NCBI GenBank assembly: GCA_002269645.1
Contig: NIVC01003148.1
Coordinates: forward strand, 1 to 64,000
Direction of reading: 5' to 3'
Origin: Macrostomum lignano
Lineage: Eukaryota
DNA length: 64,000 bases
In this document: piece by piece, positions 1 through 64,000 of the stretch
How positions within the stretch are numbered: position 1 is the stretch's first letter
Layout: each line of letters begins with the position of its first letter
Position numbers and translations under genes: made by a program
Notes under the pieces: generated by a model
Told to the model about the DNA's origin: nothing
Databases searched by the model: none
The model's input: only the letters and a program-made list of their open reading frames with translations

Positions 1-1131
1 CAGTAAAACAACAAAAATAGAATAAAATGTCAACCTATTGACTGTGATTATCAGTTAATCACTAAACAATTCGATTAACATTGCGCTTACGCAAATTAGC
101 CAGCAGAATATCAAACAGGCCCTTCTGAGGTGCGTCAATGAATTTGAAAACCGTGTTGTTAACATCAGGCGATGACAAGCAGGAGTTGCGCAGATCAGGC
201 AGGAATATTGTTTAAACATATTTGATGCCGTGCTGGCCACACCAGGTTCGTCCCACAATAGAGCTGTGGGTGGTGGATAGATATTTATTGAATAGATAGT
301 AGACGTGGATCTATCTATCTATAGATAGATTATGGATCTATCTATCTATAGATAGATAGGCATGTCTTTTTTGTTGCTGTTGTTATTGAATATATATATA
401 TTGATGTGTCACTCAAATAATGTCTGTGATGTTTATCACAAAAACACTTAAAAACTAAGTCTAAAGTTCTCCCAAAGGAGAAAACTCTTTCCAACGCAAA
501 CACTCGCATTTTAATGGCTCTTCAGAGTTGCGTCAGCATGTATTCGTTGGTAGTGCAAAATTCAACGAGACTTAGAGATTCGCTGCTCATTCTAAGATTA
601 CTCACCAAAATTAATGGTTGTCGCACATCGTGTGCCACCAAACAAGCCAGCCACCGCCAAGATGGACAGCAGAAATGAGATCTTCATTATTTCTAAACAG
701 CTACTCAATATCCTTGTTTGATTAAAAACGAATTTTGCGTAGCGCGTATCTCAAAATTAGGGTTTAACCCCTCTGAAGCAATCTAGCTTTTAGTTAAATA
801 TTCAGAGACGCCTCTCTAAACTCTACATCTATGTTGTTTCTCTCTCTCTCTCTCCCTCAGTCTTTGCCTGTTTTCTTCAAGCACGACTACAATAGCGTAC
901 TCAGGGCAGTGGCTTATTCTCTTTGGAAGCGATGAAGCCCCCCCCCGGTTGCGTGCCAGAGCCAACTTGGTTGGAAATGCACAGTACCGAACAGAATAGC
1001 AGCACTTGGTTGCACCTTCTCGACTTTTTTCTATTTCGCTCTCTCTACTCTATCTGTGCCTTTTGTCTGTCCACTTCGCGATAATAAGAAAGAAGCGCGG
1101 AAAAAAGTCTTCTCAAATATTTTTATAATTT

Positions 1132-2880
1132 TGCTAAGGGAGTATGTACTAGGCCAGAAAGCTACTTTTGCAAGAGGTTTATTAAATTCGTAGCTTTATG
1201 ATGCGGTCAATGCAATAAGATAAGCAAAATGTTTAGCTATGGGAAGAGTATTGGACATCGAAAACATGATAAACCTAGGTATCCCAAATGCTATAGTATC
1301 CGGCCTTTCCATCCCGTAGCATATGGAGGGCAGGAATCAGAGACTTCGTGTCGAATGGGAGATGGACTGCGGGAGCCCAACAAAACTGACGCCGGCACAG
1401 GCCTTTGGTAACTGATCATACCCACCCGATTTAAAGGCATTTTCAACGTAGCGCTCGGGTCTGATGGTAAGGCTCTATACAGACCGTTCCAGTTGCTGAG
1501 GTGCCTTTGCTGGCACTCTGCCATTTCCCACTCTAACTAGCTAGACAGGGGCCATGCTCTGATGATCGGGAGAGTTTGAGCTGACTGGAAAGTAGCCTAT
1601 AGCCGAATATGGGACTGATCTGCTTGGACGCTAATCGGGAGTCTGCTGCACTAACCAGAGTAATTTACACCCGGGGGTCTTTGGCGGCTATTACTGACGA
1701 AAACACCAGCGTGCTAGACTGCTAAGAGTAGTATGAGGGAACCTAGACTTTATGGTGTACAGATACTCAGTTCAAGAAGAGCCCCTGTAGCTCGTACCCA
1801 TAGATTGCGATACTTCCGACCGGTCAAAGCTAGCGTATTGAGATATGCAGGTATTGAGTTGGGTTGAGAGCATAAAGTTCAATATTTTCAAGTACAATTA
1901 AGAAATGTTAATTAAACAAATGACATAGTGCGTCGATATTGTGAAGCAATACAATGTAGGTCAAATGAACAAGATGTCAATGAACAAAATGAACTGATTT
2001 TTTAAAGTTCTTAGCTACCAATTGTAGACCAAATATGGGTGAAACTAAAATAAGTTAAGTAAGAAGTTAAGAACCAGTGTGATAGGTTGGAGAAAATTGT
2101 TGTCAACCCGGATGCTTGTACCTGCTAGTTTGTCAGTTCGTTAGCTTTTTAGACTTCTTCAAATTTGTTGAAATTGGTTGGAATTTGTTGAAATTTTGTT
2201 GAATTTGTTCAACAGCGAAGGTCACAAAGTTTGCAATCGGACTAAGGTTAAAAATTTTGCCAATATTGTAAAGTTTAACCTACCGTAAAGAGAGAGGAGA
2301 GGGAGAGAGAGAGAGACTACGACAACCTGGAGGCGGTTGATGAAGAGCTGACACGTGGATGATGCTGACACTTGATCAAATTGATGCTCCAGTAGGACAG
2401 GACTCTACAGAAGGAATCGAGTCGGGAGCGATAGGCTCTGTGTCCGTGGTAGACAGCACTGATCGAGATCGAAGTCTGAGTGTTTCTGAGTGAAAAATCC
2501 CCCGTTTAAATAGAGTCCAAAGGCCGCTCACGTGATGCTTCTCGAGATCGTTGCCAAGAGGAGAGATGAGAGGAAAGATGAGAGAAGAGAGGAGAGGATA
2601 ATAGAGAACAGAGAAGAAGGGAGAGAGTAGGTAAAAGAGTTGAGAAGAGACACAAACCTTGAGCGTGCCGGCTTGCTATTGTGAAGTTTTAAGGACCCGA
2701 GGGCCGGGGAAAGAGGATTTATCTATGTTACGAGCGTATTATTAAAGAAATCGGTATAAAGAGATGAGTATCAAAAAGTCTATAAAACTGATTTAAATTG
2801 TATTAACGAACCAGGGATCATACGTTCGTATATCGGGAAACTTCATAACTGATTTCACTATGTCTATGTGAGACCATAGC
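1132..2880. mobile_element. Divergent LTR-like element related in layout to the 2.2-kb solo LTRs; ends uncertain
   Basis: Same module order as 13218-15400: motif block (ggtctttggcggct...gctaagagtagtatgagggaac, ~1670-1745), AT-rich block, (GA)n at ~2290, gatgatgctga, TATA-like tttaaatag at ~2505, purine-rich tail. No TSD found. Confidence 0.4.
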
Positions 2881-2912
2881 AAGTCTGGTTTCCCAGCAAG
2901 CCAGTCAGCCAG

Positions 2913-4391
2913 TCAGTCGGCGAGGGCGTCCATCGACCTCAGATATTTGCCCACTTCAATAGCCAGATAGAAAGCGAGAAAAACCTTGTAGAAATTGAAA
3001 AGCACGCCCAGCCATGATACATAAACCAGCAGCAATAGTAGCGACTGAGCCAGAGGATCCATTGGCTCGTAGAGACCCCACAGCACCGACTGACATGCGG
3101 CATTGTGCAGCCTTGACAGCCAAACTGACTGATTGTTGTATCCGCAGCCTTGAGAACGCATCGGTTCGTGTTCCTCGCTAACGTGGTCATGTTCGTTCGA
3201 GTGTATGCTGCCAGAGGTGTGGCAGCAGGAGTCCGGCACTCGGTTGGGGCCAATCAGCCCGCGCCACTCCGCATGGTCGCTTTGATAGCCGCAGCAGTGG
3301 TGAACGACGTGCAAGTTGTCCAAAAACTCCGCAACCACGTGGGATTTATTGTACGAGCCGTACAGGGAAATCTGCAGTTAAGATTTTAATATTTTATAAT
3401 TTGTTAGTAACTATTTTACCATTCATACGTATGAATCACGTCATATTTGGGATTTCTTCAAGGTCAACTCTCTCCTATTATTGTACTGCTCTTTACGATG
3501 CGTAGACGAGGGGGGGGGAATGGCCGCATTTTGCCATAACATTTCATCGTGACCAGTGGATGTCAATCACTAATTAAGTTTCTCACTAATCAAGACATGT
3601 ATGCTCCTTTTTACGCCCTGGCCGTACAGCGATTCAATGTCGGCTACGTCAGCAGACGTTTCCTACGTTTATCGCCGTCGCTAACAAATTTACAGCATTT
3701 ACTTTTACATTACATCGACGAATAACGACGTTATACGTCAGCTTAACGTCTGTGCGACGTAAAAGTACATATTTGTCAGCGACGTTGACTGACGTCGAAT
3801 TGATGTACGGGCTGTTACTTCAAATTTCGAAGCTCGGAAATTTGCAAGGTTCCCTTGAGCAAAATATCAGCACCCTCGCTGAAACGGACGATATTATGAT
3901 GATAGACCCTTACCTTAGACTCGTATCAGAAATCTCTAAAAAGTTGTCTTTAATTCGTCAACTTTAATTTGCTTTTGTTCACTGCAAACTTGAAATAACA
4001 TCATTTAGAAAGGGACAAGAAAAACAAAAGCAAACAAAAACATTACCAGTTGATGTTGTAGAAAATATTTTGTCCGCATATTGTTCTTAAAAATGAAAAC
4101 CGTCATGAAAATTGAGAAGCCGAACAAAGCACACTGGCAGATAAGGCTGCAGCTCCAAAGAATGCGATCGTTAGTGCAGCTGGCCACAAGTTGCAGCAGT
4201 CCAGTGGCTAAATAAACGTATGCAGCGACTTTCAGTATTGTTAATAATCTGGGATTCTCCGTGACGATTGGAAGATACTCAATAACCTGGGTCCATGAGC
4301 CGAAGTCCGCTAGATGGGATACAACGCAGATAATTCCTATTACAAGATTTATTAAAGCAAGTAGGCAGACAATTTGTCCAGCGAGAAGCAT
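2913..4391 (-). CDS. Tetraspanin, 2 exons (4391-4047, 3371-2913)
   Basis: Exon 1 has three hydrophobic segments and ends at CTG|gtaatg. Exon 2 begins after ctgcag| in the same phase (phase 0) and gives ...FLQHQL|ISLYGSYNKSHVVAEFLDNLHVVHHCCGY...VPDSCC...GC... followed by a fourth TM segment. CCG and PxSCC are tetraspanin EC2 hallmarks. Confidence 0.85.
3619..3813. mobile_element. Small inverted-repeat element (MITE-like) in the tetraspanin intron
   Basis: ggccgtacagcgattcaatgtcggctacgtc is an imperfect inverted match to gacgttgactgacgtcgaattgatgtacgggc; the interior is rich in ACGT. No clear TSD. Confidence 0.3.
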
Positions 4392-5049
4392 ACTTCGCGT
4401 ATAATTATCGTACCAATTAAGGTCAACCTACATGCATGGGGCAATATATACTGGTAAAAAGTAAGGGCAGATAAGATAAGAAGTCTGAGCTTTCATTTTT
4501 GGAGATCAAATGTTAGAAACTTTCTATGGTAATCCGTTATGGGAGTATAATACGAGCGTATTTCGTAGCCCAACGAGACAAATAATAGGCGAGTGAGGCT
4601 GGGATAAAACTTTTATCGTACATAGCTTGAGAGGACGATGAAGGGCATGTATGCAGCTGGAGAGTACTTTAAAAAGTGCAAAAAACTGTTTTTTAATCAA
4701 ACAGTGATTGTTTCTTTACATATGTATTAAGAAATGTATTGAACACTATCTAGCTCAAGTTTACTCCAGCGGTTGATTTAAATTTTTGCCTCGCAATATC
4801 CCTTTTTAGGATCATTGCCGACTTGAACAAATACGAGCTATAACTGTTTAGCAAGATGAAGTTTTTATTTATGCTGGGTGCGGGGCCTACACTGGTGCTT
4901 GTACTGTTATGCTTGGTAATAATATTTATTAACTTTTACACCATTACGAGCTAACACTTCAAAATTATGCGGTGAGGAGTCGCGAGTTCAGATCGAGTCT
5001 GTTTTGAGTTTTGAGTTGTCAGCTTTGAACGTCAAAGAATTAATTGCTA

Positions 5050-6760
5050 TATTTCAGGCTGGGCTGAATGCGCATATACCAATCTGAACTTCTTGAGCTT
5101 CGAGGCTGGCTCCTCAAACAGACTGAACTCCTCCAGATTGGACAGAGTCTCGTTACCAGAAGCTACCAGGACCTCACCGCCAACTATCGCCCGATCTGCT
5201 TTCTCTCCTGCGTTGCGAAGGTCGCTGAAAAGATGGTCAACGAACGCCTCACCCACTTCCTTGAAGACGGCTGCTTAATCAACCCGGCTCAGGCCGGCTT
5301 CCGCTGGGGTGCCGCTCCACTGAGGAGCAAATCACTGCCGTCACGCAGTACATCTTCGACCGCCTGCAGGCGAAGAAGCCAGCAAAGCGTTCAGCTCTTC
5401 TCCTCGGTGATTTTTCGAGAGCCTACAACCGCGCGTGGCTAAATGCCTAAACCGTCAAACTTCACCGCAAAAGGGTGTCCACCTGCATGAACCGATGGCT
5501 CAGAAGGTTCCTCTCGGACGGACGCGCCCGCGTCATCTGGGACGGAACCAGAAGCCGGATCCTTATCTTCTCCGATGGCCTTCCTTCAGCAAGTCTCGGT
5601 CCTCGCCCCGACCTTGTAGATCGTCTATATCGACGACCTTCTAGATGGCGCGCCTGAGGACGTCCTGACTATAGCATACGCCGACGACGGCACATTGAAG
5701 CTCAGGGAACGACTATCCATGAGTGCGAGCAAACTCTGCAGCGCGCGGCCGATCGGCTCTTGTTGTGGTCCCAAACCTGAAAGGTGGAAGAAACAGAACC
5801 TCAGAAAGAACCAAGTCGGTCGTTGTGTACTTTTCTCTCGACCAGGGTCATCACCGGCTGCTGCCGGTGCGTACCTATCGCGGCACTCCTTCAAGAAGCC
5901 GGGTTCTAATTAACTTCATACCTCGCGTGCTGCGACCGCTGGCGTCACCCTCCTTTACAGGACTCTGAGGCAACGACAGCTTACTCCCCTCCGACGGCTA
6001 GCCGAGCTTAACATCGCTCCGAGACTTCGCGCCCATGACGCCAACGGCGGGTTCCGCCGGGACTGGCACTTCGGCGCCAGGACGCTGATCCGACGCGCCG
6101 GCGTCGAGGATGCGCCTAGAGAGATGGACAACGCGCCGATCCCGCCCTGGCATGCCCCGGACCTCTGCCGCACGACGTCCCGCGAGGACCCGCCGCACAT
6201 CCGTAGAGCCGCCACCTTAGAAACCCTAGCCGCCCTACCGCAGCCATACTTGCGCGGCGGTGCGAGCACAGTCTTGATCGTCCCCAACCATCCACTACAA
6301 CGGCTACAGGCCTCGGCTGGCAGTTGCACCTCGTCCTTCAGAGCCAAGGAGTGCGCCCTCCGGCTGGGCCTACAAGCGGCCCTCGACATCCTGCCATGGC
6401 CGGGCATCGGCGGGCTCCACTCCGCGACAGACTCACAGTCACTGCTCCGAAGCCTCCTCGCTGGCCCACCACCGCGCCTCTCGACATGCTGCAGGGAAAT
6501 CTGGGCTCTGCTCAGGAGAGTCCCGCTGGGCAACGACGTAATCATACAGTGGATCTCCGGACACTGCGACCTGCAGCTCGACGACCTGGTGGACAGCACA
6601 GCGCGCGACACGGCTCGGCTCCCGCTCCACTAAACCTTCGCAGCACCCGTTCGGCCATCGCTATGCTGGTAGCCTCGGACCTCAACCAGGCCTACGCCAA
6701 TGAACAGCACTGCGCGACGCATCGCTCTGCCATACCTGGGAGGCCTACCGCCGGGCTTCG
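5050..6760 (+). pseudogene. Degenerate non-LTR retrotransposon RT + RNase H fragment (I/Ingi-like)
   Basis: NYRPICFLSCVAKVAEKMVNERL...NPAQAGFR, WLRRFLSDGRARV, tacgccgacgac (YADD) at ~5678, RNase H motifs TDSQSLL and IQWISGHCDL; multiple frameshifts. Confidence 0.8.
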
Positions 6761-6989
6761 GGCGCAAAGCCCAAGTGACTCTGGCCCAGTTCCTCACCGC
6801 ACAAATATCGCCACCGATGCGGCCTGGAGCCATCCGCGACCTGCTCAGCATGCAGCAAAGCCAAGGAGGACCTCGAACGCCCGATAATTCAATGTCCGAC
6901 ACACGAAGACATCCGGGCAGAGGTCCTCAGACCAAACCCGTTGCTGGCCGTCGCCGCAGACGACGGCCTCGCGTGCTCAAGTATCTCCA

Positions 6990-8690
6990 TAGGATAAGGG
7001 CGCAGACGCGCCCCCGGACTAGCTATGTCCGGGAACCACCACCACCACTGGAAGGTGGTGCTCCAGTACGACCAGGACATGAGGCTGCAACATCACTCGC
7101 AACAGCGCGAATGGGACAGCCCCTATCTGAACCTCATCATCAAGCATATCACGGCAAATCACCAGAAACCTGGAAGCTGCTGGCCATGTGGCGGTCAAGG
7201 AGTCCAAGGTCACCGGAGCAAGGGTCAGCTGTCATCCGCTATACGGGTCATCTGAGGCCTGTTCAATAGCGACAAAGGCTGACACAGACACACCTGCAAT
7301 TACACCCATATCTACCGCATCTGTGAAATGAGCCACTTAAATCTGCAACATGGCTCAGTGGCTGCCGAATCAAAACACTAAGTGGAGAGGCGGGTCGCAG
7401 GGGCACCAATTTTAGCCCTAAGCAGATGGCGTTTGCTAGACATTCCAATATTTTAATTCCATGCGAGATGGCTGCTCGTCCTGCCTCTCGCCCTGCCGCT
7501 GGCCCTGCCGCCGGGCCTGTTGCGAACCTCGCCACCGACCTGGTCGCTGCACTCCGAAGCCGTTGGCCGCTGTCAGCTGTCGCTTGGACACCAGTCTTAC
7601 TCGGCGACTCAGACGCAGAGTTTCTGAGTGTGGGAATTCGCGATGGCTTTCGCATTACTGACGCGACCCCGATCAGAAAATCCCAAATCGAGAATCATGC
7701 ATCCGCCGTCTGTGAGGTGAATCTGCCGTTGAACTGCAGATCAGGGAGGAGGTGGTGGCAGAACGGTACATCTGCGCAAATGACTTGGGCATTGTCAGAC
7801 CGACCATCATCAGCCCACTGGGCGCCATCCAGAAGGCAGACGGCCGAAGGCAGACGGCGCCATCCGCCTGATTGATCACGACGCGTCCGCGCCACAGCCC
7901 AATGGGCCACAGCCTCAGCGATCTGTACAACCCCCTCCCCAGAAGCCGAATTTTGCCTGTTTCAAGGATCTGACCAGGCAGCTGGCACGAGGCTGGTTCC
8001 TCAGCAAGGTCGACCTTCGCCACCCCTACCGAAGCGTTCAGGTGCACCCAGACTGCTACCTGGCGACGGGTCTCAGTGGGCGTTCGAGCTGGACGGTCAG
8101 CCAACTTACCTGCATGGACTACCTGGCCTACCTGGTTGACACGCGACGCTTATTCGGTACGGCGTCATCGGTAAACATTTTCTACCGCCTAACGCAAGCT
8201 GTCAAGCGCTACATGTACAGACAATTCTCGCATCTGTCCAAATTCGTCGTCGTCGCCTACCTACTAGACAATTTCTGCATAGCTGCCTGGGACTACGAAG
8301 TCCGTCTGCAGCTGCAAAACTTTCTGTTGACCACCCTGAAGCACCTCAGCTGGACCAAAACGCAGAGCCTAGCCACTTCGATCACTTTCCTGGGCGTGTA
8401 GATCGACACATTGGCTGGCCTGCTGTCGCTGCCTAGTACCTACCCAGAAGATGGGCAGCCTTAAAGAGCTGCTCCAGGTCTGCGCCAAGTCAAGGAGCCT
8501 GCAGAAACGTCGCCTTCAGCACCTAGTAGGCAAACTGAACTGGTTCTGCAAAGAGACCAAACCAGCAAAGGCCCTGCTCCGCGCACTCATGGAGATGAAA
8601 ATCGCCATTCCCGAACAGCATCATCGAGTACCTGTGCGCGGCGAGCTGCTAGTCAAGTTGCAGTTCTGGCAACATGCAATCCCAGTGTGT
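6990..8690 (+). pseudogene. Degenerate DIRS/Ngaro-type retrotransposon (gag + RT remnant)
   Basis: Gag-like LQYDQDMRL...WDSPYLNL and a decayed Cys/His knuckle (~7250-7340). RT pieces: GIRDGFRI, KVDL..PYR, DTRRLFGTASSVNIF, AYLLDNF (YLDD-like), ITFLGV, RLQHLVGKLNW. Many stops and frameshifts. Confidence 0.7.
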
Positions 8691-9347
8691 TATTATTTAA
8701 TCTACTAGCCCATACTGTAGCTCTCTCTCTCCCTCTGCCAACCCTGCCTAAAACTTCCATGCTCGCAACTTTTTTTTATAATGTACTTCACTGTATTTTG
8801 GTGCCACTACCTAGACCTATATTATTGATAAATTTATTATTGAAGTTTTTTTATTTATTACCCAGCCATTGTCTGTGACTTCGGACCCCTGATTATGGTT
8901 AGCCCTCTCTCCCCGCGCCCTCTCATTGGCTGTCTCTATCATCTGTTATTCTTTGTTTCCTACCCCCATTTGCGTTCTGTGTGGCTGCAGCCAATCCCCT
9001 CTCGCTCTCTCTGCCCCACCTGCTGTTTTTATTACCCTGCAGCTTTAACCCCACCACATTTGGAGCTGTCTTTTATTTACTGCCGTGTGCTGTTCCCCCC
9101 TTTGCGATTCGCCTCTGCGAATCCAAGCCCAATACAAGAACAAATTAAGTAGATATGTTACTTGAGTAGTCTGATGTAACCGCCCTTGTCGCCTGTCCGC
9201 TCCTATTTGTGGCAGCCAGCCGCTTTAGTTTCTTATTCATGCATAAATTATTGTCTATGGACAAACTCAAATATACTTGTAAAGGGTGTGTGGCTGCGCC
9301 CAGTCTCGCCAAGCGCGAATACTCCTAATACATTCAAACTCACAACA

Positions 9348-9364
9348 TGGTGTCAGAGGTGGGA
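9348..9364 (+). promoter_or_regulatory. Primer-binding site, complementary to a tRNA-Leu-type 3' end
   Basis: TGGTGTCAGAGGTGGGA directly after the 5' LTR; closely matches the TGGTGTCAGAAGTGGGA Leu PBS consensus. Confidence 0.75.
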
Positions 9365-9385
9365 GACTCCAATTAGATAATTGCT

Positions 9386-12300
9386 TTGTGCGTCGTTTTT
9401 GGTGGCAACTACAGCGGCATGTCCGACGCAGCTGGACTGCGACCTCCAGGGCCCATGGTATTCGATGAGGCCAAGTCAGAACGCTGGAGAAAATGGATCG
9501 GCGCATTCAATTTATACATGACCGCCACAAAGCGCGACAAGGAGGCTGACAGCATGAAGAATGCGATTCTGCTGACCGCCATCGGTGAAGAAGGCAGGGA
9601 CATATTCGAGACATTCGAACTCTCTACTGACTCTGCTCACAAAGACATCATCGACAAATTCGAGAAATTCTGCATTCCTCTGGACAGCGAAACATTTGAT
9701 CGCTACAAGTTTAGAATGCGTAAGCAGGAGCAGTATGAAGATTTTGATCACTTCATAAATGAGCTACGATTGTTAATAAAGCGATGCAGTTTTTCAAAGC
9801 CTAAAAATGGGCAATGCATTGACGATGCCATGCTTCGAGATCAGATAGTATATGGGGTTCATAATTCAGCACTCCGTGAACGGCTCCTTGAGAAAGAGAA
9901 GCTGACACTGGAAAAGGCTATTGTTTTGTGCCGTGCCACCGAAGCTTCAAAGATGCAAGCCAGGCAGATGACAGGTATAAAGAGTGAAAACAGAAACTCT
10001 GTCAGTCGAATTGTAAAAGACCCTGATCACAAGTTGCAGCAATCAACCAGAGCCAAGTCCAAGTCTATCACACGAAAGGCTCCTACAGGACAACAGGAAT
10101 GCAGATACTGCGGCAAGAACCACAAATTTGGTCACACCAACTGCAGTGCCTATGGCAAGACCTGCTTGAACTGTGGACAAAAGAACCATTTTAAGGCCAT
10201 GTGCCGGAAAGAGAAAACAAAACAATCAAAACAGATTCGTACAGTTGAAGATGAGCTTACTGACGTGACTGAAACATCGAATTCTCACCAAGCTGCTGCA
10301 TGGGATACTACAGATAAAGAAGTGCTGACGGAATCAAAGATCTTTAAGGAATACAGCGATGTGTTCGAAGGAATTGGATGTCTGCCTGGAGCGCATCACA
10401 TTTCATTGAGAGAAGGTGCAATACCGAAAGTCCAAGGCCCAAGGAAAGTCCCATTTGCGGCTATGAAGGCCCTGCGTGAAGAGCTTGACCGTTTGCAGAG
10501 CCAAGGAATAATAACGAAATGCGACCAGCCGGCAGATTGGGTGTCCAATGTTGTTATCGTCTGGAAGAAGGATAACTCGATTAGACTGTGCTTAGATCCA
10601 AAGAATCTAAATGATGATATTGTCAGAAATCGATACCCCATTCCAACTTATGACGAGATGATTAGCGAGATGACAGGAGCAAAATACTTCTCAACATTTG
10701 ATGCTAAGTCTGGCTTCCATCAAGTTCAGTTGGATCAAGAAAGTTCACTTCTTACTGCATTTCACACTCCGTTTGGTGTTTACAAATGGAATCGACTAGC
10801 TTTTGGTCTAAAGGATGCACCTGAAGCTTCCCAAAGGCGCATCAAAGAAGAAGTGACAAGTCAAGTAGAAAAATCTGCTAACTACATCGATGACATCATA
10901 GTATGGGGAAAGACTCGGGAAGAGCACGACCAAGCAGTTCGAAATCTTTTGGAGCAATGCAGGAAAAAGAACCTGACTCTGAACAGGCAAAAGACGAGCA
11001 TTGGCAAAACCGAGCTTCGATTTCTTGGACACATACTAACTGACAAAGGTGTGAAAGTAGATCCACAAAAAGTAAACAGCATCAAAGAAATGCCGCACCC
11101 AAACAGTTTTGAACAGCGTGCTGAAAAGCAAGCGCAGCTCCAACGGTTTATTGGTAGTGTAAATTACTTGTCAAGATTGCTTGCGCCATTTGACCCGAAT
11201 AAAGACCTAATTTTATCTGTCGACGCCAGCAAAGATGGCTTGGGATCAGCACTATTGCAGGAAGGACATGTCATTGAGTATGCATCATCAGCTCTAACAT
11301 CCGCTCAAAAGAAATATGCCCAGATAGAGAAGGAAATGCTTGCGATAGTATTTGGCTGTCGAAGGTTCAGACAGTATCTCTGGGGACGTAGAGTCTCTGT
11401 CGAGTCTGACCACAAACCGCTGCAGTATATTATGAAGAAGCCAATGGATGAACTATCGGCTAGAATTCAACGTCTGATACTCAAGATCCAAGAATTCGAC
11501 TTAGACGTGCAATACAAACCGGGAAGATATCTTTATTTGGCTGATACATTAAGCCGTGCTTTCTTGCAATCCGTGCATTCGGCGAATGACATAGACTCTG
11601 AGCTTGAGAATCAAATCTTGGGTATCCAAAAGGTTTGTCTACCGGAAGACCTACTTAAGAAGATCCAGGAACACACATATGCAGATTCAACTTGCCATGC
11701 GATCAAGAATCGCATTCGCGAGGGTTGGCCGGAACTCAGAAACCAATTGCCAGAACAACTAAAGCCTTTCTGGAATGTTCGTCACGATTTAGCCGAGCAC
11801 GACAGATTAATTATGAAAACCAGCAAGATATTTATACCACTGACCATGCGCCACGAATTCTTGAACATCATTCATGAAGGGCATCAAGGCATTGAAAAAA
11901 CACTGCTAAAAGCAAGAGGATCGGTATACTGGCCTCAGATGCGTCGGGACATCCAGAACTACATAGCAGCATGCGATGCCTGCCAAAGCAGCCAATCCCG
12001 ACCACAGAAAGAAACAATCATTAAAAGTCCGCATCCTGATTATCCATTTCAAGAGTGCGCGACTGACCTGTTCGATTTTAAAGGTCGAAAATTCATAGTT
12101 GTAGTGGACAGATACAGCCGATGGATCTGTGCAGATCCATTAAGATCAAATACAGCTGAGTTTGTTATCCTGCAATTAAAGAAATATTTCTCCACATTCG
12201 GAACACCTGAGAAGTTGCGATGCGACAACGGACCGCCATTCTCGTCCAACGCATTCCAATTATATGCTAAATCAAGCGGGATAGCGCTTGTAACATCATC

Positions 12301-13006
12301 ACCAAGATATCCACAGTCCAATGGATTAGCGTAGCGAGCTGTGCAAACAGTGAAATGCTTCTTGAGAAAGAATGAAGACTTTGAAAAAGCAATGCTTCAC
12401 TACCGTAATACTCCGATTGAGCGTGGGTTACCGACTCCAGCAGAGCTACTGATGGGAAGGAAATTGAGGTACGAACTACCTGTACCAATAATGGAATTGA
12501 TACCAAAACGAACATGGACGAAGAATGATTTGGAAACACTGAACGCCATGCGAAGGAAGGACGCGATTCGCTACAACAGTACAGCTAGGGATTTGAAGCC
12601 ACTGGAGACTGGAGAGCAAGTCTGGTTGTACGAGGACAAGAGACAGTGGATTCCAGCAGAAATTCAATCGCGGGATCATACGGATCCAGAACGATCGTAC
12701 CAAGTGCAAACTGCTGATGGTAAATGCTACAGAAGGAATCGACGATTTTTAGCACCCAGAGTTGCGAACTCCAGACTGTCTGCAATACCGAAACATCTAG
12801 CGCTACAGCGACCAGTAGATATCTCAGAGAGTCATCTGAAAGATTCAACTGCATCATCCGGAATTCAGCCAACTCATGAGCATCCAACAACAAGCAATCC
12901 TGCTGAAGATGCTAACCGACAAATGACCAATGCTGACACAAATGCGCCATATGTGACACGATCGGGTCGTACTGTCAAACAGACGAGATTCTATCAAGCT
13001 GTTTAA
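9386..13006 (+). pseudogene. Gypsy gag-pol (Gag, double zinc knuckle, RT, RNase H, integrase); protease absent; in-frame TAG at 12332-12334
   Basis: CRYCGKNH...CLNCGQKNHFKAMC; RT FSTFDAKSGFHQ and YIDD; RNase H VDASKDGLG; integrase HEGHQG...CDAC, ATDLF, CDNGPPF, SNGLA*RAV. No DTG/DSG protease motif. Confidence 0.9.
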
Positions 13007-14460
13007 TGATGAATTTTTTGTTTATGAACAAACTATGCAATTAACGAACAATGTTCTTTTGAAAAAGGGGGATGTGGCAGCCAGCCGCTTTAGTTTCTTA
13101 TTCATGCATAAATTATTGTCTATGGAAAAACTCAAATATACTTGTAAAGGGTGTGTGGCTGCGCCCAGTCTCGCCAAGCGCGAATACTCCTAATACATTC
13201 AAACTCACAACACTATTGAGAGACGAACGCATGACTAGAGGGGGCAATGACCGTAGGCTGCCCATGACCGGGCAATGACCTGACGGACCTCCAGCACCAG
13301 ACTGTCCCGCCCACATGATTGATAGCTTTGGTAGCGCTTTGTGACCAGAGGGCCAAGGACCCACATGGACCCCACCTGTAGCCAAGGTGCAATAGTTGGT
13401 CACTCGGTCATAGTATGACCGAGTGGCTGCCACCACTCTATGTGACCTGGCGCACCTGGATCTTTCTACCAGACCTCTCGAGGCTAGAGCCCCGCCTGGG
13501 ATGGTTACCAGGAGATTTAGGCTAACAGGGGGGACACATGCAGCCGAGTACAGGGACTCTGCTTGGGGCATGATCGGGAACTCTGGGCTCAATCTGGAGG
13601 ATTTCTCAGCAGGGGATCCTTTGTGGCTGTGAGCGAGGCTGACTTGCGACTTTGATTACTAAGAGTAGTATGAGGCGAACATGTACTGTCTATAGTTTAG
13701 ATTGCTCAGGGCGAAGGGACGCGTCAGCATGGGGGTTGCAATCTTCCTACTGCCATTCTGTGCCAAGACTCGCTAATCCCTCTACTGCACGCACACGCGG
13801 CCCCGCAGCACGCACTCACAGGCGGGCTTTGCACGGGGAGAGGCCATTAGCTTACCCAACTTCCTTATGCTTTGCCACCCCGGGAGAAAGGCTTAGCAAG
13901 CCATGAGTGAAATGATGGTGAAAGAGTGAATAATGATGAGGTTAGTTAATACTTAATAATTAGGCCCTTAGGCAAATAATCAGGCAATTAGGCGGCTTCA
14001 CTATTGAGTAAAAATACAGCAAAAGGTACGGTATCACAACTGGCTCAGCTCTCTAATCAGACAATGGAAAAATAGGCAAACTCCGGATAAGCAAAGGCAA
14101 TTAGAGCACAAATCAGTAACAGGAACTTACCGGCAGCTGCACAGAGAGAGAGAGAGAGAGAGAGGCACCGAGGGCGGCTGTAGGCTGCAGTCAGGCGGAC
14201 CGTGAAGCGGCGATGCGCTGAAGCGACGAGGCGCTGGTGTAGATCAGGCGAAGCTGATGATGCTGGGCGGTGTCAGACCGCTGGCCGATAGGCGAGCTCA
14301 CTTGGGGAGCTGAAGATAACTTGGCGGTAACAGACCGCGGACCGGCAGGGATTCGTCTTATAGACGAATGGGTCAGAACTCAGTCTGACGGCAAGTCTAA
14401 AGAGAGACTAGGAGCCCGAAGGTGGGCAAAAGTTGAGGATTCTCATGCCGAAAACCGCCT

Positions 14461-14553
14461 CCTTTTATAGCCTTCCCAGCCGCCGCTCCAAGGTCGTTTA
14501 CATGGCTCTCTCTCTCTGATTGGCTGCCGGCAGAATGACGTCAGAATGAGTCA
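14461..14553 (-). promoter_or_regulatory. Putative LTR promoter: TATA, CCAAT, CRE and AP-1 sites
   Basis: Minus-strand CTATAAAAGG (14461-14470), CCAATC (~14518-14523), TGACGTCA (14536-14543), TGAGTCA (14547-14553). All conserved in copy 2 (~35585-35680). Confidence 0.6.
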
Positions 14554-15499
14554 TGATGAGAAACATGAGACCGGCATAGCAACATGAGAAATAGGGAAAT
14601 TGCACAATCCGGAGGTGGGATGGGGGATAATTGGCGCAGCGGGTGATCGCAAAAGTGTTGCGCAAGCAAACATTGTGAACAATGGGGCTGGGGTCGAGAA
14701 CAAAGGAATTGGAAATCGGGGATAATTGGGGAGAATCGAGAACAATAGAAAAGTAAACATTGGAGAAAAGGTGATAATTAGGTGCGAAAACGAGAACAAA
14801 AGAAAGAGAAAATCGGAGAAAATGTGATAATTGGTGGGGATAAAGAGAACAAAAGAATCAAAAACGAGAACAATAGAAGCGGAGGTGGGGTGGGTGTCGC
14901 GTGAGAAATTTAGGGAGGAGAACAATAGCATGAGAAAAGGTTGCGCAAGAGAGGGGGATGAGTCATCGATGAGTCATCGGGGGGAAGAAGGGGTCACACG
15001 ACTTGCGTCACCGTTTGGGAGTTTGGGAAGGAATGGGAGGTCGGTGAGCACACAAAATACTGTAAGTAGACACAGGGAAAGAGGGGACAGCGCAGGAAAA
15101 GAGTGCAGAGGGAGACAAAAAGAGGGGGATAGGGAAAGTACAGGAAGAATAGGGCGGAAAACAGAAGAGATAGGGTAGAGGGGGAGGTACAGAGAGGGAT
15201 AGGGAGCTCCGGAAAGGCAGGTGTGGCGGCAGGAGAGACGGAACCAAGGCAGTAGAGGGGTGCAGCAGAGCGGGAGTCTCCAGGTCTGGTCGGGGACCTG
15301 GCCGAGTCTCGACAGCTCTGTGCAGGGGGGTGCACGGGATAGGAGGCACTTTCGAAAAAGTTCCCATGCCCTATCCCGCGACCAGAGCGTGGTTACATCA
15401 AGTCCTTGGCCCAACGCCTAATATAACACGTACTTACTACCGGAACGTCTAGAGCGCCCGAGTGCGGAAACTGCGCAACTGTGTCACCTGTCGTGTTCC

Positions 15500-16000
15500 T
15501 TTTGGGGTTTAGTGCTTAGAATCTTGTGATCACCAAGGGCCTGTGCGTTCGCTGCGACCCTGGTTGCCTGCCTATACTGCCTGCGCGTTCGTGCGACAGC
15601 AGGTCGGTAAGCAGCACGACTAGGTGCTGAGTCTCCCCGCTCGTATAGAGCGCGAGACGAAGCCGGCCGGTCCGTCTCGGGAAACGACAAGTTTTCCCGA
15701 CCGACAAGCTGTGCCGACGTGCTCGAGTGCTGGCAGCGTTCGAGACAGACGCCTGCGTTAGTGCGAGTGACATGATCCTGAGCACCTCTGATCCCCTGCG
15801 CGAGTTTTGCCTCGTCAACTTCTGCAGTGATGCTGGTGCCATCTTATGAGCGAGCATATCAACTCCAAGGAAGGAGACAGTATTGCTGCTGCTCGCCATC
15901 ATTCTATTCTAGGAGCAGCTGGCCGGCCACGGGGTGGCCTGCTTCGTCGACAGCAGCGCGGCGGTCGGCACCATAACCGTGGTCCTCCAACAACCCGATC
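15500..16000 (-). pseudogene. Highly degenerate DIRS-type RT remnant
   Basis: TVSFLGVDMLAHKMAPASLQKL...HSLSVGKTCRFPRRTGRLRL resembles the DIRS RT C-terminal FLG..ID...LP..KL...L.GKL.F...GR..LR pattern. Confidence 0.35.
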
Positions 16001-17036
16001 GTAATAATCCTGCTCAAAACGGCCATTCCATCTGGCAGCGTTGAGGCACGACTTTCAGTTTAGGGCTCACCATATGCCGGGGTCCTGGCAGCTGCTGAGC
16101 GACCCGCTGCTGCGCTGCCTGACGCATCCCCACCACATGCTGCTGTATAATTCTGCTGCGCTACTTCGGCTGGGCCAAGGCACAGCCAGAAGATCTGCGC
16201 AGGGCCTGCCTCAATGAGTCAACCGGCGGCCGGTTACTTGATCCGGCATCGCTCGCATTAAGTCCCGCGGTCTCTGGCGCGGTTCTCGAGCGGAGCGAGT
16301 TGCGACGGCAGAAGCAGATCCTAGCTGCGCTATTATTAGGTGCGAGCTTTAGGGCTGGCGCTGTGACCCTGATAGTTCCGGCTTGTTTTTATTTCTCTGC
16401 AGTTTGTTGTGTTTATTTGGACTGCTGGTTTCCTTCCTCCCGCTTTCAGTTGGTGTTGGGGTTCGCCTCCCCTAGCTGAACCGGGTGTGCCGTTCTTGTA
16501 GGCCCCTTGTCTTGTTTTTGCTCTGTTTCTATTTTGGGGTTTAATCATTGATCAAAAACTTTAGCGTTATCTTAAAATATTTTGCCCCCCGGGGTGTAAA
16601 ACTCTCAATTCTCAACTCGAAGCAAGATCTGAGAAATAGCTGACGGTCTGTATAGTACGCTATAATTACGGTTGGTAGCAGCACTACTTGTATAATGCTT
16701 AGTTGTATGTAGCAAAAATCGACGTACATCTGTAATGGTGTCTGAAGAACTGAACGAGCCCGTGCTAGCGACCGCTCGACTACGATTTTACCACCCTCCC
16801 CCGGAATTGAATACCCCGGCAGACGGAGTAATTCGGAGGCAACGAATTTGACTGCGCGAGATTTTCCGGCGAGAAATGCGCGAACTGACGCAGGCGGCAG
16901 TTCAAATTTTCAAATTTCAATTTTTTTCGTTTTCAGTGTGTTGACCAGCTGACTCAGCTCAGCTACCACGTATCTGTTTCCCCATAGATATTCGTATTGA
17001 TATTCAATTTCTAACAAATGCAACAAAATAAACCTA

Positions 17037-18281
17037 CTTGTACAGCTCGGATTTGCATGAAAATTTACAGAAAAATTATTACACACAAAAAAAAAACCTC
17101 TGTGAAACTTCAAGTCCATCAGACCACGCAAAGCGGAATGGCAAGAGTTTTAAAGGTGCTCGTATTTATAATGCATTGTATATGCGCACAGTGTATAACA
17201 TGTATGCCCATTTGCAACACTTGTACAGCTCGGATTTGCATGAAAATTTACAGAAAAATTATTACACACAAAACAAACACCTCTGTGAAACTTCAAGTCC
17301 ATCAGACCACGCAAAGCGGAATGGCAAGAGTTTTAAAGGTGCTCGTATTTATAATGCATTGTATATGCGCACAGTGTATAACATGTATGCCCATTTGCAA
17401 CACTTGTACAGCTCGGATTTGCATGAAAATTTACAGAAAAATTATTACACACAAAACAAACACCTCTGTGAAACTTCAAGTCCATCAGACCACGCAAAGC
17501 GGAATGGCAAGGGTTTTAAAGGTGCTCGTATTTATAATGCATTGTATATGCGCACAGTGTATAACATGTATGCCCATTTGCAACACTTGTACAGCTCGGA
17601 TTTGCTTGAAAATTTACAGAAAAATTATTACACACAAAACAAACACCTCTGTGAAACTTCAAGTCCATCAGACCACGCAAAGCGGAATGGCAAGAGTTTT
17701 AAAGGTGCTCGTATTTATAATGCATTGTATATGCGCACAGTGTATAACATGTATGCCCATTTGCAACACTTGTACAGCTCGGATTTGCATGAAAATTTAC
17801 AGAAAAATTATTACACACAAAACAAACACCTCTGTGAAACTTCAAGTCCATCAGACCACGCAAAGCGGAATGGCAAGAGTTTTAAAGGTGCTCGTATTTA
17901 TAATGCATTGTATATGCGCACAGTGTATAACATGTATGCCCATTTGCAACACTTGTACAGCTCGGATTTGCATGAAAATTTACAGAAAAATTATTACACA
18001 CAAAACAAACACCTCTGTGAAACTTCAAGTCCATCAGACCACGCAAAGCGGAATGGCAAGGGTTTTAAAGGTGCTCGTATTTATAATGCATTGTATATGC
18101 GCACAGTGTATAACATGTATGCCCATTTGCAACACTTGTACAGCTCGGATTTGCATGAAAATTTACAGAAAAATTATTACACACAAAACAAACATCTTTG
18201 TGAAACTTCAAGTCCATCAGACCACGCAAAGCGGAATGGCAAGGGTTTTAAAGGTGCTCGTATTTATAATGCATTGTATAT
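17037..18281 (+). repeat. 183-bp tandem array, left arm (~6.8 units)
   Basis: tgtacagctcggatttg recurs every 183 bp (17039, 17222, ...); near-identical units; ends abruptly mid-unit. Confidence 0.95.
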
Positions 18282-18519
18282 GAATTCCAATCCCAGCCGG
18301 AACTACTTTTGCTTGTGTTCCAGAATATGAAGTTATACTCAAACACAGAACTTGTTAATAATTATAGGATAGAGTTAAAAATAAAAGTGGAGTATAAGTT
18401 CGTATAAAATTAGAATTTGAGGCAAGCATTAATCACATGTTGGCTTGTGGTGTTGCCCAAGAATGTCAGGCAATGTCTGTCTTAAAACAAGTATTGGCAA
18501 ACTCCGGCCTCTGTCCCTG

Positions 18520-19300
18520 CGCCTCCCTACGTCCCTAGATTCCTTTGAAACTTCAGTCAATTCTCTACTGTTTCCTCTCTTCTCTATCGTCTCTCATCCT
18601 TTCCCTCCCATCTCATCTCATCTCTTTTTTCCTCTCTCCTTTATTTCTTCCCTCTCCCCGATCTTTTCTTGTCTCTCCTTATCTTTCTTTGGTTTTTCTA
18701 CTCTCTTCTCTCTCATTGCTTTATCATCTCTCCTTTCTCTTCTTATTTTCTGCTCTCTTATCTCTTCTTATTTATCTCTGCTCTCTACTCTCTATTCTCT
18801 CTCCCCTCTGTATAAATTCTCACTCCTCACTCTCCCCTCTTTCTTGACACTTCCCACTTCTCTCCTCTCTCCGATCTCTTCTCTCTACTCTCCCCCGATC
18901 TGCTCTCGTCTCTCATCTCTTCTATCATCTCTTTACTCTCTCCTCTCTCGTCTCAATCCTCTGTAATATATCTTTCCTGCCTCATACTCTCTCTCATTAT
19001 CTGATCTGTAGTCTCCTTTTATCATCTCTCCTCTCTCAACTTCCTCCACTACTCTCACCTCTCCTCTCCATCTCTCTCTCCCTCGCTCTTATCTCTCCAC
19101 TCATCTCTCTGTTCTCTGCTCTCCCATCTCTCATCTCCTTACTATATTCTCTCCCCTCTCCGTTCTTCTCTTTCCTCTCCTCTCCCCTGTCTCTCCCTTT
19201 CCCCTCTCTCCCTTTTGCTCTCGATTCTCTCCCATCTTTTCTCCTCTTTCCTCACTCCACTTCTCTCTCTCCCTTTGTCTCTCCTCTCTGCTTTCGTGTC
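18520..19300 (+). repeat. ~780-bp polypyrimidine (CT-rich) tract upstream of the transposase exon
   Basis: Almost purine-free low-complexity sequence ending at the acceptor tgtaatag|at (19308/19309). Confidence 0.85.
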
Positions 19301-19308
19301 TGTAATAG

Positions 19309-21928
19309 ATTCTCACTTTCTAAAACTCCTCCGCCATAGAATTCTGCACTGTGTAAACTCACCTTTTTCTGTTGACCTAAATATTCTTTTTATTTCCGAC
19401 TTTTCATGGGCGCAAATTCATTCATGCTTAGACTTCCACCACACGGACGTGACAACGTACATCCAAATTCATTACAATTACTTTATTACGGACACCCCTA
19501 GCGAGATTCAATATGGCGTTTTTCTGTGTAGCAATCATATTATAAAGTCAATTTCGGACCACTGCAAAAAACACTCCTTGAACCAGCGAAGCCGTCAGCT
19601 ATTTTTGAAGTTATTTTCTTTAATTCAGTATTCCAGTACGCAAAAACTATCCGTCAACTTCATCATGGACACGCTTATTATATTTGGATCTCCGTATGCC
19701 GAGCAAACCGTTGCTGCTAGAACTAGGGTAGCAAATTTTCTGAGAGATGGCCATGTTCCAGAGTATTCCGAATCAATCAACAAAGACTCATTTATACTTC
19801 AAGACAAGGATCATGCAAGTATGAACGCGGAAGGTGACGCGATACTGAAAAATTCTCCATACTACGAATACTTTAAAAAGGAATTTACCACAATTCAAAA
19901 TACTCTCGCGCATAAAACCGGTCATTCGCATCTGACAGATAATGAATTCTACAACCCTCGATTGATAAACTTTTTCTTGCTTAGATACCTGTCCATCCTC
20001 CCTCTATGGGCTATATTTACATGGAATCATTTGATTGCTAAAAATTCAAAGTCTTTTTACTCAAATGCTCATGTGGAGAGTTGGTTTTCTTCTGTGAAAA
20101 GTCGATTTAACACCAAGTCCAGGCTGAGTACCTTCGTAGAGAATTATGTACCCTTTGTACTTCGTAGAGTTTCAGAGTGCACCATCTCGAGCAAAGTACC
20201 TGCTCCAAGTTTTTGCAGAAAAAGGAAGTCATCAATCTCAGAAGAAGCTGCAACTGAAGGTTGGCAAAAAAGGTCGAGAAATAGCAAGCGTTCAAGATAC
20301 TCAGATACTAGTAGCAATCAGTATTTTGCTAATGTCGCCGATCCTGACGAAACGGAAAAGAGTAGCAGTCAGTCCCAACAGAGCAACCCAAAATCAAAAC
20401 TTCCGGGATGCACAGCTGGTAGGAACAGACCCAATAAAAATTCCAGTCAAAATGGAACCGCAGATAACAGTAGAAGCAGGTGGCAAAGCAAGAGGAGCAC
20501 GCGGCAGAAAGGAAGAACGGTGCAAAGCGATAATAGCCAGATTCTCTTCACCCTTCCTGGCTCTGGAACGGATATTCCCGTAACGCAAGAGCATCGTCAA
20601 AGTTTGTTGGGAAGCAACCTGTTAGACTACACGGTAAGTATTTTCATAAATACTTACTTACTTACAATAAATACTTAAGTAAGTATACGTAAATACTTAC
20701 AATAGAAAATTCAGTTGACTTATGACCTATTTTCACCATTATCTTTTCCTGTCCCTCTTGCATTACTCGCGATAGATTTTATTGGCCTATTGCACTGCTA
20801 TCACATCGAACAACGCCCAAAGGATTGTAATAAGTGAGGGCGACTTTTACTACATATTGAATCTATCAGGAGATGAGTTCAACGATGGAGTCCAGAACTT
20901 GCTGAGAAGAACTCTCGGATGGAAGGCAAGTTCTGTTAATGAAACAATAATGTCGTTTTTGATGCAAAATAAATTTGTACACTTGTAGTGAATTCTCAAT
21001 GAAAATCTTACGCATGCACCAATTTGAGGTATAAAATTATTTGCTCTCTTGATGTTGCAGGGCCTGAATCAAATAATCGTGCCTATTTTAAACAGCGGGC
21101 ATTTTTACTTGATCGTTATTTGCGGCGTTGAACGAAAGGTCTTTGTGCTGGATTCGATTCGGCGTAATGCGCAAGAGAAGCAAGAGTTTCATGTTCTAAT
21201 TCGCAAATGGAAGTGAGTACAATAGTTTGTGTACATGTCCAGAGAATAAATAAAAGTGAACTTAAGTACTGATGTGGCAAATCTGTAAAATTTCTGTTAA
21301 CTTTCTAGCCGCATATTGGCTTCCGATGGAAAATGGCATTTGTTGACCAAAGCGCTCCGGTATTCACCAGCAGCACATCGAAGCCATATGAGCTGGCCAC
21401 AATGTCGAGAACAATGCAATCTGATGGTCATAGTTGCGGAGTGTTTGTATGCCTGTACGCTAGGGCATTAGCTCTTGGTTCTGGTCTCCGGTTCAAGAAC
21501 AATCCGACGGCTCTCGGAAGATACAGACAGTATATCTGGAATGTGATCCAGGCCTACAGCTATGGAGGAACGCAGGAAGAGTGCTCAGCCTGTAGCAACA
21601 CAGAACCTGACGCTTCGGGCGTTAGTCGTCGCATAAATTGGGTAAAATACGAGTAATTTTCCTTTTTTTATTTTTTTAACTACGAATTTCACTTTTGCCA
21701 AGCAGATTGCTTAAAGCAGTCATACAGATTGAACTCCAGCTTAAGATGCAGTCGATCGAATATGCAGTCGAGTTGTGCTTACAGCATAATGCGGTTAATT
21801 TTCGCTCACCCCTTCATTTCTAGATTGAATGTCCCTCCTGTCTTCGTTGGTATCACACAGAATGCGTCGAAGGGTCGACCGATCCAGGTTTTTGTTGCGC
21901 AACGTGCAAAGACATGTTTTCGCATTAG
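19309..21928 (+). CDS. MULE-type transposase C-terminal part fused to Ulp1/SENP (C48) protease and a PHD finger; 5' truncated; exons 19309-20633, 20776-20925, 21061-21212, 21309-21641, 21824-21928
   Basis: Transposase motifs FISDFSWAQIH (2nd D), FLCSNHIIK (CxxH), LPLW, SNAHVESWFSSVK (E). Splicing gives LLDYT|ILLAY, IIVPILNSGHFYLIVI...VLDS (His, Asp), QSDGHSCGVFVC (Cys), and CSAC...NW|IECPSCLRWYHTEC...FCCATC (PHD). One 1-nt frameshift is needed near 21330-21333. Confidence 0.75.
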
Positions 21929-22239
21929 TTACTTGATTTTTACACAACTGTACATGTACGTGAATGTCGCCATTACTCGTAAATGGATCTCTCCAGTTCC
22001 TTATTTTTGGAGCAAGAGGTTCTCTAGATCTGGTTCTGAGTGCACCTGTGGCAGTCGCGACGGCCAATCTTCCATGTACAGAAGGGTCGTGAGGCTGCTG
22101 CTTTTTGCTGCTAATTTTCTGACTAGAAAAATATGTATGGCCGCCCTCCCATCCCGTTGTTTTTGTTTGTTCGCCCGCTTTTTTCATCCCCCTATGCAGA
22201 TGTTCGATTACGAGCCATGGAATGCAATATAATCAATTT

Positions 22240-22600
22240 ATGCTAAGGACCACTCGAATTGGGGATCGACCGACATGGACATGAACAGGCGAACAACCAT
22301 TCCCACTCGAACAAAACAGGGGGCTCTAACCGCGGCCCATGCAGGTGTTCGATATTCTTTCAGAGAGTGGAGCAGCGCTCATTTAAATAGTTCAGTTTGC
22401 AACTTTCATGGGACTTCTCAGGGTTTTCAATCGGGCCTCTTCTACACTAAAAGTAGGACCTCTCGCCACAGTGGATCTTTGTGGCTCCGATTTAATCGAG
22501 AGCTTGACAACAGCGTGATGACTACTAAGAGTAATATTATTAGGGAACACATGCTCGATCTAATGGTTGGTATAGAGCGATTATGAGCCGAACTGTTCAG
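22240..22600. mobile_element. LTR-like fragment inside the MULE element
   Basis: Shares ggatctttgtggct...cagcgtg..gactactaagagta...agggaac with 1670-1745 and 13615-13680; starts tgctaagg like 1132. Confidence 0.35.
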
Positions 22601-23324
22601 TACATTTTGTATGTAAATCTATTTAAGTATTCATCTTTGTTGTAATTTAAATTCCTGTTATAACCTTTTTATTGGTTACATGCATTTCATCAAAACTGTC
22701 CACGCTTTTATTGATGTTATTAGAAGTACCACGCGTGCATATACATATATGCACATGTACGTAACATGTAATACTAAATACATCAAAAGTTCTCAGCGAC
22801 TGTCACTTTGAAAATTTCGAAACAAGTTTGTATTTTTAACCCAAGCTGCATATCCCAACGGTTGCATAGAGTGGTGTAGAAATTAGGCCAAATGTTGCGT
22901 TATTTTTGTGCTAGGCTTGCGTGCCAAGCCAAGAGGAGTCTACAATTGGCACCTGCGCTTCACAGGGCTGGCTTATACATGTACATGCAATATTTGGCTC
23001 GCGTTAGTAATTCAGACTTATGACTTATTACGCAGCTACGATCAGAGACTGAATTGGTATAGGGTTAACAACAGAAATGTTTGTGGACAATAGCTATTTG
23101 CATTAATAGCAATGAAAATTACATTCTGCTAATTGAATTTTACATTTGCAACGTGAGTGGAATACTCACCAAAACAGTGCCGACATAATTCGCAGTCACG
23201 CATGCATGAGCTGGGTACATGTAACATGTATAATATACGGGCCTATATGCAGGTATTGCACTTCGCGTTGCATCGCGCTTACGAGCTAGCAAGCTATATG
23301 TGCATCATATAAATATACGATATA

Positions 23325-24917
23325 CGAGCACCTTAAAAAAACTCTTGCCATTCCGCTTTGCGTGGTCTGATGGACTTGAAGTTTCACAGAGGTGTTTGTT
23401 TTGTGTGCAATAATTTTTCTGTAAATTTTCAAGCAAATCCGAGCTGTACAAGTGTTGCAAATGGGCATACATGTTATACACTGTGCGCATATACAATGCA
23501 TTATAAATACGAGCACCTTTAAAACTCTTGCCATTCCGCTTTGCGTGGTCTGATGGACTTGAAGTTTCACAGAGGTGTTTGTTTTGTGTGTAATAATTTT
23601 TCTGTAAATTTTCAAGCAAATCCGAGCTGTACAAGTGTTGCAAATGGGCATACATGTTATACACTGTGCGCATATACAATGCATTATAAATACGAGCACC
23701 TTTAAAACTCTTGCCATTCCGCTTTGCGTGGTCTGATGGACTTGAAGTTTCACAGAGGTGTTTGTTTTGTGTGTAATAATTTTTCTGTAAATTTTCATGC
23801 AAATCCGAGCTGTACAAGTGTTGCAAATGGGCATACATGTTATACACTGTGCGCATATACAATGCATTATAAATACGAGCACCTTTAAAACTCTTGCCAT
23901 TCCGCTTTGCGTGGTCTGATGGACTTGAAGTTTCACAAAGATGTTTGTTTTGTGTGTAATAATTTTTCTGTAAATTTTCAAGCAAATCCGAGCTGTACAA
24001 GTGTTGCAAATGGGCATACATGTTATACACTGTGCGCATATACAATGCATTATAAATACGAGCACCTTTAAAACTCTTGCCATTCCGCTTTGCGTGGTCT
24101 GATGGACTTGAAGTTTCACAGAGGTGTTTGTTTTGTGTGTAATAATTTTTCTGTAAATTTTCATGCAAATCCGAGCTGTACAAGTGTTGCAAATGGGCAT
24201 ACATGTTATACACTGTGCGCATATACAATGCATTATAAATACGAGCACCTTTAAAACTCTTGCCATTCCGCTTTGCGTGGTCTGATGGACTTGAAGTTTC
24301 ACAAAGATGTTTGTTTTGTGTGTAATAATTTTTCTGTAAATTTTCATGCAAATCCGAGCTGTACAAGTGTTGCAAATGGGCATACATGTTATACACTGTG
24401 CGCATATACAATGCATTATAAATACGAGCACCTTTAAAACTCTTGCCATTCCGCTTTGCGTGGTCTGATGGACTTGAAGTTTCACAAAGATGTTTGTTTT
24501 GTGTGTAATAATTTTTCTGTAAATTTTCATGCAAATCCGAGCTGTACAAGTGTTGCAAATGGGCATACATGTTATACACTGTGCGCATATACAATGCATT
24601 ATAAATACGAGCACCTTTAAAACTCTTGCCATTCCGCTTTGCGTGGTCTGATGGACTTGAAGTTTCACAGAGGTGTTTGTTTTGTGTGTAATAATTTTTC
24701 TGTAAATTTTCATGCAAATCCGAGCTGTACAAGTGTTGCAAATGAGCATACATGTTATACACTGTGCGCATATACAATGCATTATAAATACGAGCACCTT
24801 TAAAACCCTTGCCATTCCGCTTTGCGTGGTCTGATGGACTTGAAGTTTCACAGAGGTGTTTGTTTTGTGTGTAATAATTTTTCTGTAAATTTTCAAGCAA
24901 ATCCGAGCTGTACAAGT
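23325..24917 (-). repeat. 183-bp tandem array, right arm (~8.7 units), inverted relative to the left arm
   Basis: Reverse complement of the same 183-bp unit; degenerate at the inner end (~23290-23340). Confidence 0.95.
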
Positions 24918-27593
24918 AGGTTTATTTTGTTGCATTTGTTAGAAATTGAATATCAATACGAATATCTATGGGGAAACAGATACGTCTAGCTACTAGCTAA
25001 GTAGTGGCGCCATTATACGCTCGTACAAACATAAATATGGCGAATAGGTTTTAGCAAATTAATAGGCCTAAGAACATACACCCCCCCTAGTATTGAATTT
25101 AAATGTCTTAAGTCTATTCTATTTTTTGTTGAATCTATATGTTTTTATTTTTTTAACATTTCATCTTACTGAAACAGTTTTAAATGTGATATTATCTAGA
25201 CTAGATATGCTTCTTTTAACCTATCACTATCAGCACAGCTAGAGTTATATCAAGGACTATATTTGTATGGTAGTCTAGTAGAGTATTAAAACTTGCTTAA
25301 TAGGCCCTACATAAACCTACTTATATAGTAGGCCTAACTAAGCCTAAGACTTAGCCATCTGTACCTATAGCAAAATAAGACTAGTTAGGCTAGTCACTAG
25401 GCCTAGGTCATGACCTATAACTATGGTTGTACTTGCATTTTCCACTGCACTAGCACTATACCAAATTTTATATTTTGTTTAGGCTTAGTGCAGTTGGACT
25501 ATAAACTCGAATAGCAGATATCTACAGCATGAAAAAAACTAGGCCTTAGTTAAAATTTTATTCAAACTAAATATACATATATATATATAGGCTTAGTAAT
25601 AAATAGTATCCAGACTCTAGTTCTAGTATATCTATTTTATATATAATATTAAAGTGAAAATTAACCTTCCTTTAGCTTTAAATAGCTTACAATATATATA
25701 TTACTTTGTTTAGGTTGCTAAGTAAAAATTAGCTCTTATGACACTAGTTGCATTTTTAGACACTTGTTATCTTATAAACTTTGTTATCCAAATAAATTGA
25801 ATCTATAATTATTTTTAACAGTGGATAATGAATTGACCAAACTTTAAAGCATGTCAATTGGCTAGTTGACAGCATGTTATATTTTCAAAGTAGATAACTA
25901 AAGTGTAAATTGACAAAGTGTTTAGTAACCACTAGTTGTCTAAGCTATATATCCAAATTTATCAACAATTGTTTTGCTTGTTAGTGTTTTATAAATTATT
26001 TCAAACATAACATGATTTAAACTAAATGAGAAACTAACTTTAATCTATTTTATATACAAAATTTGGCCTATTGCAAAAATAATATTTATATTAGGTCCTT
26101 ATTTATTTTGGTCTTTCTTTTCCCTATTTTCCTTTTATCTTTTGTTTCCTTTATTCTATTTTTATTAAATGACTTAGAATTATCATTTGTTAACTGTTGT
26201 GTATTTTAGTATTAAAAAATGAATTTGGCCTAGCCTTAGTACTTGTATCAACTCTTGTATATTTCTAGTATTATCTTTTTTGTCCTTTCTACTAGTTAGT
26301 GGCTATCTGTCCTTAGATTTCAAATAAATCTTAAAGATCAATTCAAATATAAAATGTTCATTCTATATTGTTTCTTTTCAATACTATGGTGCAAGCCCAA
26401 AATGCTGAAGCTGCCTTACTACTCAAGTATAATATAAAATCTCGTGGGATAGACTCACCTAGTCGCTCAATAAACCTACCTGCTCAAGCCCTTAAGACTG
26501 AAGTCTGTCTGGCCTATGAGCTGAAGTCAGCATATTCATTGTCCAAATTAGAAGAGATTTGTGGTTATCTACAAGCATGTTTTGTCACAACTATAATACT
26601 AATCTCTTATTACTTTGTTTTTTATATTACATCAACAAAGTGCTATAACTGTGATTAATTGCTGTTAATTTCTATTTTTTCTTTCATAGTTTAACTTTTT
26701 TAGGCTGTACATGCCCTTTAGCTATGTAAAATACCCTCCTATTTTTGTACCATACACCTCACCTGTGCTTTGTAACTTTCATTCGATGCCACAGTTGTAT
26801 TTGACAGTGTAACTTTGTATTCTTTTTTAGGCAAGGTTAAAGAAATTACATTTTTCCTATTGTAACACTTTTAGATTGAGGTGCGCTTGATGCCGACGCA
26901 CAAGTGAACAACATCGCGCTAGTATGTGCAACCTGATGTCATCATGGAATTCGCCTTTTGCCCGTTTCATCAGATGGAGCGCGCAGTTTTCATTTAGCGT
27001 CATCAGAGGCCGATTTTCCCTGACAGTCTTTATCGGCATTTATTAACGTCTGTCTGTCTCTGTCTGTCTGTCTCTCTCTATCTATGGACTGTCAGGGGAA
27101 ATGGTGTTTGGCTTGTCGAAGTAACGGCGTGACCTATTTCGCTTGGTTTTGTTCGTACTCCTTGACTGCTGCTCGTTCATCACCAGCTCCTAACTCATTG
27201 CCGCGGACCGCATGTAGGCCACGCGAGTTTGACTGTCTATTCTGCCAAAAAGTTTAGCTTCACGCGATGAGTTCGGTAATTCGATGGAAGAGTGACATTC
27301 ATTGATGACAGCCCCGTTTGTTGTTATTAACAGCAATACGCAATTCGATGGCGGCAAAATATGGACGCTACGTGCATGGTAAGCAGTTTATTTTCATCAA
27401 TTTAAGAATTCATTTGCATCTGTGGCATCGGTGATTGTTGTAGTAGTTGTTTTTTTTCTACATCAGTTTCTATTATTTGCATTCCTTTGCACAAATATAT
27501 GAGATTTATATAACTATACAAGCTTTATAAGTAGTCGTTGTGCTTATCAAAACAAAGAAGTTGTGAAATTGTTTGTGTTTTTAATTCTGTGAC

Positions 27594-27907
27594 CAGGGGC
27601 GTCGCCATGAATTTTATGGTGGGGGGGACAAAGCTAAGAATTTAATATTACATGTACATGACTAAATTTTGGCACTCCTTTTAGCGCCCCAGGCACTCCT
27701 TTTGGCGCCGCAGACATTCCTTTTAGCGCCACAGGCACTCATTTTGGCGCCGAAGGCAATCATTTTGGCGCCGAAGGTGCTGTTTTGGCGCCCTGAAGAA
27801 AAATTTCTGATTACATCACGACTCACAAGGTGGGGTGGGGGGACAAAGCATTGGCATGTCCCCCAGAGCTTTTACAGGGGGGACGTCCCTCGGTGGCGAC
27901 GCGCCTG
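27594..27907. mobile_element. MITE with CAGGGGCGTCGCCA-type TIRs
   Basis: caggggcgtcgcca ... tggcgacgcgcctg; internal ttttggcgcc repeats and a duplicated ggggggacaaagc. Flanks match only 5/8, so no clean TSD. Confidence 0.65.
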
Positions 27908-28599
27908 TTTGGGATTGGGACTGCATGGGTGTCCAATGTAAATCTCTGCACGATGCTCCTGTAGATCCCTCAAGTATACGAGCGTATTAGCTTTCAGATA
28001 AACGCTTATCCGTCAACTCGATACTAGCTTTAATAGTCAGACAGAAAGTACAAATGGTGGTGTAGCTTTGCGTTTTTGTGGTTTTTTTAGTTATTAAAGG
28101 TAAAAATGAATTCGCAAAGATTTAACTTCTCCACTCTCGTGAATTTGATTTCTGTGATTAATAGCACTAGCAGGCGTCCTGGGTTCGTACAGTGTTTTAT
28201 AACAACCAGCAGTTGGTGTTTTAAAAAAGTTAGTGCTGTTGGCATGCCAACTAGAAGCTCCAGAGACTATCAGACACTAGCATTTTAAACATCTCAATCA
28301 TGACTGTTTCGATTAACTTCCAGGCTGCTGATTTGAAAATAATTATCGATTAACTGTTACGTGAGAGTCGCTTAAGAGATTAAATGCTGAAGATTGAAAC
28401 GCAGAACTAGTGAAGATGCACTTAATTGAAGGCATTTCTTTATTTTCTTGATAGTGAGCCCATATCATAACTCCTAGTCTCTAAGCGTATGATCAGAACG
28501 CACATTCTTTCAATCTTAGAATCGCAGCTGAGTTCCATTCTCTTCTCTTACTCTTAGTAGGCTAGCTTTCAGTATTCAGTATTCTTTTTACTATTTAAA

Positions 28600-30210
28600 A
28601 GGACATCCACCTGGTCCTGCACAGACAGAGGAAGGCGGCGCTGGTTGTGCCGGTGCGGCCACGTTCCTGCCCCCAGTTCAATCTAGGTGCTGTAGCAGCT
28701 CCGTCGTGCCCAGGTGGTACTCGTGCTTAGCGAACAAGTCCTCGTTGCGCTCTAGCAGCTGCCGTATCCGGTCCAGGTACCTGTAGCTCTGCGTTGATGT
28801 TCCACCCGACGGGGGTCTCGTGAGCCGTCTCCTTGTGACCCTCCCCGTCGGGCATTGCGCCTTCGAAAGTGTCGACTGCCTTGTTGGCGTACAGTAGCAC
28901 GGGCTCCTCCACCAGATTGTACATTTTAACCGGTATGCGACACTCGTCCGAGGCCACCTGAGCCATTGAACACTCGGCACTAGGCAACAGTCGGCCCGGA
29001 TTGGCTTACTGCTGAAGGGCACCGTGGTGCCATCGAACTTGACAATCGATACCCTCTTTTTAATTCAATGGCCATCGCCTGCGACACCTGGCCTATGGAG
29101 TCCATGCCGGATGGATGCCGTCCACTACCGTGAAGCGATGACGCACTCGGATGGTTTTGCCAATTGTTACACATACACTGCCGACTGGCTGAAGCAGCGT
29201 AGCCTCAAGCCGTAAACCGCTGTCAGCAAGGCATCAAAATTAGTGGAGTCGATCTGACAGGCCAGTCTGTCGAAGAAGGACTTATCCATCAATGAAACTT
29301 GGGCGCCAGTGTCGAGCAGAGACGGCGCTGTCAGACTGCCGAGACGCACCGAAGACGGAAGGCGCGACGCGGGCCCCTTTAGAGTGGGTCGGTGCTGGCC
29401 CAAGGCTGCCAACCCTCAGAAGTTTCCCTGCGGCTTGTCAGCTGGTGTCGGCACACCGCTGCGGTGTGGCCCTTGCCTGAGCACCGGCTGCAACGACTGC
29501 CGATCATCTTCGGGCACCGCCTGGCGATGTGGCCCAGCTCGCCGCAGCAGTATCACTTGATGCCAACCTTGTGACATCTGTCCCTGTCGTATGAGCCCGC
29601 TCGGATGCTGGCTGTCGCTGCTGCATTTGCTGCTCCAGCTAGCTTATCATCTTGTCCTCCAACTGCTACAGAAGCTGCTGAAGCCGAACTCAAGTGGCCC
29701 ACCTGCTCAAGTCACGCAGCTCGGTCGACGGTATCTGCGAGCGAGCACGAGTCAGCGTCCTTGTCCTTCAGCAGCGCATCTCTCACGACCGCTGGGAGGA
29801 GGCGCATCAAGCGAAACTCCAAATCCTTTTTCTCGGGCTGCTACAGAGTCATCCGGGCGAGCGCGAAGGTTGAGAAGCTTCAGGTTGTAGGCCAGCTCCC
29901 TCAGTGATTCGTTTGGCTGCCGCTTTCGCTCTTTGTAGCAGCTCAGGCTGATGCCGAAGCTCCCGATCAACTTTTACTTCACCTGCTCGTAGCTGGCTGC
30001 CACGTCCACCGGCTGCTCCCAGACGAAGCTTGGCGCTTCGCCTGTCACCAGCAGTTTCAGCTTCTCGCCTTCTTCTTATCGTCCCATTCGCAGTCATCCG
30101 TGAAGTCCTCAAACGTGCTGAGCCACATTCTCACAGTGGATTCGCCGCTAAACTTTGGAGGCTTGCTCTGATTTGGCCATGATGAAACGGCTGCCATCAG
30201 AGCGTGGTTT
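28600..30210 (-). pseudogene. Degenerate Gypsy gag-protease(-RT start) relic
   Basis: PKFSGESTV..WL..FEDF gag start, ERKRQPNESLRELAYNLK, protease SLLDTGAQVSLM, LLERNEDLFAKHEYHLG; many frameshifts. Confidence 0.8.
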
Positions 30211-30524
30211 CGAGAATGAGTAACCAAATAGCGTGAGTCTCACCTCACTGCGCATGCCAATATATTTTTTGGCATGTGCAATAAGCCTTCGGGGCCGCGC
30301 AATAAGCAAGGAGCAATATAAAACAAATAAAAAAGCACATTTTCTTAAGAACCAATTCCTTCTTCAGTTTTATAAATCACCTTTTTCGAGTAAAATTGTC
30401 ACGGACAAAGATGTTTGCTATGAATCTCTTTTTTTAAATTAACAGAAAGACAACAAAATATGGTTTTCACGAAGATTCTCCCTAAATTCCCCCTAAATTT
30501 CACAAAGACACAGACATTCCTCCT

Positions 30525-30835
30525 AAATAGAAAGCATCCCCAAGACAGCAAGCATTCCCCCAGATAGCCAGATAGCAAGCCTCCACGCAGATAGCAAGCC
30601 TCCACGCAGATAGCAATCATCCTCCAAGATAGCAAGCATCCCCCAGATAGCAGCATCCTGCAGATAGCAAGCATCCACCCAGATAGCAAGCATCCTCAAA
30701 GATAGTAAGCATCCCCCCCCCCAGATAGCAAGCATTCTGCAGATAGCAAGCATCCTCAAAGATAGTAAGCATCCCCCCCCCAGATAGCAAGCATTCTGCA
30801 GATAGCAAGCATTCTGCAGATAGCAAGCATTCTTG
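30525..30835. repeat. Degenerate ~11-12-bp minisatellite (gatagcaagcat-based)
   Basis: gatagcaagc recurs more than 12 times with variable C-runs. Confidence 0.8.
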
Positions 30836-30842
30836 GTGCAGT

Positions 30843-31218
30843 AGTGCAGTAATCCTTGGTTTATCAAGTGCAGTAATCCTTGGTTTATCAAGTGCAGTAA
30901 TCCTTGGTTTATCAAGTGCAGTAATCCTTGGTTTATCAAGTGCAATAATCCTTGGTTTATCAAGTGCAGTAACCCTTGGTTTATCAAGTGCAGTAATCCT
31001 TGGTTTATCAAGTGCAGTAATCCTTGGTTTATCAAGTGCAGTAATCCTTGGTTTATCAAGTGCAGTAATCCTTGGTTTATCAAGTGCAGTAATCCTTGGT
31101 TTATCAAGTGCAATAATCCTTGGTTTATCAAGTGCAGTAACCCTTGGTTTATCAAGTGCAGTAATCCTTGGTTTATCAAGTGCAGTAACCCTTGGTTTAT
31201 CAAGTACAGTAATCCTTG
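30843..31218. repeat. 24-bp tandem array (gtgcagtaatccttggtttatcaa), ~15 copies
   Basis: Head-to-tail near-perfect units with no spacers. Confidence 0.95.
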
Positions 31219-32949
31219 TAGATACTTAAATAAAGAAAAATTAAGACACAGAAATAGCCTACTTGGAATAAGATCCAGAAGAAATGAGACTCGGGTGCGA
31301 TTTCTAGGATTGAAGTAGTTCTCATCATATTATAAAACTTCTGGAATACGCTACGAGTAACACTAAGCTACTTCATGGTTCTTCATGAAGTACTTCATGG
31401 TTTGAATCAAGTACATTTGCCACAGGATGGATGGGAAACTCGAACAATCCAGTGTAAATGAACTTCAACAAGTCGTGGCCCTTGTCTTTGCAAGGAGGAA
31501 GGCAGAGGCAAAGTGGTTGACCGTCTCGCAAAATTCATCAAGTTTGGCTCCGTTACTCTTGACGATTGCAGAACAGTTCCTGCAAAGGTCTAAAACGGCC
31601 CACAAGGGAATGTGTGACCAGACTGACTAATTTCTACAAAGCTGCACCTAGACCCAAGAACCCAGGACCATAATGACCATTTCCTATAGCTTCTTCGGTT
31701 GTGCTCAAAGCCGTCTTAAGGGGGTGAAGAGACAGAAGCAGTTAAATCTGAGGGAGATTGTGTAGCGTCTACTGCATTTTAGTGATATTTTCGGTTGCTT
31801 CTGGAACCCATCTTGGTGATTGCGCGCTGCAGTGAATTAAACGTCTTGATAAAATAGTTTCTATCTATGCTAAAATACTACGCTCGTAGAAGTAAACAAT
31901 TCAGAATTGGCAGTAAATCGGGTATAAACTTAATTTACAATGGTAGCAATTGTAGCGAAAAATAGTTGAATACACCAATGCATAAACCACGCTGGTTTTC
32001 ATCCTAAGATACATTTAAGGACAAACAATATTTGATGCATGCTTCAAGTGCTTTTTCTACATGTATAGTCTGACATGTAGCTTACCTTCCTAATTCTGTT
32101 ACATTTCACTGTTACGCTCGAATATGTAAGTAATAAATTTAGTGTGTGTCTGCACTGCATGCAGCTCGTGATTTTTTTTATAAAGTATTTAAAGAACGAA
32201 GAAAGTACTGTTGATTTTATTGTCTATCAGGTTAATTCTTCGGTTGCGTAATTGCTTCAGCTACTTTAAATACTGCTTTTACAACATCAATATTGTTTTG
32301 ATGTGTGCATGATGTAATTTTTCTTGAATTGATTTGCTACCACTGATAGCTGAAACAGAAGGTACGCGTCCAATTGGAGCAATGCTCTCCTTTTTGTGTA
32401 AATATCAATAGATGTTATCTAACTTGGGAAAATACTCTTATATTTTCAAGAGCGGCCTTCCAGATCTAGAGAGGCATTCGCGCAGTTAGGTGATCGCGAT
32501 GATGGCGATAAACAGTTACTCAACAACACCTTTGTCTCTCGTCAGCTAATCAAACGGTAATTTTTATATGCGTCCCCCCAGGTTTTAAGCCTGACAGCTT
32601 TGATTGCAAACGCAGTCCGGGTAGCCCAAGGCAACAGTAAACAGACCGCTGCAGAATGCACTACCCGTTCGGAATATTTTTCGGCACAAGTTTGAGCAAA
32701 TCGCGTTTAGACGAGCCGATCGAAGTGGATCTGCGGGTGGAACACGGATAAGTGGGCAATTGTTTGAGATACTTCAGTGTAGCATTGAGAAACGTTGAGA
32801 CAATAATGATTATTTAAGAGTTAATTTTATGATAGACTTTTATGCTATTTACACGTACATACATGTAGGCCATCATGCATCTGTAGCAGTGGTCGGCAGA
32901 ATATTTTACCTTGATGGCCTGATAGAGAACATAGAGATTGACCGCGGGC

Positions 32950-33325
32950 CGTAGGAGGGAAGAGAAGAGAGGGAATGAAAAAGAGAGAAGGGAGATAAGA
33001 GAAGGGAAAAGCAATAAAATAAAGGAGAAGAGAGGAGTGGAGAGAAGAAGAGAAGAGGAGAGGATGAGAGAAATGAGGGAGAAAAGAGGAGAGGGAAGAC
33101 AGAAGACAAGACGAGAGGAGAGGAGAGGAGAGAGATGAAAGAAAAGAGGAGAGAGGAGATGAAAGAGATGATAGAGAAGAGAAGAGAGGAGATGAGAGGA
33201 GAGAGGAGATGAGAGAGATAATAGAGAAGAGAAGAGAGGAGATGAGAGGAGAGAGGAGATGAGAGAGATAATAGAGAAGAAAAGAGAGGAGAGAAGACAA
33301 GAGAGGAGAGGAGAGAGGAAGAGAG
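32950..33325 (+). repeat. Polypurine (GA-rich) tract with internal short duplications
   Basis: gagaggagatgagaggagagaggagatgagagagataatagagaag is repeated. Confidence 0.85.
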
Positions 33326-34308
33326 TACATTAGAAATAAAAGCGCGGACAAGAGATACATGTATAAACATTGATCGGGCCAGATTGCTATCACTGAAGTT
33401 TCAAAAGACTCGAAATTAAATTCTCCGACTGGCTACAGCTCGTCTCAAAAAAGTTTATTTTTTATGCTTACTATTGCCTACTATATCTGAATGTTATGAA
33501 AGGTAGCTATTCCAAACACGAGTATAATTTCAACATTTGTGTGCGTCGTAGTTTAAACAAAGCTGTCGGCCCTTTGGCGATAATATTAAAGCGGCACAGA
33601 GTTTATTCAAGCATAGGAAATTATAACATAAGTGAGAGGCTGAGAACGAAAGCTTAAGAACGTATAGATGCTGGTTGCTACCATAGACATAACGAGGATA
33701 TGGGTAAAGTGCAACAACGCTAGCTCTAGCTAGCAGCTACTACCACAGTGTGACTCTGAAAAAGTGGCGCTTCAACCTCAACATTTACGAGCAGTTTCTT
33801 TTAGGCAACTCATGAGCTTCAATGATCTGATGGCTCCAGTCGAAATATTGAAATATTATATCCTTCAAAGAGGGTATATGGTGTGTAAGCAAACGAAAGT
33901 CCTTCCCAGCACGTGACAGAAGTATTAAAAGTCGTGTAAGTGTAACACAAAAAGGCGATTCCGAGTATCATGCTATCGTGCATTACCTCAGCTTTTAAGC
34001 CTGCAGGATTTGATTCTTTGAGCGTGCCTAGCAAGATAATATAGGATATCAACTTGAAACTACGATACTTTGCTTGATTGATAGACAGCAAAATTTTATT
34101 GCCTTTCACGTCTTGACATTGCCTTGACACGTCTTTCAGTGTTTTTTCAGGACTGGTTTGCCCAGAGGTCGTTAAAGGAGTCCCTGAGTCAAGAGGTTTA
34201 AAGAGTTTTAACAACAACAAAAAGTAGTTCGCAATTTTTGCGTGGTGCTGTTTACTGGAAATGCCTATATAGGGTTCTATCATTCTATAAGAAAACGGAA
34301 TCTTTAAT

Positions 34309-36526
34309 TGATGTAACCGCCCTTGTCGCCTGCCCGCTCCTATTGAGAGACGAACGCTTGGCTAGAGGGGGCAATGACCGTAGGCTGCCTATGACCGGGC
34401 AATGACCTGACGGACCTCCAGCACCAGACTGTCCCGCCCACATGATTAGTAGCTTTGGTAGCGCTTCGTGACCAGAGGGCCAAGGACCCACATGGACCCC
34501 ACCTGTAGCCAAGGTGCAATAGTTGGTCACTCGGTCATGGTATGACCGAGTGGCTGCCACCACTCTATGTGACCTGGCGCACCTGGATCTTTCTACCAGA
34601 CCTCTCGAGGCTAGAGCCCCGCCTGGATTGGTTACCAGGGGATTTAGGCTAACAGGGGAGACGCATGCAGCCGAGTACAGGGACTCTGCTTGGGGCATGA
34701 TCGGGAACTCTGGGCTCAATCCTGGTCCTGGAGGATTTCTCAGCAGGGGATCCTTTGTGGCTGTGAGCGAGGCTGACTTGCGACTTTGATTACTAAGAGT
34801 AGTATGAGGCGAACATGTACTGTCTCTAGTTTAGATTGCTCAGGGCGAAGGGACGCGTTAGCATGGGGTTGCAACCTTCCTACTGCCATTCTGTGCCAAG
34901 ACTCGCTAATTACCCTCCACTGCACGCACACGCGGCCCCGCAGCACGCACTCACAGGCGGGCTTTGCACGGGGAGAGGTCATTAGCTTACCCAAACTTCC
35001 CTATGCTTTGCCACCCCGGGAGAAAGGCTTAGCAAGCCATGAGTTAAATGATGGTGAGAGATTGAATAATGATGGAGTTAGTTAGTAGTTAGTAATTAGG
35101 CCTTTAGGCGAATAATTAGGCAATTAGGCGGCTTCACTATTGAGTAAAATACAGCAAAAAGTTACGGTATCACAATTGGCTCAGCTCTCTAATCAGACAA
35201 TGGAAAATAGGCAAACCCCGAATAAGCAAAGGCAATTAGAGCACAAATTAGTAACAGGAACTTACCGGCAGCTGCACAGAGAGAGAGAGAGAGGCGGAGT
35301 GACCGAGGGCGGCTGTAGGCTGCAGTCAGGCAGACCGTGAAGCGGCGATGCGCTGGAGCGACGAGGCGCTGATGTAGATCAGGCGATGCTGATGATGCTG
35401 GGCGGTATCAGACCGCTGGCCGATAGGCGAGCTCACTTGGGGAGCTAAGGATAACTTGGCGGTAACAGACCGCGGACCGGCAGGGATTCGTCCTATAGAC
35501 GAATGGGTCAGAACTCAATCTGACAGCAAGTCCAAAGAAGGACGAGGAGAGGAAGAGGTGAGGATTCTCATGCCGAAATCGCTTCCTTTTATAGACCTCA
35601 CAGCCGCCTCCTCAAGGTCGTTACCATGGCTCCCTCTCTCTGATTGGCTGCCGGCAGAATGACGTCAGAATGAGTCATGATGAGAAGCATGAGACCGGCA
35701 TAGCAACATGAGAAATCGGGAAATTGCGCAATCCGGAGGTGGGGTGGGGGGATAATTGGCGCAGCGGGAGGTCGCGAAAGTATTGCGCAAGCAAACATTG
35801 AGAACAAAAGGGCTGGGGTCGAGAACAAAGGAGTTGGAAAACGGGGATAATTGGGGAGAACTGGGAACAATGGAAAAGTAAACATTGGGGAAAAGGTGAT
35901 AATTAGGTGCGAAAACGAGAACAAAAGAAAGAGAAAATCGGAGAAAATGTGATAATTGGTGGGGGTCGAGAGAACAAAAGAATCAAAAACGAGAACAATA
36001 GAAGCGGAGGTGGGGTGGGTGTCGCGTGAGAAATTTGGGGAGGAGAACAATGGCGTGAGAAAAGGTTGCGCAAGAGAGGGGGGTGAGTCATCGATGAGTC
36101 ATCGGGGGGAAGAAGGGGTCACACGACTTGCGTCACCGTTTGGGAGTTTGGGAGGGGATGGGGAGACGGTGAGCACACAACATACTGTAAGTAGACACAG
36201 GGAAAGAGGGGACAGCGCAGGAAAAGAGTGCAGAGGGAGACAAAAAGAGGGGAGATAGGGAAATTACAGAAAGAATAGGGCGGAAAACAGAAGAGATAGG
36301 GTAGAGGGGGAGGTACAGAAAGGGGTAGGGGGCTCCGGAAAGGCAGGTGTGGCGGCAGGGGAGACGGGACCAAGGCAGCAGGAGGGGTGCAGCAGAGCGG
36401 GAGTCTCCAGGCCCGGTCGGAGACCTGGCCGAGTCTCGACAGCTCTGTGCAGAGGGTGCACGGGATAGGAGGCACTTTCGAAAAAGTTCCCATGTCCTAT
36501 CCCGCGACCAGAGCGTGGTTACATCA
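34309..36526 (-). mobile_element. Solo LTR (2218 bp, copy 2, uninterrupted)
   Basis: TGATGTAACC...GGTTACATCA termini, 4-bp TSD taat (34305-34308, 36527-36530); colinear with copy 1 with scattered substitutions and indels. Confidence 0.9.
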
Positions 36527-36718
36527 TAATGTCCATGTACTTAGTGCAACTGCAATTAGCTATGCTTTTTAAAAAAGGTAGGTTTCGAAGAGTCTGCGTC
36601 TTGTTCGGGAAGCAGGGCGCAGTGCAGTAATAAAAACTTTTTTACCTGGCCAGATGAGATCGAGAGGAGTCGGGAGACAAGAGATGCGAAATAAGATAAG
36701 ATGTGCTATTGTACTATA

Positions 36719-37295
36719 CCTTTTTGCGATCTATACGAGTCGTAGTGTGCCAAAACTGCAATCAATTTTGCCTGCGGAAAAATATCACTTATAATTTTGC
36801 TGTCTAGGCCAAGTCTGCTCAGTCATGACCAGTTTCAGCCACAGACAACTCTTTGAAAACTGCAATCAATTTTGCCAAAACTGCGACCTAGTTTGCCCAT
36901 AGCAAGCCAAGAAAAATTTTTATTGAGGATCAATTCGGAAGTGTGACGAAATAAACTGTAACAGTGAACAATAAACAGAACAATAAATGCTCTCAATCAT
37001 AGCATTGTTAAGGGACCTCCGCTTGGCACCTCCGCGAGGCAGAGGCTCTATACGACCGGTTGCGTTGGATTGTCCAACTATATGTAAGTCACGGTTCTTC
37101 GTGAGATGCCCAACAGCCTACCGAAATCTTGCCAGTCCTCTCCATCCTGATATGCTTTGAATCAATCGCTGCCGGTCCTTCGCTGAAATCCTGTTATAAG
37201 GTCCACGCTGGGCCATTCTTTGATCTTGCTATGTATGTCTGTGGTGTTTTCTTTGCTATGGGCAAACTAGGTCGCTTTTTTGGCAAAATTGATTG
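36719..37295 (-). mobile_element. IS630/Tc1-like transposon fragment (N-terminal HTH) with subterminal inverted repeats
   Basis: Starts ta|cctttttgcg like 54473. Minus-strand QRGPYNRISAKDRQRLI / DWQDFGRLLGISRRTV...PRGG is homologous to the ORF at 54630. Inverted repeat ~36870-36910 vs ~37250-37290. Confidence 0.6.
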
Positions 37296-37407
37296 AAATC
37301 AGCCGAATTTTGAAGCATATTTTCGTGTTCCAACTTAAACATTTACAATATTTCTGGTCTTTGTAGTTTTTTAATCGATGAAAAACTTTGATCAAATATA
37401 CTTACCC

Positions 37408-37529
37408 TCACCCCCAGTGACAACTCTCTTATCCGCGATGTTCTGCGCATCATCGAAAAGACGAAATGATTCAACGTTGTTCACCATTCCGATGACGAAT
37501 CCGAAACAGATTAAAATTGACAGCATTCG
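37408..37529 (-). CDS. Possible first coding exon of a secreted protein
   Basis: MLSILICFGFVIGMVNNVES is signal-peptide-like and ends at a strong donor gagg|gtaagt. Downstream exons not identified. Confidence 0.3.
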
Positions 37530-38178
37530 GCTATAGCGGTAGGGCTTCGATTCCAGAGGGAAGAAGACGAACATTGTTGAGAAAAATTACAGAAGAGACA
37601 CGAAATTAGCTTGTTATTTCACAAAATTAGCTTTTCTCACTTCTATATTAGCATGAAAAACGTTTTGTTTTAACCTAGCATCTTCTTTTATACTTTGCTG
37701 CAGTCCAATCAGAACCTCTTGTACTCATTGGACAAGATTGAGTCTAGCTGTCTTCTGATTCACCTGATAACGATTTTGGAGCTTGTGATGTGACCAATCC
37801 TAGGATAACACGTTTGACTGAAATATCGTACTATAGTTTTGCTTCGCTAATATTTCCCACTGACCGTTTCTAATTAGACAACTCTTGGCCATCGAATCCA
37901 ACCAGTGAAAGATCCCGGTAGGGTCAGTTTAAAACTCGATCCTAGCTCAGCAGAAAGCGTTTACTGTTACATGTATTAACTGCAACGCATACATGCCTTA
38001 CATGCGAAATACGAGACAATATTATATGAGCTGTTCAACTTTTTGCTTATTAACTACGCCATAAATTATGCAAGTATTTCTGCTTGAATCGCTTGACTCC
38101 TTGCTTGCAGTTCATTGTTTTTGACAGTTCGATTTTAACGAGTACATATTAGTAGTTGATCCGTACATTATTCGTTTG

Positions 38179-38586
38179 CATATGCGTAGGAACGTTTCAA
38201 AAACTGAGGGCTAGGTTCAGTGGCGGATTTAGGGAGGGGGGACGCACAGGGCGCACACCCCGTCGAGTTAGATTTATTTATTTTTATATAGGAAATGCAC
38301 ATTATCATGTACGTACCGATTATTTTCAGAATCGGTGTCAGCCCTCATTTTGGTGCCGCAGGTACTCATTTTAGCGCCGCAGGCACTCATTTTGGCGCCG
38401 CAGGCACTGTGTTCTGTCGTCCTGCAGAAAAATGCATTCCTGCAAAGCAGCAAAAACCAGAAATAAGAGTAAAACATGAGAAAAAAGTCAAAATTTTGCA
38501 TTTAAACTGTGGAAGGGCCAGTTACCATTGTTGGCAAAGTGTGGGGAGGACGCATGGTCCCACTTTCCCCCATTCCTACGCATATG
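38179..38586. mobile_element. hAT-type MITE
   Basis: TIR catatgcgtagga / tcctacgcatatg; perfect 8-bp TSD ttcgtttg (38171-38178, 38587-38594); internal tttggcgccgcaggcact repeats. Confidence 0.85.
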
Positions 38587-38668
38587 TTCGTTTGACGAAT
38601 GTGCAATGAATAGTAATTTAGTAACTGTAAACGTGCCTTAATTTGGCTTTACGAGAGCTAGTTTGGGT

Positions 38669-38920
38669 GCACGCGAAGGTGTATTCAGCACGCCAGTGAA
38701 GTATGAGACAGACCAGGCCTAAGGGCTACGGTCTGCGATGCTTCACGCCTGCCCCTATATTCAGCAGGTCAAGGCTGGAGAGGGAGGTCTGCACCCGCTA
38801 TTTGCCACTGGCAGCCGCAGACCCCCCCCCCTCACGCTGTTTCACAAGTCGACCCAGGGTACTCGTCCCCGCGTGTGTTCAAGGCAGACCCTAGGGCTGC
38901 TGGACAGACTGGGCTCCGAC
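38669..38920 (+). ncRNA. HDV-like self-cleaving ribozyme at the LINE 5' end, with a ~170-nt structured J1/2 insert
   Basis: P1 GCACGCG (38669-75) / CGCGUGU (38870-76) with G1-U wobble. P2 GUCG-A-CCCA / UGGG-CUC-CGAC. P3 GGG/CCC. L3 UACUCGU. P1.1 AC/GU. P4 GGCAG/CUGCU. J4/2 CAGAC with C38905 in the catalytic position. Confidence 0.85.
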
Positions 38921-39141
38921 GCTGGCGACCCATCCAGTGGCTTCGGCCGAATTTGGGTATGCGGGTCTGGCTTGCCAGCCTGCAGGCCGTGGTACTGCTT
39001 AACGTACCCCCTAATGCCTAAGGTGTTTGACCGTGCCGATGGGCTGGAAGGCCGGGGGGTTGTCCGGTCGCTAGCGGTCCTTTTCTTTTTCTTCTTTCCT
39101 CTTTCTTTTGTGACTCAGCTCACTCCTTCCCGCTTTCAGCT

Positions 39142-40608
39142 ATGGCGTCATCCGCCTCTTTAACCCCCGCTGAAGCCGGGGCCCCGGCAACTCCGGCCGG
39201 TGACTCTGGCACCAGCGCCGCCCCACCGGGGGCAGATGGGCTTGCCGCCGGCTCGGCTGGTGACATGCCCGCACGCGCAACCGGGCCCTCCGCTGAAGCC
39301 CGACGCACCCGCAACCAACGCCGCAACGAGCGGCGACGGCGACTACGGGGTACTGCGGGCCGGCCACCGGCGGAAGGGGAACCTAGGGAGGGCGAGGCTG
39401 CTGTTGGGCCGAAAGGAACCACAGCAACCCCTGCCCCCCAGGATACAACCCCCGCTGGTGAGCCACCCAGTATACCTGCTACAAGCGCGGCCGGGCCTTC
39501 GGGAACCGCCGCCACCAACTACGCCTCAAAGGTCAAGCTCCAACCGGCGGTCATCGTCTTCGGGGAAGAGCAGGACCTCACGGCCGACGAGCTCGACAGT
39601 GCCTGGCGCACCATCGATGCTGCGCTCATCGACCAGCTCCTGGCGGGCCGCCCTGTGAGCGTGGTCAAGTCTGCCAAGACCGACGGCTGCATCTTCATCT
39701 GGTGCAGCTCGGAGGAGAGCAGCCGCAATCTACGCGAGCTTCTGCCAAAGCTGAACTGGCCCAAGAAGCTCGGCAAGCTCGTCTTCGCCAGCGAGGGCGA
39801 ACGACAGAAGACCCAGCGCTTTCGCGTCTGGATCCCGGCCGGCAGTGCCATTAAGTCCGGAGATCAGCTTAGGCAAATATTGCTAAAGCTGCACCCCGAC
39901 CTTAAGGTCAACGGGCTCCTACACCACGCCACTTCCCGCAAGGAGAAGGGGGCTACGGTGATCCTAGGGCTCTCTGATGACTGGGCTAAGCGCTTGCCGC
40001 CTAAGTCCACAATTCATATTGGTCTGACTCAGCTGACCATCCTCCGTTGCGAGGAGCGGAAAGCTGATGAAGCCAAGAATGCCAAAGCTTCCGAAACCGG
40101 AACTGGGGCCCAGGCTCCTCCGGCAAAGAAGCCGAGGCAAACGGCCGATCCTATGCCCGGTAAGGCAGTTCGCGCTGCTGAAACCGGAAATCGCAATCGC
40201 AGACCCGCCAGGAGCACCCGGAGGTCCGGCCTGATCCAGCGCGCGCTGGACCAGGCCAAGAACCTTCGTGCGCATCGTGAGCGGGCCCGCGCTTCTCGCG
40301 CTCCACCCCAACAGCCAGAAGGCCAGACTCTAAGCGGGGAGGCTCCGACCGACTGGTTCGAGTCTGTGACTCACCAGGAGGCTGGCGCCACCCGCATCGA
40401 CCTGACCGACGAGGCAGAGGGGACGGGCAGTGACAGCACCGAAGCACGCAGGAGAGGCGACGGTAACGTCCACGCTGGGCTCACGTCCGCGGAGGACTCC
40501 ACAGCCACCCTAACTGCTGAGGACGCTGAAACTCCCATGGAGGTCTGCGGGTCACCCACCACTGAAAAGGAGGAGGATGACCTGCTCAACGATTCCCCAA
40601 CTGCGTGA
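39142..40608 (+). CDS. LINE ORF1 (488 aa, no CCHC knuckles, LOA-type)
   Basis: Long ORF with ATG directly upstream of ORF2; central YASKVK...WIPAG domain flanked by low-complexity regions. Confidence 0.85.
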   Translation: MASSASLTPAEAGAPATPAGDSGTSAAPPGADGLAAGSAGDMPARATGPSAEARRTRNQRRNERRRRLRGTAGRPPAEGEPREGEAAVGPKGTTATPAPQDTTPAGEPPSIPATSAAGPSGTAATNYASKVKLQPAVIVFGEEQDLTADELDSAWRTIDAALIDQLLAGRPVSVVKSAKTDGCIFIWCSSEESSRNLRELLPKLNWPKKLGKLVFASEGERQKTQRFRVWIPAGSAIKSGDQLRQILLKLHPDLKVNGLLHHATSRKEKGATVILGLSDDWAKRLPPKSTIHIGLTQLTILRCEERKADEAKNAKASETGTGAQAPPAKKPRQTADPMPGKAVRAAETGNRNRRPARSTRRSGLIQRALDQAKNLRAHRERARASRAPPQQPEGQTLSGEAPTDWFESVTHQEAGATRIDLTDEAEGTGSDSTEARRRGDGNVHAGLTSAEDSTATLTAEDAETPMEVCGSPTTEKEEDDLLNDSPTA

Positions 40609-40610
40609 TA

Positions 40611-43600
40611 ATGATCAGCAACCAGGGAATCCATTGCCTGCAGATTAATCTGCAGCACTGCGTCGCAGCCTCGGTCAACCTTATGCGTTACGCCGAGCTC
40701 GACAAGCCGGGGCTCATCCTCGTCCAGGAACCCTGGACTCTCAGAGGTAAGCCTCAAAACGCCCCTGCTGGCTACAATTGTTTTTATACTTACCCTCGCG
40801 AGGCCAACCAGCCTCCCAGAGCTTGCATCTTTGCGAGCAAAACGCTCAGTGCGTGGCTCAGATCGGACCTGTCCAACAGGGACATCTGCGTCATCCAATC
40901 CGAGGACCTTCTTCCTGGGAAGACCACCCTCATTGCCTCGGTTTACCTACCAGGCGATGCTGCGGTCGTCCCCAGAGCCCTCGCTACGCTGGTAGAGCTC
41001 TGCTCTGCCAAAAACTACGAGCTCATGGTTGCCGGCGACATCAACGCCCACCACACTCACTGGGGCAGCACTGGCATTAATCAGAGAGGCGAAGACCTCC
41101 TAGCCTACGTTGCCTCTACGACCCTCGAGTTCTGCAACTCTGGGTCCACCCCTACCTTTGACAACGGACGGTGGTCGGAGGTGATCGACGCTACGCTCGC
41201 AACGCCCAGACTCTACCAGAGTATTGGGGCGTGGCGGGTGCTTCCAGTGTCCTCACTATCGGATCACAAGTTCATCTCCTTCAACCTAATGGCCGCGCGT
41301 AGCGCAACTCGTGTTATGTGGAGACGGAACGCCAGAAATACTGATTGGGAAACCTTCGGGCTCGCCCTGAAGGAATTCCATCGGTCTCCTGGCCAACCAT
41401 TCACGATCACGTCGTGCCGAGAGGCGGATGAGTGCGCGACTGTTTTGACAGAGACGCTAACCGCCGCCTTTGAGGCGTCCTGCCCTTTAAAAGCCTATAA
41501 AGGGAAAAAATCGGCGCCGTGGTGGAATCCCGAGCTCGGCAACCTCCGTCGCAGGGCTAAGAGACTCCACCGCAGAGCAACTAAAACTAAGAGCCCTGCA
41601 GACCAAACCGCCTATCATGAAGCAATTCATGAGTTTAAAAGGCAGGTTAGGAATGCAAAGGCTCAAAAATGGCGACAATACTGTGAGGAGCTAGAGGGCT
41701 CACGCCCCACCTCCAGAGTTGTGAAAGCGCTCACGCTGGACAAAATGTCTAAGCTCTCCTCGGTCAAACGCACCGACGGTACGTCCACGGACAACCCAGG
41801 GGAAACGCTTGATGTAATGCTCACTGCGTTTTTCCCTAACGAGCCAGCTAACCAGACCACTCCGGATCACTCGGAGGGAGGTCACGCGCTGGCTGCATCT
41901 ATCATCACGGAGGACCGCATTGTGAGAGCGGCAAATTCCTTCAAGCCTTTCAAAGCCCCAGGACCCGACGGCATTGTACCGGCCCTTCTAAGAGAGGCGG
42001 TTAAATGCCCAGGCTTCCTGCGCAAACTTTGCAGCCTTCTTCGGGCATGCATCACGCTTGGTTATGTCCCGCAGGCATGGACCGAGGCAAAGGTGATCTT
42101 TATCCCTAAGCCAGGCCGCCCGGACTACCATTCTATCAAATCCTTCAGACCGATCAGCTTGACCTCCTCCCTGGTCAAGCTGATGGAGAGACTGGTGCTT
42201 TGGCGCCTTCTCTCTGTTGAGCTGAAGAACAAACCTCTCAGCGAGAACCAGCACGCTTTTCGGGCGGGTCGCTCCACTGAAAGCGCGCTGCACGTCCTGG
42301 TCGATAAACTCGAGAAGGCCGTGCTTGGTAGTGGCTTTGCTCTGGGGATCTTCCTGGACATCATTGGCGCCTTCGATAACGTCCTCTTTGAGGCGTTCCG
42401 AAGAGCTCTTTGTGAGAGGCTAACGCACTCACATCTCACCAGATGGATCATGTACATGATCAGCCATCGCACGGCCACCGCCAGTCTGCTGGGCTACCAG
42501 AGGACGGTCCCCGTCTGCAAAGGTAGCCCGCAAGGTGGGGTGCTGTCTCCAGTTCTCTGGAATATGGTCATCGATGAGCTCCTCCGGGATGTTCGGCCTG
42601 ACCCCATTCTGAAAGTTGGATATGCGGACGATGTCACCGCGGTGGCATCTGGTCCGTCCCCTGATACCCTCAGGGACCTTCTTCAGAACTTCATCTACGC
42701 TGCTGAGCAATGGGCGGACCGCTGTGGTTTAAGGCTCTCTGAGACTAAGACCGCAGCGATCATGTTCACCAGCAGGACCAAGTGGCAGATTCGGCCGCTC
42801 ACGCTTTACGGAAGGGAAATCCCCTTCTGCAAGCAGACTAAATGTCTGGGTATTACCCTGGACCACAGGCTGAACTGGTCTCCCCACGTTCAAACAAAAG
42901 CCAAAAAGGCCTTCGCAGTCCTCGCGCAATTGCGCAGGGCCGTCGGCACCACCTGGGGGCTCACCCCCAAGCGCCTCTGGTGGATCTACACTGCAATGGT
43001 TAGGCCCGCTATCTCGTATGGCGGCCTGATCTGGGCTAGCGCCCTGCAGATAAAGACCTGTCTAGAGGCTCTCAGGAGAGCGCAAGGGCGCGCTTGTCGC
43101 ACGATCATGAGCGCCCCTCCGTCTGCTCCTTACGATGGCCTCAACGCCTTCCTCAACATTCCTCCGCTGGACATCTTTGTCCGCAGGGAAGCGGCTAAGA
43201 CTGCCCGCCGTCTAGCTGACGCTGGCATTCGAATCCAGCCCCATAGGGCCATGGCTAAGCGCAAGCTTCTGCCCCACGCTGACCTCTGCCTCAAGGACTT
43301 GAGAGACAGCGGCGGGCTCCACGTCCTATCTGACGGCGAACCCCGCACTCTCAACCTCTTTCAGCGCTACAAGGTCACCATCCCCTCTAGGGATGCTGCC
43401 AATGACCACTGGAATTTCCAGGAGGTCCATTGCTACACGGACGGATCCATCAAAGACGGTCGCGCCGGCTTTGGGGTCTGCATCATCATCAACGGCCGCG
43501 TAATTGCCACGCATGCCCAGCACACTGGTAGACTCTCCACAGTCTTCCAGAACGAAGTCCTTGCCATCAGCTCTTGCGCTGCAGAGCTAAACGCCAAGGT

Positions 43601-44314
43601 TACGAGAGGAAAGACTATTGTCATCCACTCCGACAGCCAAGCGGCCTTACAGGCCCTTTGCCACACCACAACGAACTCCCGGACAGTCGCCGACTGCGCC
43701 CGGCAGCTCAACCTCCTGGCCAGAAGCAATACTGTCAGGCTGAAGTGGATCCCAGGGCACGCAGGGTTTCCGGGGAACGAGCTGGCAGACACCCTCGCCA
43801 AGAGGGGCGGCTCTGGCTCTTTTTTCGGCCCTGCCCCCTGGTCCCTATGCCCTTGACAGTCATCAATCGTCAGATCGACGACTGGGCTGACTCCCTCCAC
43901 AGGGACAGATGGGCGGGCACCCAAAACTGCCGGCAATCTCGTGCCGCGGTTCCTTGCCCGTCTCACAGGCTCAGAAACATCCTTCTGAACCAGAATCGGA
44001 AGGATATTCGAGCCCTTGTCATGACCCTTACCGGCCATGGCTACCTCGCCAGGCACTGCTTCCTCCGAGGCGACCTCGAGAGCGAAATTTGCCCCTTTTG
44101 CGAGTGCGACAATGAAGATGCTCAGCACTTTGTCTGTCACTGCCCTTTCTTTAACAGAGACCGGCTACGCTACCTCGGGCCGAACCCGTCCATTGACGAG
44201 GTTTGCCAGCCCGACAGCATCCCACGGCTCATCCAGTTCCTTCGGGCGACTAGACGAGCCAGTTTCTTCCCAACGGAAGATCACGCTGCAGGACGGACCG
44301 GCGGACCACCCTGA
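40611..44314 (+). CDS. LINE ORF2: AP endonuclease, RT, RNase H, C-terminal CCHC; one 1-nt frameshift at ~43834-43838
   Basis: LQINLQH...LVQEPW, GDINAHH, SDH (APE); KAPGPDGI, FRPISL, PQGGVLSPVLW, YADD (RT); YTDGS, SDSQAAL, WIPGHAG..GNE.AD (RNase H). LTGHG...CPFC...HFVCHC lies in the shifted frame. Confidence 0.92.
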
Positions 44315-45396
44315 CCGGCCCCACGCCTCTGCCTGTCTACGGGCCTTCAGGGGCTAGCGGAATGGGCGACCCTCGCCTCCCCGCTGTGTCTACGGACCAC
44401 CCTGCAGCTAAGTTAAGTAAGTTAAAGCTAGTTTGGGTAGACATTGAAAACAATAGCGCAATAAATTTTTGCTTTGGTAATATTTTTATAATTGCATCCC
44501 TGTGCGGGATCATGCGATGAGGAAGTCCCAATGTATAAAATGTTTGATCGACTGTTTTACCTAATACGAGTAATTTACCCAGAAGATTTACCAAATATGG
44601 TGCCCATATTACAAGATTTCGGTTATTGCGTTTCACGCTGGCAATAAAATTGATCTTTGTGTCAATCTATGAAAGAACAGGATTATCGTAACATAGGAAA
44701 AAAGATAAATAGACCACGGGAACGCAAATGATGACAGATCATATCTTTGGCATAAAAACTTGCACAGGAAACTGAGCTAAGTGGCCGTCTAATGGAATGC
44801 CCATGGCCGAAATAAATGAACGAGAAATGACAACTTTCTGCTAATTGTGTCCCAGAGGCATCGCGTTTAGAGATGCAAAACAGACTTACCCGGTATAATA
44901 AATACATGTACCGAAAAGTGTGTAAAATAATGAGCGTTATTAATTCTAACTTGTAAATCACACGAGTGCCCACTTTAATTTAGATCCAGAAACGGTGTAG
45001 GAAAGAGATAATTCTAATCTTTAATCGTACGAGTACTTGTATGTTGTATCGAGTCATCAACGTGATGGTTAGTTGCGGAATACTTCTAAAGACTTTAATT
45101 TCTGTTATAATGCTTACATATCTATACGTTCGTACATGTACATGCACATTTACTACGCCATTCTAAAAAATCTACATGTACGTTCCCCTTTGATGATTCA
45201 ATATACTAAAAACGGCAGTAACAAACTTAAAATTTTTTCCTATGCAGTTCTTTAAAGAAATAACCCACCAACGCAGATAAAACATTTTCCAAGCCAATTT
45301 AACCCTTATTGGGAGAATCAAGCTATTGAAGACTTACCTTTCATTGTCCATGGCCCAAAAAAGGGGCTATGGAGCAACCAATTTGAGAATTTGGGC

Positions 45397-45719
45397 CATA
45401 GAGGAAAGAATAGAATGGAGTGCTAATCTCAGCCAGTTATATGTATTTTTATCTCGCTCGATCGTAATTTTTAACATCCCTTCCCCCCCCCGTTCCTTCC
45501 AATTGGCTCGTGACTGACTGCCATAGACAAAGTTTTTTTCGTCTCGTTTTCGTTTTCGTTCCCCCATGAAAGGTATGTCCCAGCATAGTACGAGCTCGCA
45601 TCAAAATATGCTTTCAGCCAATAGGAAGGAACGGGGGGAAAGGGATGTTTAAAGCGAAAATCGAGCGAGATAAAAATAACTGGCTCAGATTAGCACTCCA
45701 TTCTATTCTTTCCTCCATG
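45397..45719. mobile_element. hAT-type MITE with long TIRs
   Basis: cat(a/g)gaggaaagaatagaatggagtgctaatc... inverted at both ends over ~110 bp; perfect 8-bp TSD atttgggc (45389-45396, 45720-45727). Confidence 0.88.
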
Positions 45720-45839
45720 ATTTGGGCGCGCAATCAATCCTTTTCACAGTGCTCGTATATCCTTCACGAATAACTTCAATGAAATAACGGCTGCAAATAG
45801 ATGGCATATCAAAAAATGATTTGACATTAACACCTTGGT

Positions 45840-46996
45840 TTCAGAGAAACCAATCAAAATAGGCAAAGGCAAAACCATGGCATACAGTATATGCCGAGAA
45901 CAATCGTGTCTCTCGATCAAAACTGTTGGACAGATTGAAATCAAAGCCGATCAATGTTAAGAGAATTTCTTCCTCGTTTAAGCAGCGAGGGATAAAGCGA
46001 AGCATCTGCCGAAACCAGCCGCCGCATTTGGCTACTGTGATCTCAGACGTTGCCTCCTCCGCAATCCGATGAAGAACGAGTACGCGCCACTCAAGCAGTG
46101 TTGTCTCAGGCGGTAGATTGTCCAATTCGATTTTCACCTGTGGCTGCGCAACTTGCCGCTTGGTGGCCGCCTTCAAACAGGAATGCGCACACTCGGTCGG
46201 GTTCAGAATGGAGAATATGGAGGCAGTACTGCAACCTGCCAGTTCAGCTCAAGCTGCTGGGGGACCTCAGCCCGTTATGCAAGCGAGCTCCATCGACGAT
46301 GACTAAGAAGTTGTCGGCATTGTCTACATCATCTCGATTTTAGAAAGCATGGAGCAGCTCCTCGACAATGGTCGAAACACGTTTGCAGTCAGTGTGTGAC
46401 CGACAATCTTATGGTGTACCAAGCCGAGATTTGGTGCCACTGCCTGCAGTAAATTGACCTGAATCCCACGCTGCGTGTGCAAAACACGTCGGACTCGCTG
46501 GCCACGTCTGCTGCGTTCTTGGGACCGGCGAGTCCAAATGTTGAAACCGGTCTCATCAACATAGATGAGGTGACGTTCAGGTGGAACACCAGTGAGCCAG
46601 TGAGCAAATTGTCATCGGCGTGCCCGGTTTTCAGGACTATTCCTGACCACTGGCACATCGGCGTCTCGACCAAGGCACTTCAATGTAATCAGCTGTTTGT
46701 CCAAGGTCCGGCTTACAGTTGTAGTGCTCACTTTGAGGCCTGGATAGGTGTCAGTCAGCTTGCGTTGCTACTTTTTCAGCGTCACTAGAGGATTGCTATC
46801 CAGTGATGAAAGAAGCAGTTGGATGTATTGCTCTTCCAGATCTCCACCCCGTGAGTCTCGTGATTTCATAGCGACGCCTGATCAAATAGACTGTTTTTCT
46901 CTTTACGTCCAGCGATAGCGAAATGTGCTCAGCACTATCACCTCTCTCGATGGCAGCGATCAGGTTGTATTGCCTATCTTGCGATAGGGTTCTCAC
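45840..46996 (-). pseudogene. IS630/Tc1-like DD(E) transposase, decayed
   Basis: HTH MRTLSQDRQYNLI...VKRKTVY; LIYVDETGFNIW (~46545-46570); VIVDGARLH; LPPYSPF/LNPTE split by a frameshift (~46185-46225). Confidence 0.8.
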
Positions 46997-47914
46997 CGTG
47001 CAGGATTCTGCTCATCCACTGCATTTTGGGCTGTAGCAAAACTTTCGTCACTGCTCTGCTCGCTAAATTCTTCGTCTGCCATATCTATGTTTGTCTAATG
47101 CAATTTGTTATTTTCTATGGTCTAAGGCTTGCACAACTGTGGAAAGGATGAATTGCGCGTCGAAATTCTCAAACTGTTTGCTCCACAGACCCCCCTTTTT
47201 GGCCATAGACAATGAAAATCAAGTCTTCAATAGCTTGATTTTCCCACTAAGGATTAGTTTGAATTGCTTGTGTTGTGTGGGGTGCTGGGGGTGCTGCGTA
47301 CACTTTACCATCGTGCTCTTTAACTCTCTCCTTCGCTTGTTCTTTTGTGCGTACATGCACGTGACTAATATGTCTATTTTACAGTCCCCAAACGATTGAT
47401 CGGTTAAAATACTATTTCGACAAATACATATATGAATGATTTTATCATGCTATCGCATGAGCATCTTTCTGCCACGCATACTAAGTGAAATCTTTACAGC
47501 TTGCTTCTAGGCTCAATTGGCTTGAGAAATGCTATACTGAGCACTGAAAACTTATCCTTCCAGCTCACGAGCACTTATCTCTGGCCTGTGCTATCATACA
47601 TAACTGTTGCTACATATTGAAATCTCTTAGTTTATTAATTTGCTCTAGAGATACAGACAAGTGCATGAGTACCACCATCGCCATATATTTTTAAAATCAA
47701 CAGCCTTGCTCAATGCTGTACGAGCCACCACCAATAAATAGTATCATTGAAAAAGTCAATGCCGAAACCAATACAAGTCATTACCCGGGAAAAAAAACAT
47801 GCCAAACTTTCCAAGTCCACCATGTACTTGGATGACATTGTTGACTTACCAAGTTTGCAAAGTATCATTGTCATGTACTTAAAAAGTATGCAATGTTTTT
47901 ACCCAACTTCAATC

Positions 47915-48590
47915 GACTTTCCAAGTTTGCAAAGTACACTTCCGATGTCTACATCCAAGTACTTAGAAAGTATCCAAAGTAGAGCCTACTTGGTTCGACT
48001 TTCCAAGTTTGCAAAGTACACTTCCGATGTCTACATTCAAGTACTTGGAAAGTATCCAAAGTAGAGCCTACTTGGTTCGACTTTCCAAGTTTGCAAAGTA
48101 CACTTCCGATGTCTACATCCAAGTACTTAGAAAGTATCCAAAGTAGAGCCTACTTGGTTCGACTTTCCAAGTTTGCAAAGTACACTTCCGATGTCTACAT
48201 CCAAGTACTTAGAAAGTATCCAAAGTAGAGCCTACTTGGTTCGACTTTCCAAGTTTGCAAAGTACACTTCCGATGTCTACATTCAAGTACTTGGAAAGTA
48301 TCCAAAGTAGAGCCTACTTGGTTCGACTTTCCAAGTTTGCAAAGTACACTTCCGATGTCTACATCCAAGTACTTAGAAAGTATCCAAAGTAGAGCCTACT
48401 TGGTTCGACTTTCCAAGTTTGCAAAGTACACTTCCGATGTCTACATCCAAGTACTTAGAAAGTATCCAAAGTAGAGCCTACTTGGTTGACTTTCCAAGTT
48501 TGCAAAGTACACTTCCGATGTCTACATCCAAGTACTTGGAAAGTATCCAAAGTAGAGCCTACTTGGTTGACTTTCCAAGTTTGCAAAATC
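47915..48590. repeat. 82-bp tandem array (~8 copies)
   Basis: gactttccaagtttgcaaagtacac recurs at 47997, 48079, 48161, etc. Confidence 0.95.
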
Positions 48591-50864
48591 CGTACATACA
48601 CCTTTTTTACCAGCAGGATAACAGCTTTTATTTAGCTGACATCGCTCCCACTCACAAAAAATGATTATATGGCTATTCCTCGGAATTTTTGGATTCCTGA
48701 ATACAGCTGAATACAGCTACAGCAATACATCACGAAGGTGTCTGTATTTTTCTTTGGGAAGATTTATGAGCTTGGCTAGCTGCATCATCAAAGCTAGTTT
48801 TCTGTAAAAGGCAAACATTCTTTTGGATTGCATAATTTACATGAAAAGACTCTATAAATACATTTACACAATTGCACATTGCAAGACTTTAATACTTTTA
48901 CTAATCTATTATGATAAAAATTTTAGGAAGTTTTGCTAAAATATCAGTATTTACTGATTCTTGAGTGTTTGTTTCACTAACAAATGAAATGAATATTACA
49001 TCTTATATTGTTTGGGCAAATGATTATTATCTAATTTGTTTAAACTGTCAAAATTCGAAATGAAAATTCTAATTTTCGCTTTCGCATAGGTTTGTGTAAA
49101 ATTGTCCTTTTATCTTTCTTTTCAAAGTTAGGCTTTAGTTAGATAGGCCTTTTAGCAATTATTTGTTGCCGATTTTATTTCATATAGTAGTTGATATACC
49201 TTGTCGCTCAACAATTGGCTGACTATAGTTATTGTAATTGACATTTTATATGGCCCAGTAGGCCAACCTACCCACTATGCCCTATACTGGCTATAGGCAT
49301 AGGCCTGCCTTCTTGGCTTTAACTAGATCTAGAAGTTTTTTAGGGGGCTAATATTATAGTCATATGGGCTTAGTATAATACTGATACTGACTCAGAATAT
49401 AAATATAGATAAAATTTTAAAACTGACTTTTGTGAGTTGTGACTTAAGAATTATTGTCTTGATCTGCATAATGGTTAGTAGGCTTATATTTATAGGAAAA
49501 ATCATCTGGCCTCCCTTATCTAACCTTGACCTTGTTTACAGTTTTGCCTTTTAGCTTCTGTTTTTAATCTTCAGTTTTAGATTTAATGTCATTGTAAAAA
49601 GTGCAAGAAATGCTTCAGAGTAAAAATAGGCCCCCCTACTTTGTTTTTTTACTTTTAGTTTTAGACAGCTGGACTAGAATTATCCAGGCTATGTTATTAA
49701 TTTTGATTGCACATTTTTGACTTTTATTATTGATAATAGATTAATAGTAATCATATTGTTTTATTAAGTCTTAGGATATATGTTGATTAGGCCCTATTGT
49801 AATTATAATCATTCTAATAAATTGTCGTTTGCTTATTAGAAATATAATATAAGCCTAGTCAGTTTTTAATTATAAGCCTAGAAGTATTTAGACTTAAAAT
49901 TTTATTTTTAGTTTATAGAATATTTTTATTTTTAGTAATTTGATGATTTAGATTTTAAGATCAGAAAATTAAGCAATTTATAATAAAAAAATATTTAAGT
50001 ATATTTATGAACTATGTAATGTTGTATTATTGGTCTATTAAGGACAAGGCCTAAATTAAATTTTTATTTAAAAGCAAAGTAATATTTTTGTTTGGAATAT
50101 ATTTAGATTTCAATACTTTCTACATTTTATAATATCTATATCTATACATCTATAGATACATCTATATATACATCTATAAAAATATTTTAAAGACTTATTT
50201 ATTACATTCAAAAAAAGATTGCTATTAGTCTCAAAATAGTAATTATATTATAAAGTGCATTTACTTGGCATTTCTTTAGATTAAGAACTATTACCTGGGT
50301 AAAACTTACATGGTTTAATTTTTTTGTGAAATATCCAATTATTCATATTCACTTAAATTTCCATTTCAGCTACCATCTACAAATGTCATCATCTATATTA
50401 AAAAACCTGCTGAAAACAATAAAGATTTGTTAGCTGTATAATTGTACATTTTTTTACTAATTTTGTTCAAAAAAATTGGCACCTGACTAAGCAATTTATT
50501 TTTTATGCTGCTTTTTCTTTGTCTTGCATTTTTCTGCCTGTGATCATCTGAATAATTTGTTAAGTTGCAACTTTTATGTGCATCAATACTTTGAATACAA
50601 TATAACAGTACACTTAACAATTATTTTGAAGCTCCTATTGCTTGTTGAATTTTTTCTTTAACAAGTGAAATTCTGTATGATGGAATTATTTTTTGTTCTT
50701 TGTAACTTTTGCAAGTCCATGGTATGAGTTATCAACATTTTGCCAAGTGCTCTATAGATAAATTAGATATTTAATACATTCACACTTGGAACCATATACT
50801 TTCTAGTAAATAAGTCACCTAAATCAATTTGAAATGTGATAAGTATTTATAGCTCTTGTGAACA

Positions 50865-51470
50865 TTGCATACTTGGAAAGTACTTGAGAAGTGACTTGAG
50901 AAAACATTGCATACTTGGAAAGTTCTAGAGAAGTGACTTAAGAAAACATAGCATACATGGAAAGTACTAGAGAAGTGACTTAAGAAAACATAGCATACTT
51001 GGAAAGTACTAGAGAAGTGACTTAAGAAAACATAGCATACTTGGAAAGTACTAGAGAAGTGACTTAAGAAAACATAGCATACTTGGAAAGTACTAGAGAA
51101 GTGACTTAAGAAAACATAGCATACTTGGAAAGTACTAGAGAAGTGACTTAAGAAAACATAGCATACTTGGAAAGTACTAGAGAAGTGACTTAAGAAAACA
51201 TAGCATACTTGGAAAGTACTTGAGAAGTGACTGGAGAAAACATAACATATTTGGAAAGTACTTGAGAAGTGACTGGAGAAAACATTGCATACTTGGAAAG
51301 TACTTGAGAAGTGACTGGAGAAAACATTACATACTTGGAAAGTACTTGAGAAGTGACTGGAGAAAACATTGCATACTTGGAAAGTACTTGAGAAGTGACT
51401 GGAGAAAACATTGCATACTTGGAAAGTACTTGAGAAGTGACTGGAGAAAACATTGCATACTTGGAAAGTT
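50865..51470. repeat. 42-bp tandem array (~14 copies, two subtypes)
   Basis: catacttggaaagtact(a/t)gagaagtgact(ta/gg)agaaaacat(a/t)g; the subtype switches at ~51210. Confidence 0.95.
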
Positions 51471-51589
51471 TATTGAGTGTACTTGGAAAACTTAGAAAGT
51501 ACTTAGGCGGTACTTGCCACGAGGTTGCATTGTTGACTTACCAAGTACTTAGCAAGTTTGGTTTGTTTTTTTTTCTCGGGGTTATTCAG

Positions 51590-52863
51590 TTATTCGCACT
51601 TTAACTTCATTACAATCGCCTTAGTCTGAGGCCACTTATTGCCTGTAACAAAAACGGATTGGTATGTAAACGGCGCATTGGTGTTCCTCTTCGTTACCAC
51701 TCCGTTGGGGTTCACTCTTAAGCAGCTGCCAAACCAAAATCCGCCAAAGCCAAACACTCGAGAGCAAGACATTTTTGGATTTGTATCGTGATCCCTGTCG
51801 TAGGTGCTAAATTGCTGCTCATTGTGCACCCTGACGAAACCGTCAATAGTTGAGCCCGCTTTCTTATCGCCCACTCGAAGTCGGTAGTTCTGGTCGGCGC
51901 TCAAGACCTGGAATCGGCCATATTCACCCCAGTACTTCTTCTTGTCCAAACCTTCGGCTTCAATTCTCAGTCGACAAAGTGTAGTCTCGGGATTGCGCCA
52001 AGTAACATCGGTTTCTTTGGTCGCAGTGATGGCGAAAAGACTCTCCAGTCCTGCAGTATGGAAGCATGGTAAGCGATTTTAAAACTGCAGAATCAGCTAG
52101 CCTTGATAAAGCAGCTGTTATAGTCTGAGATTATTCTAAGAGTACACACCGATCCAAAAATTGGACTTTGGATGTCCGAATCCCTTGACGTAGTCGTCCC
52201 AATTTTTCTTGAATGACAAATCGCCATTAACCTGTCGCTGAATGACAAACCATCGGCCTCTGTAGCAGTCCTTGAGATTCAATGGAGTCAAACTTGCTTG
52301 CGCTTCGAACATCACCGCAGAGCTAGCTACCTCTCCGATCAGGTTAAATTGCACTGCCTGCTGAAGAGACCACGGATTGCTCACGAGTTCATCTCGCAGT
52401 CCTGAGCACCTCTGGTAAGTGTCGCATAGGAACAAAAGTTTCCAGCTGCCACGCTTGCTGGTTGTAATCACAGTCAGCTTCGAACTCTTACTCGCGAGTG
52501 CCGCGTTCAACTTGACGTCAACCTGAGAAACGATGACTCGACCAATTTTTTTCCGCGGCCCATGGTACTCTTTAGAACAGGAGTTTTCACTTGAAACGGT
52601 ACAGACAACTGATACTTCAGGTAAAGACGGTTATACCTGAGGGTGCTGCAAGACCCACCGAGCTTGACTCTCGGTTCGGCCACTTGAACGCCTCTTCCCA
52701 ACTCGAATACCCGCAGCTTCAAGCCTTTTATAGTGGTCGTGCCAACGATTTCCTTGAAAGAGTAGCTAGAATGCGGATCATTCTGGCAGCTACACGTCAT
52801 CAGAGTTGGACAACAGCCGATCACGAGCAGAAGTGCTGCAATTACTCTAAGTTTTAATTCCAT
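51590..52863 (-). CDS. Secreted fibrinogen-related domain (FReD) protein, 3 exons (52863-52637, 52589-52150, 52050-51590)
   Basis: Signal peptide MELKLRVIAALLLVIGCC; WFVIQRQVNGDLSFKKNWDDYVKGFG...FWIG|LESL, FSTYDRDHD, C...GGFWFGSC...NPNG. GT-AG introns of 47 nt and 99 nt restore the frame. Confidence 0.85.
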
Positions 52864-54472
52864 GCTAGAATCTGTTCGCTATTTTAAGATTTCGGACGAT
52901 TTCTTCCTGTCAAAATAATGGTAAACTACTTTTTTGAGCTTTTTACAGTTGGCTTCCGCATGGCTTGCCACGACAGGAGTTTATATAAACAGTTTAATGC
53001 GGCAGTTTATCCGGGTTTTATCCATTACACCTGTATCCTTCTACGGAGGTGAGGGTAGATTAGCTAGGGTTTTTGCTTTCGTTGAGTTTTAAGAATAAGC
53101 GAGTGCAGTCATTGAGTATTTTTTTCAGATGCGCCCGCAGCTTCTCTCCTCCTTCAGATCCTGGATTGTGCACGCGCTGCGTTCATTACTCCTTTTGTCT
53201 CGACGGTCAGCTCGACTGGTTCGCTCAACTCGCCGCCTCGCTCCTGTCTTCTGTCTGGAATGGTCGGTGGCTGCTATTGTCTTCTCTCGTTCTGTTGCCT
53301 TCCATTTTGGGCACTTTTCTTACCTATTCGCTTCATATTTTTGTATATGCTCATACTCTACTCTGGCCCCGCCTCGCTTACCACTCCTCGGCTTTGCTTC
53401 TTGATGCGCCTCATTCTTGCGGATTTCTAAGCCTTCTATATCCTTCATAATGACAAGAGGCCCGCTGCCGCCCCCGAGTTTTGTTGAGCAAACTGCTTTT
53501 TCATTGGAAACTAACTTCTGTGCGTGCTTTAGCTGGACATTGGTCGTTTTTCTTTCCAGGTGGACGTTACGCTCGTAAATTTTAAAAAAAATACTGTTAA
53601 GGCAAACAAACTGCCGACTTTATTTGCAATTGTATAACGTCTTCACTTTGACAACAACAAAAAAAACAACTGAGTACGCTGTTAGTTCGCAAAAGCAGCG
53701 TCAGATGGCGCGCTTCGAAGCTTGGGCGCGAACAAAGGCCGCACCGCCGGCAGAGTCCGGGGCGCCGGCGTGAGCCAGCAGACAGTCGACGCTGCGAGAG
53801 TTGTACGAGACGCACGCGTGACCGTCCTCCGTGAACACAAAGTTTGTGAGTCGATTTTAACAGAAATTAAGTCTGTTGAAGATCTTGATCTCCTTGATGT
53901 GAGTCAGTTTCTCAGTCTAGGCCATCCAACAGCATTTCGGCAGCTTTGTGTGAGAACACAAGTATCTCCAGTAGTACTGGTTGGTGTTTCTATCGATGGC
54001 TCTACAGACACCCTCCTTCCAGCCAATAGAGCTCTAAGAGCACTGGCTTCGAGGCAGCATATCTGCAACCGTTACATGTACAGGTAAGACAAACTATCTA
54101 GGGAGTAAACAACAGAGAAAACAGAGACATGAGCTTCTTCGAGACTGACCGGCTCTCTTCCTTAGCTTGGTGTACTCTCCGAACACTTCGACCTTGCACA
54201 GAGTGAGCCACTTCAGATTGGTCCTGATGATGACATTCTGCATCTGCATGATTGATCTTGTCGCACTTGAATCTCTTCACTGAGAAGAACGGCCTTCAGC
54301 CTACCGATTTCAGAGCCGCTGGGCAGCCTCTCGATGCAAAGGGAAGAAGGCCAGCTCTGGGTTTCAGTCTCTTTGTTTGTTTTGGGAGCCAACTTTAAGT
54401 CAATTCAAGCTAATTTTTCGTATCTGGTTCAAGAATAAGTTTTATTAGGTGATATGACGTGACTATAATATA

Positions 54473-55175
54473 CCTTTTTACGTTCTATTTGATAAAAACT
54501 GCAACCAATTTGGCCACGGCTTAGCCTGACCATAGACATAGAATTTTCCATAGACAGCCACCGCTAGCGGCAACCAATTTGGTAAAAACTGCGAGCTATT
54601 TTGCCAGCTTGAAGATAGCAGCTGCTCTGATGGCGAATCGTGGGCCGTACCAAAAGATAAGTCAGCTGGATCGAGAGCGAATCGTGAGAGCGTACAGGAG
54701 TGGCGACGACTGGGGAGAGCTTGGCAGAATGATGGGGATGAAGAAACCGACAGTGAGGAACATCGTGACCACGTATGAACGAACTGGTAGAGTTGGCACT
54801 CTGCCAAAAGGAGGAGTGAAGAGGATGGCGCTGACGGAGGCTATGGTGGACACCATTGTTCAATTCGTCGAAGGTCAACCTACTGCCTCTCACGCCTCTC
54901 AAGTGCCTGCGCTGGATCAACTATTCCCAGACGTACTTCAATCGGTGCTTGAATGCTGAGGACATAATGTTCTGACTTCGTCCATGTATTGTTAACATTC
55001 TTTATCGTTATTGTTATGCTATTGAGCTGCTATCTTCAAGCTGGCAAAATAGCTCGCAGTTTTTACCAAATTGGTTGCCGCTAGCGGTGGCTGTCTATGG
55101 AAAATTGCTGCGGCTGCGTCAGGCTGAGCCGTGGCCAAATTGGTTGCAGTTTTTATCAAATAGAACGTAAAAAGG
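54473..55175 (+). mobile_element. Internally deleted IS630/Tc1-like element with ~150-bp TIRs, retaining only the HTH-coding 5' end
   Basis: 54473-~54624 is inverted at ~55024-55175; ORF from ATG 54630 MANRGPYQKISQLDRERIV...PKGG breaks off before any DDE domain. Confidence 0.8.
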
Positions 55176-56633
55176 AATATTGATATTATTTTAATTGCAT
55201 ATGCAGTTTGACGCGTTTTGTTTTATCTATGGACTAAATGAAGCTGCAAAACAGGCTTAGGTTAAAAGCCCGCTGTGAGAATGTGAAATAAAGAGAAATA
55301 AGAGCAAGACTAAGAACCTTGGAGCCGCGGAAACGTCTGCCAGGATATCAGCACTAATAATTAATGCCTTAAGTATATTGAAGACTTTAAGTAACCTGAA
55401 AACATAACATTAGGTAAATTTTAAAAGAATGAGACAAAATGACCACAGTGCTCGAGTTGATAGGAAATGCGTGCAATTAGTGTTGCACGTGAAATCTTTG
55501 TGCAACGCTGAATCGTGTGGTCGACTTAAATTTCGAATATTTAAATTTAAAATCTCTTAAAATTGAATATTCAGATGAATGACTCAAGTCTCAATCGCTA
55601 CGAATTGTACAGTTTCAGTACAGTTTCTTACAGCGCATAAAATTTAGTAAATGCCTCGGGTTGATTGGATGAATCCTAATTTCTTTAATATGCTAAAGAA
55701 AGGTGTCCATAATTAAGAAGTGGTATCATTGTTTCAGTGAGCCGATCATAAGAAAATTCAATATTCAGTGAAATTTTGAACTTTTAAGAGTCACAGAGGG
55801 CCAAATAAATGTCAGGTTAGACTGCCCTGAGACCGTTAGAGACATTCTAATTTTTTGTCAGTAGTTTTACGATGAATATGCAGTCACAGCTAGTGGTAGG
55901 AGAAAGAGAAAGCAATGGGCCTAATGAGAAGTGGTGCAACTGATTATAGCAAGCTATTCTCAAATGATGCGATATTTTAAAACGCAAAATTCGCATCGCT
56001 GAATGTCGGATTAAAAAAGACTTGGATTGTCTTTTGATTGGCTTGGCGGTGTAAAGTGAGGTAGGTAATGAGCTCAGGGTGTGGGACTGGGATAAGCTTG
56101 GACCATTTGGCGTGTTTAAGCAGAGTTGAAGAATTGCTTCAATTTTTTCTGCAGCGATGAAACTTGAATAAGTCGCAGCAGTTTTATGCGAGGAGTAGCT
56201 CTTTAGAAAATCTTTCGAGTGCGTCCTCCCACGAACAGGTGTGGGCCCTTTTCAAGCCACTATTTTCACATTTTTTATCGGAATTTTTTACACAGTTGCG
56301 CCGCTCAGGTAGAGTGGTGACAACAGGTGCTACAATTAGAAAGATAGCGACTCCCTTCAGGCATTCGATTTTTTAGAAGTGAAGGCGCATCGATAAAAGA
56401 CTCAACTGTCTTAACACGGAGTCCGCCGGGTATCCCAGAAAGTGTGTTCTATATTTCCGGAAATATTACAACTATCAAGACCAAAATGAAAGCTTTTCAC
56501 GCTGTCCAATGGTTTCTACTTTACGCAACAGGTGAGCCAATAAAACTCGAAATAAATTCTTCGATAATCGATCACATTGGTACGAGCGTATCTAGATATA
56601 CGTTACGTACTTATTATTACGTACATATCTAAT

Positions 56634-58589
56634 TGTTGTACCTGTGCTTCTCCTGCTGTCTAGCACAGTGATTCGGTTCTCCGTCTTCTCACTCGGAAGC
56701 CTTCTCAACTCTTAGTAGCGTAGGTAGTGCTGTCACAAGTTCCTTCAGGTCTCGGCCTTCGATGAGGTAAACTTCCTGTTGGAACGAAATAATGAAGTCA
56801 ACGAATACGGCACCGGGTGCAGATTTGCAGCTCAACGTACTAGGCGTCTCGTCAGCCGTATCTGCCGGGCTTGGTTGGTAGGGGGAGGCCTGAGTTAGCC
56901 TCTCGTAGTCTCGAAGCTGGGCTTTAGTAGGGTCTCAGTCAGACCAATAATAACAGATTCAATGTACGCAGAGGGGCGCTCAGTTCAGACACTATCGCAC
57001 ACGGGACTGGGCAGTCGGAACTCAAGAAACTTAGAGCTCGGGAACCTCGAAACTCGGGAAGAACAGGGTCGTTTCACAAACCCTAATTTTCACAACGTCG
57101 AAACCAGAACCTTTCATAAGACCTATATTTCATAAACCCTAATTTTCACAACGTCGAAAATAAGCAATGCAGCAGATTTCACAAGACCTAAATTTCACAA
57201 GCCCTAAATTTCATAACACCTAAAAGGCATGCACAGATTTTCAAAAGCCCTAAATTTCACTATCTCTAAATTTCACAAACCCTAAATTTCACAAACCCTA
57301 AATATCACAACGTCGAAAATTAAATTTGCTTCTATTTTCAGAAGCTCTAAATTTCACAAGCTCTAAATTTCACAACGCCTAAAAACACTATGAAGATACA
57401 ATCTTTCACAATACCTAAATTTCACAACGCCTAAAAACACTATGGAGATACAATCTTTCACAAGACCTAAATTTGACAACGTCTAAAAGCCGTCTAAACG
57501 TCTAAACATCTAAATAGTGTTTTTAGGCGTTGTGAAATTTAGGTCTTGTGAAAGATTGTATCTCCATAGTGTTTTTCGACGTTGTGAAATTTAGAGCTTG
57601 TGAAATTTAGAGCTTGTGAAATTTAGAGCTTGTGAAATTTAGAGCTTGTGAAATTTAGAGCTTGTGAAATTTAGAGCTTATGAAACTTAGAGCTTGTGAA
57701 ATTTAGAGCTTATGAAATTCTGTGCACAACTTTTCGACGTTGTGAAAATTAGGTCTTATGAAAAGTATGGCTTGTGAAATTTAGGGCTTGTGAAATTTAT
57801 AGTTTATGCAGTCTTATGCAAGTTTTGTTTTCGACGTTGTGAAATTTAGAGCTTGTGAAATTTAGAGCTTATGAAATACTGTGCACAACTTTTCGACGAT
57901 GTGAAAATTAGGGTTTATGAAATTTAGAGCTTATGAAAGTTTGTGTCTTGCGACGTTGTGAAATTTAGGGCTTGTGAAAGCGACCCTTCTCCTTGACGGA
58001 AACAAGGGGGAGAGGGGTTATATTTATAGCCGGGAAACACCCACGCACAAGACCTCGTGACTCGTTCCATTTTTAGAACTGACATCACTTGAGGGTCTCG
58101 GGCAGGGTACTAGCGCCCGGAAGACCTCGTGACTCGTTCTATTTTTAGAACTGATGTCACTTGAAGGTCCCCCAGCAGAGTGCACATGGCTGTGGCTCTG
58201 TTGTTTTTTTAGCAACATGAGTCACTCCTCTCCTTAGAGAAGGGAGGAGTCCGAAAGCATGTGACTCTCCCGGTAAACAGGGCCAGCGAGTGCGGTAAAC
58301 ATGTTTACTGCACTTTAAGACTCGAAGAACGCAAGGACTGTCCTGTGACTAGCTCACAAGACAGAGAAAACGGGACAGAAACGAAACAGAAACGAAACAG
58401 AGACAGCCCACAGCCGAGAGGCTGAGGGCTGAGAACAGAGACGCAACCGGGCGGAAAAGGGGACGGGCAGCAACACACAGGCGGAAAAGGGGGGATGGAA
58501 GCTGACCAGCGGCAGACAGCAACCTAGGGCGAGGGCGAGGGAACAGCTGACAAGGGCGACGCCTAACCATAAACTAGCGGCTCACTACA
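56634..58589 (-). mobile_element. Solo LTR of a third family, interrupted by a foldback element
   Basis: TGTTGT...ACTACA termini, 4-bp TSD taat (56630-56633, 58590-58593); minus-strand CTATAAATA (~58021-58030) with TGACATCA/TGAGTCA sites upstream. Confidence 0.7.
57066..57986. mobile_element. Foldback-type element: short TIR plus inverted minisatellite arms
   Basis: gggtcgtttcacaa / ttgtgaaagcgaccc termini; the left half repeats ccctaaatttcacaa, the right half repeats the complement ttgtgaaatttagagc (18-bp period). No TSD found. Confidence 0.75.
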
Positions 58590-59149
58590 TAATGAAGCTG
58601 ATATAATCGCAGCTAAATTGACTCTGACGGAAGTTTTTAATCTAAAGAAAACTCCCTCATGCTTTTGTTTAAAAAGTAAAAAATGCGTTTTGATATGCTG
58701 TAACGCATACATTACAGCAGGCAGAGACGCAGTAAGCATGACTGGCCACTTGGAACAATAATAGTCTGTAAATATAATAATTGTTCAATTACGGCAAGCC
58801 TCGTAGTAGAACAAATAGCGAAGAAAGAAATTGAATGAAACAAAATTTACGAGCGTAGCAATTGGCGGACAGTGAAAGCTTACAAGTAAGCGGTCGTAAA
58901 AGTTGGAGGAGAGAGATAAGAGAGAGACAGAGAGTGAGAGATTGAGCCGAGGCGAGGGCCAGGCTGTATATTTAAAAAAGTAATAAACTGGACCTCTTTG
59001 TGCGCCACACGGATAGAGAGGCCTAAGTTATCTATTGTGTAGATGTTATTGGGGGCCACACTACAGGCAAAAAAGTACACAGAGGAAAGAGGAAATTGTT
59101 AATAATTGACAGTTTATTTGGCTAAATCTGACAATAATTGCGTTTCAGT

Positions 59150-61541
59150 GACATTCTCTCACTGCCACCTCATGAGTCTAACTGAAGCTGACGACGGACC
59201 CGTTGATCTCCGATCGAAGGCCAAACTCTCGGCTGCCGTCATCAACATGTCGAGCCTGCTGACGGAAGCCGAATGCGCGGTGCGCTGCCGCCTCCTCGGT
59301 TGCGCTGCCGTCGTCTTTGCGCCGAACTCGAGCCGGCGTGGATTTTGTCGGCTGGTTATCAGCAACAACGAATCGGCCGAGTCGGCAAATGACCGGAGCA
59401 GCAACTCGGTGTTGATGATCAACTCGACCGTCAGAGTGTGGCTTCGAGATGCTCGAGACAGAAGCATCTTCTTGGTCAAATTTTTCATGCTTAAGTTTTC
59501 AAGTGAGTCCATTTTTTATGTTACGCTTTAAGTTCTGCACCCATGATAAATCCTGCACAGTGCATTTAGAACAACCCAGCCTTAAATTATTCATTACATT
59601 TTCCTGCTAGACAAGAGAGAATGCATTTTCATTTTGGTTTTGGATAATCAATAGCTCACTTTTTAATAGGCTCAGCAGCTCACTCGTAACTCTCGGTGGT
59701 GAGAAGTCAGGACTGCTGTATTACCTGTGTGAGGTGTGCTTGCGTGCTCAGTCAGTGTGCCAAGAGGCTAGCAAAACGGGCATATCTGCTTGACTCCTCG
59801 CAGTGGCAGTGCTCGAAAAAAACCCCTTTCCGAAAACTAATAAAATAACTGACTAGCTAGAGTTTCAGCACGCTTGTCAAGCAGTTTTGATTCGATTGAC
59901 TCAACTCGAAACCTAAAACTTTAACACACAAGTCACAGAGTAAAAAATCGACAAAAACACTGCAGACGTTGGCACTAACCGATCTGGCTCAATCCAGCGC
60001 GTCATCATCAACGTGACAGGCTCTTACTTCCTTGAAGTCGCTGGTGCCAGAGGTGGGAATTGTGGAGGCGGCTCGAAATTGGGAGGCCACGGCGCCAAAG
60101 TGTCGGGCATCTTCAATTTGACGGTCGGCCTGCAGCTGAGCATCGCGGTGGGACAGGCTGGTAGATCAACAGGTAGCATAGGAGCACCTGGCGGAGGCGG
60201 CGGCAGCTTCGTGTTCGTGAATGAGAGCTCTGCCAGGCTGCTGATTGCGGCTGGCGGTGGCGGCGGCGCGTCTCTTGTCTATGACGGTGAGAACCTTATA
60301 GTCACCGTCGAATTGAATATTTGCTGCATTTTCCTGTAATAATTTGTTTCCAGTTAAATTAATTAATTACACCTGCCATATTGGGCCAGATGCAATAGCC
60401 GCAGCTATTGCCAAGACTGGGTGGTCGCCACACACCCTCAATTACCTCAGTTTACAGCACCCATTTTACAGCTGGGTGAACTGAGAAGCAATGCAGAGTT
60501 AAGTGTCTTGCTCAGGAGTGGGTCGAAGTTCGAACTCCAGACCCTTCAGTCGTATGTCCGACGCTCTAACCACTAGGCTAAAAATCCCTACGATGTTCCT
60601 AGTAGTATTATTGACCAAAATTGTCTACGTCTATCAACACGATAATATTAGTTAATGTTACTATTATTTTATCTGTAAATATGAAGTTTAGACAGCAATA
60701 CACATGCAAGTATAGTATTATCCCATAGAGTTTTATAAAAAATTGAGAGTCCATTTAAACACATTATTAACAGTTTTTCCGTTCGTCGAACTACCAAGGA
60801 TAATGGGCGTCCTGCCCTGACAGCTTTTTTCTCCTGCCCGTCTGGGCGTAGACTCAACAAAGTCAGTGCGGGGTAATTTCAGTGCACAGTTAGGGACGTT
60901 TACAGCTCAAAACATCTCTTTGTACTGAGGTTCTCCTTTAAGATATGACACGACAGTAATAGTAATTTGGTCGAAAGTAAATCTGTTAAGGCGGTAAGTG
61001 TCGAGTGTGTCTCAATTCTCTCTTGTAAACTGCTTTTACGCCAGGCAATCCAGGACTGGCCGGACCCGACGGCGGCAACTCCACGGGCGCCGACAACGAC
61101 GCCGCTCTGCGTGGTTACGGAGGCGCTGACGGAAATCCGGGACTCGCTTTGAACAGCAGCGCCGTCATCAATGCTACGAGCTTCGGCGGCTGTGGCGCCG
61201 GCTGGCTGGGCAGGGCTGTCGCTCTTCGGCAAAACTACCACGATGGCAAGCCTGGTGGGAGCAACTCCGAAAATTGGACTGGCGGCAGAGCAGCTGGTGG
61301 AACTAACGGTGACGGCGGCTTTGGTGGCGGTGGAGGCGGTGGCCGCCAAGACAAAGAGCTGCCCGCGGCCGGTGCCGGCGGTGGTTTCAGCGGAGGCGGC
61401 GCTGGACTCGGCGGAGGCCAGGCCGGCGGAGGCGGCGGCTCCTTCTGCTCAGCTGGTGACACCTGCTCAGCCGTGACCGGAGGCAACTCGGACAGCCAGC
61501 ACGGCTTTGTAGTGCTGCGTCTGGTGGGCGATGGGAGCTGA
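59150..61541 (+). CDS. PAN/apple-like domain + ALK/LTK-type glycine-rich domain protein; exons 59150-59502, 59966-60286, 61045-61541; 5' exon not found
   Basis: ECAVRCRLLGCAAVVF...CRL (PAN-like). TGSYFLEVAGARGG, L.IAVGQAG, GGGGGSFV, LLIAAGGGGG, GGGGGSF...GFV match the Gly-rich domain of ALK/LTK. Both modelled introns are GT-AG and phase 1, giving one open frame; no TM or kinase domain. Confidence 0.8.
60356..60588 (-). mobile_element. tRNA-derived SINE with CORE/MIR-like central domain, intronic
   Basis: Minus strand: A box TAGCCTAGTGG, B box GTTCGAAC, then CCTGAGCAAGACACTTAAC...CAGCTGTAAAATGGG (similar to the MIR core), and a (TAAT)n tail. Confidence 0.75.
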
Positions 61542-61967
61542 AACTGATGAGGAACAGAGTCTGTCAAAGTGCAATCATTTCTATAACAGGAAAGTCGGAT
61601 AACAAAAAACGCCACGATAAGTTTATGGTATCATATTTTAACTTTTTTTATATTTATCGAGTCAGCCTGAAATGAAATGAATAAGATACGAATGAAATTT
61701 TCAACCAGATTTTTTTGGGTTTTGTTTTACAGAATATTGATATTATTCGACTTGCAATAATATTAACAAACTTTTGCTGCTGATTAGTAATTTCTTGACT
61801 GCACTCTTAGTACGCTCGTTAAACTTATTCAAACTTGCACCTGCTATCTATACTGATAAAGTACTACAGAGTACCCTCTTCTTTTTCTCTTTTGAATCAT
61901 TAAAAATAAACCAGTCTATACAAATTACGTGTGTCTGTCGATTCAACAACTGGCTGTCCTAACGAAG

Positions 61968-62200
61968 ATAATGTGACAGTGTCGTTATGCCATAATATTT
62001 TTTTAGTTTCTATCCGTTTTTTATTGTACTTAAATTGATTTTTGTAATATTTATGGGGTTAGGGGGTTGAACCGTTCGGGAGATAATTGATTGCGCACAA
62101 ATATACAATTTTTCATTTTTAGTATATAAGAAGATATAAGATAACGACATAATGCTATATGCTATAACGACATAGCATAACGACATCGTCACAATAACGA
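61968..62200. mobile_element. Small inverted-repeat element with ataacgac subterminal repeats
   Basis: gataatgtgacagtgtcgttatgc vs gcataacgacatcgtcacaataac (inverted, ~20/24). No TSD found. Confidence 0.4.
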
Positions 62201-62474
62201 ACTCGTTAAAATTTTAATCGGTACTGTTGAAGTAATAAATTGCCTGGGAGATGCTTCGATCCCGAAAGTTCATTACAGCACTTAGTTAATTTGAATCAAT
62301 CAGTAGCAACAAACAGTGTCTCCAGTTTCTTCTCGTACATTGATTTATTGAAGTTTGGATAAGAGAGTAAACATTTCCCAACGTATAATCCAGCTAATTA
62401 TAAAACAGAAAAAGAATGTCGTCTGAGATCTTCGACACGGAGTTATCTCTTTTCCAATCGATGCTATAATCTGT

Positions 62475-62959
62475 TTACTCAGTTGCAAGCGTCAACAAAA
62501 GGGCCAGTAGTTGAAGCTTTACTCGTCCTTGGTCGCTGTCCAGATTGCCGCCTCGAATGGTGCCGCCGCAGAATGAGCCGCCGCCGCCGCCTCCCAGACC
62601 GGCGCTCACCGCGCCGCCACCGCCGCTGTAGCCGCCGCCGGCGCCACCGGCTCCAAAAGTGAGGCTCGACTCGCCGCCGCCGCCTCCACCGCCGAAGCCG
62701 CCTCTGCCTGTGCCACCGTCGCCAGGCCTTCCGCCGATCCAGCCTTGGGCTCGGCTGCCGCCTCCTTCAACGTCATTCTTCGTCTCCTTCTTCGACTTGG
62801 TCTTACCCAGCCAGCCGGCTCCGCAGCCGCCGCTTGCCAACATCGAGTTGAGCAACCCGCCAGAGCTGCTGAAGCCAGCTGCTCCGTTGGTGCCACCCTT
62901 GCCGCCTTTGGTGCTGCCGTAGGAATCGCTTCCACTTGTTGACGCGGAGCCCGGCTTGC
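62475..62959 (-). CDS. Last exon of a second ALK/LTK-type glycine-rich-domain gene (paralog, convergent)
   Basis: Acceptor ctcag|gc in the same position and phase as the last exon of 59150-61541; GGCGAGW, GGFGGGGGGG, GAGGGYSGGG, GGGGGSFC, GRVKL. Upstream exons not found in the window. Confidence 0.75.
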
Positions 62960-63691
62960 CTGAGGATGAGTACCGGCTAGCGTAGTAAGCTACATTTTTA
63001 TTTGTGTATGAAGAGAGTTGTGTAAATTGCGAGCTGGCACTCTACCTTTCTAGCACCCGTAAACCGTAGTCGGTCGGCATTTTTTTAATTCATTTACGCT
63101 GGTATTTATTATGTCAAAATTATGCATTTTGGTAACGGGGGCTAGACTTAATCGTTTCCCTTCTCTCCATCTGTATGTCTGGTTTGGTTGGGCTGCACTG
63201 ATTGGTGGAAAACGGGCTTGGTTTGCTCTCTCTCTCTCTCTCTCTCTCTCTCCCCTTCGAAACCTTTTTGAAAAGAGAGTAGTTTCTAAGGTTTCTGTTT
63301 CGCCTAGAATAGCTTAATCTAGTGTAACGACTGCTGTTTTGTTCCCCACTCTTCTACGACAATAAAGAGCGACTATAAAATACATTGGGTGTCACTATCG
63401 AAACATTGAATCTCCCGAACAAAGCACTAGGTGTCCTTACCAAAATTCTGGGTGGTCCTAACCAAGGATCATATATACACAAGATGGGCCACTATGTGGC
63501 TATAGAAGCTAATGTTAAAAGAATTGCAACTCGCGACAGCTCAAAAATCAACTACTGGACTCAATTTCGTCAGTTAGTCTCTGCAGTGCATGCATCATTA
63601 GTTTGATTAAGTAGCTTTTTATTCAATGAAAAACTACTCAATGCAATAGACAGAGTCAGACAGAGCCATAGACATTCAGTGCTGGCTCCTT

Positions 63692-63886
63692 GGGCCGTAT
63701 GCAGAAAGCTTAGTCCAGACTAGCTAGTCCGGGCTTGAGTAGTTCAGTCTATGGTCTATGGTCCAGCTACCCTAGTTCTGTCTATAGTAGACCGGTCTAA
63801 CTTTTGTGTTTCTGCATACCAAATCCAAGTCCAGACTAGCTTTTCGAGACCGGACTACCCTAGACAGAGCTTTCTGCATACGGCCC
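63692..63886. mobile_element. PIF/Harbinger-type MITE
   Basis: TIR gggccgtatgcagaaagc / gctttctgcatacggccc; 3-bp TSD ctt. Confidence 0.8.
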
Positions 63887-64000
63887 CTTATCTTTACAAT
63901 TGGCGTGGCCTCAAGAGGTAAAACTCGCTTCCATTCCAGGTTGCTAAGTCTCGAACTCCTTGGTTCTATTAAATTCTCAAAAAAGCGTCTATGTTTCTCG

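What the first reader, a model, noticed from the sequence alone, without database searches (positions are those of the whole stretch)
16968..24985. Foldback/NOF-like Mutator element with 183-bp satellite arms around a transposase gene
Seen: two kilobase-scale arrays of the same 183-bp unit in inverted orientation. Each is capped by the same ~69-bp unique terminus, with a 6/9 match in the flanking 9-mers (MULE-sized TSD), and they enclose a MULE-type DDE gene. Established: Drosophila FB-NOF and Phantom-type Mutators have long repeat-built inverted arms. Inference: this is an analogous system with a much longer repeat unit. The arms differ in copy number (~7 vs ~9) yet share unit variants (cacctctgtg vs catctttgtg; gagtttt vs gggtttt), which suggests inter-arm conversion. 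It could form a multi-kb hairpin, generate dsRNA and seed a satellite family.
Basis: partly seen in the sequence, partly recalled or inferred. Interest (0 to 1): 0.8.

Follow-up and report, generated by a model that had tools for sequence, protein, structure and literature searches.

The report
Defective Rehavkus-type foldback transposon
This is a broken copy of a known kind of jumping gene (a Rehavkus-type foldback DNA transposon) whose two ends are built from inverted arrays of a 183-bp repeat; it is a clean example, but ordinary for this family.

Summary
Two inverted arrays of one 183-bp unit (6.8 and 8.7 copies, 98-99% alike) are each capped by an identical 68-bp terminus at 16968 and 24985. 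They are flanked by 9-mers that match 6/9.

The interpretation needs correcting. The enclosed gene is not NOF/Phantom-like. Its closest described relatives are Rehavkus transposases, a group lumped with Mutator-like elements. A profile of 39 homologues hits all six published Rehavkus DDE domains (E 8e-75 to 5e-27). The window protein alone hits Rehavkus-1_TC at 2e-10.

Rehavkus elements are already described as foldback transposons with TIRs plus variable numbers of subterminal tandem repeats. Rehavkus-1_TC, for example, is 9.5 kb with a 164-bp unit in runs of mostly 5 and 8 monomers. They also have 9-bp TSDs and a PHD finger. The 183-bp unit is therefore not unusually long.

The gene here encodes transposase, a Ulp1-like protease and a PHD finger. 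It lacks its first ~520 codons, including the first catalytic Asp, so this copy cannot move on its own.

Closely related transposase genes elsewhere also sit next to 174-209-bp arrays. A sponge relative has a perfect 9-bp TSD.

Verdict: new member of a known kind, modest interest.

The parts
16959..16967 (.). Left flanking 9-mer TCAGCTACC (candidate decayed target-site duplication)
   Evidence: It matches the right 9-mer at 6/9, and all three mismatches are C/T transitions. P is about 0.011 for 6/9 and about 6e-4 jointly with purine/pyrimidine identity.
16968..17035 (+). Left terminal cap (unique 68-bp terminal inverted repeat, starts ACGTATCTG)
   Evidence: It is identical 68/68 to the reverse complement of 24918-24985, and these are the only two copies in the window.
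17036..18282 (+). Left subterminal array, 6.8 copies of the 183-bp unit
   Evidence: The ORFs 17018-18283 and 17038-18330 exist only because the unit is 61 stop-free codons in two frames.
18540..19300 (+). CT-rich low-complexity filler that sits where the 5' half of the transposase gene should be
   Evidence: Sequence read and TRF rows. No homologue matches upstream of about 19311-19386.
19386..20633 (+). Transposase remnant. It runs from just before the second catalytic Asp (19398-19400), through CxxH (19527-19538), to the catalytic Glu (20076-20078) and a basic linker. It ends at a GT donor.
   Evidence: phmmer gives 148 homologues, best E 1.3e-25. Alignments are. tblastn maps the start to P0001 residue 520. 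It hits Rehavkus-1_TC at 2e-10.
20776..20925 (+). Ulp1-like protease exon 1 (AG acceptor, GC donor AAG|GCAAGT)
   Evidence: Splice sites and reading frame were read. The joined exons score Peptidase_C48 at 1.2e-7, 32.2 bits against a cut-off of 20.7.
21061..21212 (+). Ulp1-like protease exon 2, carrying the catalytic His (21100-21102) and Asp (21151-21153)
   Evidence: Pfam C48 at 3e-4 for this exon alone. The junction to the next exon is 1 nt out of frame unless a weaker donor at 21192|21193 is used.
21309..21641 (+). Ulp1-like protease exon 3 with Gln (21417-21419) and the catalytic Cys (21435-21437). The first half of the PHD finger starts at about 21579.
   Evidence: tblastn to the Ulp1 domains of P0001 and P0004.
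21824..21928 (+). Last exon: the second half of the PHD finger (IECPSCLRWYHTECV...CCATC) and the TAG stop at 21926-21928
   Evidence: PHD PF00628 at 1.8e-4, 21.9 bits, just under the cut-off of 24. Homologues carry a PHD finger at the same C-terminal place.
21929..23321 (.). 3' internal non-coding stretch
   Evidence: There is no family or homologue match here; only short ORFs are present.
23322..24917 (-). Right subterminal array, 8.7 copies of the 183-bp unit
24918..24985 (-). Right terminal cap (68-bp terminal inverted repeat)
24986..24994 (.). Right flanking 9-mer CTAGCTACT

Best explanation
The interval 16968-24985 is one 8,018-bp copy of a Rehavkus-type foldback DNA transposon. Rehavkus is a DDE cut-and-paste group placed with or next to Mutator-like elements.

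Structure (shown). Each end is a 68-bp terminal inverted repeat followed by a subterminal array of a 183-bp unit, 7 copies on the left and 9 on the right. The single multi-exon gene encodes a transposase fused to a Ulp1-like cysteine protease and a PHD finger.

Mechanism (inferred from the family and from experiments on the foldback MULE Muta1). The transposase recognises the terminal cap, where cleavage occurs. It uses the subterminal repeats as multiple weak binding and synapsis sites. More repeats would mean stronger binding and more excision. Integration makes a 9-bp target duplication.

State of this copy (shown). It is defective. The first ~520 codons, covering the zinc-finger-like N-terminus and the first catalytic Asp, are gone and replaced by about 760 bp of CT-rich filler. 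One exon junction is out of frame. It could move only with transposase supplied in trans.

History of the arms (inferred). The arrays change by unequal exchange and by gene conversion within and between arms. That would explain unequal copy numbers with shared but reshuffled variants. It would also explain arms that are only 1.4% different while the flanking 9-mers differ at 3 of 9 positions.
For: - Structure.
- Homologues: 148 distant homologues. They are 900-1500 aa proteins with a D(~75)D(~230)E core and a C-terminal Ulp1 or OTU domain plus PHD.
- Rehavkus membership: a profile of 39 homologues, built without the window sequence, hits all six published Rehavkus DDE domains at E 8e-75 to 5e-27 (Z = 1e6). 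It hits none of 30 shuffled controls. The window protein alone scores 2e-10, 1.3e-7 and 1.8e-7 against three of them.
- Literature: Rehavkus has a 9-bp TSD, TIRs of 26-412 bp, a PHD finger and a minisatellite (PMC6446971). [quoted passage not shown] Rehavkus-1_TC is 9.5 kb with a 164-bp unit in runs of mostly 5 and 8 monomers, and the repeats evolve in concert (PMC12581902, PMC10218199).
- Relatives' loci: a 186-bp array of at least 15 copies lies 0.6 kb 3' of P0001. A 174-bp array of 32 copies lies 3.2 kb 5' of P0006. A 209-bp array of 10 copies lies 3' of P0002. A 117-bp array lies 3' of P0088.
- Sponge relative L015: about 365-bp TIRs starting ACGAGTG, and a perfect 9-bp TSD cccaacttc.
- Fold: the model's best solved transposase match is the IS256-family ISCth4, ahead of Hermes; the Ulp1 fold is confirmed.
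- Truncation. Frame problem.
- Role of subterminal repeats: Muta1 experiments (PMC5499845).
Against: - The TSD is only 6/9.
- No second copy, empty site or autonomous copy could be examined, because the host genome is not available. The unit was not found in the JGI metagenome contigs.
Contigs break inside the arrays.
- The two Brachionus loci show no arrays.
- Repeat units of different loci share no sequence, so no conserved binding motif is shown.
- The PHD hit is just below Pfam's cut-off.
- Binding of the 183-bp unit by the transposase is inferred only. In Muta1 the repeat is 12 bp.
Confidence: 0.85

Rival explanations
1. One reading: a Foldback/NOF- or Phantom-type Mutator element, meaning a member of the Phantom clade of MULEs whose arms happen to use a longer repeat unit.
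For: - Long repeat-built inverted arms and a 9-bp TSD-like flank are shared with FB and with Tm1 (PMC3169594).
- Two homologues give sub-threshold Pfam MULE hits in the correct register: P0020 at 1.2e-4 and P0028 at 0.014.
Against: - The best-described relatives are Rehavkus, at E down to 8e-75 for the family profile.
- No homologue reaches the Pfam MULE cut-off, and none shows a FLYWCH domain.
- The family profile does not detect canonical MULE DDE domains (at most 5.6 bits).
- The D2-to-E spacing of about 230 residues matches the six Rehavkus DDE sequences. The plant MULE DDE domains are much shorter overall.
- Phantom and NOF sequences themselves were not compared directly.
Confidence: 0.07
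2. It is not a transposon insertion at all. Instead it is a local rearrangement or a mis-assembly: an inversion or inverted duplication inside a pre-existing 183-bp satellite array that happens to trap a dead gene.
For: - Only one copy is visible.
- The flanks differ strongly in G+C: 54% on the left at 14-16 kb against 33% on the right at 24-26 kb.
- The TSD is imperfect.
Against: - Identical 68-bp unique caps sit exactly at the two outer array ends in inverted orientation, each abutting unique DNA.
- The arms differ in copy number and in variant order, so they are not a collapsed duplicate.
- The window contains no N.
- The enclosed gene belongs to the very family known to carry such termini, and its relatives also sit next to arrays.
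- The 9-mer match falls at the family's own TSD length.
Confidence: 0.04
3. It is the same element, but a young insertion. On this reading the 99% arm identity simply reflects recent transposition, the 6/9 flank match is chance or a badly repaired TSD, and no inter-arm conversion is needed.
For: - The caps are 68/68 identical and the arms differ by only 1.4%.
- The surviving reading frames are open for more than 400 codons.
- The chance of a 6/9 match is about 1%, which is small but not negligible.
Against: - All three 9-mer mismatches are transitions, and 9 is the only length from 2 to 12 at which at least two-thirds of positions match.
- Variants are shared between arms in recombinant combinations (A21T with or without A110G, with or without C61T/C64T). 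That requires exchange at some time, although possibly in an ancestor copy.
Confidence: 0.25

Closest known systems
Rehavkus DNA transposons (Repbase group; e.g. Rehavkus-1_TC and Rehavkus-3_TC of Tribolium castaneum, Rehavkus-1_HR of Helobdella)
   Same: - The transposase DDE core is homologous.
[quoted passage not shown] Rehavkus-1_TC has a 164-bp unit in runs of 5 and 8 monomers; this element has a 183-bp unit in runs of 7 and 9.
- Size is 5-18 kb in the group and 8.0 kb here.
- The TSD length is 9 bp.
- There is a PHD finger.
- The repeats evolve in concert.
(PMC6446971, PMC10218199, PMC12581902.)
   Different: - Identity to Rehavkus-1_TC over the part present is low (46 bits).
- The nearest protein anywhere is only 31% identical, so this is a deep, undescribed lineage.
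- A Ulp1-like protease domain sits between the transposase and the PHD finger. The Rehavkus descriptions I could read do not mention one.
- The listed Rehavkus hosts are arthropods and annelids. Homologues found here also come from a sponge, a rotifer and a stick insect.
- This copy is 5'-truncated.
Tetris (Drosophila virilis foldback element) and its TIR-220 satellite
   Same: It is a non-autonomous foldback element. Its TIRs contain roughly 220-bp tandem repeats capped by a terminal domain, and those repeats have seeded kb-scale satellite arrays (PMC4079207).
   Different: Tetris encodes no transposase and its superfamily is not assigned. Whether the 183-bp unit here forms free arrays is unknown.
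Muta1 (Aedes aegypti, Phantom-clade MULE; 'type 2 foldback')
   Same: The TIR is a terminal motif plus subterminal tandem repeats, and TSDs are 8-9 bp. Experiments show that repeats strengthen transposase binding, are needed for cleavage and raise excision frequency. Natural non-autonomous copies have unequal repeat numbers at the two ends, 3 and 7 (PMC5499845).
   Different: The repeat unit is 12 bp and the TIR 145 bp. The transposase is a different MULE clade of 504 aa with no Ulp1 or PHD domain.
Drosophila FB-NOF and Tm1 of root-knot nematodes (Mutator/Foldback)
   Same: Composite inverted termini of variable length and 9-bp TSDs (Tm1: PMC3169594).
   Different: The transposases are of Phantom type. 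By my own recollection the FB arm repeats are short, tens of bp. No homology to these was tested here.
Galileo (P superfamily, Drosophila)
   Same: Long, internally repetitive TIRs and structural dynamism (PMC3573991 and PMC3688188, listed).
   Different: A P-element-type THAP transposase from a different superfamily.
Ulp1-bearing Mutator elements (plant KI-MULEs/CUMULE; MuDR elements of hydra and lancelet) and Ginger1
   Same: A Ulp1 (C48) domain, with or without a PHD finger or an OTU domain, is attached to a transposase (PMC2836005). In this family too, Ulp1 and OTU occur as alternatives in the homologues scanned.
   Different: Ginger1 has an integrase-type core. The plant elements have canonical MURA-type cores, which the family profile does not detect.

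Membership tests
Rehavkus (Repbase group, MULE superfamily in the broad sense) | Transposase DDE domain homologous to Rehavkus transposases | tested here: met
   The family profile hits six of six Rehavkus DDE domains at E 8e-75 to 5e-27, and no shuffled control. The window protein alone scores 2e-10 against Rehavkus-1_TC across the stretch from D2 to E.
Rehavkus (Repbase group, MULE superfamily in the broad sense) | [quoted passage not shown] | tested here: met
   68-bp caps plus 6.8 and 8.7 copies of a 183-bp unit. The definition comes from PMC12581902 and PMC6446971.
Rehavkus (Repbase group, MULE superfamily in the broad sense) | 9-bp target-site duplication | tested here: inconclusive
   The flanking 9-mers match 6/9 and the three mismatches are all transitions (P about 0.011, or about 6e-4 with R/Y identity). 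A relative in Oopsacas (L015) has a perfect 9-bp TSD.
Rehavkus (Repbase group, MULE superfamily in the broad sense) | PHD finger in the transposase protein | tested here: inconclusive
   A C4HC3-type finger is encoded at 21579-21641 plus 21824-21925. Pfam PHD gives 1.8e-4 and 21.9 bits, below the cut-off of 24. Homologues have PHD at up to 29.8 bits in the same position.
Rehavkus (Repbase group, MULE superfamily in the broad sense) | Complete DDE triad (needed for an autonomous copy, not for membership) | tested here: not met
   D2 (19398-19400) and E (20076-20078) are present. D1 and everything N-terminal to it are absent.
Mutator-like elements in the strict sense (Pfam MULE PF10551 / MURA-type core) | Significant match to the MULE transposase domain | tested here: not met
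   The window ORF has no Pfam hit at E<=1, and the D1-D2 region that the Pfam model covers is missing. Among the 40 sequences of alignment A1, only three give sub-threshold hits. Two were located and lie in the correct register: P0020 at 22.9 bits and P0028 at 16.2 bits, against a cut-off of 27.6. The family profile scores five plant MULE DDE domains at 5.6 bits or less.
Mutator-like elements in the strict sense (Pfam MULE PF10551 / MURA-type core) | Fold related to IS256/MULE-type RNase H-like transposases | tested here: inconclusive
   For the AlphaFold model of homologue P0004 (core pLDDT above 90), the best solved transposase match is ISCth4 (IS256 family, 6xg8_A) at E 9.1e-4 over 349 columns. 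Hermes (hAT) follows at 6.9e-3. This supports a relationship but does not discriminate.
Phantom / FB-NOF | N-terminal FLYWCH-type DNA-binding domain (present in many Phantom transposases) | tested here: not met
   The N-terminus is missing in the window. No FLYWCH hit appeared in any homologue scanned; zf-C2HC or unassigned Cys/His motifs were found instead.
Phantom / FB-NOF | Transposase groups with NOF/Phantom/Muta in a phylogeny | not tested
   No NOF or Phantom sequence was at hand. The strong Rehavkus match makes this grouping unlikely.
Foldback elements (structural class) | Long inverted termini composed of tandem repeats and able to fold back | tested here: met
   Arms of 1315 nt at 99% complementarity, separated by 5.4 kb.

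The most novel reading that the evidence does not exclude
This may be a deep, undescribed Rehavkus-related lineage (transposase, then Ulp1 or OTU, then PHD) that is spread across Metazoa from sponges to insects. As a rule it may carry nucleosome-sized (about 170-210 bp) satellite arrays as its arms. If so, it would be a general, phylum-spanning generator and carrier of satellite DNA, kept homogeneous by inter-arm conversion. A protease-PHD module could link transposition to SUMO/ubiquitin and chromatin state.
Probability: 0.3. Interest if true: 0.5.

Novelty: new member of a known kind. Interest (0 to 1): 0.3.

Why it matters
- It is a complete, well-assembled example of a poorly documented transposon group. 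Rehavkus is known mostly from Repbase entries and from Tribolium satellite studies. Here both satellite-built arms are captured, which short-read assemblies rarely manage.
- It shows that the Rehavkus-type core is linked to Ulp1 or OTU protease and PHD modules.
- Relatives exist well outside the arthropod and annelid hosts listed so far.
- Together with the relatives' loci, it supports the view that such elements are a recurrent source and vehicle of satellites with units of roughly 170-210 bp.
- For genome annotation, the arrays here should be labelled as transposon termini, not as free satellite. The long ORFs that run through them are not genes.

Tried and rejected
- A word-index protein search with the transposase remnant found nothing.
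- A profile search in the same index was swamped and returned only one protein.
- The exhaustive phmmer search was what found the family.
- A PDB sequence search with the family profile gave only marginal PHD hits.
- The 183-bp unit has no exact match in JGI metagenome contigs.
- The related-loci scan failed with the broad alignment. With a narrower one it returned only three short contigs.
- I looked for a conserved motif between the cap and the unit, and among the repeat units of different loci. No score exceeded the shuffled controls, apart from a marginal low-complexity match between the L005 and L007 units.
- Rfam has no match in the element at E<=0.1, so the unit is not a recognisable RNA-gene derivative.
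- I looked for remnants of the 5' transposase exons anywhere in the window and found none.
- I looked for a second copy of the cap, the unit or the internal region in the window. The only hit was a low-complexity resemblance of the CT-rich filler to 33021-33324.
- I considered Ginger1, because of its Ulp1/OTU/PHD module, and rejected it: there is no integrase (rve) core.
- I considered hAT, because of the long D2-to-E spacing and the CxxH motif. I rejected it because no hAT domains were found and ISCth4 outranks Hermes in the fold search.


Full report
**1. What is in the sequence**

Tandem Repeats Finder reports a 183-bp array at 17036-18282 (6.8 copies, 99% matches) and the same unit, reverse-complemented, at 23322-24917 (8.7 copies, 98%). 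The inverted-repeat search gives arms 16968-18282 and 23671-24985, 1315 nt at 99% complementarity, 5.4 kb apart.

Outside each array lies a unique 68-bp cap, ACGTATCTGTTTCCCC...AAACCT. The two caps are identical 68/68 and occur nowhere else in the window. The unit also occurs only in these two arrays, 16 hits in all. A self-BLAST of the whole element finds nothing else in the 64 kb except a low-complexity resemblance at 33021-33324. The window contains no N.

**2. The units**

I put the monomers in register from each cap inward. A handful of variant sites are then shared between the arms:
- A21T is in L4 and in R1, R6, R8, R9.
- C61T/C64T is in L7 and in R3, R4, R6.
- A110G is in L3, L6, L7 and R1.

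The order of the variants differs between the arms, and all combinations of A21T with A110G and with C61T/C64T exist. The arms are therefore not mirror images. Exchange (unequal crossing-over or conversion) has shuffled variants within and between arms, either in this copy or in its ancestors.

In register the arms differ at 18 of 1315 positions (1.4%). The unit is 61 codons long and free of stops in two frames. That is why 421-549-aa ORFs run through the arrays; these ORFs are artefacts.

**3. The flanks**

The 9-mers next to the caps are TCAGCTACC and CTAGCTACT, matching 6/9. Among lengths 2-12, only 9 gives at least two-thirds matching positions. P(>=6/9) is 0.011 for random 9-mer pairs of the window and 0.014 for pairs drawn from the local flanks. 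All three mismatches are C/T transitions, so the purine/pyrimidine pattern is identical; the joint probability is about 6e-4.

I read this as a probable decayed 9-bp target-site duplication. If it is real, the 9-mers (3/9 different) have diverged far more than the arms (1.4%) or the caps (0/68). That fits homogenisation of the arms after insertion. A chance match is not excluded.

**4. The gene**

Between the arms, on the + strand, lies one gene with canonical splice sites:
- a long exon ending at 20633|GT;
- then exons 20776-20925, 21061-21212, 21309-21641 and 21824-21928, the last ending in a TAG stop.

The last four exons encode a Ulp1-like protease with His, Asp, Gln and Cys in place. Pfam Peptidase_C48 gives 1.2e-7 at 32.2 bits against a cut-off of 20.7. 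They also encode a C4HC3 PHD-type finger, with Pfam PHD at 1.8e-4 and 21.9 bits, just under the cut-off of 24. The junction 21212|21309 is one nucleotide out of frame unless a weaker donor at 21192|21193 is used.

The long exon has no Pfam hit and no hit in the word-index search. An exhaustive phmmer search of 1.84 billion representatives found 148 homologues, the best at E 1.3e-25 and 31% identity.

These homologues are 900-1500-aa proteins with the following layout:
- a Cys/His-rich N-terminus;
- a core with invariant D...D...E (DATGSI; VTDFSWALIH...LCxNH; SNAHVENWF), spaced about 75 and about 230 residues apart;
- a C-terminal Ulp1 or OTU domain, with a PHD finger in many of them.

The window protein aligns without interruption from just before the second Asp (19398-19400) through the Glu (20076-20078). 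Nothing upstream of about 19311-19386 matches any homologue. The first ~520 codons, including the first catalytic Asp, are missing. About 760 bp of CT-rich low-complexity sequence (18540-19300) sits in their place. This copy cannot make an active transposase.

**5. Which family**

Dupeyron et al. (PMC6446971) describe Rehavkus, a Repbase group that Yuan and Wessler lumped with MULEs. Its listed features are a 9-bp TSD, TIRs of 26-412 bp, a PHD finger, a minisatellite near the terminus, and sizes of 4.9-18.5 kb. Their supplementary alignment contains six Rehavkus DDE domains.

I built an HMM from the 39 homologues, leaving the window sequence out. It hits all six Rehavkus domains at E 8e-75 to 5e-27 (Z set to 1e6) and none of 30 shuffled controls. 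The window protein alone hits Rehavkus-1_TC at 2e-10 (46 bits, aligned from D2 to E), Rehavkus-3_TC at 1.3e-7 and Rehavkus-1_HR at 1.8e-7.

The same HMM gives at most 5.6 bits against five canonical plant MULE DDE domains.

The link to MULEs proper is therefore remote:
- Three of the 40 sequences in alignment A1 give sub-threshold Pfam MULE hits. The two that I located lie in the correct register.
- An AlphaFold model of homologue P0004 (mean pLDDT 77, core above 90) has as its best solved transposase match the IS256-family ISCth4 (E 9.1e-4, 349 columns), ahead of Hermes. Its C-terminal domain matches yeast Ulp1.
- No FLYWCH domain, which is typical of Phantom, was seen in any homologue.

**6. 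The architecture is already known for this family**

[quoted passage not shown] Their specific findings (PMC12581902, PMC10218199):
- Rehavkus-1_TC is 9.5 kb, with a 164-bp unit in runs of mostly five and eight monomers per terminus.
- Rehavkus-3_TC carries 6-8 or up to 50 repeats.
- Some termini exceed 11 kb.
- The repeats evolve in concert.
- Some repeats have expanded into satellite arrays of up to 80 kb.

Tetris (220-bp units) and Galileo are further precedents. The present element, at 8.0 kb with a 183-bp unit in runs of 7 and 9 monomers, fits this description almost point for point.

**7. Relatives' loci**

I fetched DNA around several homologues.
- P0001 (JGI metagenomes; L001 and L003): a 186-bp array of at least 15 copies starts 0.6 kb after the stop codon.
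- P0006 (L008): a 174-bp array of 32 copies lies 3.2 kb upstream and runs to the contig end.
- P0002 (L011): a 209-bp array of 10 copies lies downstream and runs to the contig end. A 582-bp repeat of 2.9 copies lies upstream.
- P0088 (Bacillus rossius; L014): a 117-bp array of 5.9 copies lies 450 bp downstream.
- Two Brachionus loci show no arrays.
- P0005 (the sponge Oopsacas minuta; L015): a 7,455-bp element with TIRs of about 365 bp that start ACGAGTG. It is flanked by a perfect 9-bp duplication, cccaacttc. For comparison, the window element's TIR starts ACGTATC.

The array units of different loci share no sequence beyond chance; only the scale of the period recurs. No relative's locus held here shows both array-built arms, because the contigs end inside the arrays.

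**8. How it most likely works**

Shown:
- the structure of the element;
- family membership;
- loss of the 5' half of the gene.

Inferred from the family and from Muta1 experiments (PMC5499845):
- The transposase binds the terminal motif, where cleavage occurs.
- Subterminal repeats add binding and synapsis sites and raise excision frequency.
- Integration duplicates 9 bp.
- Non-autonomous copies with unequal repeat numbers at the two ends are still mobilised in trans.

Whether a 183-bp unit is bound in the way a 12-bp unit is remains untested. The role of the Ulp1 and PHD modules is unknown. The Ginger paper suggests a link to DNA repair or chromatin through the SUMO/ubiquitin pathways (PMC2836005).

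**9. Verdict**

It is wrong about the specific family, about the novelty of the unit length, and about the gene being intact. The element is a new, deeply divergent member of a known kind.

The host is unknown. The surroundings are repeat-rich animal-like DNA, with a Gypsy pol, a LINE and fibrinogen-like ORFs.

Noticed in passing
window 47913-48587 and 50861-51469: There are two more tandem arrays, 82 bp x 8.3 and 42 bp x 14.5. A 32-nt stretch just outside the 82-bp array (47868-47899) matches the 42-bp units in inverted orientation (TTGTCATGTACTTAAAAAGTATGCAATG / CATTGCATACTTGGAAAGTACTTGAGAA). This may be a second, unrelated foldback-like element of about 3.7 kb with different units in its two arms.
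   Followed up: partly
window 51590-51949 (-) and 52136-52510 (-): These ORFs carry fibrinogen C-terminal-domain-like motifs (FSTYDRDHD...GGFWF..C...NPNG). They are probably exons of a fibrinogen-related host gene next to the 42-bp array.
   Followed up: no
window 9386-13006 (+) and 39142-43856 (+): A Gypsy-type pol ORF of 982 aa (RT, RNase H, integrase) and a LINE with an endonuclease-RT-RNase H ORF of 1083 aa. The window is transposon-rich eukaryotic DNA.
   Followed up: partly
window 33021-33324: A GA-rich low-complexity block that is about 70% similar, on the opposite strand, to the CT-rich filler (18573-19295) that replaces the 5' half of the transposase gene. This sequence type may be common in this genome.
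   Followed up: no
L015 7084-14538 (Oopsacas minuta, JAKMXF010000327.1): A complete-looking relative: 7,455 bp, TIRs of about 365 bp starting ACGAGTG, a perfect 9-bp TSD cccaacttc, and transposase similarity at 9136-11488. An HTH_48-type gene on the other strand lies inside it and may be a nested mariner-like insertion.
   Followed up: partly
proteins P0001 and P0003 (alignment A2, columns ~515-525): The two closest long homologues have Asn instead of Asp at the first catalytic position (LNATGSIF). P0001 occurs at what looks like one locus in three metagenome samples with 99% identical flanks. It may be an inactive or domesticated copy.
   Followed up: no
L001 7739-8402: L001 and L002 carry a 664-bp insertion relative to L003. 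L002 also departs from L001 and L003 about 450 bp after the gene, just before the 186-bp array. There is structural polymorphism around that relative.
   Followed up: partly
window 30568-31218: Adjacent minisatellites (19/59/73-bp periods, then 24 bp x 15.7 at 96% identity) lie inside a 226-aa ORF on the minus strand that has no Pfam hit.
   Followed up: no

Follow-up and report, generated by a model that had tools for sequence, protein, structure and literature searches.

The window analysed here is a 64,000-nt stretch of Macrostomum lignano DNA. On its plus strand, positions 38669–44425 are occupied by a 5.8-kb non-LTR retrotransposon (LINE). The element has the organization of APE-type LINEs, with an ORF2 carrying APE, RT and RNase H domains, an upstream ORF1, a TSD and no LTRs (Table 1). 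ORF2 matches Pfam RVT_1 (6e-31), Exo_endo_phos_2 (1e-19) and RNase_H (3e-14). Further copies of the element were not found in the 64-kb window, nor were Pfam domains in the ORFs flanking it. UniRef entries from Macrostomum lignano reach up to 99% identity to ORF2 segments, and the element family is therefore multi-copy in that flatworm. The only named ORF2 matches are gene models of M. lignano and distant RTs from fungi and insects.

The TSD 13-mer occurs in the window only at 38656–68 and 44426–38, with a chance expectation of 0.10 matches. Since G38669 is the first base 3′ of the TSD, the insertion starts at this nucleotide, in agreement with the initial annotation, which had placed G1 directly after a 13-bp TSD. 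The description of the element as a full-length LINE is partly retained: the insertion spans both ends, but its ORF2 contains a single frameshift near 43829–43853 and is not intact as assembled. In tblastn alignments with the closest full-length relative (P0002), residues 1067–1225 (∼160 residues, to 44314) align in a different frame. The frameshift sits in a C/T-rich stretch; it may be a genuine mutation that inactivates this copy, or an error of assembly at a homopolymer.

Table 1. Features of the LINE and of its predicted 5′-terminal ribozyme in the window
Feature	Position	Strand	Evidence or remark
TSD, 5′ copy, 13 bp, AGCTAGTTTGGGT	38656..38668	+	2 matches in window
P1 5′ strand GCACGCG; predicted cleavage just 5′ of G38669	38669..38675	+	7/7 pairs with 38870–76
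J1/2 peripheral domain, 172 nt	38676..38847	+	MFE folds, covariation
P2 5′ strand GUCG, bulged A, CCCA	38848..38856	+	Pairs with 38910–20; covaries in L001 and L002
P3 GGG/CCC (38857–59 with 38867–69) around L3 UACUCGU (38860–66)	38857..38869	+	
P1 3′ strand CGCGUGU, no gap after P3′	38870..38876	+	
J1/4 GU, 3′ strand of P1.1, partners A38861 and C38862	38877..38878	+	
P4 hairpin	38879..38904	+	Constrained fold
J4/2 CAGAC; C38905 candidate catalytic cytosine	38905..38909	+	
P2 3′ strand UGGG, CUC, CGAC; predicted 3′ end of ribozyme	38910..38920	+	
Rest of 5′ UTR, conserved blocks, polypyrimidine tract 39084–39110 in window copy	38921..39141	+	Alignment
ORF1, 488 aa, weak sub-threshold DUF4780 match	39142..40608	+	
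ORF2, APE endonuclease, RT and RNase H; frame break near 43829–43853	40611..43856	+	
ORF2 C-terminal part, other frame, Cys/His motif, weak zf-RVT match	43829..44314	+	tblastn
3′ UTR and short TAAGT-type tail; terminal CCCTGCAGCTAAGT common to L002	44315..44425	+	
TSD, 3′ copy, 13 bp, AGCTAGTTTGGGT	44426..44438	+	

The two ORFs are nearly contiguous, the ATG of ORF2 at 40611 being located 2 nt past the ORF1 stop. This TGA-TA-ATG arrangement (40606–40613) is a layout compatible with termination–reinitiation. At the other extremity, the motif TAGCGGAATGGGCG and the terminal CCCTGCAGCTAAGT of the 3′ UTR are kept in the window (44340–44425) and in a related element, L002 (5880–5957). The tail of the element is TAAGT-like, not poly(A), and a similar GCTAGCGG is present in the 5′ UTR at ∼39071–39078.

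The 5′ terminus displays the complete strand order of an HDV-like fold, namely P1, J1/2, P2, P3, L3, P3′, P1′, J1/4 (P1.1), P4, J4/2 and P2′, within 38669–38920. This nested double pseudoknot had been proposed in the initial annotation, and each of its parts, in that order, was recovered where it had been placed. P1 comprises 7 bp, with a wobble G1–U38876. In R2 ribozymes, P1′ directly follows P3′, P1 has 6–7 bp and P4 is variable (PMC3774820). P2 is built of two parts (38848–51 with 38917–20 and 38853–56 with 38910–13), and the part adjoining P3 has just 4 bp in the window copy. In L3, a U occupies position 1, the P1.1 strand positions 2–3 and a C–G sequence positions 5–6; the two P1.1 pairs are A38861–U38878 and C38862–G38877. 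In HDV-like ribozymes, a reverse wobble joins the L3 G to an L3 U, and the L3 C and G are conserved in R2 ribozymes (PMC3774820). P4 has a GCAG-(A)-CC core paired with GG-CUGC and two outer pairs, U38879–A38904 and C38880–G38903, across an internal loop. All comparisons with HDV were made via published descriptors and Rfam models only. The distance of 172 nt from P1 to P2 is inside the range known for R2, since P1–P1′ spacing in active R2 ribozymes extends from 23 to >700 nt, the spacing of >700 nt being that of honeybee R2, and cleavage is known for R2 ribozymes of silkmoths whose J1/2 loops measure 216–498 nt (PMC3774820). The first 252 nt of the LINE probably encode a large HDV-like self-cleaving ribozyme.

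Two related elements allow this fold to be followed in other sequences. One, L001, is a JGI metagenome contig with an ORF1 62–66% identical to that of the window element; the other, L002, is a Logan contig with 62% identity in ORF2 and 36% in ORF1. L001 is devoid of a 5′ end and begins ∼90–100 nt inside J1/2. By alignment, L002 starts at the exact homologue of G38669. Its first six bases, GCCUGC, fully pair with GCAGGC after its own P3′. Pairing of P1 and P3 persists, with a 6-bp P1 containing two double changes in L002 and a P3 invariant in the window, L001 and L002. L002 also runs 535 nt beyond the 3′ end of the element into unrelated sequence (5954–6492). Its ends fit an assembly break at a repeat boundary, or else derivation of the contig from an RNA whose 5′ end was processed and whose 3′ end was read through.

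Covariation was counted on a MAFFT alignment (A6) of three sequences (window, L001 and L002). In the pseudoknot helices, 53/55 cells are paired (96.4%), as against 35–49% and 0–1 double-changed pairs in controls with partners slid by 1–3 columns; the observed pairing values were matched in 1/500 column shuffles. Double changes affect seven pairs, of which P2 contributes three and P1 two, with P1.1 changed at both of its pairs. Just two cells lack pairing: in L002 the seventh P1 pair, where the partner C is deleted too, and in L001 a U-U in P1.1, a helix of which L001 keeps 1/2 pairs. The compensatory nature of P1.1, read by the initial annotation from the window copy, extends to L002, the A–U/C–G pairs of the window being replaced by C–G/U–A there. 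In P2, a concerted indel removes 2 bp from both strands in the window as compared with L001 and L002. L3 reads UACUCGU, UUCUCGU and UCUCCGU, with U1, C5 and G6 invariant across the three sequences. P4 occurs at the same place in each element with unrelated sequence and 6–9 bp (8 bp in L001 and 9 bp in L002). A cytosine stands just after P4 in each case (C38905, L001 C143 and L002 C228), which in L002 requires the preferred P4 register with G197 and C228 unpaired. The remainder of J4/2 diverges (CAGAC in the window, CGUG in L001 and CUGC in L002), with the first C common to all and the As after it found in the window only. R2 ribozymes keep a constrained A in J4/2 (PMC3774820). Collectively, the three sequences support the fold, kept through compensatory changes, and its placement at the 5′ terminus of the element.

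Downstream of the predicted ribozyme, the 5′ UTR contains conserved blocks (window 38921–39141, L001 160–520 and L002 245–598). They include a GGC-UUCG-GCC hairpin at ∼38939–38948 and a CCGG...CCGG hairpin at ∼39053–39068. The polypyrimidine tract, 27 nt long and located just before the ORF1 ATG, is specific to the window copy among the three elements.

The match might be a chance resemblance in a GC-rich 5′ UTR, and the frequency of such resemblances was estimated with descriptors. A first, looser descriptor gave dozens of matches in 1.2 kb and was dropped as far too loose. The tight descriptor specified a 7-bp P1 (at most one G-U), a 3-bp Watson–Crick P3, an L3 of 7–8 nt that opens with U and has G as its last base but one, two pairs in P1.1, at least 4 bp in P2, a C within J4/2 and no more than 700 nt of J1/2. 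When unanchored, it retrieved 24 P1/core combinations in 128 kb (both strands of the window), or ∼1 per 5 kb; because of these ∼24 matches, the motif by itself is not significant. The unlikely part is the anchoring on the first base of the element, not the motif itself. Full descriptor matches whose P1 starts at a single given base occur at a frequency of ∼2e-4, and an anchored match appeared in 0/20,000 dinucleotide shuffles of the window 5′ UTR (nt 1–7 kept). The independent anchored match of L002, with its own 6-bp P1, was reached in 18/20,000 shuffles. Against the background of unanchored matches and the silence of the Rfam models described below, this anchoring in two elements, together with seven double compensatory changes as opposed to two broken cells, makes a chance resemblance very improbable.

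The HDV-family models of Rfam gave no match in the whole window at the gathering score, none at E≤10 on a 651-nt region or on a 77-nt core, and none in 20 related loci. Rfam includes a drz-Agam-2 model, and its covariance models cannot encode pseudoknots. Rfam is thus a weak test for this candidate, whose pseudoknot lies outside what the models can represent and whose 172-nt J1/2 insert incurs a heavy penalty.

Homologue searches place the candidate in a restricted group of elements. The exact ORF1 sequence of the window is not on record, and protein searches based on ORF1 gave one match, P0001, and nothing else. Nothing was found by an ORF1 pattern scan of metagenomes, and two scans of viral contigs were without match. 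Scans based on ORF2 yielded ∼100 loci at 22–41% identity, plus L104 and L105. The GGGU...CGUCCC core is absent from all these loci, L104 and L105 included, and descriptor matches upstream of ORF1 in the ORF2-related loci do not rise above the minus-strand background. Relatives devoid of the motif have 30–37% ORF2 identity, and some possess a complete ORF1 and upstream sequence. The ribozyme is accordingly documented for this sub-lineage only, because the more distant relatives are without the motif. Two other contigs, those for P0006 and P0008, proved to be 5′-truncated. A full-text literature search for ribozyme papers on Macrostomum returned nothing relevant. As a side observation, a 5S rRNA gene adjoins a related LINE on a metagenome contig (L057, 184–315, minus strand; Rfam 39.5 bits).

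The long J1/2 is structured. When folded by itself, and also when the core strands are blocked, it closes on itself as a three-way junction, both in the MFE fold of the window and in that of L002. The closing helix, similar to P1.2, pairs 38679–88 with 38837–45 in the window and GCAGGGCGC (11–19) with GCGCUCUGC (156–164) in L002, where it has 9 contiguous bp. Linkers of 2–4 nt separate the closed domain from P1 and P2. In this helix, 16/18 cells are paired and 5/9 pairs are double-changed. Hairpin A inside J1/2 (38696–38746) is conserved as well, with 19 pairs, three of them double-changed. With its closing helix, short linkers and extended P2 (8–10 bp with an internal loop), the candidate has the features of large HDV-like ribozymes of the drz-Agam-2 type. 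In this family of large mosquito ribozymes, J1/2 is likewise closed by P1.2 with short linkers next to an extended P2, and a structured J1/2 domain speeds cleavage nearly 1000-fold through a 'pinch' architecture (PMC4908430). The candidate differs from drz-Agam-2 by its J1/2, which forms a 172-nt three-way junction, by the internal loop in its 8–10-bp P2 and by the missing match in Rfam.

Other pairings compete with this architecture. A nested helix of 38837–49 with 38871–87 (A6 columns 171–183 with 207–223) is the choice of RNAalifold, a program that cannot predict pseudoknots. It has 30/33 paired cells (91%) and four double-changed pairs, as against 0–1 in slid controls, and it competes with P1′, P1.1 (J1/4), the 5′ strand of P4 and the J1/2 closing helix. 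This helix could represent another conformer or have arisen by chance. P1 itself has look-alikes, GCACGC being found again at 38688–93, CACGC at 38833–37 and, in L001, GCUCGC at 76–81, two bases upstream of its P2. The RNA might thus reside mostly in the nested fold, or take its P1 from another such copy, with cleavage then regulated or displaced. This is improbable on several counts. Many nested helices are possible in a GC-rich sequence, of which this one is the best, and internal loops break it. Its 5′ strand is better paired as part of the closing helix, which is contiguous in L002 and richer in double changes. The additional P1-like copies do not fall in homologous columns across the three sequences and are taken as chance occurrences because their positions are not conserved. 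Internal cleavage would also remove sequence plainly kept in full-length copies. A compact ribozyme with a proximal P1 (38833–37, or 76–81 in L001) was rejected for the same lack of positional homology, for a linker that is too short and for a product that would lose the retained 5′ leader; activity is poor in ribozymes whose J1/2 has 2 nt and whose P2 has ∼10 bp (PMC4908430).

Both pairings of the 38837–45 strand show compensatory changes. It is therefore conceivable, if rather unlikely, that the large HDV-like ribozyme is conformationally gated, 38837–45 closing J1/2 in an active state and pairing with P1′, J1/4 and the 5′ strand of P4 in an inactive one. If so, cleavage, or refolding after cleavage into a form suited to translation or protein binding, could be under the control of co-transcriptional folding or of the binding of an element protein to J1/2.

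A different reading accepts the fold and denies the catalysis. The 5′ UTR would then contain a conserved non-cleaving pseudoknot, acting as a protein-binding platform or in an IRES-like manner, and transcription would start at G38669 from an internal promoter. Covariation proves pairing and not catalysis, J4/2 is poorly conserved and Rfam is silent. Precedents exist for both components, since the R2 protein binds a pseudoknot inside its ribozyme region (PMC6765202) and internal promoters are known in some non-LTR elements (PMC3774820, PMC3383444). A purely structural role would leave unexplained why topology, P3′/P1′ adjacency, a 7-nt L3 with U1 and C5–G6, a 2-bp P1.1 and a C after P4 together reproduce the layout of the HDV-like active site. 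As to the promoter, the first bases differ between the elements (GCACGCG versus GCCUGC) yet stay complementary to P1′, and for this reason a helix fits better than a promoter motif. We consider this reading unlikely and retain that of a self-cleaving ribozyme.

From the established chemistry of HDV-like ribozymes, we infer how the predicted ribozyme would operate. The element would be transcribed within a longer host transcript, in which the nested double pseudoknot would form, P1 stacking on P1.1 and P4, and P2 stacking on P3. The closing helix, through its short linkers, would hold the far ends of P1 and of the extended P2 together, as suggested by the fold and by work on drz-Agam-2 (PMC4908430). 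C38905 in J4/2 and a bound Mg2+ may then catalyse attack by the 2′-OH of the base preceding G38669, and cleavage would free an element RNA with a 5′-OH, starting exactly at G38669. P1 uses the element's own first 7 bases, and therefore each full-length copy regenerates the predicted ribozyme. The ribozyme might conceivably also help in translating the uncapped RNA.

R2, baggins, RTE and L1Tc are known to carry ribozymes of this type at their 5′ ends (PMC6765202, PMC3185411), and release of the element RNA in this manner has been proposed for them (PMC3774820, PMC6765202, PMC3185411). The R2 ribozymes of Drosophila, silkmoths and other animals resemble the present candidate by their location at the 5′ end of the element, where they cleave at or near the 5′ junction, by a J1/2 that can be very long and by the small number of invariant positions, which in R2 are few apart from the catalytic C and the C and G of L3 (PMC3774820). 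The host elements are dissimilar. R2 inserts site-specifically into 28S rDNA, where Pol I co-transcribes it, and its single ORF includes a restriction-like endonuclease, whereas the window element has two ORFs, an APE/RT/RNase H protein, a 13-bp TSD and a non-rDNA target. Moreover, P1 lies wholly within the window element, J1/4 and P4 are, as the fold is read here, joined via an internal loop, and J4/2 varies among the three relatives. Like the window element, baggins, RTE and L1Tc are non-site-specific APE LINEs; the HDV-like ribozymes at their 5′ ends have been proposed to release the RNA from read-through transcripts and, possibly, to help its translation (PMC6765202, PMC3185411). L1TcRz of Trypanosoma cruzi departs from the candidate in being compact, confined to the first 77 nt and coincident with an internal promoter; for this group of elements, the phylum of the host differs as well. 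For flatworm LINEs, the ribozyme class met in the literature is a twister variant; the twister-variant ribozymes of Schistosoma mansoni are self-cleaving, belong to non-LTR elements and have a role in retrotransposition (PMC8501958), but they represent an entirely different ribozyme class and fold. According to the same study, no ribozyme had earlier been associated with any of the 17 non-LTR families of S. mansoni (PMC8501958).

The candidate would add an HDV-like ribozyme, missed by Rfam, to a flatworm LINE lineage with RNase H. It would again show that non-site-specific LINEs can set their 5′ ends by self-cleavage instead of a promoter. Its large three-way J1/2 domain offers a natural test case for the 'pinch' model, and the motif allows full-length 5′ ends to be marked precisely when this repeat family is annotated. 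The present understanding of HDV-like ribozymes is left unchanged, the locus being a credible and unsurprising instance of a known strategy.

Repeats also occur elsewhere in the window. A 21-nt tandem unit (GCACTCATTTTGGCGCCGCAG-like) is present at 38320–38427 and 27651–27800, the former ∼250 nt upstream of the LINE insertion. Other tandem arrays (50735–51616, 30771–31290, 47821–48569 and 32976–33329) comprise 42-, 24- and 82-nt units and a purine-rich GA-type array. On the minus strand, near-identical stretches of >100 nt at ∼29512 and ∼50639 suggest a dispersed repeat.
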